Part shown: in pieces, positions 1 through 64,000 of the stretch
Layout: the number at the start of each line of letters is the position of its first letter
Position numbering within the stretch: position 1 is the first letter of the stretch
NCBI GenBank assembly: GCA_021108215.1
Contig: JAIORK010000036.1
Location: forward strand, 22,948 to 86,947
From: a bacterium
GTDB lineage: Bacteria; Oederibacteriota; JAAXVQ01; JAUVAV01
Length of the DNA stretch: 64,000 bases
Direction: 5' to 3'
Position numbers and translations under genes: made by a program
Notes under the pieces: generated by a model
What the model was told of the DNA's origin: nothing
Database searches by the model: none
Seen by the model: the letters and a program-made list of their open reading frames with translations, nothing else

Positions 1-7
1 ATCACTG

Positions 8-2194
8 ATGAAGTATTCTTTTTGGATTGGACCCGTTTTATTCTGCCTCATGCTCATCACGACGCTGCCGCAAACTGTTAGGGCGGTTCCCCAGGACGGT
101 ATGCGACGTTTTGCGGTGGTGGTCGGGGCCAATGACGGCGGTGAATCCCGCGTTCGTCTGCGCTATGCTGTATCCGATGCCCGGACCGTGATGAAACTTT
201 TTCAAAAAATCGGCGGCGTGTTTCCGCTTGATTGCCGGTTTTTGGTTGAACCCAACCGGGAGACCTTGCTCGCTTCCCTTCAATCACTTCAACGCAAGGT
301 TCGCAAAATTCACGGCCGGACCGGAAAAACCGAGATGATTTTTTACTACTCCGGGCATTCGGATGAAGAGTCCGTACTGCTGGGCGGCGAGAAAGTCTAT
401 TATACTGAAATCAAACATGCCATCGAAGCGGTGAATGCTGATGTACGCATTGCCATTTTGGACTCCTGCTCTTCCGGGGCATTCACCCGGATCAAGGGCG
501 GCAAGACCCGTCCGCCATTTTTGCTGGATGATGCCAACGACATGAAGGGTTCCGCATTTTTAACCTCGAGTTCCTCGGACGAGGTTTCCCAGGAATCGGA
601 CCGGCTGCGCAGCTCATTTTTTACTCATTATCTGGTTTCCGGCATGCGTGGTGCCGCGGATATGAGCCAGGATGGCAAGGTCACACTCAACGAAGCTTAT
701 CAGTATGCCTATCACGAAACCCTGATGAATACCGAAAAAACCATGAGCGGTCCGCAGCATCCCAATTATAACATTCAGATGACCGGCACGGGTGACGTCA
801 TCATGACGGATATCCGTCAGAGTTCGGCGATCATGGTGTTTGACAAAAGTATCCAGGGTCGTATCTTTATACGCGACCACGAAGACCGGTTGGTCCTGGA
901 AATGCGCAAATCCGACGGCAAGTCCATGCAGATCGGTCTCGAAGAAGGCGATTACACAATCAGCTACGAAATAAACCGTGCCTTGTATGCGGCCTCGGTC
1001 CATTTGACCCTTGGTCAGGAATTACACGTCGCAAAGGCGCAGTTTGAAAAAGTGATGCGTGAATCAACCGTGGCACGGGGTAACCCGGCAAAAGCGAAAA
1101 CCGCTTATAAAGACCCGGTGCTCTTTCATGCCGGGGATGCTCAAGTAGTCCCCTGGGATTTTATGTTGATGGCTGAACCGAAAGTCTATAAAAATATTTT
1201 GCATCACAATGCGATCGGACTTTTGGGTGTTTCGAGCGGCAAGGTTGACGGTATTTCCCTGGCTGTGGGGCCGAATATTATTCTTGAAAATAGCCGCGGC
1301 GCTCAAATCTCGGCAATCGGCAATGATACCGGTTGGGATATGCAGGGTGCCCAAATTGGCGGCATTTATAATTTTTTAGGTAAAAGATTGCATGGGGTCC
1401 AGGCAGCCGGGATTTTCAACCAACTGGGCGGTGATCTTCATGGCGTCCAGACAGCCGGTATCTTTAGTATTTGCCGGGGCAATGTCCGGGGTTTTCAAAG
1501 TAGCGGCGTTTATAATATGATTGAGGGCCGTGCCAATGCCGGGCAATTTGCCGGGATTTTCAACCTGACCCACGGCCCCTGCCGGGGAATTCAAGCGGCC
1601 GGGATGGTAAATATTGCAACTACTGAGATGGAAGGCGCTCAACTGTCCGGCGGGATCAATATTGTTCATGGAAAATCCCGGGGCGTTCAAATCGGCATTG
1701 TAAATATTGCAGATGAGCAAAACGGAGTCCCTATCGGTTTGGTCAATCTTGCAAAAAACGGCGGTGTGGGACTGACCACCTGGTGGGATAATCAGAGTGG
1801 TTTTAATCTCGGCGCTAAATTCAGAGCAGGACATTTCTATTCAATCATTGCCGGTAATAAAAAATCTGCGATGGATGATTCGGAAAATGCTTGGGGTGGC
1901 GGTTTTTATTATGGAGTTCAGATTCCTATCACACAAAAATATTATGTAGCAGCGGATACAGGCTTTGTTTTTATAAATCATCGCCCAACTGATACCTTCA
2001 CTGATGATGACTTGCAGATGGCCCAACTCCGGGTAATGGCAGGTGCAACCTTTTACCGGCGCCTTTCAGTATTTGGCGGAGTGGGTAGTGCCTATATTTA
2101 TCGCGCAGAAATTGGCTGGGAAAAAGAAGTATCGGAAAGCATTAAAAAAGATATGCGCCCCCTCTATCTGGCCGGTGCTACACTGCACTTTTAG
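8..2194 (+). CDS. secreted caspase-family (peptidase C14) protein with C-terminal Gly-rich repeat domain
   Basis: Signal-peptide-like N-terminus (LITTLPQTVRA/VP). Caspase His/Cys dyad motifs YYSGHS (His codon 356-358) and LDSCSSG (Cys codon 467-469). About nine ~19-aa G-x-Q-x-[AGS]-G-[IV]-x-N repeats encoded at 1298-1764. Confidence 0.75.
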   Translation: MKYSFWIGPVLFCLMLITTLPQTVRAVPQDGMRRFAVVVGANDGGESRVRLRYAVSDARTVMKLFQKIGGVFPLDCRFLVEPNRETLLASLQSLQRKVRKIHGRTGKTEMIFYYSGHSDEESVLLGGEKVYYTEIKHAIEAVNADVRIAILDSCSSGAFTRIKGGKTRPPFLLDDANDMKGSAFLTSSSSDEVSQESDRLRSSFFTHYLVSGMRGAADMSQDGKVTLNEAYQYAYHETLMNTEKTMSGPQHPNYNIQMTGTGDVIMTDIRQSSAIMVFDKSIQGRIFIRDHEDRLVLEMRKSDGKSMQIGLEEGDYTISYEINRALYAASVHLTLGQELHVAKAQFEKVMRESTVARGNPAKAKTAYKDPVLFHAGDAQVVPWDFMLMAEPKVYKNILHHNAIGLLGVSSGKVDGISLAVGPNIILENSRGAQISAIGNDTGWDMQGAQIGGIYNFLGKRLHGVQAAGIFNQLGGDLHGVQTAGIFSICRGNVRGFQSSGVYNMIEGRANAGQFAGIFNLTHGPCRGIQAAGMVNIATTEMEGAQLSGGINIVHGKSRGVQIGIVNIADEQNGVPIGLVNLAKNGGVGLTTWWDNQSGFNLGAKFRAGHFYSIIAGNKKSAMDDSENAWGGGFYYGVQIPITQKYYVAADTGFVFINHRPTDTFTDDDLQMAQLRVMAGATFYRRLSVFGGVGSAYIYRAEIGWEKEVSESIKKDMRPLYLAGATLHF

Positions 2195-2235
2195 GAAAGT
2201 TATATCAGTGACGATGTGTGATTGTCATAGCATGG

Positions 2236-2778
2236 CTATTTCTTAAATAACATTGTTATACTAAATGCAATATTGGGAGGTGTCTCTGTTTTGAATCCCA
2301 ATGCCTGTGCCACCTGTATGGTTTTTTCAAAATCATGTGCGGAAACATGGATTTTGGGCTCTGTAATCAGCAGCCGTCCCCCTGGCTTCAAGTTGCCAAA
2401 AATTTGCTTAAGAAATTCCTGTATATCCGGCACTTCATGCGCCACCCAGAATACATTGGCAAAATCGACTGCTACAGTAATATCGAGACTGTCCTGTCGG
2501 CACTGATGCAATACAATCCGGTCCGCCACCCCAAATTTTTTCGCGCGCTTTTGGGTCATGGACAGCATGGCTGCCTGCATATCCACTGCATGCACATGTC
2601 CCCGGCCCTGTAGGAGCCTGGCCAGCCGCAGGGTGGTAAATCCACCCCCGCAGCCGATATCCAGGACTTCCATGCCCGGTTTGATATAAGGACTGTAAAT
2701 TTTCTCTATATTGTGGATCAGATTGCGCACCGGATTGTCAAAAGTCCAGACAAACCACCAGGGACACACATGCGGCAT
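2236..2778 (-). CDS. class I SAM-dependent methyltransferase
   Basis: SAM-binding motif I VLDIGCGGGF; N-terminal CPWW...FDNPVR motif; length typical of small methyltransferases. Confidence 0.8.
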   Translation of the reverse strand: MPHVCPWWFVWTFDNPVRNLIHNIEKIYSPYIKPGMEVLDIGCGGGFTTLRLARLLQGRGHVHAVDMQAAMLSMTQKRAKKFGVADRIVLHQCRQDSLDITVAVDFANVFWVAHEVPDIQEFLKQIFGNLKPGGRLLITEPKIHVSAHDFEKTIQVAQALGFKTETPPNIAFSITMLFKK

Positions 2779-2878
2779 AAGATTTTCCTTTCAAATCATT
2801 TTTCCGGCCGGGTGTCCAACACCATACCGAGCAACATGCATCGGCTTCCCAAAGCCGCGATATGTTGTTGCCTGCACC

Positions 2879-3139
2879 TCACGACTTTCTTTTACACGTC
2901 GACCCGCCGAACAACGTATACAAGGGACAAAACCCTATAAAACTTGTCATTACAAAGACAACCGCAAACACCATGAGCACAATTCCCAGTGTCCCCTTTA
3001 AAACACCGCCGATAAACAAGCCGGTAATGACCAAAGCAATCACAATACGCAAAATACGATCAAGACTTCCCATATTCAATTTCATACCACACCTCCCGGA
3101 CTGCCTTAATGCTTGGGTAATTTTACAATGCTCTGCCAA
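2879..3139 (-). CDS. small membrane protein, DUF2892/YgaP-like
   Basis: Two hydrophobic helices and a C-terminal CPLYTLFGGSTC motif typical of the YgaP-like transmembrane domain. Confidence 0.55.
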   Translation of the reverse strand: MAEHCKITQALRQSGRCGMKLNMGSLDRILRIVIALVITGLFIGGVLKGTLGIVLMVFAVVFVMTSFIGFCPLYTLFGGSTCKRKS

Positions 3140-3367
3140 GAGATTCCAGCAATAAATGCTTGTAACCCTTTATGACCGCTGTATCTGTATAATCCTTACA
3201 TGTGCCCTGATTTTTTTTTCAAAATTTAATTCCCCCTCGGCTCACGTCCATTATGTTCGCACCGGCATAACAACTCGATTTATTGCGGATGATGTTTGAT
3301 TTTTAATCTTGTCTCATCCGGGTAAAAAATGCGACAATAAAATATTCGATTTTATTGGAGTGTTTCC

Positions 3368-4213
3368 ATGTTAAAACGTTTTTTTCTTATTTCATTGATA
3401 GCTTTATTTTTGCTGCCGGCGCTTGTCCAGGCCAAAAACCTGGTCCGGATTGGTGAAAACGCGATTGTTACAGTCGAACTGGAGTTACAAGATGTGGTTG
3501 TCATCAATGGCGATGCCGAAATTTCCGGCCGCGTACTGGGCAACGTGATTGTCATTGGCGGCGACATTGTGCTCAATCCCTCAGCGTATGTCAGCGGCGA
3601 TGTGGTCTGTCTGGGCGGCATCCTCAAGAGCAGCACCGCAGCGATCATCAAAGGCTCCAAAGTGGAAATCGGCGGGAAAATCAGCTGGAAATCACTCCCT
3701 TATTTTTCTATCGCAAAGCTTATGTTCCTTAGCTTCTTATATAAAATCTCTACCGCCGTTATCCTGGTACTGCTGTGTGTATTTTTTGTACTGATGTGGC
3801 CCAATCAAATCCGCTATGCCGCGCAAGAGGCTTCCCACGATCTGGTCAAATCCATTCTGGTGGGGATTTTTGCAGTCGCGTTGCTGGTTCCCCTGGGGAT
3901 CGGATTTGCCATTACCTTATTCGGACTCCCCATCGCCTTTGCCATTTTGGTTTTTCTCCTGATTGCCAGCTGGTTTGGCATTGCCAGTATGGCCTATCTG
4001 GTCGGCACAAAAATCTCCAACCGTTTCTCGCCTTTGGTCGCGGTTATTTTTGGCCTGCTCATTCTTAAATTTGTTCATTTCGTCCCCTTCATCGGCTTCA
4101 TCCTTTACTTCATTGCCATTTTGCCCGGTCTGGGCGCGATTCTCCTGACGCGGTTCGGCACCAACCGGCCCTGGATGGGATCCAAAAACGAAAAATCCTC
4201 TAAAAAAAAATAG
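3368..4213 (+). CDS. membrane protein with N-terminal bactofilin-like beta-helical repeat region
   Basis: Signal/anchor sequence, then G-D-[IV]-x repeats (INGDAEISGRVLGNVIVIGGDIVLNPSAYVSGDVVCLGG), then 4-5 hydrophobic helices and a Lys-rich tail. Confidence 0.55.
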   Translation: MLKRFFLISLIALFLLPALVQAKNLVRIGENAIVTVELELQDVVVINGDAEISGRVLGNVIVIGGDIVLNPSAYVSGDVVCLGGILKSSTAAIIKGSKVEIGGKISWKSLPYFSIAKLMFLSFLYKISTAVILVLLCVFFVLMWPNQIRYAAQEASHDLVKSILVGIFAVALLVPLGIGFAITLFGLPIAFAILVFLLIASWFGIASMAYLVGTKISNRFSPLVAVIFGLLILKFVHFVPFIGFILYFIAILPGLGAILLTRFGTNRPWMGSKNEKSSKKK

Positions 4214-4379
4214 GTCCATCACGGCTGTCATTTGCATATCAAAATCCCGGCATGGTTCCTAGACTGTCCCTTGCACAAATTTATTTTAATAACCGGCATT
4301 TCAAGTAACAAATTCTCCACCTCCCGGTGTTTCACCAATAGAAGCAACAATCACCATTTTAAATATAGGAGGCACTATC

Positions 4380-5162
4380 ATGAGAAAAAAACTATCTATT
4401 CTGGCATGGGTCATTCCCCTATTCCTGGCTATGCAGATTCAGGCTGAGACCATGCCAACCGCAGTGGGCACACCAAGTCCTGCAGCAGAACAATCCGTCA
4501 TTCCTGAAACAACACCCACACCTGAGCCCCAACCGGTTGTTTCCAAGCCGGCAATGCTGACTGAGAAAGAAACCGCCATGATTGAAAATCCAGAATCATC
4601 CTACAAAATCAACAGCCTGTTTGAAGGCCGCATCACCTCAAACGGCGGATACGGTACTGCGGGTTATAAACCCACCCGTATCGACGGAGAGACCGGACAC
4701 ATGATCGGCGGCCGGGGTGGCTGGATCATTAACCATTCACTCATGATCGGCGGTGCGGGCTATAACCTGGCCGATTCCCAGATCCAGCGTGAGTTTGACG
4801 GTGAGATGAAGAAGCTCCATTTTGGTTACGGCGGTATTGAGTTGGGGTACACTTTTTTCTCGGATCAGTTGATCCATCTTGTGGTGCACACTTTGTTTGC
4901 CGGTGGCGGTATCGGCACCCTGGACAAAGTTTATGCTGATGAAGACGAAGACGGTAATAAAAAACATACTTGGGAAGGTCCGGTAGATACGGTCTTTGTG
5001 GTCGAACCCATGATCTATGCCGAGCTAAATGTAACCGAATGGTTCCGGGTCTGCCTGGGCGGCGGTTACCGGCATGTAGAAGGCTGTGAGCTCAAGGGCG
5101 TGAGCAATCAAGACCTGAGCGGTGCTTCCGCCGAACTACTCTTCAAATTCGGATATTTTTAA
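4380..5162 (+). CDS. secreted protein, probable outer-membrane beta-barrel
   Basis: Signal peptide (FLAMQIQA/ET), Pro/Thr-rich linker, alternating Gly/aromatic strands, C-terminal Phe (KFGYF). GGAGG lies upstream of the ATG. Confidence 0.5.
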   Translation: MRKKLSILAWVIPLFLAMQIQAETMPTAVGTPSPAAEQSVIPETTPTPEPQPVVSKPAMLTEKETAMIENPESSYKINSLFEGRITSNGGYGTAGYKPTRIDGETGHMIGGRGGWIINHSLMIGGAGYNLADSQIQREFDGEMKKLHFGYGGIELGYTFFSDQLIHLVVHTLFAGGGIGTLDKVYADEDEDGNKKHTWEGPVDTVFVVEPMIYAELNVTEWFRVCLGGGYRHVEGCELKGVSNQDLSGASAELLFKFGYF

Positions 5163-5182
5163 TCGTAAAAATCCACAGGCTT

Positions 5183-5203
5183 ACCCGGCATTCGCCGGGC
5201 AAG
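5183..5203 (+). repeat. REP-like hairpin element, ACCCGGCATTCGCCGGGCAAG family (copy 1)
   Basis: CCCGGC-ATTC-GCCGGG hairpin. The same 14-21 nt recur at 44128-44156 and, inverted, at 7822-7840. Confidence 0.6.
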
Positions 5204-5770
5204 CTGCCCATTGTATTCGCGCCGGCACGATAAAAAAACAACAACAAGGCCAGGCAGGACATATCCCCGGCTTGGCCTTGTTATATTTCCAGTAAATAGG
5301 CCACCCGCAAGCCGGCACGATAAACATCCGCCCAATGGGATTGCTGTTTGGCTTCAGGTTAATGAAAATCCTGCCAACGGATATTCCGGTGTTTCACATA
5401 ATCATCCCAGACGATCCGCTTGTGCTGAAGTCCGGCTGCCTGAAAAAACATTTCCAATGCAGGTATGGTGAGCAGCGTAAGCATACTTAAGGATTTCCCT
5501 TTGGAATCTTTCGCGCTTTCCTGCAGACAATAATCCCGTTTCTGCGTTTGGGAGCATTATAGCACCAACCCAAACTTTTCTCTGCGTCTGTAAAATGATT
5601 TTTTCATCAGTCTTTCGCCGGCATTCTTTTTTCCGTCCCCGCGTTACCTGTATTCGGCATTTCTATAAAAATGCATTAATGGGTTGATTTTTCTTTGAAA
5701 TATGGTAAAACGTCTATTCTCACGATCTTATTTATCCAAGACACATTCTCAATAGCTGGAGGGCACAAAC

Positions 5771-7702
5771 ATGACAGAACCAACTGTAGAAAAACTTGAA
5801 TTCAAAACTGAGGTCAGCCAACTGCTTGATCTTGTGGTCCATTCCCTTTACTCGCACAAGGATATTTTTCTGCGCGAGCTCATTTCCAATGCCTCGGATG
5901 CGATTGACAAACTCCGTTATCAGGCTGTAACCCAGAGTGATCTTACGGGTGATGATGCTGACTGGAAAATAAAAATCAGCCTGGACAAAGAAAACAACAC
6001 ACTCACCCTTTCCGACAACGGCATCGGCATGAATCATGATGATCTGGTCAATAATCTCGGTACCATTGCCAAATCCGGCACCAAAGAGTTTTTGGCCACC
6101 TTACAGCAAAGCAAGGATAATGTTAATCTCATCGGTCAATTCGGCGTAGGCTTTTATGCCTCCTTCATGGTCGCTGACAAGGTCGAGGTGGTTTCCAAGC
6201 CACCCCAGGACCCGGCGCACCGCTGGGTCTCGGACGGCAAACAGGGCTTTGAGATCACGCCGGATGACAAATCCAAGCGCGGCACGGATATTATCCTTCA
6301 TCTCAATGAAGAAAACCGGACCTATCTGGAAGAATATGAAATCCGCTCTCTGGTTAAAAAATACTCTGATTTTGTCGAGTTCCCGATTTTAATGGATGTG
6401 GAACGTGAGGAAACCCCGCAAGATGCCGAGGGCAAACCGATCGAGAATGCCAAACCAGAGAAAAAAATCATCACCGAGACGCTCAACTCTATGAAAGCAA
6501 TCTGGGCCAAACAAAAAAAAGATGTCACCCCGGAAGAATATCATGAATTTTACCGGCATGTTTCCCATGATTTCACCGATCCTCTAGAAACCATTCATTA
6601 TCACGCTGAGGGAACCATTGAATTCAAAGCCCTCATTTATATTCCCAGTCAGGCACCTTTTGATCTTTTTATGCGCGATTCCCAAAAGGGCATCCAATTA
6701 TATATCAACCGGATTTTTATCATGAGTGATGCCAAAAAACTTATTCCAGCATACCTGCGCTTTCTCAGAGGGGTTGTGGATACCAGTGATCTGCCGCTGA
6801 ATGTCTCGCGCGAAATGATTCAGCAGGATGCCCAGTTGGAAAAAATCAGTAAAAATATTGTCAAGAAAACCCTGGCTACACTCAAAACCATGAAGGATAA
6901 GGATTTTGATAAATATCTGAAATTTTACAAAACCTTCGGCACGGCATTAAAAGAAGGCTTGCACTATGATCATGATAACCGGGAAGCCATTGCCGAACTG
7001 CTGCTTTTTGAGAGCACCAAAACCGAGCCGGGTCAGCTGCGTTCCCTTGATCAGTATTGTTCGGATATGCCGTCTGAACAAACCGCCATCTATTATCATA
7101 CTGCCGAGGACCGGGCATTGGCACTCGCTTCGCCCTATCTGGAAACTTTCCAATCCAAAAATTGGGAAGTCCTGCTCATGTTGGAAGCCATTGATGAAAT
7201 TGTTCTGCCTGATCTTTTTGAATACAAGAAAAAACCGGTCAAACCGATCAATCGCGGGGATGTTGATTTAAGCAGCGAAGAAAAAGAAAAAGCCGAGGCA
7301 GCTCAAAAAAAAGCCAATGAAACCTATAAAGATCTACTCGCTTATATACAGAAAAAACTTGAAAATAATATCAAAGAAGTCCGTTTTTCAAAATTACTCA
7401 AAGACAGCCCGGCCTGCCTGGCATTGGATGATGCCGGCATGACCCGCCAAATGCAGGAACTCTTTAAAGCCATGGGCAAAGAGTCGCCTGAACAAAAAAA
7501 CATTCTGGAACTCAATCCCAATCATAAGGTTGTAGAAACCATGAACACGCTTTTCCAGGAAAACCAAGCCTCAGAAAAATTATCCGACTATGTCTCTTTG
7601 ATCTACGATCAGTCGCTGCTTACCGCCGGGTTCAAGGTCAAAGATCCCCTGGCATTTTCAAAAAGGCTGACACAATTGATGGTGGGACCAACCGCTTCCT
7701 AA
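5771..7702 (+). CDS. htpG: molecular chaperone HtpG (Hsp90)
   Basis: Hallmark N-terminal ATPase motif LLDLVVHSLYSHKDIFLRELISNASDAIDKLRY, full-length 643 aa, GGAGGG RBS. Confidence 0.95.
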   Translation: MTEPTVEKLEFKTEVSQLLDLVVHSLYSHKDIFLRELISNASDAIDKLRYQAVTQSDLTGDDADWKIKISLDKENNTLTLSDNGIGMNHDDLVNNLGTIAKSGTKEFLATLQQSKDNVNLIGQFGVGFYASFMVADKVEVVSKPPQDPAHRWVSDGKQGFEITPDDKSKRGTDIILHLNEENRTYLEEYEIRSLVKKYSDFVEFPILMDVEREETPQDAEGKPIENAKPEKKIITETLNSMKAIWAKQKKDVTPEEYHEFYRHVSHDFTDPLETIHYHAEGTIEFKALIYIPSQAPFDLFMRDSQKGIQLYINRIFIMSDAKKLIPAYLRFLRGVVDTSDLPLNVSREMIQQDAQLEKISKNIVKKTLATLKTMKDKDFDKYLKFYKTFGTALKEGLHYDHDNREAIAELLLFESTKTEPGQLRSLDQYCSDMPSEQTAIYYHTAEDRALALASPYLETFQSKNWEVLLMLEAIDEIVLPDLFEYKKKPVKPINRGDVDLSSEEKEKAEAAQKKANETYKDLLAYIQKKLENNIKEVRFSKLLKDSPACLALDDAGMTRQMQELFKAMGKESPEQKNILELNPNHKVVETMNTLFQENQASEKLSDYVSLIYDQSLLTAGFKVKDPLAFSKRLTQLMVGPTAS

Positions 7703-7705
7703 AAA

Positions 7706-7738
7706 ATCGCTTGGGCGGGATTTCCCCGCCCAAGCGAT
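7706..7738. terminator. bidirectional hairpin terminator between htpG and the SDR gene
   Basis: Perfect 14-bp stem ATCGCTTGGGCGGG / CCCGCCCAAGCGAT with a 5-nt loop. An A-run on the plus side equals a T-run for the minus-strand SDR transcript. Confidence 0.6.
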
Positions 7739-7780
7739 CACCTTGCCAAAACATCCTGTTCAACATGTAAAGAAATCCCC

Positions 7781-7840
7781 GCACTCTTGCCCGGCGGACT
7801 TGCCCAGCTTGCCCTGCGTATGCGGGGGCGAATGCCGGGT
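7781..7840 (-). repeat. REP-like element, ACCCGGCATTCGCC / GGCAAGTCCGCCGG family (copy 2, inverted)
   Basis: The reverse complement contains ACCCGGCATTCGCC, ACGCAGGGCAAG and GGCAAGTCCGCCGGGCAAG modules shared with 44128-44172. Confidence 0.55.
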
Positions 7841-7864
7841 GCCGGGTCAAAACAAATGACCCTA

Positions 7865-8563
7865 CTAAAATTTCTGTTCCTCAGCCCCGTACCAGGTTTT
7901 GCCGGTCTCGCCAAACGGTTTAGCCAGTAATTCCAGAATCCGAACAGCGCCGTCAACCGGCTCGCCGGGCGCATTGGAACCACCCATATCAGTTTTAAGC
8001 CATCCCGGGTCCAGACTGTTGACCGCCACTTTACCCTGGAGTGCAGTGGCCCACATCATGGTCAATCCGTTCAAAGCGTATTTACTCAAACGATAGCTAA
8101 TCATATCTTTTTCCGTCTGCACCGCTTTTTTGGTTCCGGCACCGGACGAAACATTAATAATCCGGGGTTCCTGACCTTTTTCCAGCCAAGGCAGCAATGT
8201 CCTTATCATCTGCTGAGGACTGTACAAGTTGGTCCACATGGTTTTCTCCATGATTTCCAGGGTATCTTCCTTCGGATGAAGCGTATAGGTCATCACACCG
8301 GCATTATTAATCAGCACATCCAGGCTTCCCCAGTTTTCTTCGACCCAGCTTGCCGCTGCCTGGGCAGCATCAGGATTGCACACGTCGAGGACCAATCCCT
8401 GAAAATCCCCTTTCTCTTCGAGCAAAGCAGCGGTGACTGCCATGCGCTCCTTATCGCGCGAGATCCCCAAAAGGCGGACACCCTTTTCCAATAATAACTT
8501 CGCCGTCTCCCGCCCGATACCACGCGAAACACCGGTTAAAATAATTTTTTTATTTTTGAGCAT
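7865..8563 (-). CDS. SDR-family oxidoreductase
   Basis: TGVSRGIGRE cofactor motif, NNAG, catalytic YRLSK. Confidence 0.85.
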   Translation of the reverse strand: MLKNKKIILTGVSRGIGRETAKLLLEKGVRLLGISRDKERMAVTAALLEEKGDFQGLVLDVCNPDAAQAAASWVEENWGSLDVLINNAGVMTYTLHPKEDTLEIMEKTMWTNLYSPQQMIRTLLPWLEKGQEPRIINVSSGAGTKKAVQTEKDMISYRLSKYALNGLTMMWATALQGKVAVNSLDPGWLKTDMGGSNAPGEPVDGAVRILELLAKPFGETGKTWYGAEEQKF

Positions 8564-8606
8564 AATACCGCCTCACAAAAAAAACATATACTATTTTAAT
8601 GATTAT

Positions 8607-9167
8607 TCAACTCCAAACGATGTTCCATCTCCATTCCTGAGGATTGCCCTCATCAAGACTAACCCGAATATTTTTCAGCCCTAAAATATCTCCCATGCCA
8701 AAAAGATAACCAGTCATATACACGCGCATGTTGGCGTCATAGCCCGGAAAATCACGCAGAACAAAGACCGCCGTGTTTTTTCCCTCACTCTCGATTGAAG
8801 CCTCACCTTCCCGATAAAAACTATGCCATAATTGCGCCACCCGCTTGAAAATAAATTGCGGCGTAGGAATCCGAATAAAAATTTGATAAAACCGGGGCAA
8901 CCCTTCCTTGGCCATTATTTTTCCTGTCTCCCAGAGTGCTTTTTGCAGGTTCCCGGGAAAAAGGACTTTACAGCCTTCATATAAAAATGTTCCCTCATAT
9001 GCCAGTTCCGTCTCAATCCAGGAAATCGCCAGTGTCGTGGATTCCCATATTTTCAATGCTTCCGGCGAAAGATTTTTTTCGAGCTGTTTTATTGCCTCCG
9101 GCCCTTTGTCTTCAATCAATTTTTTAAGTATAATTAATCCGGTTCCTTTAATTTTTGTCATCGTCAT
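8607..9167 (-). CDS. hypothetical protein (possibly DUF2378/TIGR02265-like)
   Basis: Clean 186-aa ORF. The family resemblance is from memory only and no diagnostic motif was verified. Confidence 0.4.
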   Translation of the reverse strand: MTMTKIKGTGLIILKKLIEDKGPEAIKQLEKNLSPEALKIWESTTLAISWIETELAYEGTFLYEGCKVLFPGNLQKALWETGKIMAKEGLPRFYQIFIRIPTPQFIFKRVAQLWHSFYREGEASIESEGKNTAVFVLRDFPGYDANMRVYMTGYLFGMGDILGLKNIRVSLDEGNPQEWRWNIVWS

Positions 9168-9306
9168 CTCCTGAGTGTGGGGGCCTGCCGCTTCATTTCA
9201 ACCGGTACTGAAGCAGACATTAGAACTATTCCCTGATAAATTCTGTATAATTTAAGTTTATGAGGGATAAAAGTGCTTTGTCAAGCGCCATATCCCCTCC
9301 CCGGCT

Positions 9307-9513
9307 TCAGACCTTTTGAGTCCGGTTATTTCTCATGATACCGGCGATGGAAAAAATGACTAAAACAATTGCAAGTACTGTCCCCGGGGTGATCACCTCC
9401 CCCAGAATAATCCATCCTAAAAAAACTGCGATGACTGGATTAACATAGGTATTGGTGGTAACCAGCTTGTATTTAAAAATGCCCGACCAATATCTTGATA
9501 CCAATACCTGCAA
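9307..9513 (-). pseudogene. C-terminal remnant of an EamA/DMT-family transporter
   Basis: Encodes only the last EamA helices (NPVIAVFLGWIILGEVITPGTVLAIVLVIFSIAGIM). The upstream part is overrun by the 3' end of mntP (overlap 9473-9513). Confidence 0.5.
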
Positions 9514-10030
9514 GAATCAACCCTCCCAATATTTCCATGCGTTTCCCCAAAGCCAAACCAAACCGGCAACCAATTTCCAATCCCACCACAGTCATCCCTG
9601 CCGCAACCAAACCAATCAATCCGGCCGGCCAAAAAATGGGTGTCTCAAGTACTGAAAACCCAATTCCAACAACCAAAGCATCAATGCTGGTTGCAATAGC
9701 CAAAGTTAATAAAATCCAACCCTTGGTTGGATCGCCAGATTTCCGCTTTCTATCCGCACCTTGCATACTATCCCAAATCATATGCAACCCCACCAGCAAC
9801 AGCAATATACAAGCAATCCAATGAGATATATCCCTGAAATATCCTACAAATACAGACGCAGCCTTCCAACCGATCACCGACATAGTAAACTGAAAAAATC
9901 CGAACGCCCCTGCCATTCTCATGGTTTGTGTTAAGTTCGGCCGGCATAATTTCACACCCGTGGCGATAGCTACTGCAAAGGCATCCATGCCTAAACCCAC
10001 AGCTACACCTAAAAGCATCCAAAATGACAT
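9473..10030 (-). CDS. mntP: manganese efflux pump MntP
   Basis: DUF204 duplicated motif (GLGMDAFAVAIATG ... ATSIDALVVGIGFS), six hydrophobic helices, 185 aa. Confidence 0.85.
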   Translation of the reverse strand: MSFWMLLGVAVGLGMDAFAVAIATGVKLCRPNLTQTMRMAGAFGFFQFTMSVIGWKAASVFVGYFRDISHWIACILLLLVGLHMIWDSMQGADRKRKSGDPTKGWILLTLAIATSIDALVVGIGFSVLETPIFWPAGLIGLVAAGMTVVGLEIGCRFGLALGKRMEILGGLILAGIGIKILVGHF

Positions 10031-10068
10031 ATGATATCCCTCTTTGATGAAAATCCGTGTAACATTTC

Positions 10069-10099
10069 AAAAAAAAACGGCCCCCTTTAAGGGGGCCGT
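10069..10099 (-). terminator. rho-independent terminator downstream of csp
   Basis: ACGGCCCCC-TTTAA-GGGGGCCGT hairpin followed on the minus strand by a run of 8-9 T. Confidence 0.75.
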
Positions 10100-10135
10100 T
10101 TCAATCATTGGCAAAATTGAATATACTTGTTAAAG

Positions 10136-10345
10136 TTAGCCGATTTTGCGAACGTTGGCTGCCTGGGCGCCTTTCGGTCCCTGGACAATGTCGAATTCAA
10201 CTTCGTCGCCTTCGTTCAGGTTACGGAAGCCGTCACCCTGGATGGCTGAAAAATGTACAAATACATCTTCACCGCCATCGTTCTGTTCCAAAAAACCATA
10301 ACCTTTTGTTCCATTAAACCATTTTGTCTTACCTTGAACTGACAT
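10136..10345 (-). CDS. cold-shock protein, CspA family
   Basis: KGYGFL (RNP1) and VFVHF (RNP2) motifs. Start moved to the internal ATG ([11 protein letters not shown]), which is preceded by GGAGG. Confidence 0.9.
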
Positions 10346-10525
10346 GAATCTTGTTCCTCCAAAATTTTCAATACCCATTTTTTGCCTTAGCAAAGAAGGG
10401 GGTTCACCTTACCATTGCGTGGTAAACCTGTCAAATAAATTATCGGTTATTATAAATAAATAATAAAGCGCTTTTTTATTCCCACTGACGCCCTGGTCAA
10501 ATTTACAATCCATTCCTATTTAATG

Positions 10526-10665
10526 CTACTGATTTTAATCGTCCCCTTCACGTTCCCTTGCACAATAACACGCGCCATATAGACACCGGGCACAACATCT
10601 TGGCAGTCCCAGACCAGACTTTGACCCGGACCCTCCGGCAACTCTTCCTGCAGTATTGCCACACG
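10526..10665 (-). pseudogene. orphan 3' fragment of a T9SS/FlgD-Ig-like C-terminal sorting domain
   Basis: 46 codons (RVAILQEELPEGPGQSLVWDCQDVVPGVYMARVIVQGNVKGTIKISSIK*) with no start codon and an in-frame stop upstream. About 90 percent identical over 127 nt (10541-10667) to the 3' end of the 879-aa gene (14292-14418). Confidence 0.7.
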
Positions 10666-10676
10666 CTAACAGAAAT

Positions 10677-12977
10677 TTATCCGCTTATCTTGATTTGCCC
10701 TCTCAGCTCTTTGGCTGCTGCAACCATGTTGTGCAAGGCATCGTTGACTTCAGGCCAATTTCTGGTCTTCACTCCGCAATCAGGATTAATCCACAATTGT
10801 TCAACCGCCATAACTGCCATTGCTTTTTTCATCCTATTGATAATTGCTTCCTTTTCCGGAACAAGCGGTGAATGGATATCATAAACTCCCGGACCGATAT
10901 CATTGGGATACTTAAATTCACCAAAGGCCGTCAAAAGCACCATATCCGACCGCGAGGCCTCAATCGATATAACATCTGCGTCCATTGCGGCAATGGCATC
11001 CAAAATATCCTCAAAGTCCCCATAACACATGTGCGTATGAATCTGCGTTTCATTCTTAACCCCCGCTGATGCCAATCGAAAACAATCCACTCCCCATTTC
11101 AGATATGCGGGCCATTCGGTTTTTTTCAGCGGCAACCCTTCCCGCAAAGCCGGTTCATCAATCTGTATCACATGAATACCCGCTCGTTCCAAATCAGCTA
11201 CCTCATCCCGAATCGCCAAGGCGATTTGTTGACAGGTATCCTTCCTCGGCTGATCATCACGTACAAAAGACCATTGCAAAATAGTAACCGGTCCGGTAAG
11301 CATGCCTTTCATTGGTTTTTTCGTTAAAGATTGTGCAAAAGAACTCCACGCTACGGTCATCGGTTCTTTTCTTTCCACATCTCCATAAATAATCGGCGGT
11401 TTGACACAGCGAGACCCATAGCTCTGTACCCATCCGTTTTTAGTAAAGACAAAACCATCCAGATGTTCACCAAAATATTCAACCATATCCGTACGTTCAA
11501 ATTCTCCATGCACCAATACATCCAGGCCTATCTCTTCCTGAAATGCGATACACTTTCTTGTTTCTTCCTTTAAAAACTGTTGGTACGCTTCCTGATTCAA
11601 TTTCCCTGATTTTAAATCCCGTCTTTTCAAACGAACCGATTGCGTCTGCGGAAAAGATCCGATCGTTGTTGTCGGCAACAAAGGCAGCCGGAATTTTTCC
11701 TGCTGCATCTTTTTCCGTTCATTAAACGGAGCATTTCTGGCCAGCATCCGGGCAGTAACTTTGCGACCCCGTTCTTTAATCCGTAATTGATTGACTTTTT
11801 CCGATTTTCGTCTGAATTGAACAGCTGCCTGTCTTTTGGTTAATTCATCAGCTATTACACTCTTTCCTTGAGTGCCCACTTTTCCTAAAAGGACTATTTC
11901 ATCCATTTTTTCTTTTGCAAAACACAGCCAGGATTTAATCTCCTCATCAAGCTCGGTTTCTTCTTCCAGGCCAAACGGAACATGCAATAACGAACATGAA
12001 GAACTAATGATTACATTATTTTCACCCAGCTTGGTTATCGCTTTTTCAATCATTGGAATAAAAATCCCCAGATCGCTGCGCCAGATATTCCTCCCATTAA
12101 TCACACCCAGAGACAATTGTTGATCCGGTCTGATGATTTCCAAAACCTGATCAAGTTGTTCCGGCGCTCTAACAAGATCAACATGTAAACCATCGATTGG
12201 ACAATTGACAATGTCATTTAAATAATTTGTGATACCGCCAAAGTATGTGGTTAATTGTATTTTCCATCTTGAATCTACTGATGATAATTGTTTATAGGTT
12301 TTATGAACAGCTGCAGCAACGTCTTCTGCCCGGTCCAAAACCAAACAGGGTTCATCCATCTGAATCCAATCCGCCCCGGCTTCCGCCAATTTATCCAATA
12401 TAGCTTCATAAACCGGCAAAAGTAATGGCAATAATGTTAATACTGATGCCGCGCCATCAACCATTCTTCCCGACAAAAGATAAGAAACCGGCCCAAGCAA
12501 AACAGGCCGGGTATGAATCCCCATTGCCTTGGCCTCTTCAAATTCCCGAACCGCTTTCAATGCATAAAGTTTAAATTCCTGGTTTTCTTTAAATTCAGGA
12601 ACAAGATAGTGATAGTTGGTATCAAACCATTTGGTCATTTCCATGGCGGGAATATTCTGATTGTCGTTTTTTTTACCGCGTGCCATTGCAAAATATAAAT
12701 CAAGATCAATATCACCGTCATTCCAATTGTAGCGTTCGGGCACGGCACCTACCATACAAGTCGTATCAAGAACCTGATCATAAAACGAAAAATCATTGGA
12801 AGGAATAATTCCCAATTGATGTTCCTGCATTAGCCGCCAGTGAGCGACTCTTAATGCTGAAGCAACCTCAAGTAATTCTTCCTTATTTATTTCCCCCCTC
12901 CAATATTTTTCCAGAGCTTTTTTAAGCTCGCGTTTTTTTCCCATTCTGGGAAATCCTAAAACTGCAGTTTTGGCCAT
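10677..12977 (-). CDS. metE: cobalamin-independent methionine synthase MetE
   Basis: Full-length two-domain MetE (MAKTAVLGFPRMGKKRELK...; C-terminal Zn-site region HTHMCYGDF). Start set at the ATG at 12977; the longer ORF runs into the riboswitch terminator. Confidence 0.93.
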   Translation of the reverse strand: MAKTAVLGFPRMGKKRELKKALEKYWRGEINKEELLEVASALRVAHWRLMQEHQLGIIPSNDFSFYDQVLDTTCMVGAVPERYNWNDGDIDLDLYFAMARGKKNDNQNIPAMEMTKWFDTNYHYLVPEFKENQEFKLYALKAVREFEEAKAMGIHTRPVLLGPVSYLLSGRMVDGAASVLTLLPLLLPVYEAILDKLAEAGADWIQMDEPCLVLDRAEDVAAAVHKTYKQLSSVDSRWKIQLTTYFGGITNYLNDIVNCPIDGLHVDLVRAPEQLDQVLEIIRPDQQLSLGVINGRNIWRSDLGIFIPMIEKAITKLGENNVIISSSCSLLHVPFGLEEETELDEEIKSWLCFAKEKMDEIVLLGKVGTQGKSVIADELTKRQAAVQFRRKSEKVNQLRIKERGRKVTARMLARNAPFNERKKMQQEKFRLPLLPTTTIGSFPQTQSVRLKRRDLKSGKLNQEAYQQFLKEETRKCIAFQEEIGLDVLVHGEFERTDMVEYFGEHLDGFVFTKNGWVQSYGSRCVKPPIIYGDVERKEPMTVAWSSFAQSLTKKPMKGMLTGPVTILQWSFVRDDQPRKDTCQQIALAIRDEVADLERAGIHVIQIDEPALREGLPLKKTEWPAYLKWGVDCFRLASAGVKNETQIHTHMCYGDFEDILDAIAAMDADVISIEASRSDMVLLTAFGEFKYPNDIGPGVYDIHSPLVPEKEAIINRMKKAMAVMAVEQLWINPDCGVKTRNWPEVNDALHNMVAAAKELRGQIKISG

Positions 12978-12993
12978 CCTCGGGCCCCCTTTC

Positions 12994-13043
12994 AAAATAA
13001 AAAACCCTGACCTGTCATGCACGGGGCATAAAACAGACCAGGG
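12994..13043 (-). terminator. riboswitch expression-platform terminator (attenuator) upstream of metE
   Basis: RNA CCCUGGUCUGU...ACAGGUCAGGG (11 bp with two G-U pairs) followed by UUUUUUAUUUU, about 15 nt before the metE RBS region. Confidence 0.65.
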
Positions 13044-13094
13044 GATCATTGAAAGTCCTGCCTTCCGATGATGCTTTCCCGGCTGCTTCACCCC

Positions 13095-13278
13095 AATCCA
13101 CGAGGGTCAAACAAGTTTTTTGTCTTAAGCAGGTCTTCTGGCTTCCGGATCGTTCTACTAACCCAACCTTCCCATCCGTATTGAATAGTGGTCATTTGGG
13201 TGTTCGTCACCGGTTACAGCGGCGGGACCGCGACGGACTTGCACCGTCTTCCCTTTTCATCCTCTCGCGAGGAACATA
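13095..13278 (-). promoter_or_regulatory. cobalamin (B12) riboswitch
   Basis: Minus-strand RNA contains AAAAGGGAAGACGGUGCAAGUCCGUCGCGGUCCCGCCGCUGUAACCGG and the B12 box GAAGCCAGAAGACCUGCU (13129-13146). It sits in the metE leader. Confidence 0.85.
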
Positions 13279-13382
13279 AGACTTTTTTTATTAGATAGAT
13301 TTTATCGTTATAAAATTGAAAGTCAATCCTTAACTTACCGTTCCACATTTTTTTCGCGTTTTTTAGTGTGTCATGGAGCTGG

Positions 13383-14165
13383 TCAATCTTTGAGCGCTTT
13401 CAGAATATTTCTAAATCTCGTTGCGCTGATGGGATGGTATGCCAGAATATCACCTTGATACAGTATCCCAAACGTCCCAAACGGCACCGGACTTTGCTGT
13501 GCTGCTCTGCTGTCATTTAAATCCACAATCTTGAGTGTCAGCTTAAATTCATTTTTCGCAACCTCCGCCATTTCCTGCACATTGGTCACCGTATAAGGAC
13601 ATTGATCAGCTCTGAAAAGAATGAGTCCCTTTTTCCATTTTTCCGGGATGGTTTTTAATTGCACTGCAAAGCAAGGTGGCGGTGTCCGTGTCTGTGTGGA
13701 AAATGTCTTTGCCATCAATAAAAAATCGGGCTCTGACCGGTCCACAACCGCATACTTTCTTTTTAGAAATATCCGTTCATCCGCCATAAAAGAACCCTTA
13801 CGCACCACCACGGCAACACCCGCCAATTTTTGTTTCTTTGCATCCGCTTCACACTGTTCAATCAGCTTGGAGGCATATCCGTGCCCTTTAAATTCTTTTT
13901 TAAATCCCACAAACAAACAGTGAATCACCATATACTTATCCGCCCGGATGGACCGCCAGCAAGTTTTACCCGGCATATATTCAATCATTCCCTGTGTTCC
14001 GGTTTTTTCAGAATGAAGCATAAATACTCTCAAACCGTGTTTCAACTGTTCTAAAACCCACCCGGTTTTTTCCTGATACCCGGGCCGTTTTGGATTTTTA
14101 TACCCACAAAAGGCAAACGTCTGATAATTTTCCGGTGTCACTTGTATCATTTTCAACGCATCCAT
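13383..14165 (-). CDS. GNAT N-acetyltransferase with YoaP-like C-terminal domain
   Basis: Acetyl-CoA motif region FKGHGYASKLIEQCEADAKK. C-terminal thioredoxin-like CPYT...FGILYQGDILAYHPIS resembles the YoaP C-domain. Start at ATG 14165, which is preceded by GGGAGG. Confidence 0.65.
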   Translation of the reverse strand: MDALKMIQVTPENYQTFAFCGYKNPKRPGYQEKTGWVLEQLKHGLRVFMLHSEKTGTQGMIEYMPGKTCWRSIRADKYMVIHCLFVGFKKEFKGHGYASKLIEQCEADAKKQKLAGVAVVVRKGSFMADERIFLKRKYAVVDRSEPDFLLMAKTFSTQTRTPPPCFAVQLKTIPEKWKKGLILFRADQCPYTVTNVQEMAEVAKNEFKLTLKIVDLNDSRAAQQSPVPFGTFGILYQGDILAYHPISATRFRNILKALKD

Positions 14166-14266
14166 GACAGCCTCCCTTGGCAGTATTAATGTTGCGCACA
14201 TCATAACACAATCACGTGACAACCCTGTGTCAGGTTTGGGATATACGCCGACTGTTTTTATGCAAT

Positions 14267-16906
14267 TTATTTAACAATGCTAACTTTGATAGTCCCCTTC
14301 ACGCTCCCTTGCACAATAACACGCGCCATATAGACACCGGGCGCAACATCTTTGCAGTCCCAGTCCAGGCTTTGGCCCGGACCCTCCGGTAAATTTTCCT
14401 GCAGTACCGCCACGCGCTCACCGATCAAATTATAGAGCATAATCTCAACCTGGGCAGCTTGCTCCAAATGGAGCACAAAGCGCATCTCTGATTTGGCTGG
14501 ATTGGGAAATGCCAACGCCGGCCGGCCGCCCAGGTCGACATTGAGCAAAGGATTGTCCGGTGTCACGGTTGCGGTTGGCGTTACGGTCAAAGTGGGTGAG
14601 ACGGTTTGGGTCAATGTAATAGTTCCGGTCAGGGTAATGGTGGGTGTCACGGTTGCGGTAAAAGTGATGGTCCGGGTAGGTGTCGCGGTTGCGGTCGGCG
14701 GTCCAATCACAACCACATCCGTTGCAAACGAGGATGTATTGTTACTGCTGTCCGTGGCCAAAGCGGAAACCGTCTCTCCGCCAACCAGACCGGACGGCGT
14801 GAGGCTCCAGTTGCCCGAGCCATCGGCCGTGGTCCTGCCGACCAGGGAAATGCTCCCTCCCGGATTTCCGCCCGCTTCAGCCAGGAAAACCTCGATGTAA
14901 TCATTATTCCCCGCGGTTCCGGAAATCAGGGTGCTGGAGGCAGCCGTAATCACAGGCGGTATTTTATCCGTATTGCCGCCCGCGGACAACAGAATCGCAT
15001 CATGGCCTATCGCTGTGATGGTATTGGCAAACAAACCGTTTTGAATTGCATTGGAATTTAAAATACTAATTCCATAATTCATGCCGGTAAAAATATTTCC
15101 CGAACCGGTATGCTGAATACCAAAAAAATTGCCCTGCCCGTTCGAAATACGGACACCGGTACCCATGGTCAATCCAGTGGCCGTGCCGTCTGGCATGCAA
15201 TTAAGCCAGTTCTGGCATATGGTATTGTTGTCCGCTCCGTCATACAGTTCAAATCCGTAGTTTAAACAGTAAATATAGTTGCGGTCTTCAGGCAGCAGTC
15301 CGCCAATCACGTTATCGATCGCGACGCGAAGCTGGAAACCGTTAAAATTCTCGATTACGCTGCTACGGTCAAGACTCAACCCGATATCATTTCCCAGTAT
15401 ATAATTGCCAACCGCAAGTTCCAGAAAAACCGCATTCAAACTATTGCCGGAAATGATATTGCGGTAGATGGGATCCGGACCGCCGATATAATTGTTGGTG
15501 GCATTCGCGTAATATAAGCGGAGGCCGTGATAATTGGGAATCGCGGCATTTCCGGCCAGATTAAGGCCGATAATGTTTCCGATCACAGTATTTCCCTGGC
15601 AGTCGTAAATGAGCACACCCGCGTTTCCCGTACCACTGCTGCCTGAAATCAAATTGCCCCGCATCTGGCCGGCTGACAAATTGGGTCCGCCGACCAGATT
15701 ATTATCACCGGTTATCCATACCCCGCACTGGTCGCTGATGGCTGCCGCGTCACCGGCCCAGTTGGTGCCGATCAAATTGCCGCTTACCGTATTGCCCGAT
15801 CCTTGCAGCCGGATATTGTATTGGCTGCCGGATATCAGATTGCGTTCCTTATATGCTGCATTCAAATGACCGCCGATCGCGAAAGAAAACCCATACAGAT
15901 CAAGACCGTAACTGGAATTATTGGTAATCTGGTTGTTCTGGATAATATAATGATGCGAGGTTGTGGCAGTGTTATAAATGCCGCGGTCATTGGCCGCAAT
16001 GGTATTGCCATAACCGTCTACAGGCAAACCGATCCAGTTGTTATTGGAATAATTGCCGATACCAATCCCGGCAAAGGAGTGGCCCAAAGGTGTGGCCATA
16101 TCACTGCCCAGACCGATCACATTGCCGCAGACACTGTTGCCCGAGGTTGCCGCATAGGTGAAACGCAGACCCGAGTTGCTGTTGCCGGATATCAGGTTGC
16201 CCTCATTGGCATACCAGCTCCCACCGATCATATTATTTTCACATTGATCACCAAACTCCACGCCAACTAAATTAGGCCGGGCCAAAAGCCCGGAGCTGTC
16301 GGTCCCAATATAATTATTCTGGATTTTCATACTGCTGCAGTGACCAACATATATGCCATAATGGGTATTACTGGATATAATGTTGCGGTCACTGATATTG
16401 GGTGTGCCGATCACTGCATTCGTACTGCCCAAAATGTAAAGACCGTCGCGATTTGGCCGGCTTACATCTGTCCAGTCAAGACCGATCCTGCATCCGGTAA
16501 TTGAAATATTGTCGGCATTAACGGAGCGGATTGCCTGATACGCATCCACCAACGCTACATTTCTGAATTGCGTATTATCACTGGTTATGGCAATCAAAAA
16601 CATATACGTATTACTCTCCTGCGCCGGATAGTACCCGATCACCACGTCATTACTCTCCCCATCAATAATTAATTCATTATTAATCCATATTGCGCTGAAA
16701 ACCGTGATGGAATTGGAATTGCCGCTGGCGCCCGGCCCAAAGGTAATGGTATCACCTGCCGTGGCATCCAGAACCGCCTGGCGCAACGTCCCCGCACCGC
16801 TGTCCTCGCGGCTGGTGACTTGAATGGTAGCAGCTTGCGCAAGTGTCGCCATACCGCATAAAATAATAACTGCAATATACCTGACCCCTAAATATCTTTT
16901 CACCAT
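14267..16906 (-). CDS. secreted right-handed beta-helix (PbH1/CASH-type) repeat protein with Thr-rich linker and T9SS/FlgD-Ig-like C-terminal sorting domain
   Basis: Signal peptide (MATLAQA/AT). Many N-x-I-x-G-N / I-S-G-N repeat turns. TATATPTRTITFTATVTPTITLTGTITLTQTVSPTLTVTPTATVTP linker. C-terminal FPNPAKSEMRF...GVYMARV...VK. Confidence 0.75.
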   Translation of the reverse strand: MVKRYLGVRYIAVIILCGMATLAQAATIQVTSREDSGAGTLRQAVLDATAGDTITFGPGASGNSNSITVFSAIWINNELIIDGESNDVVIGYYPAQESNTYMFLIAITSDNTQFRNVALVDAYQAIRSVNADNISITGCRIGLDWTDVSRPNRDGLYILGSTNAVIGTPNISDRNIISSNTHYGIYVGHCSSMKIQNNYIGTDSSGLLARPNLVGVEFGDQCENNMIGGSWYANEGNLISGNSNSGLRFTYAATSGNSVCGNVIGLGSDMATPLGHSFAGIGIGNYSNNNWIGLPVDGYGNTIAANDRGIYNTATTSHHYIIQNNQITNNSSYGLDLYGFSFAIGGHLNAAYKERNLISGSQYNIRLQGSGNTVSGNLIGTNWAGDAAAISDQCGVWITGDNNLVGGPNLSAGQMRGNLISGSSGTGNAGVLIYDCQGNTVIGNIIGLNLAGNAAIPNYHGLRLYYANATNNYIGGPDPIYRNIISGNSLNAVFLELAVGNYILGNDIGLSLDRSSVIENFNGFQLRVAIDNVIGGLLPEDRNYIYCLNYGFELYDGADNNTICQNWLNCMPDGTATGLTMGTGVRISNGQGNFFGIQHTGSGNIFTGMNYGISILNSNAIQNGLFANTITAIGHDAILLSAGGNTDKIPPVITAASSTLISGTAGNNDYIEVFLAEAGGNPGGSISLVGRTTADGSGNWSLTPSGLVGGETVSALATDSSNNTSSFATDVVVIGPPTATATPTRTITFTATVTPTITLTGTITLTQTVSPTLTVTPTATVTPDNPLLNVDLGGRPALAFPNPAKSEMRFVLHLEQAAQVEIMLYNLIGERVAVLQENLPEGPGQSLDWDCKDVAPGVYMARVIVQGSVKGTIKVSIVK

Positions 16907-17151
16907 GTCAAACCCCCATCTTCGTGATATTGCCTTCCCAATAAAGTAATAACACAGGTTTTTAAAACAAACTATAAAAACAAGGAAAAAGTCACAAAAT
17001 CAAATCAGGTGACGGACCATTACGGTTCCAGCGCTTGTGCAGCCAGGCGTTTCATCTGCTTGACAATTGCGGCCAGACCATTGGCCCGGGAGAGAGAGGT
17101 TGGTGCTTAATCCAATTTGTCTATAAAGATGAAAAAAAGGCAAAATGCCAT

Positions 17152-17180
17152 TTGACATATCTCCAAATAAAGCTTATGTT
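17152..17180 (+). promoter_or_regulatory. sigma70-type promoter of csp
   Basis: TTGACA-N17-TATGTT, about 65 nt upstream of the csp ATG. Confidence 0.5.
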
Positions 17181-17246
17181 TCTTATAGATTTCAGCCGGA
17201 TAGGGTTGGGATCAGTTAGGTTCATTTTATAGGAGGAACGTATTTC

Positions 17247-17450
17247 ATGGTACAAGGTAAAGTAAAGTGGTTTAATGATGCAAAAGGATTCGGTTTCTTG
17301 GAGCGCGAAGGCGGCAGTGATGTATTTGTTCATTTCTCAGCTCTCAAAGGCGACGGATTCAAAAGTTTGGCTGAAGGTGAAGCAGTAGAATTTGATGTCG
17401 TTGACGGTCCCAAAGGCCCTCAGGCATCCAATGTTTCCAAACTTGGCTAA
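17247..17450 (+). CDS. cold-shock protein, CspA family
   Basis: [21 protein letters not shown]...VFVHFS motifs, AGGAGG RBS. Confidence 0.93.
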
Positions 17451-17492
17451 GCAACCCATCCGACAACTCGTTGTATAGGTTTTAATTAAAAA

Positions 17493-17522
17493 CCCCCGTA
17501 CCTTTTGGTGCGGGGGTTTTTA
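17493..17522 (+). terminator. rho-independent terminator of csp
   Basis: CCCCCGTACC-TTTT-GGTGCGGGGG followed by TTTTT. Confidence 0.8.
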
Positions 17523-17597
17523 ATTTGGGGTAGCGCTACCCTACTGCTCCCCATTAACAAAAGAAGAGTAGTATAAAAGCTCTTTATTTTCCTACTA

Positions 17598-18320
17598 CTA
17601 ATAGCACTCATAGTACGGTGGCTTTTTGGGTGTTGGATATATTTTAGCCGAATAGTGTATGTTTTTTATCTTGTCACGAAATTTGTTTTGCAAAATAATA
17701 TTATTTCTAATTGCTGAAATATACTTATCCAGCGCTATTACTAAATCAACCTTTAAGGCATTAATTGATATCGGCAACCAATATCCAGCATAGTTATTCA
17801 AATGCGTTATTTCTCCGGCAGAATGAACTTGCACTATTTGGAAGTGTTTAACATCAAGCCTTTTTTCAAATATTATTTTGCCATCATTATCTGCTATTTG
17901 GAAATTGTGGCTGTAACTATTTCGTTCACCGTCTTCATCAGAAAATACCAACCACTTTAATATCGCTTTTTTACTTTCGAGATCTATTAATAGATTTTGT
18001 GGATGAAATCTATGACACAATCCATGTCGATACATGTAATAAAACCATTTAACTTCCTGGTCTTTGTAAATACTTGTGTCAAAATAATTACGAATAAATC
18101 CTAACTCAACATCCTCACCATCTTTCCCGAAGGGTCTTTGACCATGAAGATATTCACTCAATTCCAGCACATAACTAAAAAACATCAATGGAATAGTAAA
18201 CTCTCCTATCCCTGCTTTTAGAAGAGCACCCATTTCTAAGAGGATCGAGTTTTTATAATCTTTATCCAAATATTCGATTATCTGGTCACTGCTAACATTT
18301 TTAAATAATTTCCAAGACAT
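17598..18320 (-). CDS. hypothetical protein (orphan, AT-rich island)
   Basis: 240-aa ORF with a GGAG-type RBS, 32 nt downstream of the 777-aa gene. No recognisable motif. Confidence 0.65.
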   Translation of the reverse strand: MSWKLFKNVSSDQIIEYLDKDYKNSILLEMGALLKAGIGEFTIPLMFFSYVLELSEYLHGQRPFGKDGEDVELGFIRNYFDTSIYKDQEVKWFYYMYRHGLCHRFHPQNLLIDLESKKAILKWLVFSDEDGERNSYSHNFQIADNDGKIIFEKRLDVKHFQIVQVHSAGEITHLNNYAGYWLPISINALKVDLVIALDKYISAIRNNIILQNKFRDKIKNIHYSAKIYPTPKKPPYYECY

Positions 18321-18352
18321 ACCTCATCTCCATTTTAGACCACTTATTGATT

Positions 18353-20686
18353 TTATTTAATCGGATGTTTAGAAAGAATTTGTCGTGCTAATTCTTCTCC
18401 GTCATTTGGGCCTGGAAATCCACCTCTTTCCCGTAATCGTTCTTCAAGTTGTTTTTGTCTAAGTAAAATATGTTTTTGTACATTTTTCCATTGTTCTTCT
18501 GTGAAAACCTTCGGTTTTGTTTTAATTTCTTCGTCAACCTTGTTTGCCATATGTGTATTGTTTTTTGCACGCATTACTAATTGAATAGCATAAAAATGTG
18601 CATATATATCACCAATTGCGTAATCATCAGGATTTTTAGAAATTTCGCAATATGATTCCAGGATTGAGCGTATATTTGAAATACATAAGAGTAATACATC
18701 TTGCCACCACTCTCGGGTATAAAATAAAAGGCCTATGTACACCATAGAATCACATGCAATATCAGTCCATTCTTTAAATATGCTCTTCTTTCTATCAAAA
18801 GCAACCCAGTAAAATGACAAAATCCACGTGAATTTATCAACTAATTCTTTCACATCATTTTGGTTAGATCGTAGTGGATTATCTAATATCTGACACACAA
18901 CTTTAGCAATATGCTTAATTAGCTCATTAATCTCCCAAATAAGAAAACTATCTCCAAACTCATTTTTTTCTGCAACATTGCGCAAGTGCCGTGCAATGAT
19001 GTCTGTCATGTCTATTAATTCGTAATATGGATTTGTCGCATCTCGTTCAGGATCTACTTTCGGAAATATAGTTGCAGCCATAGCGAATAAATTCCCGAGT
19101 GAAGTTTGTTCGACAAGACTATATGCCTTTGTAAACGGATGATTCATTGATAGTCTTCCTTGAAGAGTTTCACTAATTATTGCAAAGGGCGCTAAATTTC
19201 CAAGTTTTTGAAAAACTTGGCCAAGTACTTCTTTGAAGTAATAATCTTTATTCCGAAGCATATGGTCAAGGATGATAAAATACTGTTTAATAACTTCTTC
19301 TGCTAATACAGGATTGCGGTTAATATAGAAGTACTGAGCAATTTCTGATATTCCATTTATAACTGGCAAGTGAATGTCTGAGTCATCAACATCCTTCGGA
19401 GTACATTTAATAATTCCAGAAAGCATGCCGCTCGTCTGAAACGGCACCTCATCAAGCCCTTTTGTTTGGGCAATCCTCACGCATGACAACATGTAGTTAA
19501 TTGGTTTCATAGACAATGGTGCAGTGTTCGGCCGGTATTTTCTTGCTCCTAAATTTGCTGTGTGGATAGTAATTTTCTTGTATGCTTCAGAAACACTTAA
19601 AGCTGCGGATTCATCATTTTGTGATATAGCAATACGGCTAATTTCATTTAACATTTCATAGGAACAGCCTGTAACTGCTTCTACATCAGATTGGGAAGTT
19701 AACAGCAATGTATCTGGGCAGGGCAAAATTAGTAAATTTAGCTTTCTTGCAGATAAATAATACATAGTCAAATGAGCAATCGCATACACAGCCGATTTCG
19801 TTAATAGTTTCTCATTTCGAGAAATAGCTTTTACTGCGATCTCAGATAAATCATTAATCCAACTATTGATAGTTTGGGGATAGCCGAACACTTGAGGATA
19901 ATAAATCGTTTCTATATCCTCAATTACCACTCCCTGCTTTTTTTCTTCCGGGAGTAATTTATAATGAAGTCTTGCTGATCGATTAACTGTCTTTTTTATA
20001 CGATCAATTGTTCTCATTGCTTGCTTGAGAGCAAGATTTGTTGAATAAGTTGGATCTAACAGCTTGCATATATGACGATGATACAAGCGTAGCAGATCAA
20101 GACTAAATCCCAGAGTTAATATAGCAACAGCTAATTTCAAGTTTTCTGAAACTCCAGCGAATCCACCCGCAGAAAAAGCAAAGCACGCTATACACAATAT
20201 CGCAAGAGCTACAAACGATGCATTTGTAATTAAGTCTCTCCGATAAAGACGGACAATTGAAGATGACCAAGCTTCTGCTGCACGTTGTATTGGTATAATT
20301 GATAGGGTTAATACAAGTGCCAGAATTGTTCCGTACGTGGCACCAAGTTGAATGAGCATTTTATCTATTGATTGCGTTGTGTTTAATGCTGTTCGCAAAG
20401 GCGGATAACCCAGAATAAATGATGCTATTATAAGGCCAATAATACCTATCATAATCTTGCTTGTTTTCAAAAGCAACCCACGACTAAACGAAGTAATATA
20501 AAACCATAAACGAACAACTTTTATTGTCAAATACGTTTTTATTCGCGTTATTATAGTTTTCAATCCATCACGTAGCGACATAATCATTCGTTTGAAATAT
20601 TTCACTAGTTTTGGCCACCATAGTATTACGTTTGTTGACCATAAATTGCGAATTTTAAAGTATGATTTGTTTTTATTTTGGTTCAT
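18353..20686 (-). CDS. hypothetical membrane protein (4-5 N-terminal TM helices plus ~550-aa helical cytoplasmic region)
   Basis: 777-aa uninterrupted ORF in AT-rich DNA with an AGAGGA RBS. TM segments at aa ~78-215. The segment LTLSIIPIQRAAEAWSSSIVRLYRRD is reminiscent of DUF2254-type membrane proteins (from memory, unverified). Confidence 0.7.
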   Translation of the reverse strand: MNQNKNKSYFKIRNLWSTNVILWWPKLVKYFKRMIMSLRDGLKTIITRIKTYLTIKVVRLWFYITSFSRGLLLKTSKIMIGIIGLIIASFILGYPPLRTALNTTQSIDKMLIQLGATYGTILALVLTLSIIPIQRAAEAWSSSIVRLYRRDLITNASFVALAILCIACFAFSAGGFAGVSENLKLAVAILTLGFSLDLLRLYHRHICKLLDPTYSTNLALKQAMRTIDRIKKTVNRSARLHYKLLPEEKKQGVVIEDIETIYYPQVFGYPQTINSWINDLSEIAVKAISRNEKLLTKSAVYAIAHLTMYYLSARKLNLLILPCPDTLLLTSQSDVEAVTGCSYEMLNEISRIAISQNDESAALSVSEAYKKITIHTANLGARKYRPNTAPLSMKPINYMLSCVRIAQTKGLDEVPFQTSGMLSGIIKCTPKDVDDSDIHLPVINGISEIAQYFYINRNPVLAEEVIKQYFIILDHMLRNKDYYFKEVLGQVFQKLGNLAPFAIISETLQGRLSMNHPFTKAYSLVEQTSLGNLFAMAATIFPKVDPERDATNPYYELIDMTDIIARHLRNVAEKNEFGDSFLIWEINELIKHIAKVVCQILDNPLRSNQNDVKELVDKFTWILSFYWVAFDRKKSIFKEWTDIACDSMVYIGLLFYTREWWQDVLLLCISNIRSILESYCEISKNPDDYAIGDIYAHFYAIQLVMRAKNNTHMANKVDEEIKTKPKVFTEEQWKNVQKHILLRQKQLEERLRERGGFPGPNDGEELARQILSKHPIK

Positions 20687-20788
20687 ATAATCCTCTGAAT
20701 CTATTTTCCTGTCAGCGAAATATAGGGCATTATCGTCAACTTTTAGCGGAATAGCAATTCAAAATATATTACACCGTAAATAGCACCG

Positions 20789-21157
20789 TTATTTTATACA
20801 TGACTGTTTCTTTATGGCTTTTACTACCAAATCACTGATTTCTTGCATTATCTCTGGATCGTATTGGATAAAATCAAGTCTACCGCTGCTTTTATCTTGG
20901 TTTTCTTTTACTACTTCTCGATCCATACGTTCAGTTATGATTTGGAAGACCTTTATATCACCCCGTGCCGCTTGTTTGATCATGGCGCCTGCAACCTTTT
21001 CCTGGCTGATACTGCCAGTCTCAAACTGTTCCTTGATAACAACATTCCAGTGACTGACTCCACACTTGGCACCGCAGGGATTTCCGCTTTGTCCCTTTCT
21101 TCTAATTAATTCTTTATAAACAAAAAAGAGCCTCCCTTTCGGGAGGCTCTTAAAGAT
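20789..21157 (-). pseudogene. phage-type DUF5681-like gene, apparently lacking a start codon
   Basis: The open frame encodes ...RRKGQSGNPCGAKCG... (K-G-Q-S-G-N-P-x-G signature) but has no ATG/GTG/TTG before Met at 20983. Its 5' part runs through the XRE-gene terminator. Confidence 0.4.
21127..21150 (-). terminator. rho-independent terminator of the XRE gene
   Basis: AGAGCCTCCC-GAAA-GGGAGGCTCT followed by TTTTTTG on the minus strand. Confidence 0.75.
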
Positions 21158-21359
21158 TCATTAGGTCCTTTAATTTAATCCCCAGCCCATGAGCTATCTT
21201 AGCTAGAGTGGTGAATTGCGGGTCCACAAGACCTTTTTCGATCTTACTTAGGTTGCCTTTGGACATGCCGTTTTCATAAGCTAGGTGTTCCAGGGTAATC
21301 CCCTTCTCCTTCCTTAGCTTATGTATCCTCATGCCCAGTTTTTCGGTTAATTGGCTCAT
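21150..21359 (-). CDS. XRE-family HTH transcriptional regulator
   Basis: 69-aa Cro/CI-type HTH (LRKEKGITLEHLAYENGMSKGNLSKIEKG). Confidence 0.85.
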   Translation of the reverse strand: MSQLTEKLGMRIHKLRKEKGITLEHLAYENGMSKGNLSKIEKGLVDPQFTTLAKIAHGLGIKLKDLMNL

Positions 21360-21395
21360 AATGGAGTTGATTTTACAATATTTTAGGTTTATAGT

Positions 21396-21413
21396 AGTTT
21401 CTTATAAGAAACT
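21396..21413. promoter_or_regulatory. 18-bp perfect palindrome, probable XRE operator
   Basis: AGTTTCTTATAAGAAACT in the divergent intergenic region between the XRE gene and the small plus-strand ORF. Confidence 0.5.
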
Positions 21414-21427
21414 TTTGGAGGTTAAAT

Positions 21428-21616
21428 ATGCAAATCTTAAAATCTACAATTCCTTATGTCATTGAATTTTCACCGGATGACATCAATTATTTACATTTGG
21501 CCTGTCATTATTATAAAGATTTACTGAAAAATAATAAGGACATGAAAAAAATCAAACGACGGGATAGACTTAAGCATCTAAACCAAATGATAACGCTCAT
21601 TGATTTGATGATGTGA
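21428..21616 (+). CDS. small hypothetical protein divergent from the XRE regulator
   Basis: 62-aa ORF with GGAGG 6 nt upstream of the ATG. No known motif. Confidence 0.45.
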   Translation: MQILKSTIPYVIEFSPDDINYLHLACHYYKDLLKNNKDMKKIKRRDRLKHLNQMITLIDLMM

Positions 21617-21647
21617 GGATTATCAAAAAAATATTTTTATATTTGTT

Positions 21648-22214
21648 CTATTTACTCTGCATTGCTAATAGCTCCGCCTTTTTTCCCTCCATCGGGGCTG
21701 AAATATGTATTCGTGATTTTTCTTTTTTACGCTTCTGGCCTCCCTGGTTTAATTTCGAGAGGTTTTCAGATATAAATCTATCAATATTCTCTTTAGCTTC
21801 CACATGAAAGCGAGCCACTCCGTTTTTAATATCCACATCTTTACCAGCCATGTGTATCAATTGATCAAGATACATTTTTACTTTAAATGCATGATATTTA
21901 ATCAAATCAACAATTTTTACCGAAGGCTGGCGAAAACCAATTTCCAAGTGAAGCCCAAGGACGCTTGCATAATTCAATAGATCACCAACAGCGATATCTT
22001 TGTCATAAGAGGATTCGATTTTGGATATTTTCCCCTGGGAACAACCAACTTTTTTCGCCAGTTTGGTCTGCGTGAGTTGGTGTTTGCAACGCAACATGAG
22101 CAGGAATTTGGAAATCATCCGGTTTTCGATTTCATACGCTACGCTTTTCTTGAATTCCTCATCCGTTGAAAGCCCTTCCATCATTTTCATAACATTTTCA
22201 TATTTTTTCGCCAT
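21648..22214 (-). CDS. HTH (XRE-type) antitoxin, HigA-like, with C-terminal extension
   Basis: HTH motif LTQTKLAKKVGCSQGKISKIESS. It shares one nucleotide with the upstream toxin gene (both ORF boundaries fall at 22214). Confidence 0.7.
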   Translation of the reverse strand: MAKKYENVMKMMEGLSTDEEFKKSVAYEIENRMISKFLLMLRCKHQLTQTKLAKKVGCSQGKISKIESSYDKDIAVGDLLNYASVLGLHLEIGFRQPSVKIVDLIKYHAFKVKMYLDQLIHMAGKDVDIKNGVARFHVEAKENIDRFISENLSKLNQGGQKRKKEKSRIHISAPMEGKKAELLAMQSK

Positions 22215-22585
22215 TATTGTCCCCCCTGTTTCATACCCTTTACCTTTTTCTTGTATTCCTCAATATCCCTACTCTGGGACCTCTTATCCCCTATTCCTAA
22301 AAGCACAACCCTCTTTTCCTTTACGTCGGAATAGATATAAAGCCGTGTTTCCTGGAGCTTCTTTCTTATTCCTCCACATCTTTGGTCAATCGCTTTGATG
22401 CCCATGGGTTCCGGATAGACAAACCCCACCTGGACCAACGAAGGCGACCCACACTCACACAAAGTCCTAAAATACGTGTCCAGGTTGTTCAAAACGCACT
22501 TTAATTCATCTTTGTGCTTTTTTTGATAGTGCTTGTGGTCCCTCTCGAAGGATTGCGTCGGTTGGAGATGCCATGGTTCCATCAT
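22214..22585 (-). CDS. RelE/ParE-superfamily toxin (HigB-like, toxin-first order)
   Basis: 123 aa. C-terminal RLYIYSDVKEKRVVLLGIGDKRSQSRDI is typical of RelE/HigB-type toxins. Confidence 0.6.
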   Translation of the reverse strand: MMEPWHLQPTQSFERDHKHYQKKHKDELKCVLNNLDTYFRTLCECGSPSLVQVGFVYPEPMGIKAIDQRCGGIRKKLQETRLYIYSDVKEKRVVLLGIGDKRSQSRDIEEYKKKVKGMKQGGQ

Positions 22586-22614
22586 CGGCTCAATCCGTAG
22601 GTATTGGTATAATT

Positions 22615-22656
22615 ATTCCATATTGGAATATTATCTCTTTTGGTTATATTTGTCAA
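22615..22656 (-). promoter_or_regulatory. promoter plus operator palindrome of the HigBA-like operon
   Basis: Minus strand TTGACA-N17-TAATAT. The -10 overlaps the palindrome ATTCCA-TAT-TGGAAT (22615-22629). Confidence 0.55.
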
Positions 22657-23034
22657 CGCTTCCATAAAACGTTTCCCTCGAATAAGTATCTTGCGTACCC
22701 TTTATTCGTTAGACAATTTTTTCGAGAGTTTCATGCATTTATTACTATTTTTTTTATTCTTTTTACGGATTGATATTGAGGTTGTATTAAGGACTCCTAC
22801 AAGGAATATCATGGTTTTTGGATAAGATGGCTGAAATGAGATAAGGGAAATTGGCTGCTGTGCTCACAGAGTTCTCTTCGCATGAGATTCCCCGTTTGGT
22901 ATCTAAGAAAAACAGAAAAAACCAATCTTCACTACTCGGGAATCGGTTACTACGGTCGCAACATCATGTTGCTCCCTGCGTAACCCCGCCTCGACAGCTA
23001 GCCAAAGACATCTCGTTTTTCATCCCAAAAAACT

Positions 23035-23403
23035 CTATTTTCCTGCTTCCTTTTTATCCAAACCCCTCACCAGTCCGTTGATCATTTTGCAAATTTCATT
23101 AAGATTTTCGTTCAAGTCTAGACAGTTATCTGAATTTATTAATTGTTTGCGTTTACATACTTCAATAATCGGTATACATTCCTGAGCAGATCCTCTAGCA
23201 ATCCAAAAGAACTGTTTGCGTTCTTTTGGATGCCATCTACCGTTTCCTTCTGCCAAATTAGCCGATATGGATAGCGCTGCCCGATTGAGCTGATCAATAA
23301 GGTAATAGTTGCCTTTCGGAAATGTGTCGGTAAGTTTAGATGTCTTTTCTGCAACATCGACCGCTTTTTGGTAAACTTCCAATTTCTCAAACATGAAAGA
23401 CAT
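23035..23403 (-). CDS. four-helix-bundle protein (23S rRNA intervening-sequence protein family)
   Basis: FEKLEVYQKAVD...LIDQLNRAALSISANLAEGNGR...FFWIARGSAQEC signature. Confidence 0.85.
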   Translation of the reverse strand: MSFMFEKLEVYQKAVDVAEKTSKLTDTFPKGNYYLIDQLNRAALSISANLAEGNGRWHPKERKQFFWIARGSAQECIPIIEVCKRKQLINSDNCLDLNENLNEICKMINGLVRGLDKKEAGK

Positions 23404-23556
23404 AGTTCAAACCTCCTATTTGGGTCCTTTATGGTATTAGACTGAAAATAGGAAGATTTCATGCTGGGAAAATGAAAAAAATACAAAAAAAATTGTGAAC
23501 AGCAGATCAGCTGAGCAGCAGACCGCCCTGAATCACATGTGATTCAGGACTCCACC

Positions 23557-23603
23557 AGAAATAGAAAACCCTGCACCTTATTGGTGCAGGATTTTCTATT
23601 TCT
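23557..23603 (-). terminator. long hairpin terminator immediately 3' of tRNA-Glu
   Basis: AGAAATAGAAAA(C)CCTGCACC-TTATT-GGTGCAGG(A)TTTTCTATTTCT, a 20-bp interrupted stem. Confidence 0.65.
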
Positions 23604-23677
23604 GGTAGCGCTACGGGGAATCGAACCCCGGCTTGATGACTGAGAATCATCCGTCCTAGCCGCTAGACGATAGCGCC
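23603..23677 (-). tRNA. tRNA-Glu (anticodon CUC), CCA encoded
   Basis: GGCGCTA TC GTCT AGCGGCTA GGAC G GATGA TTCTCAG TCATC AAGC CGGGG TTCGATT CCCCG TAGCGCT A CCA. Cloverleaf with the 4-nt variable loop typical of tRNA-Glu. Confidence 0.9.
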
Positions 23678-23860
23678 ATGAGCGAAGCGAATAGCTCTGC
23701 TGTTCTGCTGCTCTGATTTCAATAAATATGTACAAGCCAATTCCAACAACTTAAAAATATGATCAGCGGACCAGCCGATAGCAGACCGCTGGTTCGCTTT
23801 TTCCTGCTGTTCTGCTGCTCTGATGCTCACCTGCTCTGCAATTTCGCTTTTTCGAAATTG

Positions 23861-23916
23861 CGAACCCCGGCTTGATGACTGAGAATCATCCGTCCTAGCC
23901 GCTAGACGATAGCGCC
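23861..23916 (-). pseudogene. 3'-truncated tRNA-Glu copy (nt 1-56)
   Basis: Identical to the intact gene up to GGTTCG of the T-loop. The 3' T-stem, acceptor strand and CCA are replaced by the CAATTTCG hairpin. Confidence 0.85.
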
Positions 23917-24099
23917 ATGAGCGAAGCGAATAGCTCTGCTGTTCTGCTGCTCTGATTTCAATAAATATGTACAAGCCAATTCCAACAACTTAAAAATATG
24001 ATCAGCGGACCAGCCGATAGCAGACCGCTGGTTCGCTTTTTCCTGCTGTTCTGCTGCTCTGATGCTCACCTGCTCTGCAATTTCGCTTTTTCGAAATTG

Positions 24100-24133
24100 C
24101 GAACCCCGGCTTGATGACTGAGAATCATCCGTC
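24100..24133 (-). pseudogene. internal tRNA-Glu fragment (anticodon arm to T-loop)
   Basis: GACGGATGATTCTCAGTCATCAAGCCGGGGTTCG only. The upstream side is replaced by the hairpin GTCTTGC-TGC-GCAAGAC. Confidence 0.8.
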
Positions 24134-24156
24134 GTCTTGCGCAGCAAGACAGCTCT

Positions 24157-24252
24157 GCTGTTCTGCTGTTCTGCTGTTCTGCTGTTCTGCTGTTCTGCTG
24201 TTCTGCTGTTCCGCTGTTCTGATGCTCTGCTGTTCTGATGTTCTGCTGCTCT
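24157..24252. repeat. octanucleotide microsatellite (GCTGTTCT)x12
   Basis: Twelve head-to-tail 8-mers: eight exact copies and four variants with 1-2 mismatches (GCTGTTCC, GATGCTCT, GATGTTCT, GCTGCTCT). Confidence 0.9.
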
Positions 24253-24277
24253 GCCACTCTTTCTCACTACGAAAGAG

Positions 24278-24353
24278 TGGCTGCCGATCCTGGGCTCGAA
24301 CCAGGGACCCCCTGCTCCAGAGGCAGGTGCTCTACCAATTGAGCTAATCGGCA
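24278..24353 (-). tRNA. tRNA-Gln (anticodon CUG), CCA encoded
   Basis: TGCCGAT TA GCTC AATTGGTA GAGC A CCTGC CTCTGGA GCAGG GGGTC CCTGG TTCGAGC CCAGG ATCGGCA G CCA. U1-A72 and G73 are typical of bacterial tRNA-Gln. Confidence 0.9.
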
Positions 24354-24449
24354 ACAATTCTTCACCGCGGAGACGCTGAGCACACAGAGTAAACCAAAAA
24401 TAAATCTAAACGACTTCAAATCTCTCTGCGTTCTCTGCAATAAAAAAAT

Positions 24450-25919
24450 TTAAATATCGATCCCCGCCGTTTTCAAACCTATTTCCAAACGGCTGATCGT
24501 TTTTTCCTTACCCAAAATTTCCATCACTTCAAAAATACCGGGTGATTGCATACGTCCCGTCAGGCTAACCCGCAAAGGATGCGCTAAAATCCCGAATTTC
24601 ACCTGCTTTTCTTCAATAAAACCCTTGAGGGATTCTTCCAATCCTGAAACGGAAAAGGATTCTACCATTTTCAATTTTTCGTGTAAAGCCTTAAATAAAA
24701 CCTGATTTTCCTTCATACTCGCTAATTTTTCCCGCGCTTTTTCATCTATTTTTTCCAAATCCGGCTCCTGAAAAAAATAATCCACCTGACCGGGCAGCTC
24801 CGTAAGCAGTTTAAATTTTTCCCGCACCAATTTGACGCAGGCTGTGGCATAGGTTGTATCGTCTTTATCAGATAAAACCCCGGTATTTCGTAAAACACTC
24901 AGCGCACGTTTAATGTAAACAGCTTCATCAATACTGCGCATATACTGCCCGTTCATCCAGGTCAATTTATCCGGATCAAAGACCGCAGGATTTTTACTGA
25001 CTTTTTTCAAAGAAAATTTTTCTTCCAGTGCTTGTTTGGAAAATAGTGTGGTTTTGTCATCAAATGCCCAGCCCAAGAGCGCTAAATAATTAATCATGGT
25101 TTCCGGCAGGTAACCCTCTTTGGCATACGCACCAATTGAAGTGGCGCCGTGCCGTTTGGACAACCGCGTCTTATCCGGACCCAGAATCATGGGAACATGC
25201 GCAAATTTCGGAAGCGGTTCATTGAGCGCCTTGTACACCGCAATCTGACGGGGTGTATTGGAAAGATGATCGTCACCGCGGATCACATGCGTAATTTTCA
25301 TGGTCACATCATCCACTACAACAGCAAAATTATAGGTCGGCAGACCATTGGTCCTAAACAGGACAAAATCATCCAGTACTTTATTTTCAAAAACAACTTT
25401 TTCCCGAACAGCATCCCCGATAATCGTCTCGCCCTCGGTCGGCATTTTCATGCGAATGGTATGCGGTTCTCCGGCAGCAACACGGGCTTTGGCCTCTGTT
25501 GACGGGATGTGACGACAAGCTCCGTTGTATTTGGGATCTTCATTTTTTTCCAATGCTTGCTTGCGCATACTGTCCAGGCTTTCTGCTGAACAAAAACAAT
25601 AATAGGCATCTCCCGAGTCAAGCAGCTGATTCACTTTCTCCCGATAGATATCCAACCGCTCTGTCTGACGGTAGGGTCCAAAATCACCGCCCACACCCGG
25701 CCCTTCATCCCAATTGAGGCCGAGCCATTTCATATCTTCAAGGATCATCTGCACAGATTCCTCGGTGCTGCGCTCAACATCGGTATCTTCCAGGCGAAGC
25801 ACAAAGGTCCCCCCCTGACGGCGTGCATAGAGATAATTAAAGAGTGCGGTGCGTGCGCCGCCAATATGCAGATGACCGGTCGGCGAGGGTGCAAAGCGGA
25901 CGCGAATGGTTCCAGACAT
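24450..25919 (-). CDS. gltX: glutamate--tRNA ligase
   Basis: HIGH motif PSPTGHLHIGGART and KMSKS-type LSKRHG. Start set at the second ATG (25919), which is preceded by GGAGG; the first ATG lies in a 9-bp hairpin. Confidence 0.93.
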   Translation of the reverse strand: MSGTIRVRFAPSPTGHLHIGGARTALFNYLYARRQGGTFVLRLEDTDVERSTEESVQMILEDMKWLGLNWDEGPGVGGDFGPYRQTERLDIYREKVNQLLDSGDAYYCFCSAESLDSMRKQALEKNEDPKYNGACRHIPSTEAKARVAAGEPHTIRMKMPTEGETIIGDAVREKVVFENKVLDDFVLFRTNGLPTYNFAVVVDDVTMKITHVIRGDDHLSNTPRQIAVYKALNEPLPKFAHVPMILGPDKTRLSKRHGATSIGAYAKEGYLPETMINYLALLGWAFDDKTTLFSKQALEEKFSLKKVSKNPAVFDPDKLTWMNGQYMRSIDEAVYIKRALSVLRNTGVLSDKDDTTYATACVKLVREKFKLLTELPGQVDYFFQEPDLEKIDEKAREKLASMKENQVLFKALHEKLKMVESFSVSGLEESLKGFIEEKQVKFGILAHPLRVSLTGRMQSPGIFEVMEILGKEKTISRLEIGLKTAGIDI

Positions 25920-26048
25920 AGTACCTCCAGGCATTTTTGTGCAACAAAAATGCAGAGCATTTGAGAGAAGAAAACAGAAAACAGTTCAACACACTCAAAT
26001 GTGGTCTATTCTCAACTTTCTATTGCTCTGCGTACGTTTTATAATAAC

Positions 26049-26092
26049 AAAACCCGAAAAAAGGTTTCCAGTTTCACCCTTTCTCGGGTTTT
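26049..26092. terminator. hairpin terminator downstream of the bactofilin gene
   Basis: AAAACCCGAAAAAAGG...CCCTTTCTCGGGTTTT imperfect inverted repeat with T/A runs on both sides. Confidence 0.5.
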
Positions 26093-26139
26093 CAATGTCA
26101 CTTTTGAATAATATCCGTTGCCATACAAAAAAATCTATG

Positions 26140-26520
26140 TCAACGCTTCTTGGCAGGGTCGTACTTGGTCTCCGGCTCAAATTTTTCAAATCCCATATCA
26201 CAATTGCCCTTAAAAATAACGCCCTCGGCAATGGCCAGACGGGGAGTATGAATATCACCCTGGAGCTGACCGGCCGGCATGATTTCCAAGCGCTTGGCAG
26301 CCGAAACATTGCCGGTTATTTTTCCGGAAAGTAAAACCGTCTTGGCGGTAATATTTCCCTTGATCAAACCTTTCTCGCCCACAATGACGCCCTCTTCGCT
26401 GCTGACATTTCCCTCAACCTTGCCGTCAATGCGAACTGTACCTTTGGCATTAATCTGCCCTTTAAACTCTGAACCGGCGCCCAAAATAGTATCAACGCCT
26501 CTGCTTTTTTCTTCTGCCAT
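26140..26520 (-). CDS. bactofilin (polymer-forming cytoskeletal protein)
   Basis: DUF583-type beta-helical repeats (GTVRIDGKVEGNVSSEEGVIVGEKGLIKGNITAKTVLLSGKITGNV...). Confidence 0.85.
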   Translation of the reverse strand: MAEEKSRGVDTILGAGSEFKGQINAKGTVRIDGKVEGNVSSEEGVIVGEKGLIKGNITAKTVLLSGKITGNVSAAKRLEIMPAGQLQGDIHTPRLAIAEGVIFKGNCDMGFEKFEPETKYDPAKKR

Positions 26521-26541
26521 GTCGTTTATCTCCGATAGGTA

Positions 26542-27444
26542 TTATTGTTTTATATATTTTAGGGGATCAACCGGAATGCCATTGACGCGAATTTCATAGT
26601 GAAGATGAGCTGCCGTAGAACGGCCGGTATTTCCGACAAATCCAATCACCTGGCCGCGCCGGACACGCTGCCCGATATTCACCAATTGGCGCTGAAGATG
26701 CGCATAACGGGTGGAAAAACCATATCCATGATCAACCACGATCAGTTTACCATAGCCGCCTTCCCATCCCACATACGTTACCACACCGTCAGCCGGCGCT
26801 TTGATCGAGGTTCCTGCCTCATTGGCAATATCCAGACCGTGGTGCATGGTCGTACCTTCAAAAAACGGTGAATTGCGCATTCCGAAACGGGAGGTGATCC
26901 AGCCCCGAATCGGCCAGTCTGTGGGTTTTGAAGCCAGCAAGGACCGCTGGGTCGCTATATATTTTTTTAATTCCTGATAACTTTGCATTCTTTCACGCGC
27001 ATTTTGTTTAAGAAATGTAAGGGATTTTGCAAATTCATTGGGCGTCAGGGTTGATTTGCTGTTCAAGGCCTTCATAAGATTAACCTGGTCCACCGGTGAA
27101 GGCCCCCCCTCGCCGGTATATTTAAGCAGATTTTTTTTATTCTTCATTTTTAACATAGCGCGTAATTCATCTTCGATTTTAACCACACGCTGAAAAGCTT
27201 CATGTGTACTGGCCAATTCCTGTATAAAATAAGCATTTTTTTCAACCAATTGGATATTGGCCCGGCGTGTCAATTCATAACCCACATGGCGGGTCATGAT
27301 GAAAGAAGAGACGCCTACCGTGGTCAGCCCCAAAAACCCAACCAGCAAGAGAATTGCCGTTGATATTTTAAACGAAAATATTTTCCGCTCATCATGGGGG
27401 ATCAACATCAGTGTTACAAAGTTGTCTTTTTTCTTTTTTGCCAT
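26542..27444 (-). CDS. membrane-anchored M23 (LytM-type) metallopeptidase
   Basis: N-terminal TM helix, coiled-coil region, HHGLDIA and GNTGRSTAAHLHYEIRVNG zinc-site motifs. Confidence 0.88.
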   Translation of the reverse strand: MAKKKKDNFVTLMLIPHDERKIFSFKISTAILLLVGFLGLTTVGVSSFIMTRHVGYELTRRANIQLVEKNAYFIQELASTHEAFQRVVKIEDELRAMLKMKNKKNLLKYTGEGGPSPVDQVNLMKALNSKSTLTPNEFAKSLTFLKQNARERMQSYQELKKYIATQRSLLASKPTDWPIRGWITSRFGMRNSPFFEGTTMHHGLDIANEAGTSIKAPADGVVTYVGWEGGYGKLIVVDHGYGFSTRYAHLQRQLVNIGQRVRRGQVIGFVGNTGRSTAAHLHYEIRVNGIPVDPLKYIKQ

Positions 27445-27563
27445 AAGTAGTCACCTATTATAGTAACGGTCGTTAGCGCTAATCTTTAATATACCAATTT
27501 TAAAAAAAGCTGTCAATTATTTTGTTAGGATTGAGGTCTCTTACAAAATACACGAAAAAACGG

Positions 27564-28433
27564 TCATCCCAGCAAAGCTAAAATTCTATCTAAATCTTCG
27601 AGCGAATAATACTCAATCTCAATTTTGCCTTTTTGACCACTCCGCGGCATCACCTTGACTTGGGTGCCTAATTTCCGTCTTAATTCTTCTTCCAACTGGC
27701 GCGTATGCGGGTCCTTGACATCACCACGTCCCACCCGTTTATGCTTCACCGCCTTTTCAGGGCGTATTCCCTGCGCAAGACGCTCCGCCTCGCGAACCGA
27801 GAGACTATCCCGAACAATTTTCTCAGCCAACCGTTCCAACATACTCTCGTCAGTTATTGTCAATAAAGCGCGGGCATGTCCTTCGCTGATGCGGCTTTTC
27901 TTAACCAGTTCCTGAACAGACTGGGGAAGTTTGAGCAGGCGCAGGGTGTTGGCAACTGAAGACCGGTCTTTACCGACCCGCTTGGCCATGTCTTCCTGAG
28001 TAAGACTGAATTTTGTCATCAACTGATGATAAGCCAGTGCCGCTTCAATGGCGTTCAGATTCGAACGCTGAATATTTTCTATCAGGGCAATTTCCAGGCA
28101 TTCGGTATCATCAACCTCGCGGACAATCACCGGAATTTGCGACAGCCCGGCCAGCTTGGCCGCGCGGAAGCGACGTTCTCCCGCCACCAGCTCAAACTTC
28201 CCATCCTGCCGGGGACGAACCATGACAGGCTGAACAATGCCCTTTTCCTTGATCGAAGCGGACAACTCATCGAGTTCCTTGGGATCAAATTCCAGCCGGG
28301 GTTGAAATGGATTGGGAAAAATATTCTCGATCGTGATCTCAGCCGGCATGGCATACGTAGAAGGCGCGTTTTCAATATTCCCTTGCATGGGAATCAGTGC
28401 TTCCAAACCTTTTCCGAGTGCTTGTCTACTCAT
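27564..28433 (-). CDS. parB: chromosome partitioning protein ParB/Spo0J
   Basis: LGKGLEALIP, GERRFRAAKLAG and an HTH region. Confidence 0.92.
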   Translation of the reverse strand: MSRQALGKGLEALIPMQGNIENAPSTYAMPAEITIENIFPNPFQPRLEFDPKELDELSASIKEKGIVQPVMVRPRQDGKFELVAGERRFRAAKLAGLSQIPVIVREVDDTECLEIALIENIQRSNLNAIEAALAYHQLMTKFSLTQEDMAKRVGKDRSSVANTLRLLKLPQSVQELVKKSRISEGHARALLTITDESMLERLAEKIVRDSLSVREAERLAQGIRPEKAVKHKRVGRGDVKDPHTRQLEEELRRKLGTQVKVMPRSGQKGKIEIEYYSLEDLDRILALLG

Positions 28434-28572
28434 CGCGAAATGCCCCTTTACGCTAAATTTGATGATCCTGCTGTGAAAGTGCAGCCCGAAATCATATCCG
28501 AAAAACAGTCATCCATCAAGTAAATATCGCATGAAAAATCACATGCCCTGCCCGCCAGAAGAGGTTGTCTCC

Positions 28573-29403
28573 TTAACCCTGAAGACTGGTTTGTGTGGTG
28601 TTGGAATTGTCGGCACTGACCGCGACTGATTCCGTCGTCGGCTGATTGCGCGCGATGATCTCCTCCGCCAGTTGGATATAGGCAACCGATCCACTACACT
28701 TGCTGTCGTACTGCATGATCGGTTTACCAAAACTGGGTGCTTCGGAAAGTTTAACATTGCGCGGAATAATCGTGTCGTAGACTTTATTTTGAAAACGCTT
28801 TTTAATCTCCTGCATAACCTGGACCGTTAAATTAGTCCTTAAGTCACACATGGTCAGGACCACACCCTCGATCCGCAAATCCGGATTCAGCCCGTTTTTC
28901 ACCAAAATGATGGTACGCAACAACTGCCCCACACCATCCAGCGCGTAAAATTCCCCCTGAATGGGAATCAAAACGGTCTCGGCGGCAGTGAGTGTATTTA
29001 ATGTCAGCAATCCCAGGGAAGGCGGGCAATCGATAAAAATAAAATCAAATGAATCACGCAGCGGGGCAATCCCCTGGCGGAGTTTGGTTTCGCGGGCAAT
29101 CACATTGACCAGCTCAATTTCAGCACCGGACAGTTGAATATTGGCCGGTGCCAAATAAAAATTCTCCGTCTCGGTCTTGATAATAACATCAGCCATGGAT
29201 TGGTTTCCGATCAGAACATCATAAATACTTTTTTCCAGCTTTTCTTTGTCAAATCCCAATCCAACGGTCGAATTTCCCTGGGGATCAATATCAATTAACA
29301 AAACTTTCTTTCCCAAGGTTGCCAACCCGGCACATAAATTAATCGAGGTTGTGGTTTTACCCACACCGCCTTTTTGATTAACAATCGCAATAACTTTTCC
29401 CAT
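28573..29403 (-). CDS. parA: chromosome partitioning ATPase ParA/Soj
   Basis: Deviant Walker A NQKGGVGKTTT. Immediately upstream of parB. Confidence 0.92.
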   Translation of the reverse strand: MGKVIAIVNQKGGVGKTTTSINLCAGLATLGKKVLLIDIDPQGNSTVGLGFDKEKLEKSIYDVLIGNQSMADVIIKTETENFYLAPANIQLSGAEIELVNVIARETKLRQGIAPLRDSFDFIFIDCPPSLGLLTLNTLTAAETVLIPIQGEFYALDGVGQLLRTIILVKNGLNPDLRIEGVVLTMCDLRTNLTVQVMQEIKKRFQNKVYDTIIPRNVKLSEAPSFGKPIMQYDSKCSGSVAYIQLAEEIIARNQPTTESVAVSADNSNTTQTSLQG

Positions 29404-29464
29404 TACAATCCTAATGTTCTAATTTTTTTAATATCAGCCTTCCGGATTCCCCGGCTGTAAAAGT

Positions 29465-29830
29465 TTAAAGCAGTTTGGCTATTTCCTCGCCCAATTGAAA
29501 CGGATCAAAGGGCTTGGTAAAATAACCGGCCGCGCCGACTTCCTTGCCCCGTTCAAAATCATCGTCATTGTTGCGCACGGTGAGAAAAACCACCGGAATA
29601 TCTTTTAAATCCTTGTTTTGTTTAATTCGGCGGCAGACTTCAAAACCATCCAGATCCGGCATCATCACATCCAATAAAATAAGATCAGGTCTGAATGTTT
29701 CCAAAATTTCCAATGCCTGATAACCCGAACCCGCTGGTGTGACTTCAAATGTCTTCATATCCAGGCTGCGATGAATCAGCATACTGATGTCTTCTTCATC
29801 TTCAACCACGAGAATGCGTTTAGCGGCCAT
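29465..29830 (-). CDS. single-domain response regulator (CheY-like receiver)
   Basis: ILVVEDE...DLILLDVMMPDLDG...KP motifs. Start set at the ATG with GGAG 9 nt upstream. Confidence 0.88.
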   Translation of the reverse strand: MAAKRILVVEDEEDISMLIHRSLDMKTFEVTPAGSGYQALEILETFRPDLILLDVMMPDLDGFEVCRRIKQNKDLKDIPVVFLTVRNNDDDFERGKEVGAAGYFTKPFDPFQLGEEIAKLL

Positions 29831-29946
29831 GTGCATGAACTCCTGAAATTATCGTGCAAACGTAAAGTATAGCATAATTTGAATTTTCGCAAGCAGCAAT
29901 TTTAATAAAAGCACCCCGGCTATAACATCGCAGCTTCATCACCGGA

Positions 29947-29989
29947 CCCGCACAACCCCCTGCCCATTCCGGGCAGGGGGTTGTGCGGG
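29947..29989. repeat. perfect 19-bp GC-rich hairpin (REP-like)
   Basis: CCCGCACAACCCCCTGCCC-ATTCC-GGGCAGGGGGTTGTGCGGG in a divergent intergenic region. Confidence 0.7.
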
Positions 29990-30072
29990 AATACTTCAAA
30001 AAATAATGATTTTTTTAGCATGATTTCACTTAAAAATGAGTCAAACCCTAAAAAAGCCAAAGGAGTCTTCCC

Positions 30073-31629
30073 ATGTATTCACAGGTCTATAGCAGCGCCC
30101 TCTGGGGCATCTCAGCCAAACCCGTCCGGGTGGAAATCGATGTCAGCCGCGGATTACCGGGATTTTGTATTGTCGGTCTCCCGGATACCGCAGTCAAGGA
30201 AAGCCGCGACCGCGTTGTCGCCGCCTTGAAAAATTCGCAGCTTGATTTACCGCCGCGCCGTATCACGGTCAACTTAGCCCCGGCGCATCTCCGTAAAGAA
30301 GGTCCGGCATACGATCTCCCGATTGCTTTGGCCTTGTTGGGTGCCTTGGGACAAATCCCGCTGCCGGCGCTGGAAGAACACCTCATCTTCGGTGAACTCT
30401 CCTTGGACGGCCGGGTCTGTCCGGTGCGCGGTGCGCTCTCGCTTATTTCCGCAACGCAGTCAGCCCGCTTGTCGAAGGTCATGCTTCCCCGGGGCAATGC
30501 CCCGGAAGCCGGTGTCCTTGAACATCTTACTATTTTCCCCATGGATACACTGCTGGATGCGGTTGACTATCTTTCCGGAAGAACCACCCCTACACCCTTC
30601 ACGGTCAATACCGCGCAACTTTTCCAGAACGCCAATCAGTACACCGTGGATTTTTCAGAAGTCCGCAGCCAGGCGCATGCCAAACGCGCTTTGGAGGTCG
30701 CAGCGTGCGGGGGACACAACGTACTGATGATCGGTCCCCCTGGCAGCGGCAAGACTATGCTCACCCAGCGCCTGCCTACCATCCTGCCGGAACTGACGCT
30801 TCCGGAGGCACTGGAAACCACCCGCATTTATAGTATTAGCGGTCTGCTCTCTCACGAGCATACCCTGATGACTTCACGCCCCTTTCGTTCCCCCCATCAT
30901 ACTGTCAGCGATGTCGCCTTAATCGGCGGCGGCACTTTCCCGCGACCGGGCGAGGTTTCATTGGCACACAATGGTGTTCTGTTCTTAGATGAGCTCTCGG
31001 AGTTCTCAAAAAATGCCCTGGAAGTACTCCGGCAGCCGCTGGAAAACCAGGAAGTCACCATCTCCCGTACTGCGGCGGCAATTACCTATCCTGCCCGCTT
31101 CATGTTGATCGCGGCCATGAATCCCTGTCCCTGCGGTTTTTTCACAGACCCGGCCAAAGAGTGTCTTTGCACACCGACACAGATTCAGCGCTATCTCGGA
31201 AAAATTTCCGGACCTCTGCTTGACCGTTTTGATATCCATCTTGAAGTCCCGGCAGTTAAATACCAAGAGCTTGCCGGTACACAGGATCCCGAACCTTCTC
31301 AGATAATTCGCGAACGGGTTGTACAGGGACGAAAAAACCAGAAACAACGTTTCCAGGAACTGCCCGGACTTTATTTGAATTCCCAACTCAGTCCCCGCCT
31401 GATGCGGCACTATTGCCGTCTGGGAAGCGAGAGCCATGCCCTGCTCAAAAACGCCATTGAGCACCTCAATCTCTCCGCCCGTGCCTATCACCGGGTCATC
31501 AAGGTGGCGCGTACCATTGCCGATCTGGAGGGGTCCGCCGATATTTTGCCGGAGTATGTGGGTGAGGCTATCCAGTACCGGACATTGGACAAACGCTATT
31601 GGGGGCAGATGCATACCGCAATGCGCTAA
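30073..31629 (+). CDS. comM: YifB/ComM-family Mg-chelatase-like AAA+ ATPase
   Basis: N-terminal Lon-like domain. Walker A GPPGSGKT, Walker B VLFLDE, C-terminal ChlI-type region. Confidence 0.9.
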   Translation: MYSQVYSSALWGISAKPVRVEIDVSRGLPGFCIVGLPDTAVKESRDRVVAALKNSQLDLPPRRITVNLAPAHLRKEGPAYDLPIALALLGALGQIPLPALEEHLIFGELSLDGRVCPVRGALSLISATQSARLSKVMLPRGNAPEAGVLEHLTIFPMDTLLDAVDYLSGRTTPTPFTVNTAQLFQNANQYTVDFSEVRSQAHAKRALEVAACGGHNVLMIGPPGSGKTMLTQRLPTILPELTLPEALETTRIYSISGLLSHEHTLMTSRPFRSPHHTVSDVALIGGGTFPRPGEVSLAHNGVLFLDELSEFSKNALEVLRQPLENQEVTISRTAAAITYPARFMLIAAMNPCPCGFFTDPAKECLCTPTQIQRYLGKISGPLLDRFDIHLEVPAVKYQELAGTQDPEPSQIIRERVVQGRKNQKQRFQELPGLYLNSQLSPRLMRHYCRLGSESHALLKNAIEHLNLSARAYHRVIKVARTIADLEGSADILPEYVGEAIQYRTLDKRYWGQMHTAMR

Positions 31630-31704
31630 AAAAAGCATTTTATTGACACTCGCAGCACACTCCTCTATATTAAAAGGACTTTGTTCTTTGCCGGGAGGCT
31701 TTAC

Positions 31705-33984
31705 GTGAATGCTTTGACTGCCCAAACATCTTCGGATACCAAAATTATAAAAATCTGTGACCGCCTCAATGAAATCCTGATCGCTCTGGTGATTCTGCTT
31801 ATTCCAACTTTTTTCATTATTTTAACCCGTGACCAATTCGAACTGCCTAAACTGACTATTTTCCGCATCCTAACCTGCTTTATGCTGGGAACCTGGGGTG
31901 TCCGGATCGTGGCCGCCAGAAAGATCCATTTCCGCAAAACACCACTCGATATTCCCATCCTGGTCTGGGCTGCTCTGCAAATCGTCACCACCTTTATTTC
32001 CGTCTCCGGATATGTATCTTACCGCGGAGAGTACGAAAATTTCCGCGGTTTAATCACCGTCCTCAATTATGCTGTTTTATACTTTGTGGCTGTCAATTTT
32101 ATCCGGACCCGCGAACAAATCAACCGCATGCTTTTCATCATTTTGTTTACCGGCCTATTGGTGACCGCTTACGGAATTGCGCAATTTTTCGGTATGGATT
32201 TTATTGCCTGGAATCCGACTTCCGTCGCGCCGGGCCGCTACTTTGCCTCTCTGGGAAACCCCAATTTTCTGGCAGCCTACCTGGCCATGATCATGCCATT
32301 AATCGTCATTTTCTTTATTGAAAGCACTTCGCGTTTTCGCCGAATCCTGCTGTTTGTAAGCTTCATTGTTATGTTCACGGCCTTGATGGGGACATGGAGT
32401 CGCGGCGGTTTTTTAGGTCTGCTGGGTGCTTTAGATGTGATCATTCTTTTTGGCGTGGTACGAGCGTTCCGTGCCCTCCAGACGCAATCCGCCAACCGGC
32501 AAGCCAACATCGGTACGCTCATCAAAGAATGGATTGATGCGCACAAAATGCTGAGTATGACAATGGCTGCCGCCCTCATCCTTCTGATAAGTATTTCAGC
32601 CACTTTTGGCCGGGCGCATATGCTGCGCATGGCCGATACCGTTATCCATATCAAAGATGCCGTGACCGTCTCGCGGCTGCATATCTGGGGGCCGGCGCTG
32701 GGTATGATTAAGGAAAATCCAATTTTGGGAAGCGGGCTGGATACCTTCAAAACCGTCTTTCCACGCTATGCCACACCTAAATTTGCTGCGATCGATGGTG
32801 CCAATGTTTCTTCCCGTACAGCTCACAATGAAATTCTACAAGTACTTGCAACCCAGGGATTTGTTGGATTGCTTATCGTCACCTGGCTAACGGTGATGCT
32901 CCTGATCAATTGGTGGAAAGCCTATCAGCGAAGCCGGGAACGTTGGCAAGACCGCCTTGTTTTAGTCGGCATGGCAGCAAGCTGGACAGCCTATTCCATC
33001 CAAAATCTTTTCTCTTTCGGGGTGGTGGCCATTGATTCACTCTATTGGCTGATGATTGCCGTTATTATTCTGCTCGGTGAGTCACCAAAAAAGCAGACCG
33101 CACTGGCACCTTCTCAAATTCCGGAAGAAAATCCCAACACTTTTTTTTCGCGCTTGGCACCCTTGCGTGTTGTGGTCATTCTGGCCATGCTGGGACTGGC
33201 CGGTTTCGGCTCCTGGCAAGTTCTCAAAACCGCATTGGCTGACTATGCCTACAATCTGGGGACCATCTATCGCTTGCGCAGTATGTGGGACCATTGTATT
33301 GTCGCCTTCACCCGCGCACATACCCTTTCTCCCACGGAAGTCAAATATGCCGTCTATCAAGGCCTGGCCTATGAAGAGAAAGCCAAACATGTTGCGCCCG
33401 GGCAGCAACTCCCGCTCATTCTCAAGGCTCTGGAAGCCTATCACCGGGGCGCAAAGATGAACCCCACCAATGCCTACTACTTAGGCAATCTGGGGCGTGC
33501 TTATGCTTTTGCCTCCAACGTGGAACCGACGAATCAAACTTATTCCGATAACTCAATTCGATATTTAAACGAGGCGATTGTTTACGCCCCGGTCACAGTG
33601 CTGTTTTATCAAAACCTTGGGATGACATACTTTGGCCGGCGAAATTATGATGACTTTGTAAAAATTGTTGATAAGCTGGCGGTCTTTAATACGGTCGAAG
33701 CTTCCAAACTGGTTTTCTCTGCAGGTAACCAACTCTACAACATAAATGATTTGGGAGGATGCAAAACGTATTATGGAAAAGCGCTGGAAATCAATCCGGA
33801 CTATGTTGAGGCGCACTTTAATCTGGGGGTAACCCTGGCAAGAATGGGCAGCGAAAAAGAAGCCATCGCACACTGGCAACAGGCATTGGTATTAAAACCC
33901 TCTTTTAGCCCTGCCAAGCAAATGCTGGAGCGGTATCAATCCGATCCTCAAACCATGCCCGGCCGGGTCATCATGAATAAATAA
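31705..33984 (+). CDS. O-antigen ligase/polymerase (Wzy_C)-like membrane protein fused to TPR repeats
   Basis: About 10 TM helices with a WSRGGFLG...AHNEILQVLATQG region, then C-terminal TPR units. The GTG at 31705 is preceded by GGGAGG; the ORF track starts at TTG 31681. Confidence 0.75.
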   Translation: MNALTAQTSSDTKIIKICDRLNEILIALVILLIPTFFIILTRDQFELPKLTIFRILTCFMLGTWGVRIVAARKIHFRKTPLDIPILVWAALQIVTTFISVSGYVSYRGEYENFRGLITVLNYAVLYFVAVNFIRTREQINRMLFIILFTGLLVTAYGIAQFFGMDFIAWNPTSVAPGRYFASLGNPNFLAAYLAMIMPLIVIFFIESTSRFRRILLFVSFIVMFTALMGTWSRGGFLGLLGALDVIILFGVVRAFRALQTQSANRQANIGTLIKEWIDAHKMLSMTMAAALILLISISATFGRAHMLRMADTVIHIKDAVTVSRLHIWGPALGMIKENPILGSGLDTFKTVFPRYATPKFAAIDGANVSSRTAHNEILQVLATQGFVGLLIVTWLTVMLLINWWKAYQRSRERWQDRLVLVGMAASWTAYSIQNLFSFGVVAIDSLYWLMIAVIILLGESPKKQTALAPSQIPEENPNTFFSRLAPLRVVVILAMLGLAGFGSWQVLKTALADYAYNLGTIYRLRSMWDHCIVAFTRAHTLSPTEVKYAVYQGLAYEEKAKHVAPGQQLPLILKALEAYHRGAKMNPTNAYYLGNLGRAYAFASNVEPTNQTYSDNSIRYLNEAIVYAPVTVLFYQNLGMTYFGRRNYDDFVKIVDKLAVFNTVEASKLVFSAGNQLYNINDLGGCKTYYGKALEINPDYVEAHFNLGVTLARMGSEKEAIAHWQQALVLKPSFSPAKQMLERYQSDPQTMPGRVIMNK

Positions 33985-34000
33985 TAAGGGGTTCGTCGCA

Positions 34001-34043
34001 GGGAACGGTTTGAAACCGTTCCCTACAAAATTTACGATACGAT
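34001..34043. repeat. REP-like hairpin plus CTACAA tail; probable bidirectional terminator
   Basis: GGGAACGGTT-TGA-AACCGTTCCC followed by TACAAAATTTACGATACGAT. Same layout as 39779-39821. Confidence 0.6.
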
Positions 34044-34054
34044 GATTTTATTTT

Positions 34055-37000
34055 TTATTTCCCGCGATGAATTCCCTGAATTTTAATCCGGCTGCTATCG
34101 ATCAATCCTGTCAAGGCTTCCAGCAGCGACAATGTAACGGTCACTCCAAAACGTTCCGGCAAAGACTCGATAACCTCACCATGATGCGTGGTTTGCAAAT
34201 GGAGTACCACCGGCACCGGCCCGCTATGTTTCAATAAAATGGATTTCAAAGACTCCAATTGGTCGATCCCGGTGGTCACGGTAATGAGCAAACGGAGTTT
34301 TTTAGTAAGCTGAGAATACGCATGACTCAACGGCACAATATCCGTGGCCACTACCTTACTTTCATCCCCGCTGCGATCAAGCTTGCCCACCACAAACAGC
34401 ATCGCATCCTTGACTAAATAGGTTTTATGCCTCCCCAAAAGATCCGGCCAGACAATCACCTCTACCATCCCTTCACCATCATCCAATGAAAAACGGAGCA
34501 TCGCCTCCTTGCGCTTGGTCATGCTGTGCCGAATCCCGACCACCACACCACCCACCACCAGGGACTGCCCCTCGTTCAATCTGTCAACCTTCAACGTGGT
34601 GGTAGTACGAAATGTCTCCAGCAGTTTTTGAAACTCCTCCAGCGGATGACCGGAAAGATAAAATCCTAAAACCTCTTTTTCATTGGCAAGCCGTTCTTTT
34701 TCCGTCTCAGCCGGAATATTTTTAATCTCCATGGAAATCGTATCATCCAGATGCTCAAACATATTAACCTGTCCCTGGTCTTTTTCCACCTGCCACTTTT
34801 GCGCAGAAGACAACATCTGCGGCATGTTCTGCAAAAGTATGTTACGGGCCTGTTGTGTAAAATCAAAAGCACCGGCTTTGATAAGACTTTCAATCGCCCG
34901 TGCATTCACTGTCTTCACATCCACCCGGTTACAGAAATCCTCAAAAGAAGTAAAAGAATCATTGGCTTCCTGCTCTAAGTGGACCACCTGGGCCGCACCG
35001 GTCCCGACATTTTTTATTGCAGCCAATCCGAAGCGAATGGCATCTTTTTCCACGGCAAATCTGTCCCGGCTTGCATTGACATCCGGCGGCAGGATGGCAA
35101 TCTCCATGCTGCGGCATTCCATCAAGTATTGGGAAACCTTATCCGTGCTCCCCATTTCATTGGAAAGCAACGCAGACATATAGGCCAGAGGAAAATTTGC
35201 TTTTAAATAAGCGGTCTGATATGCCAGAAGCGCATAGGCAAGACTGTGTGATTTATTAAAACCATATTCTCCAAAACGCGCCATATAATCAAAAATTTCC
35301 TCCGCCACCTCCGGTGCGATTTTTTTTGCATGGGCGCCGCTTACAAACCGGTCCCGCTGCTGTTCAATGATTTCCGGATTTTTCTTCCCCATGGCGCGAC
35401 GGAGCAGATCGGATTGTCCGTAGGTAAAACCGCCGATTACCACCGCAATTTGCATCACCTGTTCCTGGTAAACAATGGTTCCATATGTTTCCTTGAGAAT
35501 GGGTTCCAATAGAGGATGGGTATACCGAATCGGCACCCGGCCTTGTTTGCGCATAATATACTCATCAATAATCGCCATGGGACCCGGCCGGTAGAGGGCA
35601 ATCAGCGCACAAATTTCTTCTAAAGAACGCGGTTTTAATCGTTTCAAAAGATCGCGCATCCCGGATGATTCAAGCTGGAAAACACCGGCAGTCCGCCCGG
35701 CACTGAGCAACTCAAAAGTTTTTTCATCTTCCAAAGGAATTTGTTTTATGTCTAATTTTTCATTTGTCTGCCAATACACTTCTTCGAGTGTATCTTCAAT
35801 AATTGTAAGCGTTCGCAACCCTAAAAAATCCATTTTCAACAACCCCAGACGTTCCAATGATTCCATGGCATACTGGGTTGTCAAGGTCGCGTCATCGGTT
35901 GTCCCGTCTTTTATGCTGCCGCGGCCGGCTTTGGTCCGGCAAAGCGGGACCAAGTCCATCAGCGGATCACGCGAAATCACAACGCCGGCCGCGTGGGTGG
36001 ACGCATGCCGCACCTGTCCCTCCAACGCACGTGCCACATCCAGTAATTTCCGGATAGGTTCATCGCCTTGGTATTTTTCACGCAACTCCGGTACCTGCTC
36101 CATGGCACGATCAATGGTTATATCCGGAACTTGCGGAATCAACTTGGCAATACGGTCAACCTTGTCATAGGGAAGGTTCAAAACACGTCCCACATCCCGC
36201 ACCGCAGCCCGGGCAGCCATGGTGCCAAACGTAATGATCTGAGCCACGTTTTCCTGGCCATATTTTTGAGTAACATATCGAATAACGTTTTCCCGTCCGG
36301 TATCGGAAAAATCAACATCAATGTCCGGCATGGAGATTCGCTCCGGATTTAAAAACCTTTCGAAAATAAGCCCATATTTCATGGGATCAATATCAGTGAT
36401 GCCGAGAAGATAGGCTGTCAAAGAGCCTGCTACAGATCCCCTGCCGGGACCTACCGGAATCCCCTGCGTACGTGCATAACTGATAAAATCCCAGACAATA
36501 AGGAAATAAGCGGCATATCCCATTTTCCGGATAACCCCCAGCTCATAGTCCAGTCGTTCATGAACCGCCGGTACAGGGTCCCCAAAACAACGCTGCAATC
36601 CTGCTTGACACAAATGCCCTAAATAAGCATCCAGCGTTCCTGTCTTCTCCTCCTCCGTTTCCTGCGGGAGTTGAGCAATAACGTCGGCCGGGACAGGATA
36701 GTTCGGAAGCTGTATCCTGCCTGTCGGCATTTCCAAATTGCAATGATTGGCAATTTCAGTTGTATGATGGGCCGCTTCAGGTATCTCGTGAAACAAGGAT
36801 TCCATCTCATCGCCGGATTTTAAATAAAATTCCTGAGTGGACATACGCATCCGGTTTTCATCCGTCAAATTTGTCCCGGTCTGCAAACAAAGCAATGCCT
36901 CCTGCGCCAGAGCATCCTCGCGCCGAAGATAGTGAACATCATTGGTTGCCACCAAAGGAATACCCACTTCGCGGGAAAGATCAATCAAACCGCGATTCAC

Positions 37001-37573
37001 CGCCCCTTGCACCGGAAGATTCTGATCCATGATTTCGAGATAAAAATTACCCTTCCCAAACAATTGCTGATAGTCTTCCGCCAATTGCCGGGCCAACGGC
37101 ATCTCGCCTTTTTGAAGACTCATTGGAATCTCACCATGCAGGCAGGCACTTAAACCGATCAGTCCCTCACTATGCTTGGCCAAAACTTCCTTGTCAATCC
37201 GCGGCCGGTAATAAAATCCCTGCAAAAACCCAATACTGGTTAATGCCACCAAATTTCGATACCCGGTAAAGTTTTTTGCCAGCAAGGTAAGATGGTAGGC
37301 TGCGTCTTTCATGCCATGATTGCTTTTTTTGTCCAGCCTGGAACCGCTGGCAATATAGGCTTCCATTCCGATGATGGGTTTAACACCATGCTTGAGGCAG
37401 GTATGATAAAACTCAATGGCACCATACATAACGCCGTGATCTGTCATGGCCAGAGCCGGCATGCGCAGCTCACGGGCACGTTTCACCAACGAATCAAGAC
37501 GGCAGGCACCGTCCAGCAGGGAATACTCGGTATGAACATGCAGGTGGACAAAATTTTTAAACGGCATCAGCAT
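34055..37573 (-). CDS. dnaE: DNA polymerase III alpha subunit
   Basis: N-terminal PHP domain HLHVHTEYSLLDG, polymerase core PDIDVDF, OB-fold C-terminus, 1172 aa. Confidence 0.95.
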   Translation of the reverse strand: MLMPFKNFVHLHVHTEYSLLDGACRLDSLVKRARELRMPALAMTDHGVMYGAIEFYHTCLKHGVKPIIGMEAYIASGSRLDKKSNHGMKDAAYHLTLLAKNFTGYRNLVALTSIGFLQGFYYRPRIDKEVLAKHSEGLIGLSACLHGEIPMSLQKGEMPLARQLAEDYQQLFGKGNFYLEIMDQNLPVQGAVNRGLIDLSREVGIPLVATNDVHYLRREDALAQEALLCLQTGTNLTDENRMRMSTQEFYLKSGDEMESLFHEIPEAAHHTTEIANHCNLEMPTGRIQLPNYPVPADVIAQLPQETEEEKTGTLDAYLGHLCQAGLQRCFGDPVPAVHERLDYELGVIRKMGYAAYFLIVWDFISYARTQGIPVGPGRGSVAGSLTAYLLGITDIDPMKYGLIFERFLNPERISMPDIDVDFSDTGRENVIRYVTQKYGQENVAQIITFGTMAARAAVRDVGRVLNLPYDKVDRIAKLIPQVPDITIDRAMEQVPELREKYQGDEPIRKLLDVARALEGQVRHASTHAAGVVISRDPLMDLVPLCRTKAGRGSIKDGTTDDATLTTQYAMESLERLGLLKMDFLGLRTLTIIEDTLEEVYWQTNEKLDIKQIPLEDEKTFELLSAGRTAGVFQLESSGMRDLLKRLKPRSLEEICALIALYRPGPMAIIDEYIMRKQGRVPIRYTHPLLEPILKETYGTIVYQEQVMQIAVVIGGFTYGQSDLLRRAMGKKNPEIIEQQRDRFVSGAHAKKIAPEVAEEIFDYMARFGEYGFNKSHSLAYALLAYQTAYLKANFPLAYMSALLSNEMGSTDKVSQYLMECRSMEIAILPPDVNASRDRFAVEKDAIRFGLAAIKNVGTGAAQVVHLEQEANDSFTSFEDFCNRVDVKTVNARAIESLIKAGAFDFTQQARNILLQNMPQMLSSAQKWQVEKDQGQVNMFEHLDDTISMEIKNIPAETEKERLANEKEVLGFYLSGHPLEEFQKLLETFRTTTTLKVDRLNEGQSLVVGGVVVGIRHSMTKRKEAMLRFSLDDGEGMVEVIVWPDLLGRHKTYLVKDAMLFVVGKLDRSGDESKVVATDIVPLSHAYSQLTKKLRLLITVTTGIDQLESLKSILLKHSGPVPVVLHLQTTHHGEVIESLPERFGVTVTLSLLEALTGLIDSSRIKIQGIHRGK

Positions 37574-37584
37574 AACTCATTGAT

Positions 37585-38025
37585 TTATTTTCCCATCACC
37601 TGGATCACCACACACCGGTTCCGGCTGCGGGTATCATGATCAATCAAGACCACTTGCTGCCAGGTTCCCAACATCATTTCCCGGCCCAGTACCGGAATGG
37701 TAAGTGACGGCCCAATCAGGGCGGCCCGGATATGCGATCCACCGTTACCATCCCCCCAGGTCTGATTATGCTCCCAGTTTTTTTGAAATGGAATCAAAGA
37801 CTCCAATACCTGCGGAATATCTTTAAGCAGACCGGGTTCATATTCAATTGTTGTGATTGAGGCGGTCGCACCCGGAGTAAACACAGTGGCGTGACCTTCC
37901 GCAACACCGCTTTTCCGGACAAGATCACGTACCGCTTCGGTCACATCAATAATATGATCTTTGCCGCGGGTCGGTACTGTGATTTCCTTGGTCATCACTT
38001 TCCAGTCAGTATCCGTCTTGGGCAT
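37585..38025 (-). CDS. yjbQ: YjbQ/UPF0047-family protein (secondary thiamine-phosphate synthase)
   Basis: HATVFTPGATASITTIEYEPGLLKD...NGGSHIRAALIGPS...LGTWQ signature. Confidence 0.8.
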   Translation of the reverse strand: MPKTDTDWKVMTKEITVPTRGKDHIIDVTEAVRDLVRKSGVAEGHATVFTPGATASITTIEYEPGLLKDIPQVLESLIPFQKNWEHNQTWGDGNGGSHIRAALIGPSLTIPVLGREMMLGTWQQVVLIDHDTRSRNRCVVIQVMGK

Positions 38026-38052
38026 TTTAAAACCTCATCACTATTTTAATTT

Positions 38053-38130
38053 CAGAACAGCAGAGCAGCTGATCAGCAGACCGCAGGTTCACTTTTTTGC
38101 TGTTCTGCTGTTCTACTGCTCACCTGCTCT
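38053..38130. repeat. dispersed CAGCAGAA/GCTGTTCT-motif element (inverted-repeat form)
   Basis: AGAACAGCAGAGCAGC (38054-38069) pairs 15/16 with GCTGTTCTGCTGTTCT (38099-38114). The inner GACCGCAGGTTCACTTTTTT...CTGCTCACCTGCTCT aligns with the tRNA-Glu spacer at 23786-23838. Confidence 0.65.
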
Positions 38131-38180
38131 ACGATTGAATGGGAATAATTGTTTTTGGACAATTATTCCCATTCAATCGT
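38131..38180 (-). terminator. 22-bp perfect hairpin embedding the guaA stop codon
   Basis: ACGATTGAATGGGAATAATTGT-TTTTGG-ACAATTATTCCCATTCAATCGT. The right arm is the last 6 guaA codons (5 sense codons plus the stop). Confidence 0.6.
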
Positions 38181-39710
38181 TGCAGGCGGCTTGGAGGAGA
38201 TGTCCAGCACCACTCGGTTGACACCTTTGACCTCATTGATGATCCGGTTGGAAATTTTACCCAGAACCTCCTGGGGCAGATATGCCCAGTCCGCTGTCAT
38301 GGCATCCACACTGGTCACCGTACGAATGGCAACGACATTTTCATAGGTCCGCTCATCCCCCATAACCCCGACCGACTTAACCGGCAATAAAACAGCAAAT
38401 GCCTGCCAGAGATTGCGATAATTGCCGCTGGTTTTTATTTCCTCAATCAAAATCGCATCCGCTTTGCGCAAAACCTCCAGACGTTCACGCGTCACCTCTC
38501 CGATAATCCTAATTGCCAAACCGGGCCCGGGGAAAGGATGACGCCAAACCATGTCCTCCGGCAATCCCATTTCCAATCCCACACGCCGCACCTCATCTTT
38601 AAACAACTCACGCAGCGGTTCAACCAGCTCAAAACGCATGTCATCGGGAAGTCCGCCGACATTGTGATGAGATTTAATGGTGGCGGAAGGACCTTTGACC
38701 GAGACGCTCTCGATCACATCCGGATAGATCGTCCCCTGGGCCAAAAATTCAAAATGCCCCAATGCTTTGGATTCCTTATCAAATACCTCAATAAACTTTT
38801 TTCCGATACGTTTTCTTTTCTCTTCGGGATCTGTGATGCCCGAAAGATCATCTAAAAAATCGTCTGTGGCATCCACCAGATCAAAACGGATATCATAATT
38901 TTTTTTAAAAATACTCAAAACCAGTTCCGCTTCACCTGTCCGGAGAACCCCATTGTCAATCAACATACACGTCAATTGGTCCCCGATTGCTTTATGCAGC
39001 AAAACCGCAGCTACCGCGGAATCAACCCCGCCGGACAAACCGCAAAGTACTTTACCCTTGCCAACTTGTTTACGAATTCGCGCCACGGTCTCCTCTACAA
39101 ACGAGGCCGGTGTCCAGGTCCCGGAACAGCCGCAAACCGTATACAAATAATTTTTTAGAATGGTCATGCCCTCGCTGGTATGCTCAACCTCAGGATGAAA
39201 CTGAATACCAAAAATCCTTCGCCGGGCATCGGCGATCCCCGCCATCGGCGCATTATCTGTTCCGGCCACAATCTCAAACCCTTGCGGCAAAGCTGCCAGA
39301 CGGTCACCGTGGCTCATCCATACCTGGGTGGTTTCCTGAACACCGGCAAACAGGTCACAACCTGCGGAGATCTGTAACTTGGCAAATCCATATTCCCGGT
39401 CCTGTGATGGTTCCACTTTCCCACCCAACAGGTGACTGATTAATTGCATCCCGTAACAGATCCCCAAAATGGGCAGCCCCAATTCAAATAGTCCGCGATC
39501 CACCAGCGGCGCCCCCTCGGCATAAACTGAGGAAGGTCCCCCTGATAAAATAATACCTTTGGGATGCATATCTTTTACCTTCTCCAATGGAATATTATAG
39601 GGGTGAATTTCGCAATAAATATTTAATTCCCGGATACGCCGTGCAATCAGTTGGGTATATTGAGATCCAAAATCCAAAACAAGAATAAATTCTTCATGTG
39701 CAGTGGTCAC
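38163..39710 (-). CDS. guaA: GMP synthase (glutamine-hydrolysing)
   Basis: GATase domain (GICYGMQL) and PP-loop SGGVDS, C-terminal PPATIEWE. Confidence 0.95.
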
Positions 39711-39778
39711 GTGCCTTCTCCTTCACTATTTAAGATGACCCGATGAATACCTCCCGTATTCACTGGACACAATGCAAC

Positions 39779-39821
39779 GGGCGAATACATGGATTCGCCC
39801 CTACAATGCACAATACGATCG
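39779..39821. repeat. REP-like hairpin plus CTACAA tail
   Basis: GGGCGAAT-ACATGG-ATTCGCCC followed by CTACAATGCACAATACGATCG. Confidence 0.55.
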
Positions 39822-39836
39822 CCTGATAAAACCAAT

Positions 39837-39861
39837 AAGGGCGACCCTTTGGGTCGCCCTT
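39837..39861 (-). terminator. hairpin terminator downstream of guaB
   Basis: AAGGGCGACCC-TTT-GGGTCGCCCTT, 11-bp perfect stem. Confidence 0.6.
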
Positions 39862-39901
39862 ATATGCTGCTACAGTCCAACCGACCGACCCGATAAAACA
39901 A

Positions 39902-41389
<1,488 letters not shown>

Positions 41390-41437
41390 TCATCCCGGCT
41401 GCATTAAACCGCTACTGCGGGAACAATTGAATTTGTG

Positions 41438-41466
41438 ATGTTATCAGATGGGTTCAAAAAAGTCAA
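41438..41466 (-). promoter_or_regulatory. possible sigma70 promoter of guaB
   Basis: Minus strand TTGACT-N17-TAACAT. Confidence 0.35.
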
Positions 41467-41722
41467 GTAGCAGAAAAACACTATTTTCAAAAGATTTTCA
41501 ACAGCCACAAGAAGGTGTTTCCTTAGAAAAACGCGGTTTTTATCTATCTTCCGATTGAAATCTTCATCTGAAGTCTGGCAGTATATCTGTTTTTTTCCTT
41601 TGGAGGCGAAATAACCGGATGTGATTACGCCTTACTTTTTAGCAAACAATTTACGATTGATCTGATATGGCGTTTCGTATGAATCAACCAAAGCTACTGC
41701 CAGGCCAATTTCATATTCACAC

Positions 41723-41782
41723 AAAAAAAGAGGGACAAAGCATCTTGTCCGGCGCATGCCGGATGCTTTGTCCCCTTTTTTT
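41723..41782. terminator. bidirectional rho-independent terminator
   Basis: AAAAAAAGAGGGACAAAGCATC ... GATGCTTTGTCCCCTTTTTTT with an inner CCGGCGCATGCCGG palindrome. Confidence 0.6.
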
Positions 41783-41872
41783 ATAGTACGGATTGAAACC
41801 GCACTTATATCTATTTATTATTTATTGATTATTTTCAACTGCTTAGAAACAAAGGATCGAACTCCTTTGTTT

Positions 41873-43549
<1,677 letters not shown>

Positions 43550-43576
43550 TTAATTTTCAGTCGTGCGTCACTGTAA

Positions 43577-43867
43577 TCAGCCTTCCAAAATTCCGTAAAT
43601 ATCATCCTCGTTCATAATCATATACTCTGCATCATCCAGCTTTACTTCATTGCCGGCATACTTGCCATACAGGACTTTGTCCCCGGTTTTAACATTCATC
43701 GCAACTTTCTGGCCCTTGTCATCCGTCTTACCCGGTCCAACAGCGATGACCTCTCCGACCAAAGGTTTTTCCTTGGCTGTATCAGGAATAATGATCCCCC
43801 CACGCTTCTCCTCTTTTTCTTCATTCGGCTTCACAAGGACACGGTCACCCAGTGGTTTGAATTTCAT
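43577..43867 (-). CDS. groS: co-chaperonin GroES
   Basis: MKFKPLGDRVLVKP...GIIIPDTAKEKP. Start at the internal ATG, preceded by AAGGGGGAA. Confidence 0.95.
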   Translation of the reverse strand: MKFKPLGDRVLVKPNEEKEEKRGGIIIPDTAKEKPLVGEVIAVGPGKTDDKGQKVAMNVKTGDKVLYGKYAGNEVKLDDAEYMIMNEDDIYGILEG

Positions 43868-43922
43868 ACGTGATTCCCCCTTCATTCATGTTGATATATT
43901 GAAAAACAGGTTTCCAATAGAA

Positions 43923-43949
43923 TTAGCAGTCTCCGCCAGAGACTGCTAA
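43923..43949. promoter_or_regulatory. CIRCE (HrcA operator) variant
   Basis: TTAGCAGTC-N9-GACTGCTAA, versus consensus TTAGCACTC-N9-GAGTGCTAA, between promoter and groES. Confidence 0.85.
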
Positions 43950-43961
43950 TTCCGAGAGACA

Positions 43962-43989
43962 ACTATACGCATTCTTAAAAAATTGTCAA
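43962..43989 (-). promoter_or_regulatory. sigma70 promoter of groES-groEL
   Basis: Minus strand TTGACA-N16-TATAGT just upstream of CIRCE. Confidence 0.65.
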
Positions 43990-44127
43990 TTTTTTTTTCG
44001 GATTTTTGTACATTCTTATCTAAATTAAAAAAACGGCAGCTAACCGGATCGTCTTAAATCCGAAATAATTTGCCTGCCTTTTCAGCAAATTTTGAGAAGT
44101 CGAGCTGAAATAGAGCAGGCATCCGAC

Positions 44128-44172
44128 ACCCGGCATTCGCCGGGCAAGTCCGCCGGACACGGTACGCAGGGC
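44128..44172 (+). repeat. REP-like element, ACCCGGCATTCGCCGGGCAAGTCCGCCGG...ACGCAGGGCG (copy 3)
   Basis: Shares modules with 5183-5203 and, inverted, with 7781-7840. Confidence 0.6.
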
Positions 44173-44239
44173 GAAAAAATATTTCTTAACCGAGTTTAAC
44201 TGTCTTTGGCTGGATTCTGGTTATTCACACGATTTATTT

Positions 44240-44989
44240 TTAGGCAGGCATATGCGTCTTTAAAAAATCAACAATCCACTGGGCAACTTGCTCAAATTCA
44301 TTGTCCAATGTCAATACGTGAAAGGAATTTTTCAGACGGTGCATCTCCTTGATTTCCGAACCAACATGCTCGATAAAATAATCCAAACACCGGGGCGAAA
44401 TGGTATGATCAATTTCCGACTGAATACCCAACACCGGCATTTTTAAGCTTGGCAGATCTTTTTGTGCCATTTTTCCCAAGTACAACATATCTTCTACATT
44501 TTTCAGATGAAAACGCGGGTAACTTTTTTCCTGATACCGCGTCCCTTTCACATCATTCCCAATGGACTTTTTCCAGGGCATGATATATTTAAGAATTGGT
44601 AAAAAAAACGTACGCCAATCATCCAGAAACAAAGCCGGTGCCAAAGCGACAAAGACAGGTACCGGCCGGTTGGCCGCTATCTGGATACCCAATGCACCGC
44701 CCATGGAAAAACCGATAATTGCAGGATTTTTATATTTTTCAGCCAACTGATCATAGGCGGCAAATGAGGCCTTACGCCAATCTGCATGAGAATGCGCGGC
44801 CATATCCTCCGGCGTGGTGCCGTGCCCGGGCAAAAGCGGCATCGAAACCGTAAAACCCGCATCTGCCAAAATTCCGCCCATCGGCCGCAGTGCCTGCGTG
44901 GTGCTGGTAAATCCATGAAGAAACAAGACCGCCTGAGGGCCGCGTTCCAGTAAAACAGATTCACCGCCGAGATATTCGGATGACGTCAT
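44240..44989 (-). CDS. alpha/beta hydrolase (carboxylesterase/lysophospholipase-like)
   Basis: Nucleophile elbow GFSMGG, HGF oxyanion region, C-terminal His (SFHVL). Confidence 0.8.
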   Translation of the reverse strand: MTSSEYLGGESVLLERGPQAVLFLHGFTSTTQALRPMGGILADAGFTVSMPLLPGHGTTPEDMAAHSHADWRKASFAAYDQLAEKYKNPAIIGFSMGGALGIQIAANRPVPVFVALAPALFLDDWRTFFLPILKYIMPWKKSIGNDVKGTRYQEKSYPRFHLKNVEDMLYLGKMAQKDLPSLKMPVLGIQSEIDHTISPRCLDYFIEHVGSEIKEMHRLKNSFHVLTLDNEFEQVAQWIVDFLKTHMPA

Positions 44990-44991
44990 GG

Positions 44992-45885
44992 CTATTTATC
45001 CTTTTTCTTAATTGTCCGGATAAGTTCCATCAATGTATTCATACTGGTTTTGCTAAACGCCCCACGGTCATAATAGGCCAACTGCCGGTTTTGCGCATCC
45101 TGGATACGCATCCCCGCAAAATCATCAAATTCATAGCGCCGCACCACCTGGCTGGCAGTCGTGAAAATTAATTTTTTAAAATCCTCTTTCACTGCCGCCG
45201 GCACATCAAATGACTTGAAGGGTTCCGCGTCCGGTAAAAAATGGAGTGTCAGTATGAACAAACCGTCACCTGGTTTGTCTTTTTTATCAAAGATTCCCTG
45301 TACACCGGAAATACTAAAAAGCCGCTCGCTGATAAAACTCATCTGAAACTTCAGCCTTACACGCTCGGCAATTTGTGCCGCTAAAAAATCCGGCACAGAA
45401 TAATCTTTAAGCTTGTGAATACCCCGGCTGTTTTTCGGCACCGGCGCTTGCGCGGAAACCTCGATAAGCAATCTTTGAAAATAATCACTACGGGAAATAT
45501 CGTCCATAATCAGGCGCCGAATATCTTTGATATACCGGACAAAAGACACCTCGACACCCGTATCCGCATCACGCAAAGAGATCACAAAAAAATCAAAAAC
45601 AAATTCAGAAGAGAGTGTGACCCGGGAGGTGGTCAGCATGACATTTTCAATCTTGTTTAAAGCCTGGTCGGAAAAAGTCAGGTCAGAGAGCAGCGTGTCC
45701 GGCATGACAATCAAAGCACCCACGGTTTTGTTCCGGGTCGCTACCGTGACATCCACACCGTACTCTTTCTCGCAGATTTGTTTGATCGTCTCTTCTACCG
45801 AACCCGTAGGGTAGGAGGCACGGCATCCGGCCATCACCGGAATCACCAAACCAAGTAAAATGACAAGCTTCGAAATACGCTTCAA
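44992..45885 (-). CDS. hypothetical lipoprotein
   Basis: Lipobox VMAGC after a hydrophobic signal. 4-nt overlap with the upstream ftsH-like gene. Confidence 0.65.
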   Translation of the reverse strand: MKRISKLVILLGLVIPVMAGCRASYPTGSVEETIKQICEKEYGVDVTVATRNKTVGALIVMPDTLLSDLTFSDQALNKIENVMLTTSRVTLSSEFVFDFFVISLRDADTGVEVSFVRYIKDIRRLIMDDISRSDYFQRLLIEVSAQAPVPKNSRGIHKLKDYSVPDFLAAQIAERVRLKFQMSFISERLFSISGVQGIFDKKDKPGDGLFILTLHFLPDAEPFKSFDVPAAVKEDFKKLIFTTASQVVRRYEFDDFAGMRIQDAQNRQLAYYDRGAFSKTSMNTLMELIRTIKKKDK

Positions 45886-47609
45886 TTTTTTTGTTTCCCG
45901 GTTTTCGCCTTTTTAGCGGCCGCGGTCTTTGCAGCACTCTTTCCGCCACCCTTGGAACCTGATTTATCCGCAACTGTAACTGCCGTGGTTTCCAAAAATT
46001 CTTTGACAGAATGTTTCAGTCCATACTGATCAAAAATTGCATCAATTTCGTCGTAATCCAGTTCTTCGCGCTCTAACAATTCTCTAACAAAGTGATCTAC
46101 AATCTTCCAATTTTTCTTAAGTACCCGAACCGTATCATCATAACATTCCTTCATAATTTTCTCAGTCTCTGCATTCAGCCGTTCCTTGAGTGACTCAGAA
46201 ATCTGTGCCTCAGGCAAAATGGCAAAGTCACCCAAAAAGCCATTGCTGCCCATACCCACCCGCCAGACCATACTATGCGCCATGCCCATGGCATGCTGGA
46301 AATCGCTGGAAACACCGGTAGACGTAACACCAAAGCGGAGTTTCTCCGATACATACCCTGCCAAAGAAACCTTAATATTTGCCATGAGGGTATTCCGATC
46401 CATGGTATACAGCTCTTCGCGCGGCGAATGATGCACCACACCCAGAGCGCCGCCACGGGATATAATTGAGGCCTTGAACACATCATCTGTGGGATGCAGC
46501 AAATACAGGGTTACCAGATGCCCGGACTCGTGATAAGCCACCATCTCCCGCTCATGCGGAGTCATGGTTTTGCGGTGTTCAATCCCAAGTTCAATCCGTT
46601 CAATCGCCTTGGTCATATCCGCATACTCAACTTGGTCACCTCCGCGGCGCATGGCGATCAGGGCGGATTCCTTAATAACATTTTCAATTTCCGCCGGACT
46701 CTTGCCCACGGATTTACGGGCCAGACGGCCTATGTCCAAATCCGGATCATGCTGGATCTTGGACATATAAAATTTAAATAATTCTTCGCGCTCAACCAAA
46801 TTGGGTTTATCAATATAGAGCTTGCGATCAAAACGACCGGGACGCATAAGCGCCTGATCCAGCACATCTTCACTTGCATTGGTCGCGCCAATCACAATAA
46901 CGTTCTCGCGCTTGGATCCCAAGCCGTCCATCTCCACTAAGAGTTGGTTCTGCGTACTGTTGGTCTCCTCGCCGCCGCCAAATTTTGTAAAAGTTCTGCC
47001 GCGCCCAATTACCTCAATTTCATCGATAAAAACAATACACGTTCCTTCCGCATAGGCCAGCTGGCGCGCCTGTTTAAAAAGTTTCCGTACACGCGATGCA
47101 CCCACACCCACAAACACCTCGGTAAATTCGGAACCTGCCACAGACAGAAACGGCACCTTGGCCTCAGTTGCGATTGCCTTGGCCAGCATGGTCTTGCCGC
47201 AGCCCGGCGGACCGACCATCACCACGCCGCGCAGAATTTTGCCGCCAATGGCTTTGAGTTTTGCCCGGTCCGAGATGAGCTGTACAACTTCCCAGGCTTC
47301 CCGTTTGGCCTGCTCCAACCCGATAATATCGGCAAATGTAATATTTACATAGGATGATTTGACTTTCTGTTTTTTCATCTGGGAAAAACCGCCGCGGAAT
47401 ACGGTCATATACAGATATACAAAAATCACCGCATTAAGTGCTGCCATTAAAAGCTGAAGCGGCAGGGTGGCCAGAGTCAAATTCAAATAAAACGATTCCA
47501 ACGACGCCAGTCCGATCACGGTAAAAACCAGCAAAAGGATGACCGCTGTGATGATCAACATCCGCACCCAGTAATTCATCAACCATACTTTAACTCTACG
47601 GTACCACAT
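45882..47609 (-). CDS. ftsH: FtsH-family AAA+ zinc metalloprotease (short extracytoplasmic loop)
   Basis: Two N-terminal TM helices with almost no loop. Walker [12 protein letters not shown] region, HESGH zinc motif, Lys/Ala-rich tail. Confidence 0.85.
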
Positions 47610-47725
47610 AAAAATTAACTCCCTTTTTTAGACCCTCTGAAACTTCGGGGTAAAAATAGCATCACGCCCTGCTCACGGCTGCGTAAATAACTGCTTCATC
47701 TGTCATGCTCCGGAAACGAACTGGA

Positions 47726-48004
47726 TTATCCTTCAACCTTATGGGTCAGGACAACAATCTTGATCGCGCTTTTCCGTTCCCCGTCCAATTCGAGATGCAT
47801 GAATTCCGGACGAAAGGTCAATTCAATTTTATCATCCGTAAGGTAAGACCGGGAAATGGTAATCGCTTTTACTGCCTGATTCACACTTTGAGGACCCATC
47901 GCAACAACTTCAATATCCTTGCCTTCGCGGATATTATTAGCAATCGCACCAGCTACAGTGGCAGGGTTGCTTTTCCCGGCAACTTTGAGAGTGAGCATTG
48001 GCAT
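47726..48004 (-). CDS. spoVS: SpoVS-family protein
   Basis: LKVAGKSNPATVAGAIANNIREGKDIEVVAMGPQSVNQAVKAITISR closely matches the SpoVS pattern. Confidence 0.85.
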   Translation of the reverse strand: MPMLTLKVAGKSNPATVAGAIANNIREGKDIEVVAMGPQSVNQAVKAITISRSYLTDDKIELTFRPEFMHLELDGERKSAIKIVVLTHKVEG

Positions 48005-48086
48005 AGTCGTAAGTCTCCTTTTGCGACGTTATTGAACCGGGACCTAACCGGCGCAACCCTAAATAGGGGCTGATTATTATTTTTAA

Positions 48087-48115
48087 AGTATAGCATATTC
48101 ATGCCTGTATTTCAA
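48087..48115 (-). promoter_or_regulatory. sigma70 promoter of spoVS
   Basis: Minus strand TTGAAA-N17-TATACT. Confidence 0.55.
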
Positions 48116-48194
48116 TTTGACTTCTTTTATTGACGCTGGACTTTTCTGCCCGGAAAACCGGTGCCTGGCACCAAATCCCCGAAGCTTTTATGAA

Positions 48195-48740
48195 TTACTT
48201 TTCTATTTGTACTATATATGGTGGGTCAAGTTTTAAGAGTGCATATGTTTTACGAAGAGTTTTTTCTCCTCCAGATCGAATCAGATATTCACCTCGCGTC
48301 GGGATTGTGTCCTTTCTCCAAGATCCATTTTTATAAAGCCATTCCACCTTGATTCCTTTCAGTTCTTGCAAAACAGGATGTATCACCTCAACAACTTTAA
48401 ACGCTGTTGCCCGTTTTTTTTTGCCAAAAGGGTGAGGGATTTCTACTGTTGATGGGATTGATTGCCATTCCTGATCATCAACACTCTTGTATTGAGTTGC
48501 CTTTGCTTGGACACCTCCGGGATCTTTTGCTTCCGGACTATCTGAACAGAAAGCATAGATGGGTTGGGGTTGTGGATTCGCATTAATGTAGTTAATCCAC
48601 TGTCTAATAAATTCTTCTTTTCTATCTTGAAACGACCATAGCGTCCATTCGTTTGCTTCAATTTCCTTTTCTTTACGCCGAAGAATGTCCTCACGGGTTT
48701 CTCCAGCGTGAACTCCTAAACAGTGCCAAAATCCTAGCAT
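48195..48740 (-). CDS. hypothetical protein (third gene of the TA cassette)
   Basis: 181-aa ORF. Its ATG overlaps the toxin stop (ATGCTAG). No recognisable motif. Confidence 0.6.
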   Translation of the reverse strand: MLGFWHCLGVHAGETREDILRRKEKEIEANEWTLWSFQDRKEEFIRQWINYINANPQPQPIYAFCSDSPEAKDPGGVQAKATQYKSVDDQEWQSIPSTVEIPHPFGKKKRATAFKVVEVIHPVLQELKGIKVEWLYKNGSWRKDTIPTRGEYLIRSGGEKTLRKTYALLKLDPPYIVQIEK

Positions 48741-49099
48741 ATTTTCCCAATCCTCCCCCGATCCTCTTTCTCCTTATCCCCTTTAAAATAAATTTCTATC
48801 AACGCCACTTTATTTTCCGCCGCATAATACGCATAGATCACCCTGATCCCGGAATTCGCGCCCCTGCCTTTCAGAGCCTTGCAGGCGAATTTGCGGGCTT
48901 TGTAGATTTTCGGATTTTCAATGCCTAAATCAGGAATGGATACGATGCCCTGGTTATCCTTATCCAGCTTATGATAGAGCTGAAGCTGAACTTTGATAAA
49001 TACATCCAAATCATCTTCCGGGGTTTTGAATCGTTTCCTCAGCTTTTTTAAATCCTTCTCAAATTCCGGCCAGCGTCTGACCTCACTGAATATTTTCAT
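48734..49099 (-). CDS. RelE/ParE-superfamily toxin
   Basis: KIYKARKFACKALKGRGANSGIRVIYAYYAAENKVALIEIYFKGDKE is typical of RelE/StbE-type toxins. 17-nt overlap with the upstream antitoxin gene. Confidence 0.7.
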   Translation of the reverse strand: MKIFSEVRRWPEFEKDLKKLRKRFKTPEDDLDVFIKVQLQLYHKLDKDNQGIVSIPDLGIENPKIYKARKFACKALKGRGANSGIRVIYAYYAAENKVALIEIYFKGDKEKEDRGRIGKIC

Positions 49100-49901
49100 C
49101 GCTTCGTCTCACTGAATAGGGTGCTGTCCGGTAAAACACGGATTCATATTCAATATTTTTACCCTCCTCGGAGGTCATCCAGGGAACATCAGCATGTGAA
49201 TAATCTTCCATTTGCCTGGCATTCTTATCCGACAGCCGGGCCAAAACATCGTCAATTACTTCCTTTTCATTCGCTGAAAGAACACTTAAATCCGGTTCCT
49301 TTAGCGGCAAATATTTTGTTTGCGGATAGTCAAAGTATTGGCTTTTCACTTTCTCGATTTCATTATTCTTGATCATGTTATCCACAATCACTTTAAATTC
49401 CCGCGGTGTAGGGCCGTGATGATTCTTAATATACGTGGCCCCGATAAGCTGTTCCTCAAACCTTTCATAATAATCGAAGTCCATAAAATACAGGAGTTTA
49501 TAGATAACGCTTTCCCCGATATTGGGTTTTGATCCCACTTTGCCCAGTATATACAATAAAATCTGCTTGAATTTTTTCAGATTCTTCTGCGGCACGTTTA
49601 TGCGAATACCGGGTTTGGTCTCTTTTTCTTCTTTAGTCATTTCCAAAATCACCTGCGGCTCTTTGGAAATATCCATAAGGCTCTCCACCGAGACCCCGAA
49701 TATTTGGGAAATTTTCTTCAACTCTTTTATTGAGACAGCTCTGGTGCCGTTTTCCATTTGAGAAATCGTGGGACGCACCACTTTCAGTAAGTTCGCCAAT
49801 GCCTGCTGACTCATTTCCTGAGATTCCCTCAACAATTTGACATGTTTGCCTATTTTTTTATCAAATTCGCCCACGGTGAACACCCCCTTTTCTATACTCA
49901 C
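49083..49901 (-). CDS. XRE-HTH plus DUF4065 (SocA/Panacea, PanA-type) antitoxin
   Basis: HTH LRESQEMSQQALANLLKVVRPTISQMENG, then the Panacea-like core IYKLLYFMDFDYYERFEEQLIGATYIKNHHGPTP. Confidence 0.7.
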   Translation of the reverse strand: MSIEKGVFTVGEFDKKIGKHVKLLRESQEMSQQALANLLKVVRPTISQMENGTRAVSIKELKKISQIFGVSVESLMDISKEPQVILEMTKEEKETKPGIRINVPQKNLKKFKQILLYILGKVGSKPNIGESVIYKLLYFMDFDYYERFEEQLIGATYIKNHHGPTPREFKVIVDNMIKNNEIEKVKSQYFDYPQTKYLPLKEPDLSVLSANEKEVIDDVLARLSDKNARQMEDYSHADVPWMTSEEGKNIEYESVFYRTAPYSVRRSDENIQ

Positions 49902-50063
49902 TCTACGTCATGTAATTATTCCTGTCAACGCAAAGTTAGCATTTATTACTTTTGTCCCTGGGCTATTTATTAGAGGATGGCTTCATCTTGGTCATGCTAT
50001 CTGGTCAATCCTGAAAAAGTCAAAAATAAAAAAAAGTGGCTGGCACCACTTTCATTTTCTTCA

Positions 50064-50158
50064 AGACCCTCGGCATACTACTTTTTCACAGTGCATCCTG
50101 TTTGAGCTTCCCGAAGGGGGCGAGTTATGCACCAGAAAAAGTAGTATGCCGAGGGTCT
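50064..50158. repeat. 95-nt rod-like inverted repeat downstream of rsmI
   Basis: 24-bp perfect arms AGACCCTCGGCATACTACTTTTTC / GAAAAAGTAGTATGCCGAGGGTCT (50064-50087, 50135-50158) with inner GTGCAT/ATGCAC and GCTTCC-CGAA-GGGGGC pairings. Confidence 0.75.
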
Positions 50159-50184
50159 CCTAAAAAAGAACCGACACCTTGGCT

Positions 50185-51066
50185 CTATTTCTTATGAATC
50201 GCATGGGCCAGTGCATAGACTTCCGGCCGGGGAAGGTTTTTCTGCCGGGCGACACGCGCAATGGCCTGGTTCAGGGTCAATCCGTCTGCCTGCAAACGAT
50301 CCAATTGTTCCTGAATGGATTCTGAGACCACGGACTCCTCAGGATCATGATTGCCGTCAATCACCAAAGTATATTCACCCCGGGTGATTTGGGCTGCATT
50401 TTCAATCAGTTGCGAAATCGTGCCGCTGATATAGTCTTCATGGATCTTCGTCATCTCGCGGCATAACACCGCCGGCCGGTCTCCCAAAATATCAAGAATA
50501 TCCTTTAAAATTTTGTCTAATTTATGCGGCGAGAGAAAAAAAACCAGAGTTTCACTGCGCTGCCTGAGGGTCTCCAAAAAACGGCATCGCGGTCCGGTCT
50601 TGGCATCTAAAAATCCAAAAAATGAGAAGCAATCATTTGGAAACCCGGCACCTACCAGCGCAGTTAACACTGCGGACGGACCGGGTAAAATCTCGGTCCG
50701 CACACCATGTTCGCGGGCCGTCTGTACCAAATAAGCGCCCGGATCGGAGATCCCCGGCATGCCCGCATCGGAAACCAGCGCGATGGTTTTACCTGAACGC
50801 AGGCGGGCAAGAATTTCCGGCGCTTTTCTCTTTTCGGTTTCCTTATAATAACTCGTCAGCGGGGTATGAATATCATAGTAGGATAAAAGCTTGCGGGTAT
50901 GGCGGGTATCCTCGGCAAGTATCAGATCCGCCTCTTTGAGCAGGCGCAAACCGCGCAACGTCATGTCTTCCAGATTACCAATCGGGGTACCGATGAGATA
51001 GAGTGTTCCCGCGCGTTCATCCTGACCGGACGGATGAAACAATTGCGAATTCGGCGTTTTTGCCAT
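50185..51066 (-). CDS. rsmI: 16S rRNA (cytidine1402-2'-O)-methyltransferase RsmI
   Basis: GTLYLIGTPIGNLEDMTLRGLRLLKEADLILAEDTRHT. Confidence 0.9.
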   Translation of the reverse strand: MAKTPNSQLFHPSGQDERAGTLYLIGTPIGNLEDMTLRGLRLLKEADLILAEDTRHTRKLLSYYDIHTPLTSYYKETEKRKAPEILARLRSGKTIALVSDAGMPGISDPGAYLVQTAREHGVRTEILPGPSAVLTALVGAGFPNDCFSFFGFLDAKTGPRCRFLETLRQRSETLVFFLSPHKLDKILKDILDILGDRPAVLCREMTKIHEDYISGTISQLIENAAQITRGEYTLVIDGNHDPEESVVSESIQEQLDRLQADGLTLNQAIARVARQKNLPRPEVYALAHAIHKK

Positions 51067-51081
51067 AGCGGCTTTCCTTAA

Positions 51082-51540
51082 TTATTTCCGTTTTCGGTTG
51101 AGCACCAAAATGCGCTGCGCCTCGGAAAGCAGCATCTCTAATTTTTCGAGCTCACCAGGTGCCAGTTTCCCTTCGCGAGTGATCTCCTCACAAACTTTAA
51201 GCACAAACATAAGATGCCCGCCAATTTTAGGATCCAATTTTTTTTCGGATTGTACCATAGCCTTGACACCATAAATAATTTTTGCCAAGCGGTCCCGTTC
51301 ATCCATGGTAAAGCGGCTGCTCGATTTTCGCAACTCACTCTCGAGTGTTTGCGAGGTTGCCATCACACTAATCTTGATAAACCGGGCTTTGTTAAGCTGT
51401 ACAAATCCCACAATACTGATAATTACCACTGCAAAAAAAACAGCACTCCCCACCACCCAGGCGGAAAAAGAAGACTTGCCGCGCGCCGGGACCTTCTTCT
51501 GCTGAGTCTTTTCTTTTTTGCTTCTTTGTTTCTTTCCCAT
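51082..51540 (-). CDS. hypothetical membrane-anchored protein
   Basis: Lys-rich N-terminus, one TM helix, helical C-terminal region. Confidence 0.55.
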   Translation of the reverse strand: MGKKQRSKKEKTQQKKVPARGKSSFSAWVVGSAVFFAVVIISIVGFVQLNKARFIKISVMATSQTLESELRKSSSRFTMDERDRLAKIIYGVKAMVQSEKKLDPKIGGHLMFVLKVCEEITREGKLAPGELEKLEMLLSEAQRILVLNRKRK

Positions 51541-51574
51541 ACCGCTTCCTCTCTTTTAAAAAAAACGACCCGAT

Positions 51575-52876
51575 TTAGAGCCCACCGGAGCGCGGGATCG
51601 TCGCGTCCGTTAAGTCCACCCGGGGTGCGAGACGACCCGCCCGAACAGCATTTTGCATGCAGTGATAAATCCAGAGAAGTTTATTTTCATCCATCCCGAT
51701 TTTCCTTAGATGCGCGAGTGAAATACGCACATCAGCAATCTGATAAAGATAATAATCCACTTCCTTCCAGACCAACTCTGCAGACCGGGAGGTTCGATAA
51801 GGCGCTTCCACCAATAATGATTGCTCCTGAATAACTTTGGGAACATTCAAGACACGCGCCAGTTCAATAAGCTGACTTAGATAGACATCTTCCAATGGAT
51901 TGATATCATACGCCAAATCACCAAAGCGGGTGCCATACCCCAACAACCGCTTGGTTTTATTCATACTGCCAATGACCAAAGCATTATTGGCATCCGCCAA
52001 TTCGTACAATGCCAGCATCCGAACACGCGCAATTTTCTTCTTCTTTTCTCCGACCAGCCCGGATCCATTGGTAAAACTATTTTGCAGCCGCGGCCGCAGA
52101 TCGTGCATTGCCAACTGGTTTTTCAAACCACGGCTGATCAAATCAGCCCGGGCGCGTGTGGCTGCGCTTTTTTCGGTTTCAATAAAATGAACAAACCGGA
52201 CTTTTTCTCTTCCCAGCGCAGCCATCACCAACGCAGCGGTGACTGCCGAGTCCAATCCGCCGGAAATGCCCAAACATACGCTTTGTTTGCCGGAATGTTC
52301 AAATTGTTCTTTAATGAATGCTACAATCCGCTCACGGGCAACCTTGGTATCAACCCCCGGAAATTTTAGATTCCGCAAACCCACCGGAACCTCTCCGGTA
52401 AAGCTTTTGATCGCTTGGGCATGTTCCTGAAAAAAAAGATTCGAAAAATCCATTTCCACAATGCCTTCAAACGCTGAAAAATCCTGAAATCTATCCGTAC
52501 GCTGTTTGGGCCGGCGATTGGCGGTTCCGCCGCGATTATGATAGCTCTTTCGCTGCACTGGTTTTTTTTCATCCCTCTGTACCGGACGCGGTGCGCTCGC
52601 TGCTTTCTCCGGAACGGGGTTTGAACGCGGCGGACTTGCCGTGTTCTCCATCGCAGGTCTTGGATGCGGAACACTCCTTGCTTTCTCCGGTGCAGACATC
52701 GGGCGGGGCGCTTTCGACGGTTGCTTCGCCGTCAACCCCGTGTTCCCATCTTTTGGAACCAATGGTTTTTTTCGCCATTCACGATAAGGACGGCGTCTGC
52801 GTTTGGTCGCTCCGGCTGGTTTTTTCTCTCCAGACGGCGTGTTCGGTTTTCTTTCTGACTGTCCCTCTTCGAGCAT
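51575..52876 (-). CDS. nadE: NAD+ synthase (NadE, PP-loop ATPase) with ~145-aa basic low-complexity N-terminal extension
   Basis: PP-loop LGISGGLDSAV and the NadE core in the C-terminal ~285 aa. AGGAGAA RBS lies before the ATG at 52876. Confidence 0.8.
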   Translation of the reverse strand: MLEEGQSERKPNTPSGEKKPAGATKRRRRPYREWRKKPLVPKDGNTGLTAKQPSKAPRPMSAPEKARSVPHPRPAMENTASPPRSNPVPEKAASAPRPVQRDEKKPVQRKSYHNRGGTANRRPKQRTDRFQDFSAFEGIVEMDFSNLFFQEHAQAIKSFTGEVPVGLRNLKFPGVDTKVARERIVAFIKEQFEHSGKQSVCLGISGGLDSAVTAALVMAALGREKVRFVHFIETEKSAATRARADLISRGLKNQLAMHDLRPRLQNSFTNGSGLVGEKKKKIARVRMLALYELADANNALVIGSMNKTKRLLGYGTRFGDLAYDINPLEDVYLSQLIELARVLNVPKVIQEQSLLVEAPYRTSRSAELVWKEVDYYLYQIADVRISLAHLRKIGMDENKLLWIYHCMQNAVRAGRLAPRVDLTDATIPRSGGL

Positions 52877-52900
52877 GTTTTCTCCTAAAAAAAATATAGT

Positions 52901-53761
52901 CTAATAGCCTAAAGCTGCCAGCGAATCCAAATTTCGACGCGCGGTTTCATTTTTTTGATCAAGCTTCAGGGACAACTCCCATTCTTGCCGGGCCCGTTGG
53001 TAACGTCCCTGTTTAAAAAAAGCGGTCCCCCAATTGTTATGCGCCACGGAAAGACCGGGATCAAGACTCACTGCCTGTTCAAACGCCGCAATGGCATCAT
53101 CCAAACGTCCAACCTTGAGATAAACACTACCGAGATTATTATACACCCGCGCATCCCGGGGGTTGAGGCGCAAAACCTGCTGAAACTGCAGGATCGCTTC
53201 CGCATAGTTTCCTTGCTTGTAATAAACCAGCCCCAAAGAACGATGGGCCTCAAAATCACGCGGACGTTGCCGGGTCATTTTCTGGTATTGCGCAGCTGCT
53301 TTGTCATCTTCGCCCTGATCTGAATAAAGTTTTGCCAGTTGCGCATTGGCTTCCATGTGCCCGGGTCGTAGTTTAAGCGTTTTTTGCCAGGATTCAAATG
53401 CATCGCTGATTTTTCCCTCAGCCCGGTATTTTTCACCGCGCCGAAAATAAGTGTCTGCCAATTCTCCGGCAATGCCGGTATGCTCTAAATGTGCAGACTG
53501 TGCCTGTTCCAGGACGCGTACAGCCTCATCCGCCAATCCTTTTTTTTCCAGAACCCTGGACAACCGCATGCTGACATCCACATGCTTCGGTTCCTGTTCC
53601 AAAGCCCGGTAATAGGCGGCAATGGCTTCATCAATTTTTCCGGCAGACTCCAATTCACCGGCGTTTTTTACATGTCCGCCCAGAGAAGCACATCCCGCCA
53701 GCAGCAGCATGACAAAACCGGGAAGAAGTATTATTTGTATTTTCTTAAAAAAAGTGTTCAT
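52901..53761 (-). CDS. TPR-repeat lipoprotein
   Basis: Lipobox LLAGC and about 7 TPR units. Confidence 0.8.
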   Translation of the reverse strand: MNTFFKKIQIILLPGFVMLLLAGCASLGGHVKNAGELESAGKIDEAIAAYYRALEQEPKHVDVSMRLSRVLEKKGLADEAVRVLEQAQSAHLEHTGIAGELADTYFRRGEKYRAEGKISDAFESWQKTLKLRPGHMEANAQLAKLYSDQGEDDKAAAQYQKMTRQRPRDFEAHRSLGLVYYKQGNYAEAILQFQQVLRLNPRDARVYNNLGSVYLKVGRLDDAIAAFEQAVSLDPGLSVAHNNWGTAFFKQGRYQRARQEWELSLKLDQKNETARRNLDSLAALGY

Positions 53762-53846
53762 TGGTTAACAAAACCACCCTGTCCTGTTCCCCCGGCCCCA
53801 AATCCGGTGTTGGTTGCTTCTACGGTAGCAGATCGTTTTAGGCTTG

Positions 53847-54815
53847 TCAAGAAAGCGGCCCTGCCGCCATGCTGTCCAGCACAGCTAAAAATGCCGCCTC
53901 TGTCTCACAGGTATTCACCTGTCGCCGGTAAACCGACGCACCCCGCAATCCTTTCAGATACCAAGCTGTATGCTTGCGCATTTCCAGGCGCGCCGTGTGC
54001 CCGCCTTTGAGCGCCTTCAATTGTTGATAATGTCCACGAATAATCCCCACACGCTCATTCCAGCCTGGTTCCAAAAGCGTCTCGCCGGTTTGAAGATATT
54101 GATTGATGTTCTGAAAAACCCAGGGACGTCCCATGGCACCGCGCCCCACCATCACGGCGGCACAGCCGGTCTGATCAAGCATGGCCTTGGCATCCGGGCC
54201 GCTTAGTATATCACCATTGCCTATCACCGGAATGGTCACGACATTGACCACATCTTGAATATGCCGCCAATCGGCCCGCCCCTCAAACCGTTGCGCACGG
54301 GTCCGCGCGTGCACCGCAATAGCCGCTGCCCCCGCAGCTTCAACCCGCTGTGCAATCTCAATCGCGTTGATGGCGGACTGATCCCATCCTATTCGAATTT
54401 TGACAGTAACAGGTACCGGACATTTTTTGACACATGCGACCACAATGGACTGAAGCAATGCCGGTTCTTTGAGAAGTGCAGAGCCGCCGCGATGACGGAC
54501 CACTTTGGGCACCGGACAGCCGAAATTAAGATCCACCATATCTGCTCCGGCTTGCGCTAACTTAACAGAGGCTTCGGCCATGATATCGGGATCTGCACCA
54601 AATAGTTGAAATGCCAAGGGATGCTCTTCTGCCTCTGTTGCCAGCATTTTCAGGGTATTGGGCTGGTTGCGCATAATGCCGTGACAGCTGAGCATTTCCG
54701 AGTAAACCAGTGCCGCGCCATAACCACGGCACAATCTCCGAAAAGGAAGATTTCCCACACCGGCCAATGGCGCCAGGACTGCCTGCCCCTTTATTTTCAA
54801 ATTGCCTATATCCAT
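53847..54815 (-). CDS. dusB: tRNA-dihydrouridine synthase (DusB-like)
   Basis: LAPLAGVGNLPFRRLC...DLNFGCP...HARTRAQ motifs. Confidence 0.88.
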   Translation of the reverse strand: MDIGNLKIKGQAVLAPLAGVGNLPFRRLCRGYGAALVYSEMLSCHGIMRNQPNTLKMLATEAEEHPLAFQLFGADPDIMAEASVKLAQAGADMVDLNFGCPVPKVVRHRGGSALLKEPALLQSIVVACVKKCPVPVTVKIRIGWDQSAINAIEIAQRVEAAGAAAIAVHARTRAQRFEGRADWRHIQDVVNVVTIPVIGNGDILSGPDAKAMLDQTGCAAVMVGRGAMGRPWVFQNINQYLQTGETLLEPGWNERVGIIRGHYQQLKALKGGHTARLEMRKHTAWYLKGLRGASVYRRQVNTCETEAAFLAVLDSMAAGPLS

Positions 54816-54852
54816 TCCTGTCCCTTACTACCAAAAGGCTGTACCCTAATAA

Positions 54853-55176
54853 TTAGTCTACCAACATTTCATTGATCACCGCTTTAATTTGCAGACGGGT
54901 TTTGGCACTTAGCTTTCCAATCTTTTTAACCAATCGGCGTTTGTCAACGGTCCGGATTTGATCAAGAACAACCCATCCTTTTTTATTCTGAAATGTCAGA
55001 CCAACTCTGGTGGGATATTTCTTTGATTGTGTGGTCATTGGCGCAATAATAACAGTTGAAATATACCGATTCATTTCATCAGGAGAAATGACAACACAGG
55101 GTCTGGTTTTCTTGATCTCATGACCCATTGCAGGATCCAGACAAATAAGATAAATATCATATTGAGTGATCACCAC
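54853..55176 (-). CDS. mazF: MazF/PemK-family endoribonuclease toxin
   Basis: YDIYLICLDPAMGHEIKKTRPCVVISPDEMN...VIIAPMTT. Confidence 0.88.
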   Translation of the reverse strand: MVITQYDIYLICLDPAMGHEIKKTRPCVVISPDEMNRYISTVIIAPMTTQSKKYPTRVGLTFQNKKGWVVLDQIRTVDKRRLVKKIGKLSAKTRLQIKAVINEMLVD

Positions 55177-55418
55177 TTCCAGTCACCTTTATCCAGATCA
55201 AGATAATCATCAATAAGCAGGGTATCTTGTTTATTATTGTTCATTGCCAAAAACTTTGCATCCCAGTCTTTCCGAATATCTTTTTTGACTGGTTTTAAAA
55301 CGATACGGTCACTGGTTATTTCGGCATCAACTTGCTCGCCGATATGACATTGCCGCAAAATAGCTTTTGGCAATCGAACACCTCTGGAATTTCCAATTTG
55401 TATAATATCAATCCGCAT
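55170..55418 (-). CDS. mazE: AbrB/MazE-family antitoxin
   Basis: MRIDIIQIGNSRGVRLPKAIL SpoVT/AbrB fold motif. Start at ATG 55418, preceded by GGGAGGTG. 7-nt overlap with mazF. Confidence 0.85.
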   Translation of the reverse strand: MRIDIIQIGNSRGVRLPKAILRQCHIGEQVDAEITSDRIVLKPVKKDIRKDWDAKFLAMNNNKQDTLLIDDYLDLDKGDWKW

Positions 55419-55438
55419 TGTATTCACCTCCCTTACTT

Positions 55439-55467
55439 CAAATGTAATTATATTGTAATTACATTTG
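55439..55467. promoter_or_regulatory. 12-bp perfect inverted repeat upstream of mazE (probable operator)
   Basis: CAAATGTAATTA-TATTG-TAATTACATTTG, 21 nt upstream of the mazE start codon. Confidence 0.55.
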
Positions 55468-55548
55468 TTTGTCAAGCATTCATGCCTATCATCGCTATAG
55501 CGCCGGCACGAAGGACGAAAATGCAAGTCGGCTATATGCATATCTGTC

Positions 55549-58500
55549 TCACCGACTGTATTTTTGCAAAATATTGCGAAACTCCATAAATCCTTTGCTT
55601 AATAAATAATTACAAAACTCTTCTGCTCTCTTTTTACTCGCTTGATGATTCTTACTGAAAACACTCTCGAGTATCGCCATAATCTCATCCTGATGAAACG
55701 CAATGAAATTTATTTCATTTTCCGCTAAAGCTACTAATATTTTAACAACTTCAGTTGGATAAGTTTCAACCATTGTTTTAAGTTGTTCCATAATTGGTGG
55801 AATTGCTTCGATATGCTTGGTTTTTTCCAGCACAAATAATAATTGATCAATCGCCCACTGCGAGTCACACTTCCCGGATCCAAACCAATGCCCAAACGCC
55901 GACATTTCATTCAAAAAGATTTCCGGACTCGTTGATAAAAAAAGCATTTTGCATCGCTTTTCCCACATTTTTTTTATGCGCTGCATTTCCATAGCTGATA
56001 AATTTTCCGTGCTCCCTAATATATCAAAACCGATCATTTGCATTGCTGTCCCTCTTAATTCATCCGGCGCTCTTTTCCAAAAATTTATAAAAATATCCGA
56101 TTCTAATTCCAGTTTTCCGCGAATATAAAACAACATCAGATGCCAAGCCAATCGCTTATCTTTTTCTTCCGCAACATCCTCAATTTCGTTGACTGCCCGA
56201 GCATACTCTGTTTTCAATATTTCAAAAACATTATCATAGGGCTGACACAACAAAATATATGCCTTCCAGGCCACAGCCCAATATTCACGTTCCCTCTCAT
56301 CTTCCGGGAATATCCGGGTCCGTGCTTTGGCTGACCATTCCGGTTTTACTTTTGCCAGCCAAGGAAACCAACGCCCGTATACCGAATGAATAGCCAAGCT
56401 GGAATCTTGCGTATGATCAAGATGTTTATCCAAAATCTTTTCAATTTCAGGCATCATTTCTTCTCTTTTATCCTCTTCAAAATCATCTGTTTGACTCTGG
56501 ATTTTATTTCTGTAAATCCACCACATATAATTCATAACTGCATGCATGGCTTTTCCGCGGGTAGAATTGATTGAACGGGAATATGGTTCCATGTCATGTG
56601 TGTTTTCATATTCACTTGTCGGATCCGAATCTTCGGTTAATGGCTCTAAAACAGTCCAAACGCTTTTCCGTAGCTTTAAGGGGATTAAATTTTTACGCAT
56701 ACCTTCAACCAGGCAGTCTGCTATCTCCCCCCTGGCTTGGCCCCTATCGTCCGCATTTTCCTCTTTTATTTCGCGTGACTGTCGCATCCACTGACCAAGT
56801 TCCAGCATAGACGCCCACTCCAGCTTTGTATTGGTATTACGGATCACTTCTTTAAATCCAAATAATATCCAAAATAAATAATTTGAAGTATATGGACTGG
56901 TAAGCCGGGTAAATTGCCGTGCCTCGACAGAATACAATTCAGGCCTGGCTTGCACCAAAGACGACAGCATTTGCGCCAATCCTTCCGCAGAAACGTCTCT
57001 GACTTCTGCTGATGGTTTCCAAGCGTTTAAAAATTCAACCAGCTTCTCAATTGGCAAGGCGGCTAACTCGTCCAGGGTTTTTGGGCTGGATTCCCATCCC
57101 CCCTCCACTACAACTCCGGTGTTTCTCTTTTTCTCCGCTACACCATATTCTTGAACTAATTTCGTATAATAAGGCTGCCATGCCGCTGGCAAAGCTTGGC
57201 CAAACCTGGCCAGACAATCCCTTTGCCAGTGCCGGCGAACTTGCTCAGCCTCATCTTTCCCGGGTTTTCTGTACCTCTTGTCAAAATCCGGCCCGTCTTC
57301 AACCCATTTTAAGATCATCGCCTGTTTATCCTGCGGTAAAAATCCAAAACCCTTTTCCAGCAGCGGTCCATATTCATCCCAGCATTCACCACTTGCAAAT
57401 AACGCCTTGTCTGATAAATATTTATCTGTCAGTTCCGGCGCTGACCCGGGACAAAGGCTTAATAAATGAAGCGCTATCCGCTTGAAAAGCATCCATGGTT
57501 TCTCGCTTGAAATTTTTACCAAAACATCAATACCTATAGTCGCATCCAATTGCGTGCCTGTCTTTAATATCAAATCGATTAGAATATTTCTAAGCTCGTA
57601 CATCTCATATTGCATTGGTTTTTCAATCTCCGGGCGCCAAAAAAAAGAATAATCATTATTATTTTCCGGTTCCTCATCCTTGGCTTGTGAATATCTCAAT
57701 GCCATATCCAACATCTCGCATAGCCATCGGAACACAGGAACACCGGTTGACTTTGCAAGTTCCGGAATAATCTTCTCCGTTATCTCTTTATACCGGGAAA
57801 TTTCTACTCTTGTTTTCGGATGCGGGCCATCCCAATAGCGCTCTGCGTTTTCTTTGCTCTTCTGCCAGCGAGGATCCGGGAGTATTACCAGCATTTTTTT
57901 CGCCAGCCCGAAAGCTTCCTCCGCTTTTCCTGCCAAAGTATAATACAGGACCAGTTCAGCCAAATGCTTGTCAAGCGGATAAAACAAATATTCATTTACC
58001 ATCCACTTGGCTGCTTTATCTATTAAACTCATAGCTATATCAATCGGCAGATTCAGCGTTGCTTTAACCAAACCATCAATAACATAGACATTTTGTGTGT
58101 CAGGGATGATTAAAATAATATCCGCAACTGCTTGGGGCGCTATTTTGGCCATCCGCACTAAATAACCGGATTCCGCCCAAAATGGAAACGTTATGGAACC
58201 ATCTTCATTTTGTAGCAGCTCCGGGGGACTTCGAAAAACTGATGTATCTTTTAGCCGTGCAAGCCATTTTGGATTAGAGCATCTTTCAAAAAAGTATTTG
58301 CGTATAAAATAGACATCAGGAATTTCTTTGTAGAGTTTTTCCGCATCCTTAGAAGTCGGATTATCTTTTTCCAGTAATTTATCCAGTTCGGCAATCAATC
58401 CCGAGCTATGATTGCGCAACGCATGTAAAATCCGCTTCAAATAAACATCCATGTCCGACAAGTTTTTTTCCAGATCACTTGGAGTCATTCGCGGAGCATC

Positions 58501-59391
58501 CAATCTATCTCGGTGCGCTATTTTTTGCAGGGTTCCAGGCTTTACAAACCACTGCAATTCATCTTCTTCTCTCTCTCCTGTTAATTCTTTTAACAACCTC
58601 TCTATTTCTTTTTTATGCGCATCATGTTCACCTTGTTTTTTTTCTATATCCAGATAAAGTCTCAACACATCCCTGATACTGCTTTCAATTTCTCTAAGCA
58701 AATGCCCCAGCAAATGCGAGCGAGTCTTTAATTCCCCTCCATTTCGTCTTATCCAGCAAATATCCCAATAAAACGCTTCTGCTCCAGGCCCGGCCAGTTC
58801 TTTTAAGTCCTCATAGACTTGTCTTTGGATGCCATCTAATTGAAAATTTTGCTGCGGTCCTAGGGGCATCTCTGCTGCTTTTTTGTCCACCTGCTCAGGC
58901 AATTTTCCCAGCTCTAATATCTTTTCCAATTTCGCAAGCGTCGCAATTGTGATATTTTTTTTCCCTTTTTCAAGAGCGGAAATATCCGGCTGCTTTAAAC
59001 CTGTGCGGCGGGCCAAATCTGCTTGTGTCCAACCCTTCTGTTCTCTGGCCTGTTTTATTTTTCTTCCAATTACCTGATTCTCTTCAGCCGGCGCACCTTT
59101 AATCCGCTTGTTTTTACCTTTTTTTTGTTCAAGCAGTTCATAAACACGCTCCCACTTGGCATAATAATCCGGCGCCTCACTGGTGCGCTTCCATTCCCGC
59201 CGGATTTTCGGCCACACTTCAGTAAATTGCTCTTTTGTGATGAAGGTAAAAATGTCTTTGGGGCGATCATTGCGTGTTAAAACACGGATAATTTTTTTCG
59301 GAAAATCAGGATGTTCAGGAATCTTAAGGATTCGCTCCGTTTCCTTCAAGGCATCTTCCGGCAAATCCCAAAAATAATCTCCGATCTTCAT
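55549..59391 (-). CDS. 1280-aa protein: N-terminal FWD-motif region plus XRE-type HTH plus ~1100-aa uncharacterised helical region
   Basis: Uninterrupted 3.8-kb ORF. GGAGGG lies 9 nt before the ATG. HTH QKGWTQADLARRTGLKQPDISALEKGKKNITIATLAKLEKIL at aa ~120-160. The rest has no motif I recognise. Confidence 0.8.
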   Translation of the reverse strand: MKIGDYFWDLPEDALKETERILKIPEHPDFPKKIIRVLTRNDRPKDIFTFITKEQFTEVWPKIRREWKRTSEAPDYYAKWERVYELLEQKKGKNKRIKGAPAEENQVIGRKIKQAREQKGWTQADLARRTGLKQPDISALEKGKKNITIATLAKLEKILELGKLPEQVDKKAAEMPLGPQQNFQLDGIQRQVYEDLKELAGPGAEAFYWDICWIRRNGGELKTRSHLLGHLLREIESSIRDVLRLYLDIEKKQGEHDAHKKEIERLLKELTGEREEDELQWFVKPGTLQKIAHRDRLDAPRMTPSDLEKNLSDMDVYLKRILHALRNHSSGLIAELDKLLEKDNPTSKDAEKLYKEIPDVYFIRKYFFERCSNPKWLARLKDTSVFRSPPELLQNEDGSITFPFWAESGYLVRMAKIAPQAVADIILIIPDTQNVYVIDGLVKATLNLPIDIAMSLIDKAAKWMVNEYLFYPLDKHLAELVLYYTLAGKAEEAFGLAKKMLVILPDPRWQKSKENAERYWDGPHPKTRVEISRYKEITEKIIPELAKSTGVPVFRWLCEMLDMALRYSQAKDEEPENNNDYSFFWRPEIEKPMQYEMYELRNILIDLILKTGTQLDATIGIDVLVKISSEKPWMLFKRIALHLLSLCPGSAPELTDKYLSDKALFASGECWDEYGPLLEKGFGFLPQDKQAMILKWVEDGPDFDKRYRKPGKDEAEQVRRHWQRDCLARFGQALPAAWQPYYTKLVQEYGVAEKKRNTGVVVEGGWESSPKTLDELAALPIEKLVEFLNAWKPSAEVRDVSAEGLAQMLSSLVQARPELYSVEARQFTRLTSPYTSNYLFWILFGFKEVIRNTNTKLEWASMLELGQWMRQSREIKEENADDRGQARGEIADCLVEGMRKNLIPLKLRKSVWTVLEPLTEDSDPTSEYENTHDMEPYSRSINSTRGKAMHAVMNYMWWIYRNKIQSQTDDFEEDKREEMMPEIEKILDKHLDHTQDSSLAIHSVYGRWFPWLAKVKPEWSAKARTRIFPEDEREREYWAVAWKAYILLCQPYDNVFEILKTEYARAVNEIEDVAEEKDKRLAWHLMLFYIRGKLELESDIFINFWKRAPDELRGTAMQMIGFDILGSTENLSAMEMQRIKKMWEKRCKMLFLSTSPEIFLNEMSAFGHWFGSGKCDSQWAIDQLLFVLEKTKHIEAIPPIMEQLKTMVETYPTEVVKILVALAENEINFIAFHQDEIMAILESVFSKNHQASKKRAEEFCNYLLSKGFMEFRNILQKYSR

Positions 59392-60110
59392 GAGAGTTCA
59401 CCCTCCAAAAACGCGCTCAATTCATCATCTAAATGACGGATAATCATTTTTGATTTGAGTTTGCGGTCATAAATGGCATCAGCATAATCCAAATAATCTT
59501 GCTCAAACTTTTGGGTTGAAAATCTCTTGCGCCACCCTATCATCGTTCGCTGATAGGTGCGTGGAATCGTTTTTAAAAATGAATGTAATGGCTCGATCTT
59601 TTTGGACAAATAATAGAGATCAATAACATCACGCGGGACATTTCGACCAACAGCTTGCGGTTCTCCATGTCCATTCTTCTCAGGTACAATTCCGGTAATC
59701 GCGATTATTTTTTGAAAATAAATCCGATTGACATCATACACCGGTATACCCTTAATTTTCTTAATAAAATTTTCCCTGGTTAGCTGCGGAAGGACATCTT
59801 CTACGAAATCAAGTTTCAATGATTCGGAAGTTTTCTCTATAGGGATGGTATAAAAATGAACATTCATTTTCCCGGGATGAGTAATTTCATCCTTGAATTC
59901 CGGTTTGTATCCACCTTTTTTTATTTCTTCAAGAATCGAAACAATTTCCCCATAATTAAACTCAAGTGAAAAGAAATCCAGATCGCGTGAAAAACGATGT
60001 TGAAGATAAAAAATCTCCAATGCCGTCCCGCCGGCCAAAGCAAAATTCCCGGGATTTTTGGAAAATAAGTTCAAAATTTCCAGATGTAATTTTCGCAGTC
60101 TTTTATTCAC
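59388..60110 (-). CDS. AbiEii/AbiGii-family (DUF1814) nucleotidyltransferase toxin-like protein
   Basis: Pol-beta NTase signature AGGTALEIFYLQHRFSRDLDFF, KLDFVED, VPRDVIDLYYLSK. GTG start. The TGA overlaps the downstream ATG (ATGA). Confidence 0.75.
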   Translation of the reverse strand: MNKRLRKLHLEILNLFSKNPGNFALAGGTALEIFYLQHRFSRDLDFFSLEFNYGEIVSILEEIKKGGYKPEFKDEITHPGKMNVHFYTIPIEKTSESLKLDFVEDVLPQLTRENFIKKIKGIPVYDVNRIYFQKIIAITGIVPEKNGHGEPQAVGRNVPRDVIDLYYLSKKIEPLHSFLKTIPRTYQRTMIGWRKRFSTQKFEQDYLDYADAIYDRKLKSKMIIRHLDDELSAFLEGELS

Positions 60111-60150
60111 ATCAACACCGCCAACAAAATATAGCTTATATGCTATATTG

Positions 60151-60179
60151 ATTATAGTTTAAAAGCTATATTTTGTCAA
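60151..60179 (-). promoter_or_regulatory. perfect consensus sigma70 promoter of the AbiEii-like operon
   Basis: Minus strand TTGACA-N17-TATAAT. The -35 overlaps the tsaD stop codon. Flanked by the 13-bp inverted repeat CAAAATATAGCTT / AAGCTATATTTTG (60125-60137, 60163-60175). Confidence 0.7.
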
Positions 60180-61192
60180 CTATCCATTGAAGCAAGATTG
60201 GCATAAGCCGGCAAATCCCAAGCAGAGCGCCGACCCGCTGCCAAATAGCGCGCGCCTACGGATGCTATCATGGCGGCGTTGTCTGTACACCACTCCACCG
60301 GCGGGCTAAAAAACGGGATACCCTCTTGATGTGCGGCCGCAGAAAACGCCTCCCGCAAAGACCGGTTGGCGGCAACCCCGCCGGTCAGTACCAAAGCATG
60401 TACCTCATGCTTTTGAATAACCGCCAGGGTTTTGCGTACCAAATCCTCAATAACCGTCTTTTGAAACCCGGCGGCAATCTCTGCCGCCACCAATTCTTTT
60501 CCTGCTTTACGACTGCTCTCGAGCAAATAACGAACCGCAGTTTTTATCCCGGAATAGGAAAAATCCGCAGACCCGTCTTTCATACGCGGAAGGGTGAACC
60601 GAATACCGGATTGCGGGTGATTCTTGGCTGCCGCCTCAATGGCCGGACCACCGGGATATGGCATCCCCAACAATTTGGCAACTTTATCAAATGCCTCCCC
60701 CACCGCATCATCCCGGGTACTGGCCAGCAATTCATACTCCGGAAGATCGCCCGCTGTCACCAGATAAAGATTAGTATGTCCGCCGGATGCAACCAGCCCG
60801 ACAAAGGGATAGGGTAAAGCGGGATGATTCAATTCCGAAGCAAACAGATGGCCTTCCAGATGGTTAATGCCAATAAAAGGCAGTTGACGTGCAAAAGCAG
60901 CTGCCTTGGCCCATGTCAACCCAACCAATAAAGCACCCATAAGACCGGGACCGCAGGTGGCGGCAATGCCGTCAATATCATCCCAGGATAACCCGGCCTG
61001 AGAAAATGTCTCATCAATGACCCGGGGTAGATCGCGCAGATGCTGCCGCGAGGCAAGCTCCGGAACCACCCCGCCATAAGGCGCATGCACCTTGAGCTGC
61101 GATGCCACAACAGAGGCAAGCACTTCCCGCTGCTCTGTGACCACGGCTGCTGATGTTTCATCACAAGATGATTCAATGCCGAGTATTTTCAT
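60176..61192 (-). CDS. tsaD: tRNA N6-adenosine threonylcarbamoyltransferase TsaD
   Basis: MKILGIESSCDETSAAVV...GINHLEGHL...VLTGGVAAN. Confidence 0.95.
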   Translation of the reverse strand: MKILGIESSCDETSAAVVTEQREVLASVVASQLKVHAPYGGVVPELASRQHLRDLPRVIDETFSQAGLSWDDIDGIAATCGPGLMGALLVGLTWAKAAAFARQLPFIGINHLEGHLFASELNHPALPYPFVGLVASGGHTNLYLVTAGDLPEYELLASTRDDAVGEAFDKVAKLLGMPYPGGPAIEAAAKNHPQSGIRFTLPRMKDGSADFSYSGIKTAVRYLLESSRKAGKELVAAEIAAGFQKTVIEDLVRKTLAVIQKHEVHALVLTGGVAANRSLREAFSAAAHQEGIPFFSPPVEWCTDNAAMIASVGARYLAAGRRSAWDLPAYANLASMDS

Positions 61193-61255
61193 AAAGCTTC
61201 CGTTTGCCGCCCTTAATCAAACACCACGCCCGGATCGTTCGAACGTGGTGTGGAG

Positions 61256-61391
61256 ATTGTGCCAAGTATTTGTTTTATTCAGACGAGAAACAAAAAAAAC
61301 CGGATGATTCACCGTAAATGCTGCTTGACGAATCGATTTGCTTTATCCAATAATACCGTTTCATCTGAATAAAACAAACACTTGGCACAAT
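61256..61391. repeat. 136-bp element with ~33-bp imperfect terminal inverted repeats (MITE-like or structured RNA)
   Basis: ATTGTGCCAAGTATTTGTTTTATTCAGACGAGAAAC versus the reverse complement of GTTTCATCTGAATAAAACAAACACTTGGCACAAT. The arms are separated by ~66 nt. Confidence 0.6.
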
Positions 61392-61473
61392 CCATTAAAT
61401 TATTTTAATCCCCGGCGTAAGCCCCGACTGAAAAAATACCGTTCTTTGGAACGCTGTCACAGCCTGTGAATTT

Positions 61474-62988
61474 TTATCTGCCATGCAGCAACAAAATATT
61501 AATCGCGTCTTTGGCGCGCTCCACCTGAAGATCTCCCTCCAGCTTGATTTTTCTGGCCGCCTTTACGCCTTTTACTTTCCTTACAATTTCCTGACGAACA
61601 CGGTTGAGAATAAAGTGAAGGTCCTCGTTGAGCTGCGCCTTATTGATCTCAATGTGTTCATCCTTAAGCCATTTCTGAAAAGCATTTTTGAGTTTTTCAT
61701 CCCTGGTTTTGGGTTTCAATTTTTTCCAGGAGCTTTCAGATACTTTAACATTTTCATGCTCTTTCTCTTCCGCCGACTCGCCTTTGGGATGCAGTTTTAA
61801 ATAATGCATGGTAAATTCCTCAAAAGCCCGTGCCTTGATGAGCGAGACCATAAACTCATTGGGCCGGTAGGGTTCAACCGTCATATCCGGTGCAATCCCA
61901 TTGCCATGGATCATCTGTCCTTTGGGAGTTAGATACCGCGCCGTGGTCATGCGCAATGCCGAACCGTCACCCAACGGTACGATGGTCTGAACCGATCCTT
62001 TGCCGAACGAATTTTCTCCCACAATAACGCCGAGATTCCAGTCTTGAATGGCGCCGGCCACGATCTCCGAAGCGGATGCCGACCCGCGGTTTACCAGGAC
62101 AGCCAAGGGAATGTCCTTAAAAGGACGCATGGTTGAGGAGAAAAAACGGATATTCTGGGATTTATGCCGGCCTTCGGTGTACACAATCAATTTCCCCTGG
62201 GGCACAAAATATTCGGCAATCTCGGCCGCCATGTTAAGCAATCCGCCGGGATTATTACGCAGATCAAGAATAAGGCCTTTCATGCCATTGTTTTCCAATG
62301 TCCGCAGCGCTTTGTTGAAATCATCGCCGGTCCGTTCCATAAACTCAGTAAGCCGAATATACCCAATTTCGCCTTCCAGCATTTCATGCCGGATTGACTG
62401 AATTTTAATCGTATCACGAATGATGGCGACATCAATCCAATCTTCTTCTCCCCGGCGGCGGACGGTCAATTCACATTTGGTGCCTTTTAAACCGCGCATT
62501 TTATGCACCGCATCCATAATCGTGATGCCTTCCGTGCTCTCATCATCAATTTTCATAATCTCATCACCCGGTTGCAGACCCGCCCGGTAGGCCGGTGTAC
62601 CGTCAATCGGGGTGACAATGGTCAACTGATTGTTGCGAACGGAAATCTCTATGCCTAGACCGCCGAAGCTCCCCTTGGTATCCTGACGCATATCTTTGTA
62701 GCTCTGCGGGTCCATAAACTGGCTGTAAGGGTCCAGCTCAGCCACCATGCCTTTGATTGCGCCGTAGACCAGATCTTTCTGGTTTATTTTTTCCACATCA
62801 ACATAATTATTTTTAATCAGGGACATGGACTGAATCAGCGGGCGCAGACTTTCATAGCTGTCTTCCGACAGGCTGATATCCTCGCTGGTAGACCGGGATG
62901 CGCCGGAAAGCCAGCCCCCGAAAAATCCAAAAAGACTGAGTGATAATACCGTTGTGGTAATCCAAAGGGTTTTCTTTAAATTCATCAT
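61474..62988 (-). CDS. S41-family C-terminal processing peptidase
   Basis: PDZ region (AGLQPGDEIMKIDD) and catalytic-site motifs RGSASASEI and GKGSVQ. N-terminal anchor. Confidence 0.9.
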   Translation of the reverse strand: MMNLKKTLWITTTVLSLSLFGFFGGWLSGASRSTSEDISLSEDSYESLRPLIQSMSLIKNNYVDVEKINQKDLVYGAIKGMVAELDPYSQFMDPQSYKDMRQDTKGSFGGLGIEISVRNNQLTIVTPIDGTPAYRAGLQPGDEIMKIDDESTEGITIMDAVHKMRGLKGTKCELTVRRRGEEDWIDVAIIRDTIKIQSIRHEMLEGEIGYIRLTEFMERTGDDFNKALRTLENNGMKGLILDLRNNPGGLLNMAAEIAEYFVPQGKLIVYTEGRHKSQNIRFFSSTMRPFKDIPLAVLVNRGSASASEIVAGAIQDWNLGVIVGENSFGKGSVQTIVPLGDGSALRMTTARYLTPKGQMIHGNGIAPDMTVEPYRPNEFMVSLIKARAFEEFTMHYLKLHPKGESAEEKEHENVKVSESSWKKLKPKTRDEKLKNAFQKWLKDEHIEINKAQLNEDLHFILNRVRQEIVRKVKGVKAARKIKLEGDLQVERAKDAINILLLHGR

Positions 62989-63099
62989 GTAAAACTGCCT
63001 CCTGAAAATTATCCGACTGATAAAAGAATCCGTACCGCTTAACTATCGAATTACTCAAAAAAAACCAAGGTTTTTCAACAGCGATTCAAAAAAACGCCA

Positions 63100-64000
63100 C
63101 TATTTTTCAAGCCAACTTGAGGGATTCAGCGCTTTGCCCCGTTTTCTGATTTCAAAATACAAGACTGGCCCTTTCCAGGTACCGGATTCACCAAGCGTCC
63201 CGATGGCCTGTCCTTCCTTGACCGTATCGCCTTCATTCACCAGGATTTTCCGAAGATGGGCATAGACGGTATTGTAGCCGCCGCCATGATCAAGAATAAT
63301 CATTCGTCCAAAACCTTCAAACCATTCGGCAAAAAGCACCTGACCCTGGCCAACGGAAATCACATTTTGACCGATAGACCCTTTGATGTCAATTCCTTTA
63401 TTATAGATATATGTATTAAAACGCGGATGGCGTGATTTACCAAATTTTGTGACGACTCTTCCCCGTGTCGGCCAGGATAAAGTGCTTTTTCTTTTGGCAA
63501 ACAGCTTGCCATATTGGGCAATACGCTTCTGAATCCTGGACGCCCGCTTTTTCAGCATCGTAATCAATCGGTTTAATTTTTTAGAAGCAGCATCCAATTC
63601 ACGAGCAGCTTTTTCATGCTGGCCCCGCTCCCGGCGGACACCTTTTAAGATTTTTTCCCGTGTATGCTTGTGCTGTTTTATTTTCCCCAGCGTCCGGCGC
63701 GAGGCCGTTTCCATTTCTTCACTTTTTTGTTCCTCGCGTATAAGCTGCCGGGTCCGTTCCAGCAGCATTTTCCGCTCCAGATTCAACCGCTCAACCACAT
63801 AAGCATTTTGCGCGGCAACAACATGAAAAAATTTCATACGGCTCAATGCCTGCGTCATGGTCTGGGAGGTCGCCAGCACCCGCCAGATACCGCTCTGGCG
63901 TTCCCGGTAGATCATCCGCAGCCGCGCAGCCAAAAACTGCTGCATGCGCTTGATTTCCGATTCTGTTTGCGTAATCTGCGTTCGAATATCTATAACTCGG
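63100..64000 (-). CDS. EnvC-like coiled-coil plus M23/LytM domain protein (5' end beyond the window)
   Basis: C-terminal LytM fold (GIDIKG...MIILDHGGGYNTVYAHL...GTLGESG). The reading frame stays open upstream of Met 63945 to the window edge. Confidence 0.8.
   Translation of the reverse strand, partial: RVIDIRTQITQTESEIKRMQQFLAARLRMIYRERQSGIWRVLATSQTMTQALSRMKFFHVVAAQNAYVVERLNLERKMLLERTRQLIREEQKSEEMETASRRTLGKIKQHKHTREKILKGVRRERGQHEKAARELDAASKKLNRLITMLKKRASRIQKRIAQYGKLFAKRKSTLSWPTRGRVVTKFGKSRHPRFNTYIYNKGIDIKGSIGQNVISVGQGQVLFAEWFEGFGRMIILDHGGGYNTVYAHLRKILVNEGDTVKEGQAIGTLGESGTWKGPVLYFEIRKRGKALNPSSWLEK

Follow-up and report, generated by a model that had tools for sequence, protein, structure and literature searches.

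A decayed and probably layered variable region between tRNA-Glu and a cold-shock protein gene

Relation to described regions

Williams is said to have classified, in 2002, tRNA-linked islands and their tyrosine integrases, with the 3' end of the tRNA gene reportedly a known sublocation for the integrases that target it, and Oliveira, Touchon and Rocha reportedly described, in 2017, integrase-free chromosomal hotspots of gene flux between conserved core genes. The segment studied here, at 17.5-23.6 kb of a 64,000-nucleotide stretch of DNA (the window), has traits of both. Like tRNA-linked islands, it lies on the 3' side of a tRNA gene, shows at its far border a direct repeat with the tRNA 3' end and carries accessory, compositionally odd cargo with XRE and toxin-antitoxin genes that is absent in relatives; unlike them, it holds no integrase or fragment of one, its repeat lies mostly downstream of the tRNA in a terminator and shows only 77% identity, relatives conserve the DNA next to the tRNA, and the same repeat architecture is also present without cargo. 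With the integrase-free hotspots it shares conserved flanks (tRNA-Glu and its neighbouring gene on one side, csp on the other), lineage-variable content and a lack of self-mobility genes, but the slot is bracketed by a duplicated tRNA end plus terminator hairpin and adjoins a tRNA module that duplicates and inverts.

The gene nearest the tRNA (23035-23403, minus strand; IVP below) belongs to the four-helix-bundle/23S rRNA intervening-sequence protein family and scores well above the family cut-offs (PF05635, E 2e-29; TIGR02436, E 1e-27), yet, unlike the genes that give the family its name, it lies outside any rRNA gene. Avd proteins of diversity-generating retroelements are distantly related to this family; in contrast to Avd systems, no reverse transcriptase or template/variable repeat occurs near the IVP gene, which reaches 17 bits with an Avd-specific model whose cut-off is 80. 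The gene is observed to be stably linked to tRNA-Glu in the FCPU426-like clade.

The direct repeat and its hairpins

On the minus strand, tRNA-Glu(CTC) occupies 23603-23677 (Rfam tRNA, 58.5 bits). Within the window its 3' end, GGTAGCGCTAC, has exact copies only at 23604-23614 and 17529-17539, and this 11-nt pair, to which the initial annotation had drawn attention, is real; with up to one mismatch there are four strand-matches against 0.22 expected, a number that none of 100 shuffles reached. The 11 nt form the perfect core of a longer imperfect direct repeat, 17484-17539 versus 23559-23614, with 44 of 57 columns identical in local alignment. Its score of 29 is the top non-self match in the window (next best, 16-19) and stands against a background, over all 135-nt windows on both strands, of mean 8.8, s.d. 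3.0 and 99th percentile 14.6, so that the similarity of about 40 nt to the left of both copies, also noted at first, is borne out. The longest unbroken identity between the copies is 12 nt.

Neither copy has an assigned strand. Copy 1, at 23559-23614, comprises the putative bidirectional terminator of tRNA-Glu and the tRNA 3' end, whereas copy 2, at 17484-17539, comprises the putative csp terminator hairpin followed by an 11-12-nt copy of the tRNA-Glu 3' end. The terminator-like hairpins proposed for both are recovered: each copy folds, on either strand, as a long hairpin (-32 to -47 kcal/mol, z-scores -5 to -13), with arms at 23554-23577 and 23583-23606 in copy 1 and at 17484-17502 and 17507-17525 in copy 2, and each is predicted from its folding to be a strong bidirectional terminator. 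In the hairpin adjoining tRNA-Glu, the ACCA end of the tRNA pairs with TGGT. The 14-nt perfect palindrome GGGTAGCGCTACCC is likewise present, at 17528-17541 (no strand), and marks where the AT-rich cargo begins on its left side.

Copy 1 is less similar to its own paralogue, copy 2 (77%), than to the orthologous tRNA-Glu terminators of the related lineages L034, L004, L031 and L035 (81-88% of aligned columns). The 12-nt tRNA remnant beside csp is nevertheless perfect, against about 72% identity in the neighbouring hairpin, and zero changes in 12 nt under neutral drift from one old duplication would be unlikely (about 0.02, a rough estimate). Such a perfect stretch beside a diverged hairpin fits gene conversion, selection acting on the palindrome, or a later crossover within the core of the tRNA.

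The locus also duplicates parts of itself on the other side of the tRNA. A 239-nt tandem unit (23622-24133, minus strand; two copies plus 34 nt), one unit shorter in L001, carries in each copy the first 55 nt of tRNA-Glu; these 5' fragments are located beyond the tRNA, on its far side, and do not count as att remnants of an island. The window and L035 acquired their partial tRNA-Glu duplicates independently of each other, and the breakpoints differ between them.

Gene content and composition of the slot

The left anchor is csp, a cold-shock protein gene convergent with tRNA-Glu (17247-17450, plus strand; Pfam CSD, E 3e-29). The two genes that follow are both on the minus strand and low in GC3. 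Orf240 (17598-18320; GC3 0.30) is a near-orphan that matches nothing in Pfam, PADLOC, PHROG or NCBIfam and has homologues in only six representatives at E<=1e-3 among 1.84 billion proteins, one of them 85% identical and on a 2.4-kb Logan contig. Orf777 (18353-20686; GC3 0.27) encodes a DUF2254-like membrane protein, with a weak DUF2254 match, and its homologues fall into about 100 clusters (32-56% identity), none of them close; in L036/L037 its homologue stands alone amid housekeeping genes, without an orf240 partner or mobile-element genes. Next comes orf64 (20789-20983, minus strand), which the initial annotation had called a DUF5681 remnant; it is a DUF5681-like fragment with a weak match (E 5e-4, 21 bits, below the gathering score of 27.5) and no phage match.

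A 69-aa XRE-family HTH regulator (21150-21359, minus strand; HTH_19 and HTH_3 matches) goes with a strong terminator at 21126-21151 in a terminator scan, and orf62 (21428-21616, plus strand), divergent from it, matches no family. The HigBA-like pair comprises HTH188 (21648-22214, minus strand), an antitoxin-like HTH protein (HTH_3, E 2e-7; HipB/Y4mF-type matches below cut-off), and orf123 (22214-22585, minus strand), which overlaps it by 1 nt and may be a RelE/ParE-type toxin (TIGR02683, E 1e-3, below cut-off; phrog_3445 'toxin', E 6e-3). Between orf123 and the IVP gene lies a 449-nt non-coding gap (22586-23034, no strand), with no domain in a six-frame scan and no similarity to relatives; it contains the right edge of the lineage-specific cargo, although that edge is not defined. 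Searches of every ORF, and six-frame scans of the two largest gaps, gave no integrase, as had been stated at the outset, and no other recombinase domain. The description of the region as immobilised and decayed agrees with the lack of any integrase, excisionase or transposase: with an identity run of at most 12 nt between the repeats, no part of the segment is still mobile.

The composition of the segment is a mosaic. In 200-nt windows GC falls abruptly at the left repeat, from 0.44-0.47 at 17300-17599 to 0.31-0.33 at 17600-18099, and the step falls exactly at the 12-nt tRNA remnant next to csp. Toward the tRNA, GC is 0.47-0.49 at 22300-22599, 0.30-0.46 at 22600-22999 and 0.34-0.41 over the IVP gene, and in these windows no step at the tRNA-Glu end matches the left one, so that the coincidence of compositional switch and repeats holds at one end only. 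GC3 is 0.40 in HTH188, 0.56 and thus backbone-like in orf123, and 0.37 in IVP, against 0.44-0.60 in the backbone; values as low as those of orf240 and orf777 recur in the window only in other accessory toxin-antitoxin/defence blocks. The other AT-rich toxin-antitoxin and defence blocks of the window sit away from tRNAs.

Related lineages and the history of the slot

With gltX (24450-25934, minus strand) as right anchor, we found relatives in the same candidate phylum, FCPU426-like, few and distant (gltX 59-69% identical). Their order is gltX, tRNA-Gln (CTG in the window, by tRNA call and Rfam tRNA, at 24278-24353, minus strand), tRNA-Glu, terminator, spacer and IVP gene. Two of them, L022 and L035, reach a convergent csp in the same position, which in L022 shares 81% DNA identity, 5'UTR included, with that of the window. 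The terminator, a second hairpin (CCTGAATCACATGTGATTCAGG, 23527-23548, with compensatory changes in L034), the spacer and IVP occupy the same place by tRNA-Glu in four lineages (L022, L031, L034 and L035). The spacer and IVP upstream region (23404-23553, minus strand) aligns with L034, L035, L022 and L031, and the flank past the tRNA-Glu terminator, from TGGTGGAGYCCTGAAYC onward, is alignable across lineages, with nucleotide identity up to about 80% (L034). IVP orthologues, truncated in L022 and L034, are 71-77% identical in amino acids and thus more conserved than gltX. In contrast, orf240, orf777, the XRE gene and the HigBA-like pair are absent from every relative with these flanks. The terminator and IVP are therefore old residents, and only about 17541-23034 is lineage-specific cargo.

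Beyond IVP, each of five lineages has content of its own in the slot rather than a shortened version of the same content. L022 (gltX 68%) has tRNA-Glu, hairpin, spacer, an IVP cut short at 46 aa, unique sequence of about 550 nt, a further hairpin and csp; L035 (59%) runs from tRNA-Glu through a hairpin, IVP, part of a second IVP, the unrelated orf252 and another hairpin to csp; L034 (64%) has tRNA-Glu, both hairpins, an IVP truncated at 97 aa and an IS200-like ORF start; and in L031 (69%) IVP stands beside an inverted tRNA-Glu, hence on its 5' side, followed by an LVIVD-repeat gene. These differences weigh against an ancestral cargo deleted in relatives, its AT-richness a gene-specific bias as of a weakly selected membrane protein. 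Truncated IVP genes and non-coding junk indicate that deletion is active in the relatives' slots, and the orf777 family occurs amid ordinary chromosomal genes in another genome, but the GC3 of orf240 and orf777 is far outside the range of other genes, the former is a near-orphan and the closest homologue of the latter is only 56% identical; we consider a history free of horizontal acquisition very improbable.

The same comparison bears on the initial annotation's account of a single integration, in which 17540-23603, IVP included, would have entered the tRNA-Glu 3' end, with the 11-nt core as att crossover and the integrase lost later. The repeat does run from the T-stem/acceptor-stem junction through CCA, its perfect core stands beside a diverged arm, GC steps sharply at the left copy, and XRE, toxin-antitoxin-like and DUF5681-like genes are kinds common on mobile elements. 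Nevertheless, the tRNA-proximal 570 nt are in place in four cargo-free lineages, so that the 6 kb are not one unit acquired from the tRNA end, although the account is supported in so far as the region is variable and partly foreign-looking and its cargo is absent in relatives. Equivalent terminator repeats also occur without this cargo: in L022 the csp terminator matches that lineage's own tRNA-Glu terminator at 41 of 46 positions, a strong repeat that does not extend into the tRNA, and in L035 the pair is weak, with a score of 20 (top non-self; next best, 15). The repeat is therefore either older than the window cargo or independent of it, and is not its footprint. In no relative did we find the csp terminator directly next to tRNA-Glu, as in a true empty site, and same-species contigs, all 100% identical to the window, held neither an excision junction nor an empty-site variant. 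With its mosaic composition and lack of an integrase remnant also counting against it, single integration, already weakened by synteny, appears improbable.

A less improbable, though still doubtful, alternative is that these loci descend, in decayed form, from an ancient element directed at the tRNA-Glu 3' end and terminator, with IVP as its conserved att-proximal gene and with distal cargo exchanged again and again, perhaps through new integrations at a retained distal att near csp. It would account for a repeat that brackets spacer, IVP and variable DNA in all three genomes reaching csp, for the conservation of IVP and its flank above gltX, for the wide distribution of IVP-family genes, many of whose matches lie on very short contigs, and for cargo that begins exactly at the distal tRNA remnant. 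Conversely, no integrase gene was found in the slots seen end to end (window, L022 and L035) or in the partial L031 and L034 loci, nor a third att copy between IVP and cargo with up to three mismatches; the L022 repeat lacks the tRNA part, and in L031 the tRNA is inverted.

We think it somewhat probable that the segment is a layered, decayed variable region in a long-standing tRNA-Glu/csp slot. Layer 1, next to the tRNA, would comprise the CCA-pairing bidirectional terminator, the second small hairpin, the spacer and the IVP gene; it is common to several related lineages and therefore old. Layer 2, from about 17541 to 22585-23034, would comprise orf240, orf777, the DUF5681-like scrap, XRE with orf62 and the HigBA-like pair; it is restricted to this lineage and, in part, AT-rich and of foreign composition. 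The 57-nt repeat would be an old duplicate of the tRNA-Glu 3' end plus terminator, now serving csp; it could be a distal att scar left by an ancient element that integrated at the 3'-end sublocation and brought IVP, or a by-product of the partial segmental duplications that the locus makes. Whichever origin holds, the arrival of the present cargo did not create it.

Several observations sit less easily with layering: the perfect 12-nt remnant beside a diverged hairpin, the composition step exactly there, the undefined right edge of layer 2 and the weak similarity of the L035 terminator pair. Relatives so few and distant do not formally separate gain in the window from loss in relatives, and conservation of IVP above gltX also fits horizontal spread of a tRNA-Glu/IVP module. 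An intact, integrase-bearing relative of the cargo at another site, whose attP consisted of GTAGCGCTACC plus a terminator-like arm, with IVP at its end, would contradict the layered reading. The segment is an ordinary island remnant, now immobile, whose second layer would have been captured later, between IVP and the csp terminator, where each relative differs.

Layout and direct repeat of the tRNA-Glu locus

Read from right to left, the locus runs from gltX, its right anchor (24450-25934, minus strand), through tRNA-Gln(CTG) (24278-24353, minus), an array in which the 8-nt unit TCTGCTGT is repeated about 13 times, placed between tRNA-Gln and tRNA-Glu (24154-24257), and a 239-nt tandem repeat with 5' parts of tRNA-Glu (23622-24133, minus) to the intact tRNA-Glu(CTC) (23603-23677, minus), with whose ACCA end a long palindromic terminator pairs (23554-23606). 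A second hairpin (23527-23548) lies in the spacer before IVP, a four-helix-bundle gene of the 23S rRNA-IVP family (23035-23403, minus). After a gap of 449 nt follow orf123, a possible toxin gene (22214-22585, minus) that overlaps the gene of the HTH protein HTH188 (21648-22214, minus), then orf62 (21428-21616, plus), an XRE regulator with its own terminator (21150-21359, minus), orf64 (20789-20983, minus), orf777 (18353-20686, minus), orf240 (17598-18320, minus), the palindrome GGGTAGCGCTACCC (17528-17541), a terminator hairpin (17484-17525) and the convergent cold-shock gene csp (17247-17450, plus).

The initial annotation took the 6 kb from 17488 to 23614 for an island integrated at the 3' end of tRNA-Glu between att repeats, its integrase since lost. 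The repeat itself is confirmed. An 11-mer of the tRNA-Glu 3' end occurs at exactly two sites in the window, and allowing one mismatch gives 4 strand-matches against 0.22 expected, a number reached by no shuffle. The flanks to the left of both 11-mers align imperfectly, as had been proposed: 17484-17539 and 23559-23614 share 44 of 57 columns around a 12-nt perfect core, with a score of 29 against a background, over all other windows on both strands, of mean 8.8 and sd 3.0 (next best non-self scores 16-19). Shuffles and alignment score together rule out a chance 11-mer. Both copies form strong bidirectional hairpins (-32 to -47 kcal/mol), and a genome-wide family of REP-like hairpins was rejected as the origin of their likeness, a third copy being absent from the 64-kb window and from 15.6 kb of the related contig L022. 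Between IVP and the AT-rich lineage-specific genes (the cargo, about 17541-23034) there is no third att copy at up to three mismatches, and no terminal inverted or direct repeats bound the AT-rich block alone, with no common 10-12-mers beyond the known pair.

The proposed switch of composition at the repeats holds at one end. At the csp-side copy GC steps sharply, and exactly there, from about 0.45 to about 0.32, but the tRNA-Glu end of the segment has no corresponding step, and GC3 within it is a mosaic (orf240 0.30, orf777 0.27, HTH188 0.40, orf123 0.56 and IVP 0.37, against 0.44-0.60 in the backbone). The segment abuts tRNA-Glu at 23603, as an island of a tyrosine integrase at a tRNA 3' end does, and under an integrase model the attP would contain GTAGCGCTACC. 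That no integrase is present is borne out: no ORF carries a recombinase domain in searches of Pfam, PHROGs, NCBIfam and PADLOC, nor do the neighbouring genes, and six-frame scans of the gaps at 20660-21170 and 22560-23060 revealed no integrase or transposase pseudogene.

The 12-nt tRNA remnant at csp is perfect, the hairpin beside it has diverged by 28%, and the cargo starts exactly at the remnant. With a single event followed by neutral drift, zero changes in the 12 nt would be unlikely (about 0.02 by our own estimate); the perfect remnant beside a diverged hairpin, together with the cargo start at that point, thus keeps alive both a later crossover at a pseudo-att site and selection on the palindrome. 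One same-species contig, L003 (911 nt, coverage 1.8x), carries two substitutions at the junction, at the equivalents of window 17510 and 17541, one within the hairpin loop and the other changing GGTAGCGCTACCC to GGTAGCGCTACCA; given the coverage, these may be sequencing errors.

The locus in related lineages

By its gltX matches, the window belongs to an uncultured lineage that carries the annotation candidate division FCPU426 or Firestonebacteria; outside its own species, the closest GltX proteins are 59-69% identical. Within the species, contigs with an identical Csp (five read, three places shown) or an identical GltX (eight read, two shown) were searched, and among those listed none had an empty site. 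All assembled contigs carrying the identical Csp have the filled junction, and the same-species contigs (L001, L002, L003, L020 and L021), at 99.7-100% identity with the window, show either this junction or a break inside the tRNA repeat zone. Scanning GTDB genomes with gltX yielded just one same-clade relative, a 5.5-kb contig, and a metagenome scan with a 41-nt tRNA-Glu 3' pattern gave a single match, in an unrelated organism with an NRPS gene beside the tRNA.

The searches recovered five related lineages in which tRNA-Glu lies downstream of gltX and tRNA-Gln. In L022 (gltX 68%) the order is tRNA-Glu, hairpin, spacer, an IVP cut short after codon 46, unique non-coding DNA of about 550 nt, another hairpin and convergent csp; in L035 (gltX 59%) it is tRNA-Glu, hairpin, IVP, a partial second IVP, the unrelated GC-rich orf252, hairpin and csp. 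L034 (gltX 64%) has tRNA-Glu, hairpin, a second hairpin as in the window and an IVP cut at about 97 aa, after which an ORF start, MRQVKKPEHSAYQIHYHFVTPVKYRK (10346-10447), weakly matches the N-terminus of an IS200-like Y1 transposase (E 0.025 over 34 aa) before the contig ends. L031 (gltX 69%) has an inverted tRNA-Glu module adjoining IVP, then an LVIVD-repeat gene; L004 (gltX 64%) stops 225 nt past tRNA-Glu, with the terminator frame CCAGAAATA...TATTTCTGG as in the window. Two further contigs, L025 and L033, have tRNA-Gln only. None of these loci contains orf240, orf777, the XRE regulator or the HigBA-like pair formed by orf123 and HTH188, and orf252 of L035 proved unrelated to orf240 on comparison.

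About 570 nt abutting tRNA-Glu are conserved among these relatives. The second hairpin is kept with compensatory changes between the window (23527-23548, CCTGAATCACATGTGATTCAGG) and L034 (9850-9871, CCTGAACCAAGTGTGGTTCAGG), whose GltX proteins are only 64% identical, and IVP, at 71-77% identity across relatives, is more conserved than GltX, which may reflect either constraint or horizontal spread of the module. The terminator, second hairpin, spacer and IVP stand at the equivalent position in lineages free of the cargo and so do not belong to any recent acquisition; the four-helix-bundle gene had been counted as island cargo and has to be removed from it. The variable slot appears to run from the IVP 3' end, or from a point within it, to the csp terminator. 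As to an empty site, L022 and L035 lack the cargo between shared flanks, but in no relative (the nearest having 59-69% gltX identity) does tRNA-Glu directly abut the csp terminator.

A terminator pair also flanks the cargo-free slots of L022 and L035, on uneven evidence, which argues against the repeat as an att footprint of cargo integration. Within L022 the csp and tRNA-Glu terminators are strongly alike (41/46, score 37), and the repeat stops short of the tRNA, whose core is absent from it. Within L035 the likeness is weak (score 20), although it is the top non-self match, exactly at csp (next best 15), and the stem differences appear compensatory. The tRNA-side terminator of the window matches its orthologues in L034, L004, L031 and L035 in 81-88% of aligned columns and its csp-side paralogue in 77%, and the csp-side GC core, CCCCCGCACC, resembles the core of L034, CCCCGCACC. 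Because the tRNA-side copy is nearer to its orthologues than to its own paralogue and the csp-side core is like that of L034, the duplication looks old. That the two terminators of one genome always resemble each other more than they do those of other genomes is true for L022 only and fails for the window and L035. As judged from these comparisons, we regard the repeat as a probable property of the locus, not a scar from the arrival of the present cargo.

The csp gene and its 5'UTR are 81% identical in DNA between L022 and the window; the 5'UTR is conserved, and together with the gene (17094-17521) it scores 50 bits against the Rfam cspA thermoregulator, under that model's gathering score of 78.

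Content of the variable slot

In the cargo, orf240 is a near-orphan, with only six representatives at E<=1e-3 among 1.84 billion proteins; one of these, P0345, is 85% identical and lies on a 2,442-nt Logan contig. orf777 is one of a sparse family of DUF2254-like membrane proteins, with homologues 32-56% identical and none of them in viral contigs; a family member in another genome is solitary amid housekeeping genes, and in this one homologue context no orf777-orf240 pairing was seen. XRE and HTH188 are generic HTH proteins, the latter with a significant HTH_3 match. The toxin-first order and 1-nt overlap of orf123 and HTH188 fit a HigBA-like type II toxin-antitoxin pair, in which the RelE/ParE matches of orf123 are sub-threshold (TIGR02683 E 1e-3, 19 bits vs a cut-off of 63; phrog toxin E 6e-3). 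The reported DUF5681 remnant is present as a signal in the orf64 region, but below cut-off, and a tblastn search of 50,697 phage records with this frame found no match. The cargo DNA has no match in plasmids. A prophage remnant was also considered and rejected, there being no likeness to phage genomes and no phage structural, replication or lysis genes; the PHROG matches are generic HTH regulators only. The IVP-family assignment is well above curated cut-offs (PF05635 102 bits vs 33.8; TIGR02436 96 bits vs 24), and a search of the literature for any connection of IVP genes with tRNAs gave nothing useful.

Further AT-rich accessory blocks (GC3 0.30-0.40) lie at 54853-60110 and 48195-49901, none adjoining a tRNA. 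They hold MazF with MazE, an HTH protein of 1280 aa with an AbiEii toxin after it, and an HTH-SocA/Panacea antitoxin accompanied by two small ORFs that lack annotation. Entry of AT-rich accessory modules into this genome is therefore not limited to tRNA sites.

Duplication at tRNA-Glu and the history of the locus

The tRNA-Glu module is itself repetitive. At 23622-24133 a 239-nt unit occurs twice at 100% identity, followed by 34 nt more; each unit comprises a 184-nt spacer and the 5'-most 55 nt of tRNA-Glu, which break off in the T-loop and run into a hairpin, CAATTTCG..CGAAATTG, similar to the terminators of tRNA-Gln in L022 and L004. L001, identical apart from this, has one unit where the window has two, so copy number is variable or assembly-collapsed. 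Directly after the hairpin GTCTTGCTGCGCAAGAC lies a defunct piece of tRNA-Glu, 34 nt long (about nt 22-55; 24100-24133); in L022 (12037-12130) the orthologous hairpin is followed by an intact tRNA-Glu. What occupies the ancestral position of tRNA-Glu in the window thus seems to be a relic, and the working gene a downstream duplicate. AGGACGG microhomology could lie behind the 5' deletion of the fragment. An inverted copy of the 8-nt repeat, GAACAGCAGATCAGCTGAGCAGCAGA (23497-23522), sits on the opposite side of the tRNA-Glu module from the array; L004, L022, L031 and L035 have their own variants of such short repeats near tRNAs, and nearly all short-read assemblies break there. The closest relative by gltX identity (69%), L031, has tRNA-Glu together with its terminator (3808-3882) inverted relative to gltX and tRNA-Gln, with the position and strand of IVP unchanged, which fits inversion via flanking inverted short repeats. 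Upstream of its intact tRNA-Glu, L035 has a 21-nt 5' fragment of that gene joined to a hairpin (5073-5093); it also has a (CT)n run upstream of IVP (5530-5565) and the partial second IVP directly after the first (about 6040-6270). Elsewhere in the window, a 134-nt repeat (89.6% identity) links the 3' end of a beta-helix/T9SS-tail gene (10534-10667) with the DNA just downstream of metE (14285-14418), and may be what is left of a second C-terminal sorting domain.

We infer the following order of events as the most likely. An ancient duplicate of the tRNA-Glu 3' end and terminator would today terminate csp. It could have arisen as the distal att of an ancient IVP-carrying element using the tRNA 3'-end sublocation, or by partial segmental duplication of the kind the locus produces, for which the tRNA-Glu 5' fragments with differing breakpoints in the window (55 nt, 34 nt) and L035 (21 nt), the partial second IVP of L035 and the inverted tRNA module of L031 speak. 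The AT-rich genes would have been captured later, in the slot between IVP and the csp-side terminator. The segment would at present be fixed, with mobility genes absent and a longest perfect repeat identity of 12 nt, which falls short of what RecA needs to loop out DNA efficiently, the minimal efficient processing segment in E. coli being about 25 nt.

A bolder reading, which we think very improbable, is that tRNA-Glu, its long terminator hairpin and IVP form a recombinogenic cassette in which recombination acts on the hairpin terminator rather than on the tRNA and foreign DNA is caught between hairpin copies. Hairpin copies would be duplicated or homogenised within genomes, as the near-identical L022 pair might suggest, and the tRNA module would duplicate and invert. 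If true, IVP-family genes, known in 23S rRNA helix insertions, would take part in hairpin-directed DNA rearrangement or be tightly associated with it.

Overall, the initial observation stands, its interpretation is partly supported, and what lies at this tRNA is a variable region, layered and decayed, of a familiar kind, with its boundary and history corrected. This correction is the main value of the analysis: a tRNA-end repeat and a GC step mimic a textbook integrated island, while comparison with relatives shows the locus to have long had both the repeat and the tRNA-proximal genes, with lineage-specific cargo confined to the distal 5 kb. Automated island callers would take the tRNA as the boundary and count the four-helix-bundle gene among the cargo. 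Otherwise the region is ordinary decayed accessory DNA; the persistent linkage of IVP-family genes to tRNA-Glu and the rearrangement-prone tRNA-Glu module may be of interest for genome plasticity in uncultured phyla and for the unexplained biology of IVP genes.

What the first reader, a model, noticed from the sequence alone, without database searches (positions are those of the whole stretch)
17598..20686. Orphan AT-rich two-gene operon (777-aa polytopic membrane protein plus 240-aa protein) in a TA- and phage-remnant-rich island
Seen. Two long uninterrupted ORFs in the most AT-rich DNA of the window are separated by 32 nt, and each has an SD-like sequence. The 777-aa protein has 4-5 N-terminal TM helices (aa ~78-215) followed by ~550 aa of helical sequence. 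The 240-aa protein is soluble. I recognise no enzymatic motif in either. Their neighbours are a DUF5681-like phage remnant, an XRE switch, a HigBA-like pair and a four-helix-bundle gene, all next to a tRNA. That is the typical context of defence or superinfection-exclusion cargo. Inference. This is a candidate uncharacterised membrane-acting defence or exclusion pair. From memory only, the first TM region weakly recalls DUF2254-type membrane proteins.
Basis: partly seen in the sequence, partly recalled or inferred. Interest (0 to 1): 0.7.

Follow-up and report, generated by a model that had tools for sequence, protein, structure and literature searches.

The report
Mobile membrane-solenoid gene, candidate phage defence
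The large gene belongs to an unstudied family of membrane proteins that usually travel alone and often sit among restriction and other anti-phage genes, which suggests a defence role, while the small downstream gene is a local add-on rather than a conserved partner.

Summary
The two ORFs are real. They share a strand, are 32 nt apart, each has an SD-like sequence, they lie in the window's lowest-GC DNA, and a strong bidirectional terminator follows them.

"Orphan" is wrong for gene A (777 aa). It has at least 103 other full-length homologue clusters at 32-56% identity. Its four-helix membrane module is homologous to the N-terminal half of Pfam DUF2254, and about 560 aa of cytoplasmic alpha-solenoid follows (AF2 pLDDT 88).

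About 9-10 of 14 independent loci place A homologues among defence or mobile-element genes. One directly follows hsdRMS and one follows a Type III mod gene. Others sit beside NACHT, nSTAND3 + Type ISP, TIR/SEFIR or AbiEii + DUF499/DUF1156/SNF2 genes, or are ICE cargo. No neighbour recurs, so A acts as a single-gene unit. Neither protein matches any PADLOC model or any of 50,697 phage records.

Gene B (240 aa) belongs to a sparse, unannotated family with an invariant R-x4-H...P motif. It is next to A only here and in an 89%-identical relative.

Best reading (confidence about 0.4): A is a single-protein sensor-effector for abortive infection or exclusion, and B is a lineage-specific accessory. 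The defence role rests on gene neighbourhood only.

The parts
18353..20686 (-). Gene A, 777 aa: membrane-anchored alpha-solenoid protein of a roughly 740-aa family related to DUF2254.
   Evidence: ORF. 104 homologue clusters including its own. AF2 pLDDT 88.3, pTM 0.83. DUF2254 hit in 47 of 61 members.
20060..20455 (-). A, aa 78-209: four-TM module and the most conserved part of the family. Invariant G115, A123, L124, S129, A136, Y148, F169, D197, L199, R200. Near-invariant P132, Q134, R135, E138.
   Evidence: Conservation 0.71-0.90 majority frequency, against about 0.6 for the solenoid. Matches Pfam DUF2254 profile positions about 11-210 of 368.
18368..20053 (-). A, aa 212-773: cytoplasmic alpha-solenoid (HEAT/ARM-like helical repeats), the putative sensor or interaction domain.
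18321..18352 (-). 32-nt A-B intergenic spacer with a GGAG/GAGG Shine-Dalgarno sequence for B. No terminator here, so the genes are co-transcribed.
   Evidence: Sequence. No terminator-like site here.
17598..18320 (-). Gene B, 240 aa: soluble protein of a sparse, unannotated family of about 220 aa.
   Evidence: ORF. 2 close relatives. 49 representatives by exhaustive HMMER. No Pfam or PDB match.
18000..18029 (-). B, aa 98-107, RHGLCHRFHP: the family's invariant core (R98, H103, P107; near-invariant H99, G100). It has the form R-x4-H, and also H-x3-H.
   Evidence: Alignment of 49 sequences.
17484..17525 (.). Bidirectional intrinsic terminator shared by B (-) and the convergent cspA-like gene (+, 17247-17450).
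   Evidence: Hairpin of -26.3 kcal/mol, z = -5.9, flanked by A- and U-tracts.
20729..20757 (-). Candidate sigma-70-like promoter (TTGCTA-17-GATAAT) upstream of A. This is a consensus match only.
   Evidence: Promoter-like sites are not above the shuffled expectation in this AT-rich region.
20789..21124 (-). DUF5681-like frame without a canonical start codon (mobile-element remnant), between the XRE terminator and A.
   Evidence: E 1.4e-5, 26.0 bits, gathering score 27.5. Strong terminator at 21126-21151.
21150..22585 (-). Island context: XRE HTH (21150-21359), HTH_3 antitoxin-like 188 aa (21648-22214), and a weak RelE/HI1419-like 123 aa ORF (22214-22585).
23603..23677 (-). tRNA-Glu(CUC). The low-GC island (about 17.5-23.5 kb) lies directly 3' of it.
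   Evidence: No att-like repeat and no integrase found.

Best explanation
Gene A encodes a horizontally mobile, single-protein membrane module, and it works without a conserved partner.

Shown:
- A has a highly conserved four-helix transmembrane domain homologous to the membrane half of DUF2254. It carries invariant or near-invariant polar residues (P132, Q134, R135, E138, D197, R200).
- This domain is fused to a roughly 560-aa alpha-solenoid.
- Family members usually occur as solitary cargo genes. Many are embedded in or next to restriction-modification operons, NTPase/TIR/Abi defence genes and integrative elements.
- In this window A is co-transcribed with B from the DNA downstream of the XRE terminator, and the transcript ends at a strong bidirectional terminator.

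Inferred:
- From hydrophobicity and the positive-inside rule, both termini and the solenoid face the cytoplasm.
- A is an abortive-infection or exclusion type defence protein. The cytoplasmic solenoid would recognise an invader component or an infection-induced state. It would then switch the conserved TM module, probably as an oligomer, into a state that dissipates membrane potential or integrity.
- Gene B belongs to a separate sparse family with an invariant R-x4-H...P core. It is a lineage-specific accessory, either a second effector (for example a HEPN-like RNase or a His-metal hydrolase) or a modulator. It is not a defining component.
For: - Family size and full-length conservation.
- High-confidence TM + solenoid model. 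Only repeat-protein fold matches and no enzyme fold.
- The TM module is the most conserved region.
- DUF2254 homology is limited to profile positions 11-210 of 368.
- Contexts of A homologues:
  - hsdR-hsdM-hsdS-[A], 6-nt gap, in L014.
  - ResIII-BroN-N6_N4_Mtase-[A]-PDC-M32A, with GmrSD_N nearby, in L009/L023.
  - [A]-NACHT in L016/L017.
  - smpB / nSTAND3 / Type ISP in L024.
  - SEFIR-TIR_2 and NTP_transf_2 in L025.
  - DUF2971, transposases and NucS_C in L026.
  - AbiEii plus DUF499/DUF1156/SNF2 in L027.
  - ICE cargo beside N6_Mtase and a helicase in L005-L008.
- No recurring neighbour across these loci, and frequent opposite orientation to flanking genes.
- In the window, A sits in a low-GC island next to a tRNA, with a TA-like pair, an XRE gene and a DUF5681 remnant.
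- A and B form an operon: 32-nt gap, SD, no internal terminator, strong terminal hairpin.
- The A-B block is conserved at 89% nt in L001 while the downstream flank differs.
Against: - There is no functional evidence. The defence role rests on neighbourhood association in about 9-10 of 14 independent loci. No genome-wide background rate was computed.
- At least three closer homologues sit in plain housekeeping surroundings: Thiobacillus L003/L004 (two-component system and Mur ligase), L010 (TauD), L013 (TctC/PMSR).
- The bulk scan of neighbours, which included the distant 25-30% members, also found many metabolic genes.
- Neither protein hits any PADLOC model.
- The solenoid is fairly evenly conserved, with no hypervariable sensor-like patch.
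- Pore or depolarising activity of the TM module is pure inference. DUF2254 has no known function.
Confidence: 0.4

Rival explanations
1. A is a non-defence membrane protein, for example a stress-responsive regulator, scaffold, or transporter or channel accessory of the DUF2254 superfamily. It is simply part of the flexible genome and ends up in variable regions, which also collect defence genes. B is an unrelated small gene that happens to share the transcript.
For: Housekeeping contexts for some homologues and many metabolic neighbours in the bulk scan. DUF2254 is a large, broadly distributed family with no defence annotation. No PADLOC hit. The solenoid is evenly conserved, like a scaffold.
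Against: Direct operonic embedding after hsdS and after a Type III mod gene, and repeated adjacency to NACHT, STAND, TIR, Abi and Type ISP genes in unrelated taxa. Patchy taxonomic distribution and ICE carriage point to selection as mobile cargo.
Confidence: 0.3
2. A is an accessory of restriction-modification systems or of conjugative elements, not an autonomous immune effector. It could be a membrane tether or regulator that localises or controls R-M complexes, or an entry-exclusion factor of ICEs.
For: Same-strand placement 6 nt after hsdS (L014), and directly after or overlapping a Type III mod gene (L009). Beside MTase and helicase genes inside an ICE. A solenoid is a typical protein-protein interaction scaffold.
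Against: Most homologues, including the one in this window, have no R-M or conjugation genes next to them. The R-M types differ (I, III, ISP, IIG-like), so no specific partner is conserved. Periplasmic exposure is minimal, which is unusual for entry exclusion.
Confidence: 0.12
3. A and B form a toxin-antitoxin or addiction pair that stabilises the island: a membrane toxin with a soluble neutraliser, or a HEPN-like toxin B kept in check by A.
For: Tight two-gene operon. The A-B block is kept together at 89% nt identity while the flank changes. The island already carries a TA-like pair. B has an R-x4-H motif like HEPN toxins.
Against: The two families are unlinked everywhere else examined. A toxin or antitoxin that normally lives without its partner is not a TA component. 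At 777 aa, A is far larger than known TA components.
Confidence: 0.08
4. The pair is leftover prophage cargo, a superinfection-exclusion moron from a degraded prophage.
For: DUF5681-like remnant and XRE repressor-like gene immediately upstream, low GC, position 3' of a tRNA.
Against: No homologue of A or B in 50,697 phage records. PHROG hits are only at E of about 0.06. No integrase, att repeat or phage structural genes in the island.
Confidence: 0.05

Closest known systems
Pfam PF10011 / InterPro IPR018723, DUF2254 (predicted membrane protein, function unknown)
   Same: Homologous N-terminal multi-helix membrane module. 47 of 61 A-family members hit the HMM (best E 4.4e-13). P0029 passes the gathering score (33.9 against 28.8 bits). 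The window protein scores 16.6 bits, E 0.0037.
   Different: Only profile positions about 11-210 of 368 are matched. The C-terminal half of DUF2254, where the literature describes a predicted 3_1 knot or slipknot (PMC11184937), is not matched. A roughly 560-aa alpha-solenoid follows instead, making the proteins about twice as long as the 368-position Pfam model.
Single-protein or membrane-effector abortive-infection systems (RexB-type 4-TM proteins; TM effectors of CBASS/Pycsar/retrons; KwaA of Kiwa). Named from general knowledge; not compared structurally here.
   Same: Proposed logic only: a small helical TM module as the killing or depolarising effector, encoded in defence islands, with cytoplasmic sensing.
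   Different: No sequence similarity to any PADLOC model at E up to 1. Sensor and effector would be fused in one polypeptide. There is no nucleotide-signalling partner and no NTPase.
STAND/Avs-type pattern-recognition defence proteins with helical-repeat sensor arms (from general knowledge)
   Same: A long alpha-helical repeat domain as a plausible ligand-recognition surface, with single-gene organisation in defence islands.
   Different: A has no NTPase or Walker motifs and no nuclease or TIR effector. The effector position is occupied by a membrane domain at the N-terminus.
HEPN superfamily and DinB/YfiT four-helix bundles (for gene B)

Membership tests
DUF2254 (PF10011) | Pfam HMM score at or above the gathering threshold (28.8 bits) | tested here: inconclusive
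   The window protein scores 16.6 bits, E 0.0037, below threshold. The family as a whole gives 47 of 61 members at E up to 0.01, best 4.4e-13, and P0029 scores 33.9 bits, above threshold. Homology of the TM module is therefore credible at the family level.
DUF2254 (PF10011) | Match over the full 368-position profile, including the C-terminal half | tested here: not met
   Matches cover only profile positions 40-209 (window protein) and 11-170 (P0029). The rest of A is an alpha-solenoid.
DUF2254 (PF10011) | Predicted 3_1 knot or slipknot topology reported for the family (PMC11184937) | not tested
   No knot analysis was run on model m4dc89ede273d. The region described as knotted may lie in the unmatched half.
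Known or candidate anti-phage defence families (PADLOC-DB v2.0.0) | HMM match to any of 5027 defence-protein models | tested here: not met
   0 families at E up to 1 for both A and B.
Defence-island gene (guilt by association) | Homologues preferentially located next to known defence genes in unrelated genomes | tested here: inconclusive
   About 9-10 of 14 independent loci of the clade at 35% identity or above carry R-M, NACHT/STAND, TIR, Abi, ICE or transposase genes within about 8 kb. 3-4 loci are housekeeping. No background rate was computed.
Conserved two-gene (A+B) system | Co-occurrence of both families across divergent genomes | tested here: not met
   The B-family HMM finds no member in the 25 fetched loci of other lineages that carry an A homologue. 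B's distant relatives lack A neighbours. Adjacency is seen only in L001, 89% nt identical. P0108 and L002 have an upstream same-strand gene of unknown identity.
HEPN superfamily (gene B) | Conserved R-x4-6-H motif | tested here: met
   R98 and H103 are invariant in 49 sequences. H99 and G100 are at least 90% conserved.
HEPN superfamily (gene B) | HEPN four-helix bundle fold, or a hit to a HEPN family profile | tested here: inconclusive
Prophage superinfection-exclusion cargo | Homologues present in phage genomes | tested here: not met
   tblastn of A and B against 50,697 phage records gave no match. PHROG hits only at E of about 0.06.

The most novel reading that the evidence does not exclude
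The roughly 740-aa 'DUF2254-TM + alpha-solenoid' family would be a previously unrecognised, widespread single-gene anti-phage or anti-MGE immunity protein. A cytoplasmic repeat sensor would directly gate its own conserved four-helix membrane effector. This would give the first function to the membrane module of the large DUF2254 superfamily. Gene B's family (invariant R-x4-H...P) would be a new small effector that can be bolted on.
Probability: 0.3. Interest if true: 0.7.

Novelty: new variant of a known kind. Interest (0 to 1): 0.5.

Why it matters
DUF2254 is a large membrane-protein family; the knot study counted more than 7,000 AlphaFold models. I found no functional literature on it. Its solenoid-fused branch is repeatedly wired into R-M operons and defence islands in Beta- and Gammaproteobacteria and in unclassified MAG lineages. 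That gives a concrete, testable functional lead: one gene to clone, and clear point mutants to make (D197, R200, Q134, R135).

If confirmed, it would add a sensor-fused-to-membrane-effector architecture to bacterial immunity. It would also annotate hundreds of 'hypothetical' genes.

If not confirmed, the finding is an ordinary flexible-genome membrane protein. The lesson would be that the apparent two-gene 'system' is a lineage-specific juxtaposition.

Tried and rejected
- Pfam, NCBIfam, PHROGs and PADLOC on both proteins gave only a sub-threshold DUF2254 hit for A.
I repeated it on 61 members.
- PDB sequence searches with both family profiles found nothing meaningful.
- I suspected that the divergent 247-aa genes upstream of A homologues in L025 and L026 were a conserved partner or B analogue. 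They are unrelated to each other and to B.
- I looked for B-like domains fused to longer A-family members and found none. The extra length is N-terminal.
- The search for related loci with the B-family alignment failed in both collections because no stretch was conserved enough.
- The context of P0108 (42% identical to B) could not be read: 1.2-kb contig, no DNA held.
- The 21-aa gene end upstream of the L002 B homologue could not be assigned.
- A search for att-type repeats bounding the island or an integrase found nothing.
- Promoter-like sites are not above shuffled expectation.
- Plasmid search gave one distant hit for A (Ensifer adhaerens pB, 25% identity, unannotated) and none for B.
- Literature searches for DUF2254, IPR018723 and PF10011 found only a protein-knot paper and irrelevant Plasmodium gene IDs. 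A search for TM + HEAT-repeat defence proteins listed no title describing this architecture (titles and abstract openings only).
Full report
**1. Observation**

The window holds two uninterrupted minus-strand ORFs, gene A (18353-20686, 777 aa) and gene B (17598-18320, 240 aa). They are 32 nt apart.

- B's ATG is preceded by GGAGATGAGGT, and A's by AGAGGATTAT.
- No terminator-like site lies between them.
- Downstream of B is a hairpin flanked by A- and U-tracts at 17484-17525 (-26.3 kcal/mol, z = -5.9). It is shared with a convergent cold-shock gene.
- Upstream of A there is a strong terminator after the XRE gene (21126-21151). Then comes a stop-free frame with a near-threshold DUF5681 match and no canonical start codon.
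- GC content is 0.33-0.36 across the pair, the minimum of the window, and 0.30-0.46 across about 17.5-23.5 kb, against about 0.47 outside.
- The island lies directly 3' of tRNA-Glu. I found no att-type repeat and no integrase.

The sequence-level observation is confirmed.

**2. Gene A is not an orphan**

An indexed search of 5.8 billion proteins returned 104 clusters, the query's own and 103 others at 32-56% identity. Most cover about 90% of the query. The query is identical to NCBI hypothetical protein K8S19_08125 from an unclassified bacterial MAG.

A genome scan places relatives in MAGs of these groups:
- Polaromonas, Thiobacillus and other Betaproteobacteria.
- Woeseiaceae, Rariloculaceae and Pseudohongiellaceae.
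- More distantly (25-30% identity), Vicinamibacteria, Spirochaetota, Bryobacterales and Paramagnetospirillum marisnigri.

This distribution is patchy.

**3. Architecture of A**

AlphaFold2 with the 97-sequence alignment gives pLDDT 88.3 and pTM 0.83.

- A long N-terminal helix is followed by four hydrophobic helices at about aa 78-209. An all-alpha repeat domain runs to the C-terminus.
- From the hydrophobic segments and the basic loop 135-152, I infer that both termini and the solenoid are cytoplasmic. The periplasmic loops would be only about 7-10 residues.
- The PDB sequence search is empty.
- The membrane module is the most conserved part of the family. Majority-residue frequency is 0.71-0.90 there, against about 0.6 for the solenoid.
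- It holds invariant G115, A123, L124, S129, A136, Y148, F169, D197, L199 and R200, and near-invariant P132, Q134, R135 and E138.
- A TM domain this conserved, with conserved polar residues, looks functional rather than a passive anchor. That is inference.

**4. Relation to DUF2254**

- The window protein alone hits PF10011 at E 0.0037 (16.6 bits, gathering score 28.8).
- Across the family, 47 of 61 members hit at E up to 0.01 (best 4.4e-13), and P0029 exceeds the gathering score.
- Every match covers only profile positions about 11-210 of 368.
- A's family therefore shares the membrane half of DUF2254 and replaces the remainder with a solenoid.

DUF2254 has no functional literature in the searchable library. 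The one substantive paper discusses a predicted knot.

**5. Genomic context of A homologues**

The other loci came from one genome scan.

| Locus | Neighbours |
|---|---|
| L014 | hsdR-hsdM-hsdS, then A after 6 nt, same strand |
| L009/L023 | GmrSD_N, ResIII, Bro-N, N6_N4 methylase, then A (ORFs overlap by 4 nt), then a PDC-M32A candidate |
| L016/L017 | A followed by a 1321-1381-aa NACHT protein; DUF3800 nearby |
| L024 | smpB, nSTAND3, a Type ISP enzyme |
| L025 | SEFIR/TIR_2 protein, NTP_transf_2, Metallophos |
| L026 | DUF2971, transposases, NucS_C |
| L027 | AbiEii and a DUF499/DUF1156/SNF2 trio |
| L005-L008 | Cargo of an ICE (TraG-D_C, DUF2859, DUF3275), beside N6_Mtase and a helicase |
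| L012 | An RHS-repeat protein |
| L003/L004/L011 | Thiobacillus: two-component system and Mur ligase (housekeeping) |
| L010 | TauD (housekeeping) |
| L013 | TctC, PMSR (housekeeping) |

- A bulk scan of neighbours also found Upx, mad2, RmrA, PDC-M48B, integrases and IS66, along with many metabolic genes.
- No neighbour recurs across loci, and A is often oriented against its flanks.
- About 9-10 of 14 independent loci of the closer clade are defence or mobile contexts. I did not compute a background rate, so this is suggestive and not a statistic.
- Neither A nor B matches any PADLOC model or any of 50,697 phage records.
- Only one plasmid, Ensifer adhaerens pB, carries a distant A relative.

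**6. Gene B**

- The indexed search found only two relatives, at 85% and 51% identity.
- An exhaustive HMMER profile search of 1.84 billion representatives found 49 proteins of about 190-290 aa.
- Their alignment has invariant R98, H103 and P107, and near-invariant G39, Y85, H99, G100, W123, H159 and D192. The consensus motif is YRHGxxHxxxPK.
- None of the 49 hits a consistent Pfam family, and no PDB sequence matches.
- The AF2 model came from only three sequences: pLDDT 70, with one confident model of five. It shows four N-terminal helices, a beta-sheet and two C-terminal helices.
- The R-x4-H motif fits HEPN, and the conserved histidines would also fit a metal site. Neither is established.

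**7. Are A and B a system?**

- In L001 (Logan SRR29278628), an 89%-nt-identical block carries the A 3' end and B. Similarity stops just after B's stop codon. L001 continues with an unrelated 220-aa gene where the window has the terminator and cspA.
- Beyond that close relative, the link disappears. A B-family HMM finds nothing in the 25 fetched loci of other lineages that carry an A homologue.
- No A-family protein carries a fused B-like domain.
- Three distant B relatives on longer contigs have no A or DUF2254 neighbour. Theirs are a TPR-methyltransferase, a pentapeptide-repeat protein, and DUF4145 with UDG.
- Two intermediate B relatives (P0107, P0108) are preceded by a same-strand gene whose identity could not be determined.
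- The pair is therefore a lineage-specific juxtaposition of two independent families. It is co-transcribed here, but it is not a conserved two-component system.

**8. Interpretation**

The best-supported reading is that A is a mobile, self-sufficient membrane protein selected as cargo of defence and mobile regions.

- I propose, at confidence about 0.4, an abortive-infection or exclusion sensor-effector. The cytoplasmic solenoid would sense, and the DUF2254-type TM module would act on the membrane.
- B would be an optional accessory.
- The architecture, family membership, operon structure and contexts are shown. The sensing and membrane-damage steps are inferred.

Rivals:
- An ordinary flexible-genome membrane protein (0.3).
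- An accessory of R-M systems or ICEs (0.12).
- A toxin-antitoxin-like pair (0.08).
- A prophage exclusion remnant (0.05).

**9. Novelty and score**

- A is a member of an uncharacterised branch of a known DUF superfamily. Its defence association does not appear in PADLOC v2 or in the searchable literature.
- If it does work in defence, it is a new variant of the familiar 'sensor plus membrane effector' logic.
- Candidate defence genes supported only by neighbourhood are common, so I set interest at 0.5.

Noticed in passing
window 23622-24273: Exact 239-nt tandem duplication (23622-23860 = 23861-24099), plus a third 34-nt copy at 24100-24133. Each copy starts inside tRNA-Glu(CUC) (23603-23677, minus strand), so truncated tRNA-Glu copies lie between tRNA-Glu and tRNA-Gln. 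An 8-nt (TCTGCTGT)n microsatellite follows at about 24130-24273. This could be a real duplication or a MAG assembly artefact.
   Followed up: partly
window 13111-13294 (-): Cobalamin riboswitch (RF00174, 124.5 bits) immediately upstream of the cobalamin-independent methionine synthase (metE-like) ORF at 10677-13091. This is the classic B12 repression of metE.
   Followed up: no
window 20789-21124 (-): The stop-free frame upstream of the 64-aa ORF carries a degenerate GNPCGAKCG motif and matches DUF5681 (E 1.4e-5, 26.0 bits, just under the gathering score). It has no ATG, GTG or TTG before residue M at 20983, so it is probably a decayed mobile-element gene.
   Followed up: yes
L009 and L023 (whole loci): MAGs assigned to Polaromonas (Betaproteobacteria) and Pseudohongiellaceae (Gammaproteobacteria) carry A homologues with identical match coordinates, identity and HMM score (L023 was not annotated itself; in L009 the neighbours are a Type III R-M). 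This indicates either very recent horizontal transfer or cross-contamination between bins from the same study.
   Followed up: no
L001 1594-2256 (+): In the 89%-identical relative, a third 220-aa gene with no family match follows B, where the window has a terminator and cspA. The module's downstream end therefore varies between close relatives.
   Followed up: partly
window 14267-16906 (-): An 879-aa ORF with an N-terminal signal-like hydrophobic segment, many short Gly/Asn-rich repeats, a Thr/Pro-rich linker and a C-terminal domain. It sits just outside the island. It looks like a secreted repeat or beta-helix protein, but I did not analyse it.
   Followed up: no
L015 455-2714 (+): The A homologue in Betaproteobacteria bacterium RBG_16_58_11 is split into two overlapping ORFs (455-1066 and 951-2714). 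This suggests a frameshift, from pseudogenisation or a sequencing error.
   Followed up: no

Follow-up and report, generated by a model that had tools for sequence, protein, structure and literature searches.

The tRNA-Glu locus of the analysed window (the whole stretch of 64,000 nucleotides) carries a perfect tandem repeat of 239 bp, which we interpret, with a probability of roughly 75%, as a very recent and population-variable duplication for which a 34-bp remnant of an older tRNA-Glu copy served as the seed. A perfect repeat of this length cannot arise by chance. Tandem Repeats Finder reported a period of 239 with 2.1 copies, 100% matches and 0 indels over 23622-24133, and a repeat search of the window gave 100% identity between 23622-23860 and 23861-24099, the two units lying head to tail. 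An earlier sequence-only reading had described these two segments as identical base for base and had laid out the locus around them; sequence reading, ARAGORN, Rfam and Tandem Repeats Finder show that its layout was accurate in every coordinate.

The repeat lies on the minus strand downstream of gltX (24450-25934, minus strand), which encodes a glutamyl-tRNA synthetase of 494 aa, recognised by its Pfam domains tRNA-synt_1c and Anticodon_2, and which is found directly upstream of a pair of tRNA genes. ARAGORN detected two tRNAs at the locus, both on the minus strand and both intact: tRNA-Gln(CTG) at 24278-24353, with an Rfam tRNA score of 65.7 bits, and tRNA-Glu(CTC) at 23603-23677, with an Rfam score of 58.5 bits and a cloverleaf as its minimum free energy (MFE) structure. 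Along this strand, gltX and tRNA-Gln are followed by a hairpin, CCACTCTTTC-GTAGT-GAGAAAGAGTGG, that was found by sequence reading, takes in the CCA end of tRNA-Gln (24254-24280) and has analogues 3' of tRNA-Gln in relatives. Next come an imperfect octamer microsatellite (CAGCAGAA) of ~12.6 copies (24154-24254, Tandem Repeats Finder) and a 17-nt hairpin, GTCTTGC-TGC-GCAAGAC (24134-24150), which abuts nt 23 of an internal tRNA-Glu fragment of 34 nt, termed F0 (nt 23-56; 24100-24133). The two units, the 3' end of tRNA-Glu and a terminator hairpin complete the order, all of them on the minus strand. The terminator hairpin (23554-23606; inverted repeat I6, 24 nt, 96% complementary) takes in the ACCA 3' end of tRNA-Glu and was flagged on the plus strand by a terminator scan.

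Each unit starts with the hairpin (G)CAATTTCG-AAAAAG-CGAAATTG(C), followed by a module that we refer to as M, a spacer with the motif TTGTTG-N17-TTTATT, a leader and nt 1-56 of tRNA-Glu. In unit 1 (23861-24099) the hairpin is located at 24078-24099, module M at 23990-24077 and the promoter-like motif at 23960-23988, and the unit ends with a truncated tRNA-Glu, nt 1-56, at 23861-23916, as determined by sequence reading. Unit 2 (23622-23860) is the same in sequence, with the hairpin at 23839-23860, module M at 23751-23838, including a terminator-like element at 23762-23779, and the promoter-like motif at 23721-23749 ahead of the leader and nt 1-56. The intact gene, the sequence of which is nearly invariant among relatives, has its nt 1-56 inside unit 2, and its last 19 nt (nt 57-75) are unique. 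Both partial copies, the truncated tRNA-Glu at 23861-23916 and F0, run into CAATTTCG-AAAAAG-CGAAATTG, the stem of which reaches 9 bp when G56 and the next C are counted. A scan placed a terminator-like hairpin with a T-run just upstream of the promoter-like spacer in each unit. The spacer motif that the sequence-only reading had called promoter-like is indeed present and duplicated, but a sigma-70 scan did not call it as a promoter; a promoter in this spacer is still plausible, because the motif occupies the same position as a good TTGATA-N17-TATAAA upstream of tRNA-Glu in the relative L044.

The borders of the units are formed by the 34-nt segment of F0. This 34-mer has three perfect copies, at 23622, 23861 and 24100, and no other in the window when up to 3 mismatches are allowed; the segment sits at every unit border, giving n+1 copies for n units, with flanking bases that differ and show no homology beyond it. 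Such an arrangement would follow from a locus that holds one working tRNA-Glu(CUC) gene with the F0 relic ~200 bp upstream, where F0 and nt 23-56 of the live gene make up a perfect 34-bp direct repeat, with F0 as the upstream partner and the two copies 239 bp apart. Short direct repeats in bacteria promote duplication and deletion of the RecA-dependent or slippage type, as is known from E. coli and Salmonella genetics. Misaligned pairing of the 34-bp repeats, by unequal sister-strand exchange or by replication slippage, would add one 239-bp unit and convert A-F-G-F-B into A-F-G-F-G-F-B, which is exactly the observed structure; the middle copy would inherit the leader and nt 1-56 of the live gene, as is seen. 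Both the one-unit and the two-unit allele contain F0 with its own, different leader, so that the one-unit state is probably the simpler ancestor, while the 273-bp repeat would make the reverse step, a collapse of two units into one, equally possible.

The one-unit allele was found in other assemblies. Contigs of the same strain were identified through an identical 122-aa protein of the 23S_rRNA_IVP family that is encoded next to the locus (23035-23403), a look-up that returned independent short-read assemblies, evidently of the same strain as the window. NODE_166 of ERZ26872896 (L038; 46.9 kb, 26x coverage) matches the window at 100% over 17035-23894 and 23861-24211, with exactly one 239-bp unit absent, and NODE_1549 of ERZ26872907 (L041) matches at 100% over 22035-23894 and 23861-24208, again with exactly one unit absent. 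As determined by script, the first 560 nt of NODE_166 are a substring of the window from which one unit has been deleted, and not of the window as it is. These one-unit assemblies contain F0, 205 nt and the intact tRNA-Glu, and the nt 1-56 copy is absent. Short-read assemblers can collapse perfect tandem repeats, and for this reason the one-unit contigs alone are no proof of a one-unit genome.

Indirect evidence for the longer allele in data independent of the window, in the form of a contig end, comes from a third sample, ERZ26872904. Its contig NODE_32 (46.6 kb, also deposited at NCBI) has as its first bases the 55-mer that corresponds to tRNA-Glu nt 2-56. In a k-mer simulation at k=55, which we take to be the default largest k of metaSPAdes, this 55-mer is the sole branching vertex of the two-unit form, from which the path leads on to an A (intact gene) or a C (truncated copy); no such vertex exists in the one-unit form, because GCAAGAC takes the place of tRNA nt 2-22 ahead of F0. 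The start of NODE_32 at this branch points to an allele of at least two units, and the reads of ERZ26872904 very probably contain a junction between nt 1-56 and a base other than A. Logan contigs assembled at k=31 start 30 nt before nt 57, as the 34-bp repeat predicts for either allele. The neighbouring microsatellite also differs in length between samples: the window and NODE_166 share a perfect period-8 run of 58 nt, whereas in L042, the gltX-side contig of ERZ26872904, the run reaches at least 95 nt and three substitutions are present as well. Taken together, the assemblies suggest that the copy number of the array, one versus at least two units, most likely varies among very closely related populations, like the adjacent microsatellite. 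Of the origins that the sequence-only reading had proposed, a very recent slippage or unequal crossover is the one favoured by these data, given an allele with identical flanks and one unit fewer in independent assemblies and 34-bp repeats that fit it.

We consider it unlikely that the extra unit is an assembly artefact, with a true sequence of one unit to which assembly added a second, by one pass too many through the F-G-F loop or during gap closing. In favour of an artefact are the perfect identity of the units, the single unit in two independent assemblies whose flanks are 100% identical, and the loop that even the one-unit allele forms through the 34-bp repeat at k<=33; the break of contig NODE_32, however, falls precisely on the k=55 vertex nt 2-56, and for this the reads must contain a real junction of nt 2-56 with a base other than A. 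In addition, the window spans the microsatellite that breaks every SPAdes assembly, which suggests that it was built with longer reads or a larger k, and with either of these the 34-bp repeat would not be ambiguous. The concern about an assembly artefact that was raised by the sequence-only reading is thus weakened by the break in the third sample, and what is left of it applies to the assembly of the window itself. A second contig that reads through two units was not found among the short-read contigs, all of which end in the microsatellite or in the repeat. Exact-protein look-ups with GltX and with two spurious ORFs that cross the duplication junction (23663-23974 and 23902-24357) gave no match on record, and scans of genomes and metagenomes with GltX gave one contig of the same strain (L017), which ends inside tRNA-Gln and is uninformative.

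The origin of F0 and of the hairpins that accompany the tRNA fragments was approached by comparison with relatives. The best GltX matches are 60-69% identical, some of them labelled candidate division FCPU426 or Firestonebacteria, and there are no close sequenced relatives; a literature search on FCPU426 gave nothing on this locus. Several relatives have the gene order parA-parB-M23 peptidase-bactofilin-gltX-tRNA-Gln in common. In L001, L044 and L047, the GltX of which is 64-69% identical, a single tRNA-Glu(CTC) without a fragment is present, inverted in the case of L047, and L050 has no tRNA-Glu after tRNA-Gln.

The most informative relative is L044 (GCA_030637655.1). There, the CCA of tRNA-Gln is directly followed by GCAATTTTGC-TTC-GCAAAATTGC and then by AGAGCAAGTAAGCA...AGCGAACCTGCGGTCTACTGATC, and the counterpart in the window, after the truncated tRNA-Glu, is GCAATTTCG-AAAAAG-CGAAATTGC followed by AGAGCAGGTGAGCA...AGCGAACCAGCGGTCTGCT. 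As judged by sequence, this is clearly the same hairpin-plus-M module, placed after tRNA-Gln in L044 and after the truncated tRNA-Glu in the window. Directly 5' of nt 1 of tRNA-Glu, L044 has GAGCT-GTCCTGC-TGC-GCAGGAC; the hairpin before F0 in the window (GTCTTGC-TGC-GCAAGAC) comes after the same GAGCT and differs from it by one compensatory change of C-G to T-A. Since both hairpins flank tRNAs in L044, the two in the window are displaced native elements. The hairpin that, according to the sequence-only reading, replaces the T arm does follow both partial copies as described, but by this homology it is a native post-tRNA element, found after tRNA-Gln in L044, and not a novelty; by the same comparison, the hairpin before F0 is the ancestral tRNA-Glu leader. 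The match of both hairpins to native elements of L044 indicates that F0, which is also present in the one-unit assemblies, is the relic of an older and since decayed copy of tRNA-Glu, with the ancestral leader retained. This older copy would have lost nt 1-22, and its nt 56 would have become joined to the module that follows tRNA-Gln in L044. In an ancestor similar to L044, a tandem duplication reaching from just after tRNA-Gln to nt 56 of tRNA-Glu would have created the junction between nt 56 and the hairpin, and later deletions between octamer tracts may have given the F0 region its present form. Loss of nt 1-22 of F0 between GACGG direct repeats was considered and rejected, as it would delete 25 nt and not 22; the microhomology at this loss is at most 1 nt.

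We also investigated whether the truncated copies resemble a tRNA. ARAGORN made no call on the truncated tRNA-Glu copies, and the Rfam tRNA model gave no match at 23861-23916 or 24100-24133 at E<=1. The RNA made up of nt 1-56 and the hairpin does not fold better than its shuffles (z -1.6), and its predicted MFE structure has neither an acceptor nor a T arm, leaving the acceptor strand with no partner. By none of the tests applied (ARAGORN, Rfam and folding) are the truncated copies tRNA-like. The nt 1-56 copy is absent from the one-unit assemblies of the same strain and from L001, L044 and L047. The extra unit would then be a by-product of the duplication, a 3'-truncated pseudo-tRNA that lacks a cloverleaf, with the upstream region of the intact gene unchanged. 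The 183 nt upstream of the intact tRNA-Glu are the same in the one- and two-unit alleles, which makes an effect on the live tRNA-Glu unlikely. Were the duplicated promoter-like spacer active, the extra unit would yield a transcript of leader, pseudo-tRNA, hairpin and M that ends at the T-run of M, which we would likewise regard as a by-product.

A functional array, in which each promoter would produce an RNA of ~200 nt with the D arm and anticodon arm of tRNA-Glu and a hairpin end, appears very improbable. Such an RNA could act as a regulator similar to a tRNA half, or as a decoy of GluRS, the gene of which lies just upstream, and this proposal draws on the promoter-like spacer and the terminator-like hairpin with its T-run in each unit, on nt 1-56 being kept intact in the copy and on the adjacent gltX. 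The nt 1-56 copy, however, is missing from the one-unit assemblies of the same strain and from all the relatives examined, its RNA has no significant structure and no Rfam match, and perfect identity reflects recency and not selection. The locus for RNAs similar to tRNA halves that the sequence-only reading had offered as its second option is therefore not supported, with a copy that is absent from same-strain assemblies and relatives and is not tRNA-like. We attach equally little weight to the idea that the array and the microsatellite form a rapidly switching contingency-type locus, where an RNA expressed from the extra units, with the D arm and anticodon arm of tRNA-Glu, would titrate or regulate the non-discriminating GluRS encoded upstream; if this were the case, copy number would tune the charging of Glu/Gln-tRNA.

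The least probable of the readings takes the partial tRNA copies for att-site scars, resulting from the insertion or excision of the nearby low-GC island by an integrase. tRNA genes are common targets of integration, and an accessory island of ~35% GC that is absent in L044 does lie downstream (roughly 17.5-23 kb). On the other hand, the repeat consists of the internal segment nt 23-56 and lacks the tRNA 3' end, and the repeats are separated by 205 bp of native spacer that has its homologue in L044. On the far side of the island there is no further copy of the tRNA 3' end or of the 34-mer, no integrase was found in the scanned island ORFs, and the island is located between the IVP gene and the cold-shock (CSD) gene, away from the tRNA. 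The 3' end of tRNA-Glu has no second copy in the window at up to 3 mismatches, and no integrase or recombinase was detected by Pfam, PADLOC and NCBIfam among the island ORFs of about 60 aa or more. The island is considered accessory because L044 has only a 44-aa ORF between the IVP and CSD genes. The island codes for small HTH and RelE-like proteins, and its 777-aa and 240-aa proteins gave no significant match in Pfam, PADLOC or NCBIfam, the sole hit being far below the family cut-off. There is no evidence that links the island to the tRNA duplication, and the att-like hotspot and the link to the adjacent island suggested by the sequence-only reading are not supported, given the internal repeat, the unique 3' end, the lack of an integrase match among the ORFs scanned and the position of the island beyond the IVP gene.

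Read as a very recent tandem duplication seeded by F0, this locus is an ordinary instance of a well-known kind of event, and not a new type of RNA gene. Tandem duplications and deletions at short repeats in bacteria likewise show identical units arranged head to tail, n+1 repeats at the borders and alleles with one unit fewer, in an unstable and reversible state, and they come about through RecA-dependent unequal exchange between sister chromosomes or through RecA-independent replication slippage. Unlike in the classic cases, a 34-bp piece of a tRNA serves as the repeat here and a truncated tRNA copy results, and we infer the mechanism from the structure of the locus. Duplications at tRNA att sites share with it a partial tRNA copy near the intact gene and variable accessory DNA nearby; they contain the 3' part of the tRNA and bracket an element with an integrase, whereas at this locus the copies are of an internal segment, with 205 bp of native spacer between them, and neither an integrase nor a distal repeat was found. 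The nearest published tRNA example is that of Pseudomonas fluorescens SBW25, in which, as outlined in two reports, spontaneous large-scale tandem duplications flex tRNA gene copy number (PMC7661048, PMC10954465). In both cases a tandem duplication changes what a tRNA locus contains and is variable within populations; the SBW25 events, as outlined there, are large and add whole functional tRNA genes under selection (PMC7661048, PMC10954465), whereas the duplication here covers 239 bp, adds no intact tRNA and has no apparent selective benefit.

The practical value of this locus lies mainly in annotation and assembly, as a mini- and microsatellite region of variable copy number that breaks short-read assemblies across this uncultured clade. 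An annotation of "truncated tRNA" should be that of a pseudogene fragment and not of a gene. The locus also offers a clean natural example of how the relic of a decayed gene can supply the 34 bp of homology from which a new tandem duplication starts.

Module M is an imperfect long palindrome of ~85 nt, the end of which is a terminator-like stem followed by CATATTTTTA. It folds as a long imperfect hairpin, with z -4.6 for a further copy at 38040-38135 and z -2.4 for the unit copy, and the consensus structure from six copies in four species has 25 pairs, 9 of which show double changes. A covariance model of M built from these six copies scored 70-92 bits on three copies in the window, two of them inside the units (92.4 bits for that in unit 1), and gave similar scores on L044 (two copies), L047 and L050, although these hits partly repeat the sequences that built the model. 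M had no match to an Rfam family, and at permissive E-values Rfam returned only chance hits of the hairpin type below the gathering score (miRNA families, and a Thr leader on the terminator).

M was found in several intergenic copies that conserve its palindromic structure, as in REP/BIME elements, which are also imperfect long palindromes located downstream of the 3' hairpins of genes or tRNAs, in several copies and with a species-specific flavour of sequence. Unlike these, M is present at only two loci in 64 kb, belongs to no Rfam family and has a core, AGCGAACCTGCGGTCT, that is conserved across species with GltX 64-69% identical. The conserved hairpin-plus-M module around tRNAs may merit a separate study as a terminator-associated repeat.

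A split covariance hit of M at 23489-23722 has the intact tRNA-Glu between its left arm and its right arm. The right arm (23497-23526, minus strand), which is also seen in inverted repeats I1-I10, and the octamers upstream of the tRNA bracket the intact tRNA-Glu as an inverted repeat. Owing to its octamer tracts, M arms in two orientations and tRNA fragments, the locus rearranges and assemblies from this clade tend to end just after gltX; the inverted tRNA-Glu of L047 is consistent with these features.

Each 239-bp unit carries one copy of an imperfect long palindrome, module M, which is a structured repeat of ~85 nt. Copies are found on the minus strand at 23751-23838, 23990-24077 and 38045-38131 of the window, with a right arm only at 23497-23526 (minus), and in contigs of related species that share the gltX neighbourhood, at 4621-4729 and 5182-5266 in L044 (GCA_030637655.1), 3534-3622 in L047 and 4131-4217 in L050. 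In order, the module comprises a 3' hairpin, AGAGCAGGTGAGCA, a series of octamer-like repeats and AAAAGYGAACCWGCGGTCTGCTGATCAGCTG..CTGTTC, frequently followed by a T-run. Its core is kept across species with a GltX identity of only 64-69%, and the consensus folds into a long hairpin in which compensatory changes occur; Rfam gave no matching family. The intact tRNA-Glu (23603-23677, minus) is flanked by a left M arm on one side and a right M arm on the other.

In L047, the nearest relative by GltX identity (69%), tRNA-Glu (3808-3882) is inverted with respect to gltX and tRNA-Gln, with the orientation of the 23S_rRNA_IVP family (IVP) gene unchanged, an arrangement that could be explained by flipping between M or octamer arms in inverted orientation. 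The L001 contig of another species ends in a perfect 55-nt repeat (5357-5411 and 5501-5555, spacing 144 nt) immediately downstream of the tRNA-Glu terminator; this looks like an assembly-graph loop, which would mean M-like repeats in tandem at the corresponding locus of that species.

An octamer microsatellite, (CAGCAGAA)n, occupies window 24154-24254 and varies among assemblies of one strain: NODE_5 of ERZ26872904, its gltX-side contig, has a perfect run of at least 95 nt, against 58 nt in the window, along with 3 substitutions. The SPAdes contigs that reach it (ERZ26872896 NODE_166, ERZ26872907 NODE_1549 and ERZ26872904 NODE_5) break there.

The tRNA-Glu leader hairpin reads GTCTTGC-TGC-GCAAGAC in the window (24134-24150) and GTCCTGC-TGC-GCAGGAC in the distant relative L044 (5040-5056); because this difference is a compensatory pair change, it suggests that the 5'-leader structure is conserved, and the hairpin is possibly a processing signal. 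Each of the two tRNAs is followed by a hairpin (window 23554-23606 for tRNA-Glu, 24254-24280 for tRNA-Gln) whose stem incorporates the encoded (A)CCA 3' end of the tRNA, a design also present in L001, L044, L047 and L050.

tRNA-Gln(CTG) and tRNA-Glu(CTC) lie directly downstream of gltX in the window (gltX and tRNA-Gln at 24278-25934) and in relatives, and the order parA-parB-M23-bactofilin-gltX-tRNA-Gln is kept within the clade. Since some sources annotate relatives of the gltX product as non-discriminating GluRS, the encoded enzyme may adjoin the genes of both its presumed tRNA substrates.

A low-GC (~35%) accessory island (window ~17500-23000), missing from L044, separates the IVP gene from a cold-shock gene. 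Its 777-aa (18353-20686) and 240-aa (17598-18320) ORFs gave no significant match in Pfam, PADLOC or NCBIfam, and no integrase was found among the island ORFs scanned; small XRE-type HTH and RelE-like genes are also present.

In JGI contig Ga0255424_1752, from the same strain, a 58-bp segment is inverted relative to window 26990-27047, which probably reflects a minor chimeric join in the JGI assembly. The window also contains a cobalamin riboswitch at 13111-13294 (minus; Rfam, 124.5 bits).

Follow-up and report, generated by a model that had tools for sequence, protein, structure and literature searches.

Toxin-antitoxin (TA) pairs built on the Panacea domain have been described by Kurata et al. 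2022 (PMC8832971), who report 343 PanA antitoxins with an N-terminal helix-turn-helix (HTH) domain fused to the Panacea domain and, in Dataset S1, several clusters of RelE/HigB-2/ParE-like PanT toxins (T14, T28 and T58-T60). Three-gene architectures were allowed in that study and 25 clusters of accessory third genes were reported, sporadic third genes being judged unlikely to have a general role. The original prediction for the locus under study, which saw an HTH-Panacea antitoxin, a RelE/ParE-like toxin and a coupled 181-aa gene as a tripartite arrangement, stated that a third gene had not been described for such pairs; this is inaccurate, as both accessory third genes and RelE-like PanTs are reported in PMC8832971. 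We find that the locus is very probably a canonical two-gene type II PanAT module with an unrelated, solitary gene juxtaposed at its 3′ end, since the pair is conserved and the trio is not, DNA homology to related cassettes ends at the junction, and both genes are clipped there.

The window, that is, the whole stretch of 64,000 nucleotides analyzed, carries the following genes at this locus:

49083..49874, minus strand: gene 1, panA, an HTH_3 and SocA_Panacea (DUF4065) antitoxin/repressor of 263 aa from GTG 49874

49901..49083, minus strand: gene 1 in its longest ORF reading, 272 aa with a GTG start

49099..48734, minus strand: gene 2, panT, 121 aa with an ATG start, a predicted toxin of RelE/HigB-2/YoeB fold

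48740..48195, minus strand: gene 3, 181 aa with an ATG start, a member of an unnamed, conserved and solitary family

The three minus-strand ORFs and their overlaps are borne out by the ORF list and the sequence: panA and panT share 17 nt (49083-49099), and panT and the 181-aa gene share 7 nt (48734-48740), the plus-strand ctagcat being ATGCTAG on the minus strand. The 272-aa ORF of gene 1 exists as proposed, its length being the longest possible reading and not the likely one: orthologues, whose N-termini align with GTG 49874, and public gene calls begin nine codons later, at this codon (263 aa), which is preceded by the ribosome-binding site AAGGGGG, and the GTG at 49901 would fall outside the transcript, given the best promoter match (49928..49900). 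Judging from their sequences, all three ORFs are real genes and not chance ORFs, as gene 1 exceeds the Pfam gathering scores, the homologues of gene 2 number more than 3,310, and gene 3 has homologues, invariant columns and clusters of its own.

The three-gene block lies between rsmI and spoVS, in an rsmI-spoVS-ftsH interval. It has a G+C content of 0.39-0.45, against 0.48-0.52 in its flanks, and is bordered on both sides by an imperfect 20-nt direct repeat, from which the three genes could have arrived together, a point against the two-gene reading. Another explanation, which we consider unlikely, is that the block is a mobile island of small size. The TA pair would then stabilize it as an addiction module, and the 181-aa cargo that came with the pair would act independently in nucleic-acid binding or defence, possibly as a PUA-like/YTH-like reader. 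In the mobile-element collections panT has no plasmid matches and matches one IMG/VR contig, and the 181-aa protein likewise has no plasmid matches, with one weak match in an uncultured 485-kb phage and matches in two IMG/VR contigs.

The assignment of gene 1 as an XRE HTH followed by a DUF4065/SocA core is confirmed by Pfam, where both models are matched above their gathering scores (residue numbers are those of the 272-aa reading): HTH_3 (PF01381) is found at residues 22-73 with 48.7 bits (cut-off 23; 7.9e-13) and SocA_Panacea (PF13274/DUF4065) at residues 134-241 with 69.7 bits (cut-off 25.7; E 5.1e-19), the latter alignment spanning model positions 2-112 of 113. The translation contains the quoted motif IYKLLYFMDFDYY...HHGPTP. 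The product of panA is an XRE-type HTH in fusion with a Panacea domain.

The partner gene belongs to a very large family, of more than 3,310 homologues, which is nevertheless invisible to Pfam, NCBIfam and PADLOC: panT has no match there at E≤1, and no RelE/ParE/HigB model is found. Its sequence-level RelE signals are confined to phrog_5869 of PHROGs (7.9e-5) and to a match of the family profile to HigB-2 among PDB sequences (E 0.017). The AlphaFold model (pLDDT 85.6) has a beta-alpha-alpha-beta4 topology (E6-9, H11-23, H27-44, E52-54, E64-68, E85-92 and E97-105), and so contains the N-terminal strand, the two helices and the antiparallel sheet of the RelE fold. Using Foldseek against the PDB, the top matches are RelE (1wmi, E 5.9e-4), HigB-2 (1.3e-3), YoeB, HP0892 and YafQ, with T. 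thermophilus RelE also found, at probabilities of about 1.00 and target-normalized TM scores of 0.59-0.72; the best of these are RNases rather than ParE. The description of this ORF as RelE/ParE-like is therefore upheld at the level of the fold, by Foldseek and by the HigB-2 profile match, and finds no counterpart in the curated sequence models. The predicted sheet carries six invariant residues (K67, K70, R86, Y89, E102 and K106), whose equivalence to RelE residues is uncertain. A profile model of the panT family would be worthwhile, as it would let such PanAT pairs be annotated.

The signals that frame the genes are:

49900..49960, minus strand: cassette promoter and putative operator, from the promoter scan, conserved upstream of orthologous panA

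50032..50053, minus strand: intrinsic-terminator-like hairpin with U-tract, from the terminator scan and RNA fold

48145..48180, minus strand: hairpin 3′ of the 181-aa stop codon, from RNA fold of 48100-48200 (z = -3.0)

48115..48087: spoVS promoter-like site (10/12, with TG extension), the hairpin 48145..48180 lying just upstream

The cassette promoter (49928..49900; 10/12 in the promoter scan) is of the sigma-70 type and consists of a -35 TTGACA, a 17-nt spacer and a -10 TAGAGT, and its hexamers are bracketed by an inverted repeat with the family consensus ATGTAAnA-N26-TCTTACAT. An alignment of the regions upstream of orthologous panA evidences that the -35, the spacer and the flanking inverted repeat are kept in eight unrelated genomic contexts, and we infer that the repeat is a putative operator at which the repressor would bind. 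Further upstream, the terminator scan gives a 9-bp stem followed by TTTTTTTTATTTTT, and RNA fold returns the same hairpin; it is predicted to end the upstream rsmI transcript and to insulate the cassette promoter from upstream transcription. An Rfam scan of 47600-50600 gave no credible RNA family. As to the 181-aa gene, the sole candidate for an internal promoter (48999..48971; 9/12) is no better than shuffled expectation, being one of six sites found where shuffled sequences give a mean of 5.1. The TA transcript probably continues through this gene and serves for its translation, because no terminator lies between it and panT and a good ribosome-binding site, GGAGGA, is found 10 nt upstream of its start. 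The hairpin at 48145..48180 is likely to be the 3′ end of this read-through transcript; since it has no canonical U-tract, we do no more than infer a terminator function for it.

The overlap, the GGAGGA and the uninterrupted transcript make it almost certain that the 181-aa gene is co-expressed with the TA pair. This speaks against the two-gene reading, and a lineage-specific functional link thereby stays compatible with the comparative data.

The conservation of the three-gene order in homologous cassettes was analyzed, and a very different picture resulted for the pair and for the trio. An HTH-PanA orthologue is found immediately upstream of a panT homologue in eight out of eight independent look-ups, which comprise 20 orthologous PanA-toxin loci from different assemblies and contexts; with this recurrence and the 17-nt overlap, panA and panT form a PanAT pair by the criteria of Kurata et al. 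2022 (PMC8832971). The gene downstream of the pair differs in every context, being a DUF4238 gene, genes for proteins of 205, 412 and 219 aa with no assigned function, a pair of 88 and 154 aa, a RadC_N fragment with a methyltransferase, a 63-aa ORF, or convergent ABC-permease and radical-SAM genes. Over the 20 orthologous cassettes, the profile HMM built for the 181-aa proteins gave no match even at E≤10, and a panT homologue is absent from all 116 loci that carry a 181-aa homologue (about 100 non-redundant, from many phyla); in one of these loci a PanA gene lies at a distance of 4.6 kb. The 181-aa ORF is hence unlinked to homologous cassettes, the outcome that the original prediction had itself named as refuting it. 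A tripartite system would have its third gene linked to the TA pair across homologous loci, and here the linkage is lost both ways (0/20 cassettes and 0/~116 loci), leaving that arrangement unsupported. What recurs in many unrelated contexts is a unit of about 1.2 kb made of panA, panT, the promoter and the inverted repeat.

The three-gene arrangement itself is found in only one genome lineage (L001-L003), so that any persistence over time would be sampled from this lineage alone; L001 and L002 show no difference from the window. A third sequence, L003, was considered as a 92%-identical strain variant and rejected, as the differing positions are concentrated at the end of a contig of 1.2x coverage and correspond to assembly noise.

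Within that lineage, the 181-aa protein might have been recruited after the juxtaposition as a sensor, an adaptor or a second effector, so that a lineage-specific tripartite system would result. The 7-nt start/stop overlap, the good ribosome-binding site, the lack of a terminator in between and an intact ORF that keeps all 40 invariant family residues are compatible with this, as is the fact that two orthologous cassettes (L130 and L133) have tightly overlapping downstream ORFs as well; these are unrelated to the 181-aa gene, and panA-panT cassettes would therefore often head variable downstream genes. We nevertheless regard such recruitment as very unlikely, since the linkage is conserved in neither direction and sporadic third genes are considered unlikely to have a general role (Kurata et al., PMC8832971). 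Moreover, the 181-aa homologues occur alone, with no antitoxin-like partner, so that a toxin role requiring PanA is unlikely, and nothing in the sequence comparisons evidences a role of the protein in toxicity, neutralization or sensing. Also, the clipping of both genes at their junction resembles a rearrangement scar and not a co-evolved interface.

This clipping is apparent from the DNA comparisons. Using blastn, homology of the window to L120 extends over 49891-48748 (82%) and to L121 over 49953-48750 (73%); it thus includes the promoter and ends at 48748-48750, which corresponds to about codon 117 of the toxin, where the 181-aa gene starts. On one side of this point the C-terminal tail of panT is two to three residues shorter than in its orthologues, with a near-invariant Tyr replaced by Cys in the alignment. 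On the other, the 181-aa protein is devoid of the N-terminal segment of its family (6-19 residues), including a Phe found in at least 90% of the members, and has CL instead of PF at the near-invariant P7 and F8; the truncation is real, because an in-frame stop codon lies 11 codons upstream of the start. The tight start/stop overlap is in this case no evidence of a functional tripartite system: it is a rearrangement junction that clips the 3′ end of panT and the 5′ end of the 181-aa gene.

The lost N-terminus, the CL substitution and a frame closed just upstream would also suit a decaying, 5′-truncated remnant, which had its promoter and N-terminus removed upon insertion of the TA pair and is non-functional. 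This we consider extremely improbable, given that the conserved core is full-length with 40 out of 40 invariant residues, that the AlphaFold model of the protein reaches a pLDDT of 90, that the missing segment varies in length and sequence across the family anyway, and that the new start has a strong ribosome-binding site ahead of it.

The results obtained for the 181-aa family are in agreement with a gene that stands on its own. The best homologues have an E of 1e-48; the family alignment has 40 invariant columns, and its members fall into 329 clusters at 50% identity, in a patchy distribution across CPR bacteria, Planctomycetota, Acidobacteriota, Bacteroidota and other phyla. As in the first inspection, which recognized no motif in this ORF, scans against Pfam, NCBIfam, PADLOC and PHROGs gave nothing meaningful, and the same holds for a Pfam scan of 58 diverse relatives. 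Profiles built from 15- and 58-sequence alignments found no credible match among PDB sequences, and the family has no significant PDB structural neighbour. No conserved neighbour is found either, the commonest adjacent gene family occurring in only 4-5 loci, when neighbouring ORFs were clustered with blastp (minimum length 70 aa, up to 3 kb away) and with phmmer (same strand, minimum length 35 aa, up to 500 nt away); Pfam assigned unrelated functions to the neighbours of homologues at five taxonomically spread loci, and the analysis of intergenic gaps was crude and too noisy for use. We thus regard the 181-aa gene as a passenger that abuts the cassette and lies outside the conserved module. 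Ten longer relatives were inspected for domain fusions, and their extra parts carry no Pfam domain.

A more specific proposal, which we put forward as doubtful, is that the 181-aa protein is the founding example of a family of small stand-alone proteins with a divergent PUA-like/YTH-like nucleic-acid-reader fold, and that its gene was captured here under the autoregulated PanAT promoter. Some members would work with small nucleases of the PD-(D/E)XK type (pairs at L100, L108 and L114) or of the HNH type, in the manner of type IV restriction. If so, each depletion of the antitoxin would raise the expression of the captured gene, and a TA switch would in this lineage be tied to an accessory protein that senses nucleic acids. 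Being conserved and confidently folding, the family is in any case suited, as a target of minor priority, to structural genomics or defence-island screens.

The juxtaposition of a canonical PanAT module and a solitary gene, the reading that we favour, would operate as follows, by analogy with what is known of PanAT and RelE-family systems. PanA would bind and neutralize the toxin through its Panacea domain, and its HTH would sit on the inverted repeat and repress the operon; free toxin would cleave mRNA on the ribosome and cause growth arrest. A rearrangement or insertion would have joined the normally solitary 181-aa gene to the end of the cassette, removing the last two to three codons of the toxin and the first 6-19 or so codons of the 181-aa gene.

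When compared with known systems, the locus has the main traits of PanAT (PMC8832971), namely an antitoxin encoded first, an HTH-Panacea fusion, a partner of RelE-superfamily fold and a pair that spans phyla and contexts; the short overlap also resembles that of the RelE-like T58 pair, for which -17 nt is recorded there. The match of the panT family (>3,310 members and no Pfam model) to one of the numbered clusters of that study is uncertain; the family comes mostly from uncultured lineages, which are absent from that RefSeq-based set. With V. cholerae HigB-2, archaeal and bacterial RelE and YoeB, which are ribosome-dependent mRNA endonucleases, the toxin shares a predicted beta-alpha-alpha arrangement followed by a four-stranded sheet, and its core motif KGKG..SGIRVIY....ELIEIY.K aligns to 'KGKGKRGGSRIIYYF...LLTIYGK' of HigB-2. 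Identity to these proteins is only 14-19%, however, no RelE/ParE/HigB model of Pfam or NCBIfam matches, the catalytic residues have no confident assignment, and the partner is PanA and not HigA, RelB or YefM. For the 181-aa protein only, PUA-like modified-base readers (YTH, EVE, ASCH and the N-terminal domain of archaeal McrB) are candidate relatives. The same-strand, tightly packed third gene recalls three-component TA systems (the TAC chaperone, paaR-paaA-parE and mazEF-mazG) and the accessory proteins of Kurata et al.; in contrast to true tripartite systems, where pair and third gene are conserved together, the 181-aa gene is absent from every orthologous cassette examined. As a TA locus it adds little to what is known, since pairings of an HTH-PanA antitoxin with a RelE-fold toxin have been catalogued before, as have the sporadic accessory genes beside them.

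Three overlapping genes lie on the minus strand at this locus, and the ORF coordinates, as well as the 7-nt overlap sequence, agree with the three ORFs and both overlaps of the original prediction:

49901..49083, minus strand: panA, longest ORF, 272 aa, GTG start
49099..48734, minus strand: toxin ORF, 121 aa
48740..48195, minus strand: 181-aa ORF

Consecutive ORFs overlap by 17 nt (panA and toxin) and by 7 nt (toxin and 181-aa gene), the latter being ATGCTAG on the coding strand. The true start of panA is likely the GTG at 49874, as judged from three lines of evidence. The top sigma-70-type promoter match on the minus strand (TTGACA-17 nt-TAGAGT, 49928..49900) would place the beginning of the transcript downstream of the GTG at 49901; in public gene calls for contigs of identical sequence the product has 263 aa; and the N-terminus read from GTG 49874, VGEFDKKIGK, which is preceded by an AAGGGGG ribosome-binding site, aligns with the MAEFNKKLGK of orthologues. 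The panA product matches Pfam HTH_3 (residues 22-73, 48.7 bits, cut-off 23) and SocA_Panacea (residues 134-241, 69.7 bits, cut-off 25.7), so that its predicted DUF4065/Panacea assignment holds. The toxin was predicted to be RelE/ParE-like, which is borne out at the level of the fold and not for any curated sequence family: no match was obtained in Pfam, NCBIfam or PADLOC at E<=1, the sole library match being one unannotated PHROG. Its family numbers more than 3,310 proteins; the 120 matches listed are 63-100% identical to the window toxin, and JGI names a few of the homologues RelE. The AlphaFold model, built from a 38-sequence alignment of the family (pLDDT 85.6), has the RelE topology of a strand, two helices and a four-stranded sheet, and Foldseek against the PDB retrieves P. 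horikoshii RelE (E 5.9e-4), V. cholerae HigB-2, S. aureus YoeB, T. thermophilus RelE, HP0892 and YafQ, the best matches having a probability of ~1.00. The profile of the same alignment also matches HigB-2 chains (E ~0.02) across the core KGKG..SGIRVIY...LIEIY.K. Since the closest structures are RNases and not ParE, a ribosome-dependent mRNase would be the more likely activity.

The pairing of these two genes is conserved. Look-ups of eight distinct homologues of the toxin, at 65-81% identity, yielded 20 loci in different assemblies, and in all 20 a gene of 256-263 aa with HTH and SocA_Panacea domains lies immediately upstream of the toxin; phmmer identifies these genes as orthologues of the window PanA (E 1e-99 to 1e-151). 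Their overlap with the toxin start is usually 14-20 nt, a 3-nt gap being found instead at three loci (L130-L132). The regions upstream of the orthologous panA genes have a promoter in common, with consensus ATGTAAnAAAATCTAACATTnTnTTGACAAATAATCTTACATAnnnTATAnT, whose -35/-10 pair is flanked by the inverted repeat ATGTAA...TTACAT, and farther upstream the sequences of these loci are unrelated. Judging from these alignments, pair and promoter are as would be expected for an autoregulated toxin-antitoxin (TA) cassette whose parts travel together. Short RadC N-terminal (UPF0758_N) fragments were also observed downstream of orthologous cassettes:

L126-L129: RadC N-terminal fragment, at 4909-5196 in L126-L128
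L130-L132: RadC N-terminal fragment, at 3332-3655 in L130

The L130 fragment shares 41 nt with the 3' end of the toxin gene, and an 855-aa N6_N4 methyltransferase comes after it. The fragments occur in two unrelated genomic contexts and suggest that the cassette repeatedly comes to lie in front of other genes, or close to radC.

The linkage of the 181-aa gene to this pair is another matter, as the downstream neighbour of the toxin differs in every context examined.

Genes following the toxin in orthologous cassette loci
L120: DUF4238
L121: unknown protein, 205 aa
L123: ABC permease, convergent
L126: 88+154-aa pair
L130: RadC_N fragment, then large methyltransferase
L133: 63-aa ORF
L136: radical-SAM gene, convergent
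L137, L138: unknown proteins, 412 and 219 aa

A profile HMM of the 181-aa family gave zero matches at E<=10 in six-frame ORFs of the orthologous cassette loci. Reciprocally, among 116 loci with 181-aa homologues outside the window's lineage (35 from a set of one genome per species, 80 from JGI metagenomes and 1 from a contig look-up) none has a homologue of the toxin, and a PanA gene occurs in only one (L026), 4.6 kb off and without this toxin. The three-gene order of the tripartite arrangement originally proposed is thus absent from both sets. No neighbour family recurs in more than five loci within 3 kb of the 181-aa homologues, nor, on the same strand within 500 nt, in more than four of 100 non-redundant loci; in annotated cases (e.g. 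L004, L140-144) the homologues stand alone between unrelated genes, flanked on each side by a gap of ~180-490 nt. The lack of conserved linkage disfavours a chaperone or adaptor of the PanA-toxin system, and the occurrence of homologues without any antitoxin-like partner disfavours a second toxin. The exact three-gene arrangement comes from one lineage only, in which L001 and L002 do not differ from the window; we consider it improbable that the 181-aa gene is functionally coupled to the TA pair specifically in this lineage. A third locus of the lineage, L003, was rejected as a variant, its differences being errors at a contig end.

The junction itself provides an account of the tight overlap. 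DNA homology to the closest cassette, L120, runs from 49891 to 48748 (82% over 1,144 nt), and to L121 from 49953 to 48750; promoter, panA and roughly the first 117 toxin codons fall within the homologous stretch, which stops at the start codon of the 181-aa gene (48740). The window toxin terminates in ...RIGKIC, where orthologues run on for 2-3 residues longer and have a near-invariant Tyr (...RIxxxYxx(x)). MLGFWH is the N-terminus of the 181-aa protein; in its relatives 6-19 further residues come first, including a position occupied by Phe in at least 90% of members, and a stop 11 codons upstream of the ATG of the 181-aa gene closes the reading frame. By these comparisons both genes are clipped at the junction and, since DNA homology also stops there, the most plausible reading of the overlap is a scar of recombination or insertion, not a sign of co-evolution. 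The three genes may have entered the genome jointly, as one small island, since the 1.9-kb block has a G+C of 0.39-0.45 against 0.48-0.52 in the flanks and is bracketed by an imperfect direct repeat (16/20; core CTGGCACCA; 48154-48173 and 50029-50048), each copy of which lies inside a hairpin; repeat and low-G+C block may be the scar of such an insertion, or chance. The intergenic stretch that separates rsmI from the cassette also has a very long near-perfect hairpin (50055-50167, both strands; arms of 33 nt, of which 24 nt are exact, and a loop of 47 nt), which lies just upstream of the terminator hairpin of rsmI. With a fold energy of z = -9.2 and no second copy in the window, it matches no credible Rfam family; candidate identities are a MITE/REP-like element, a recombination site and a structured 3' UTR. 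A second TA-type gene, of the PemK/MazF toxin family, is found ~5 kb upstream of the cassette (~54853-55099, minus strand; positions 1-247 of L001), adjoining a Dus tRNA-dihydrouridine synthase gene.

The 181-aa gene would be a passenger on the TA transcript. A terminator-like hairpin (50053..50032) closes the upstream rsmI transcript, and a conserved promoter and putative operator belong to the cassette itself. No terminator was found to separate the toxin from the 181-aa gene, whose start is preceded by GGAGGA at a spacing of 10 nt; beyond the 181-aa stop codon, just ahead of the spoVS promoter, lies a hairpin of moderate stability. We propose that the HTH of PanA would repress the cassette promoter and its Panacea domain would sequester the toxin, so that loss of PanA would free the toxin and translated mRNA would be cleaved; being on the same transcript, the 181-aa gene probably follows the TA operon in its expression.

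The 181-aa ORF encodes a genuine protein. Fifteen homologues with 40-49% identity have 40 invariant columns (FWH..G..E, RK..EI, T.WS.Q.R, FCS, DP, PHP, PTR.EYLIR.G), 329 clusters came out of an exhaustive profile search over 1.84 billion representatives, and the AlphaFold model is confident (pLDDT 90, pTM 0.86); no match was found in Pfam, NCBIfam, PADLOC or PHROG models, nor among PDB sequences. The scatter of the family at similar identity over very different phyla (Bacteroidia, Patescibacteria, Saccharibacteria, Planctomycetota, Acidobacteriota, deltaproteobacteria, Nitrospirae, Armatimonadota) indicates horizontal spread. A 34%-identical relative is present in an uncultured 485-kb jumbo phage (GenBank LR745208.1, 391930-392468) and two more on IMG/VR viral contigs (L146, L147), none being found on PLSDB plasmids. 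A minority of loci have mobile or defence-like settings, the others being housekeeping contexts:

L004, L140-144: DDE_3 transposases by the homologue
L026, 5319-6522: HEPN_AbiU2 (abortive-infection gene) directly upstream
L145, 824-3507: DUF4238 upstream, HNH_5 downstream
L043, 116-661; L100, 907-1431; L108, 2637-3188; L114, 6542-7126: homologue with PD-(D/E)XK protein

The L026 island also carries ASCH, RhuM/Fic and Clp protease genes and a toxin-less HTH-PanA gene. The ~180-aa PD-(D/E)XK protein directly adjoins the homologue on the same strand in four of ~100 non-redundant loci; it has the motif E...D.G[IV]DL[LV]VT...Q[VA]KY, with sub-threshold matches to Mrr_cat_2, PDDEXK_5 and DUF4365, and the two may form a reader-plus-nuclease pair. 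We take a stand-alone PUA-like nucleic-acid reader as a tentative lead for the 181-aa protein. Four predicted members are extended, P0141 (673 aa) by ~480 N-terminal residues and P0144, P0148 and P0161 by ~150-190 C-terminal residues; no Pfam model matched these extensions, which may be real fusions or gene-calling read-through.

Overall, the tripartite hypothesis is not supported and the locus is of an already-known kind, a PanAT pair. In the systems defined by Kurata et al. 2022 (PMC8832971), 343 PanAs have HTH N-terminal domains, the toxin clusters include ParE and, by HHpred, several RelE/HigB-2/YoeB-like ones (T14, T28, T58-T60), and a 17-nt overlap is recorded for one RelE/HigB-2/YoeB-like cluster. 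A third gene beside PanA pairs, originally thought not to have been described, had already been reported there, where three-gene architectures are explicitly admitted and 25 'accessory' third-gene clusters were found, such sporadic genes being judged unlikely to have a general role (PMC8832971); the window locus is an exact fit to that accessory-third-gene description.
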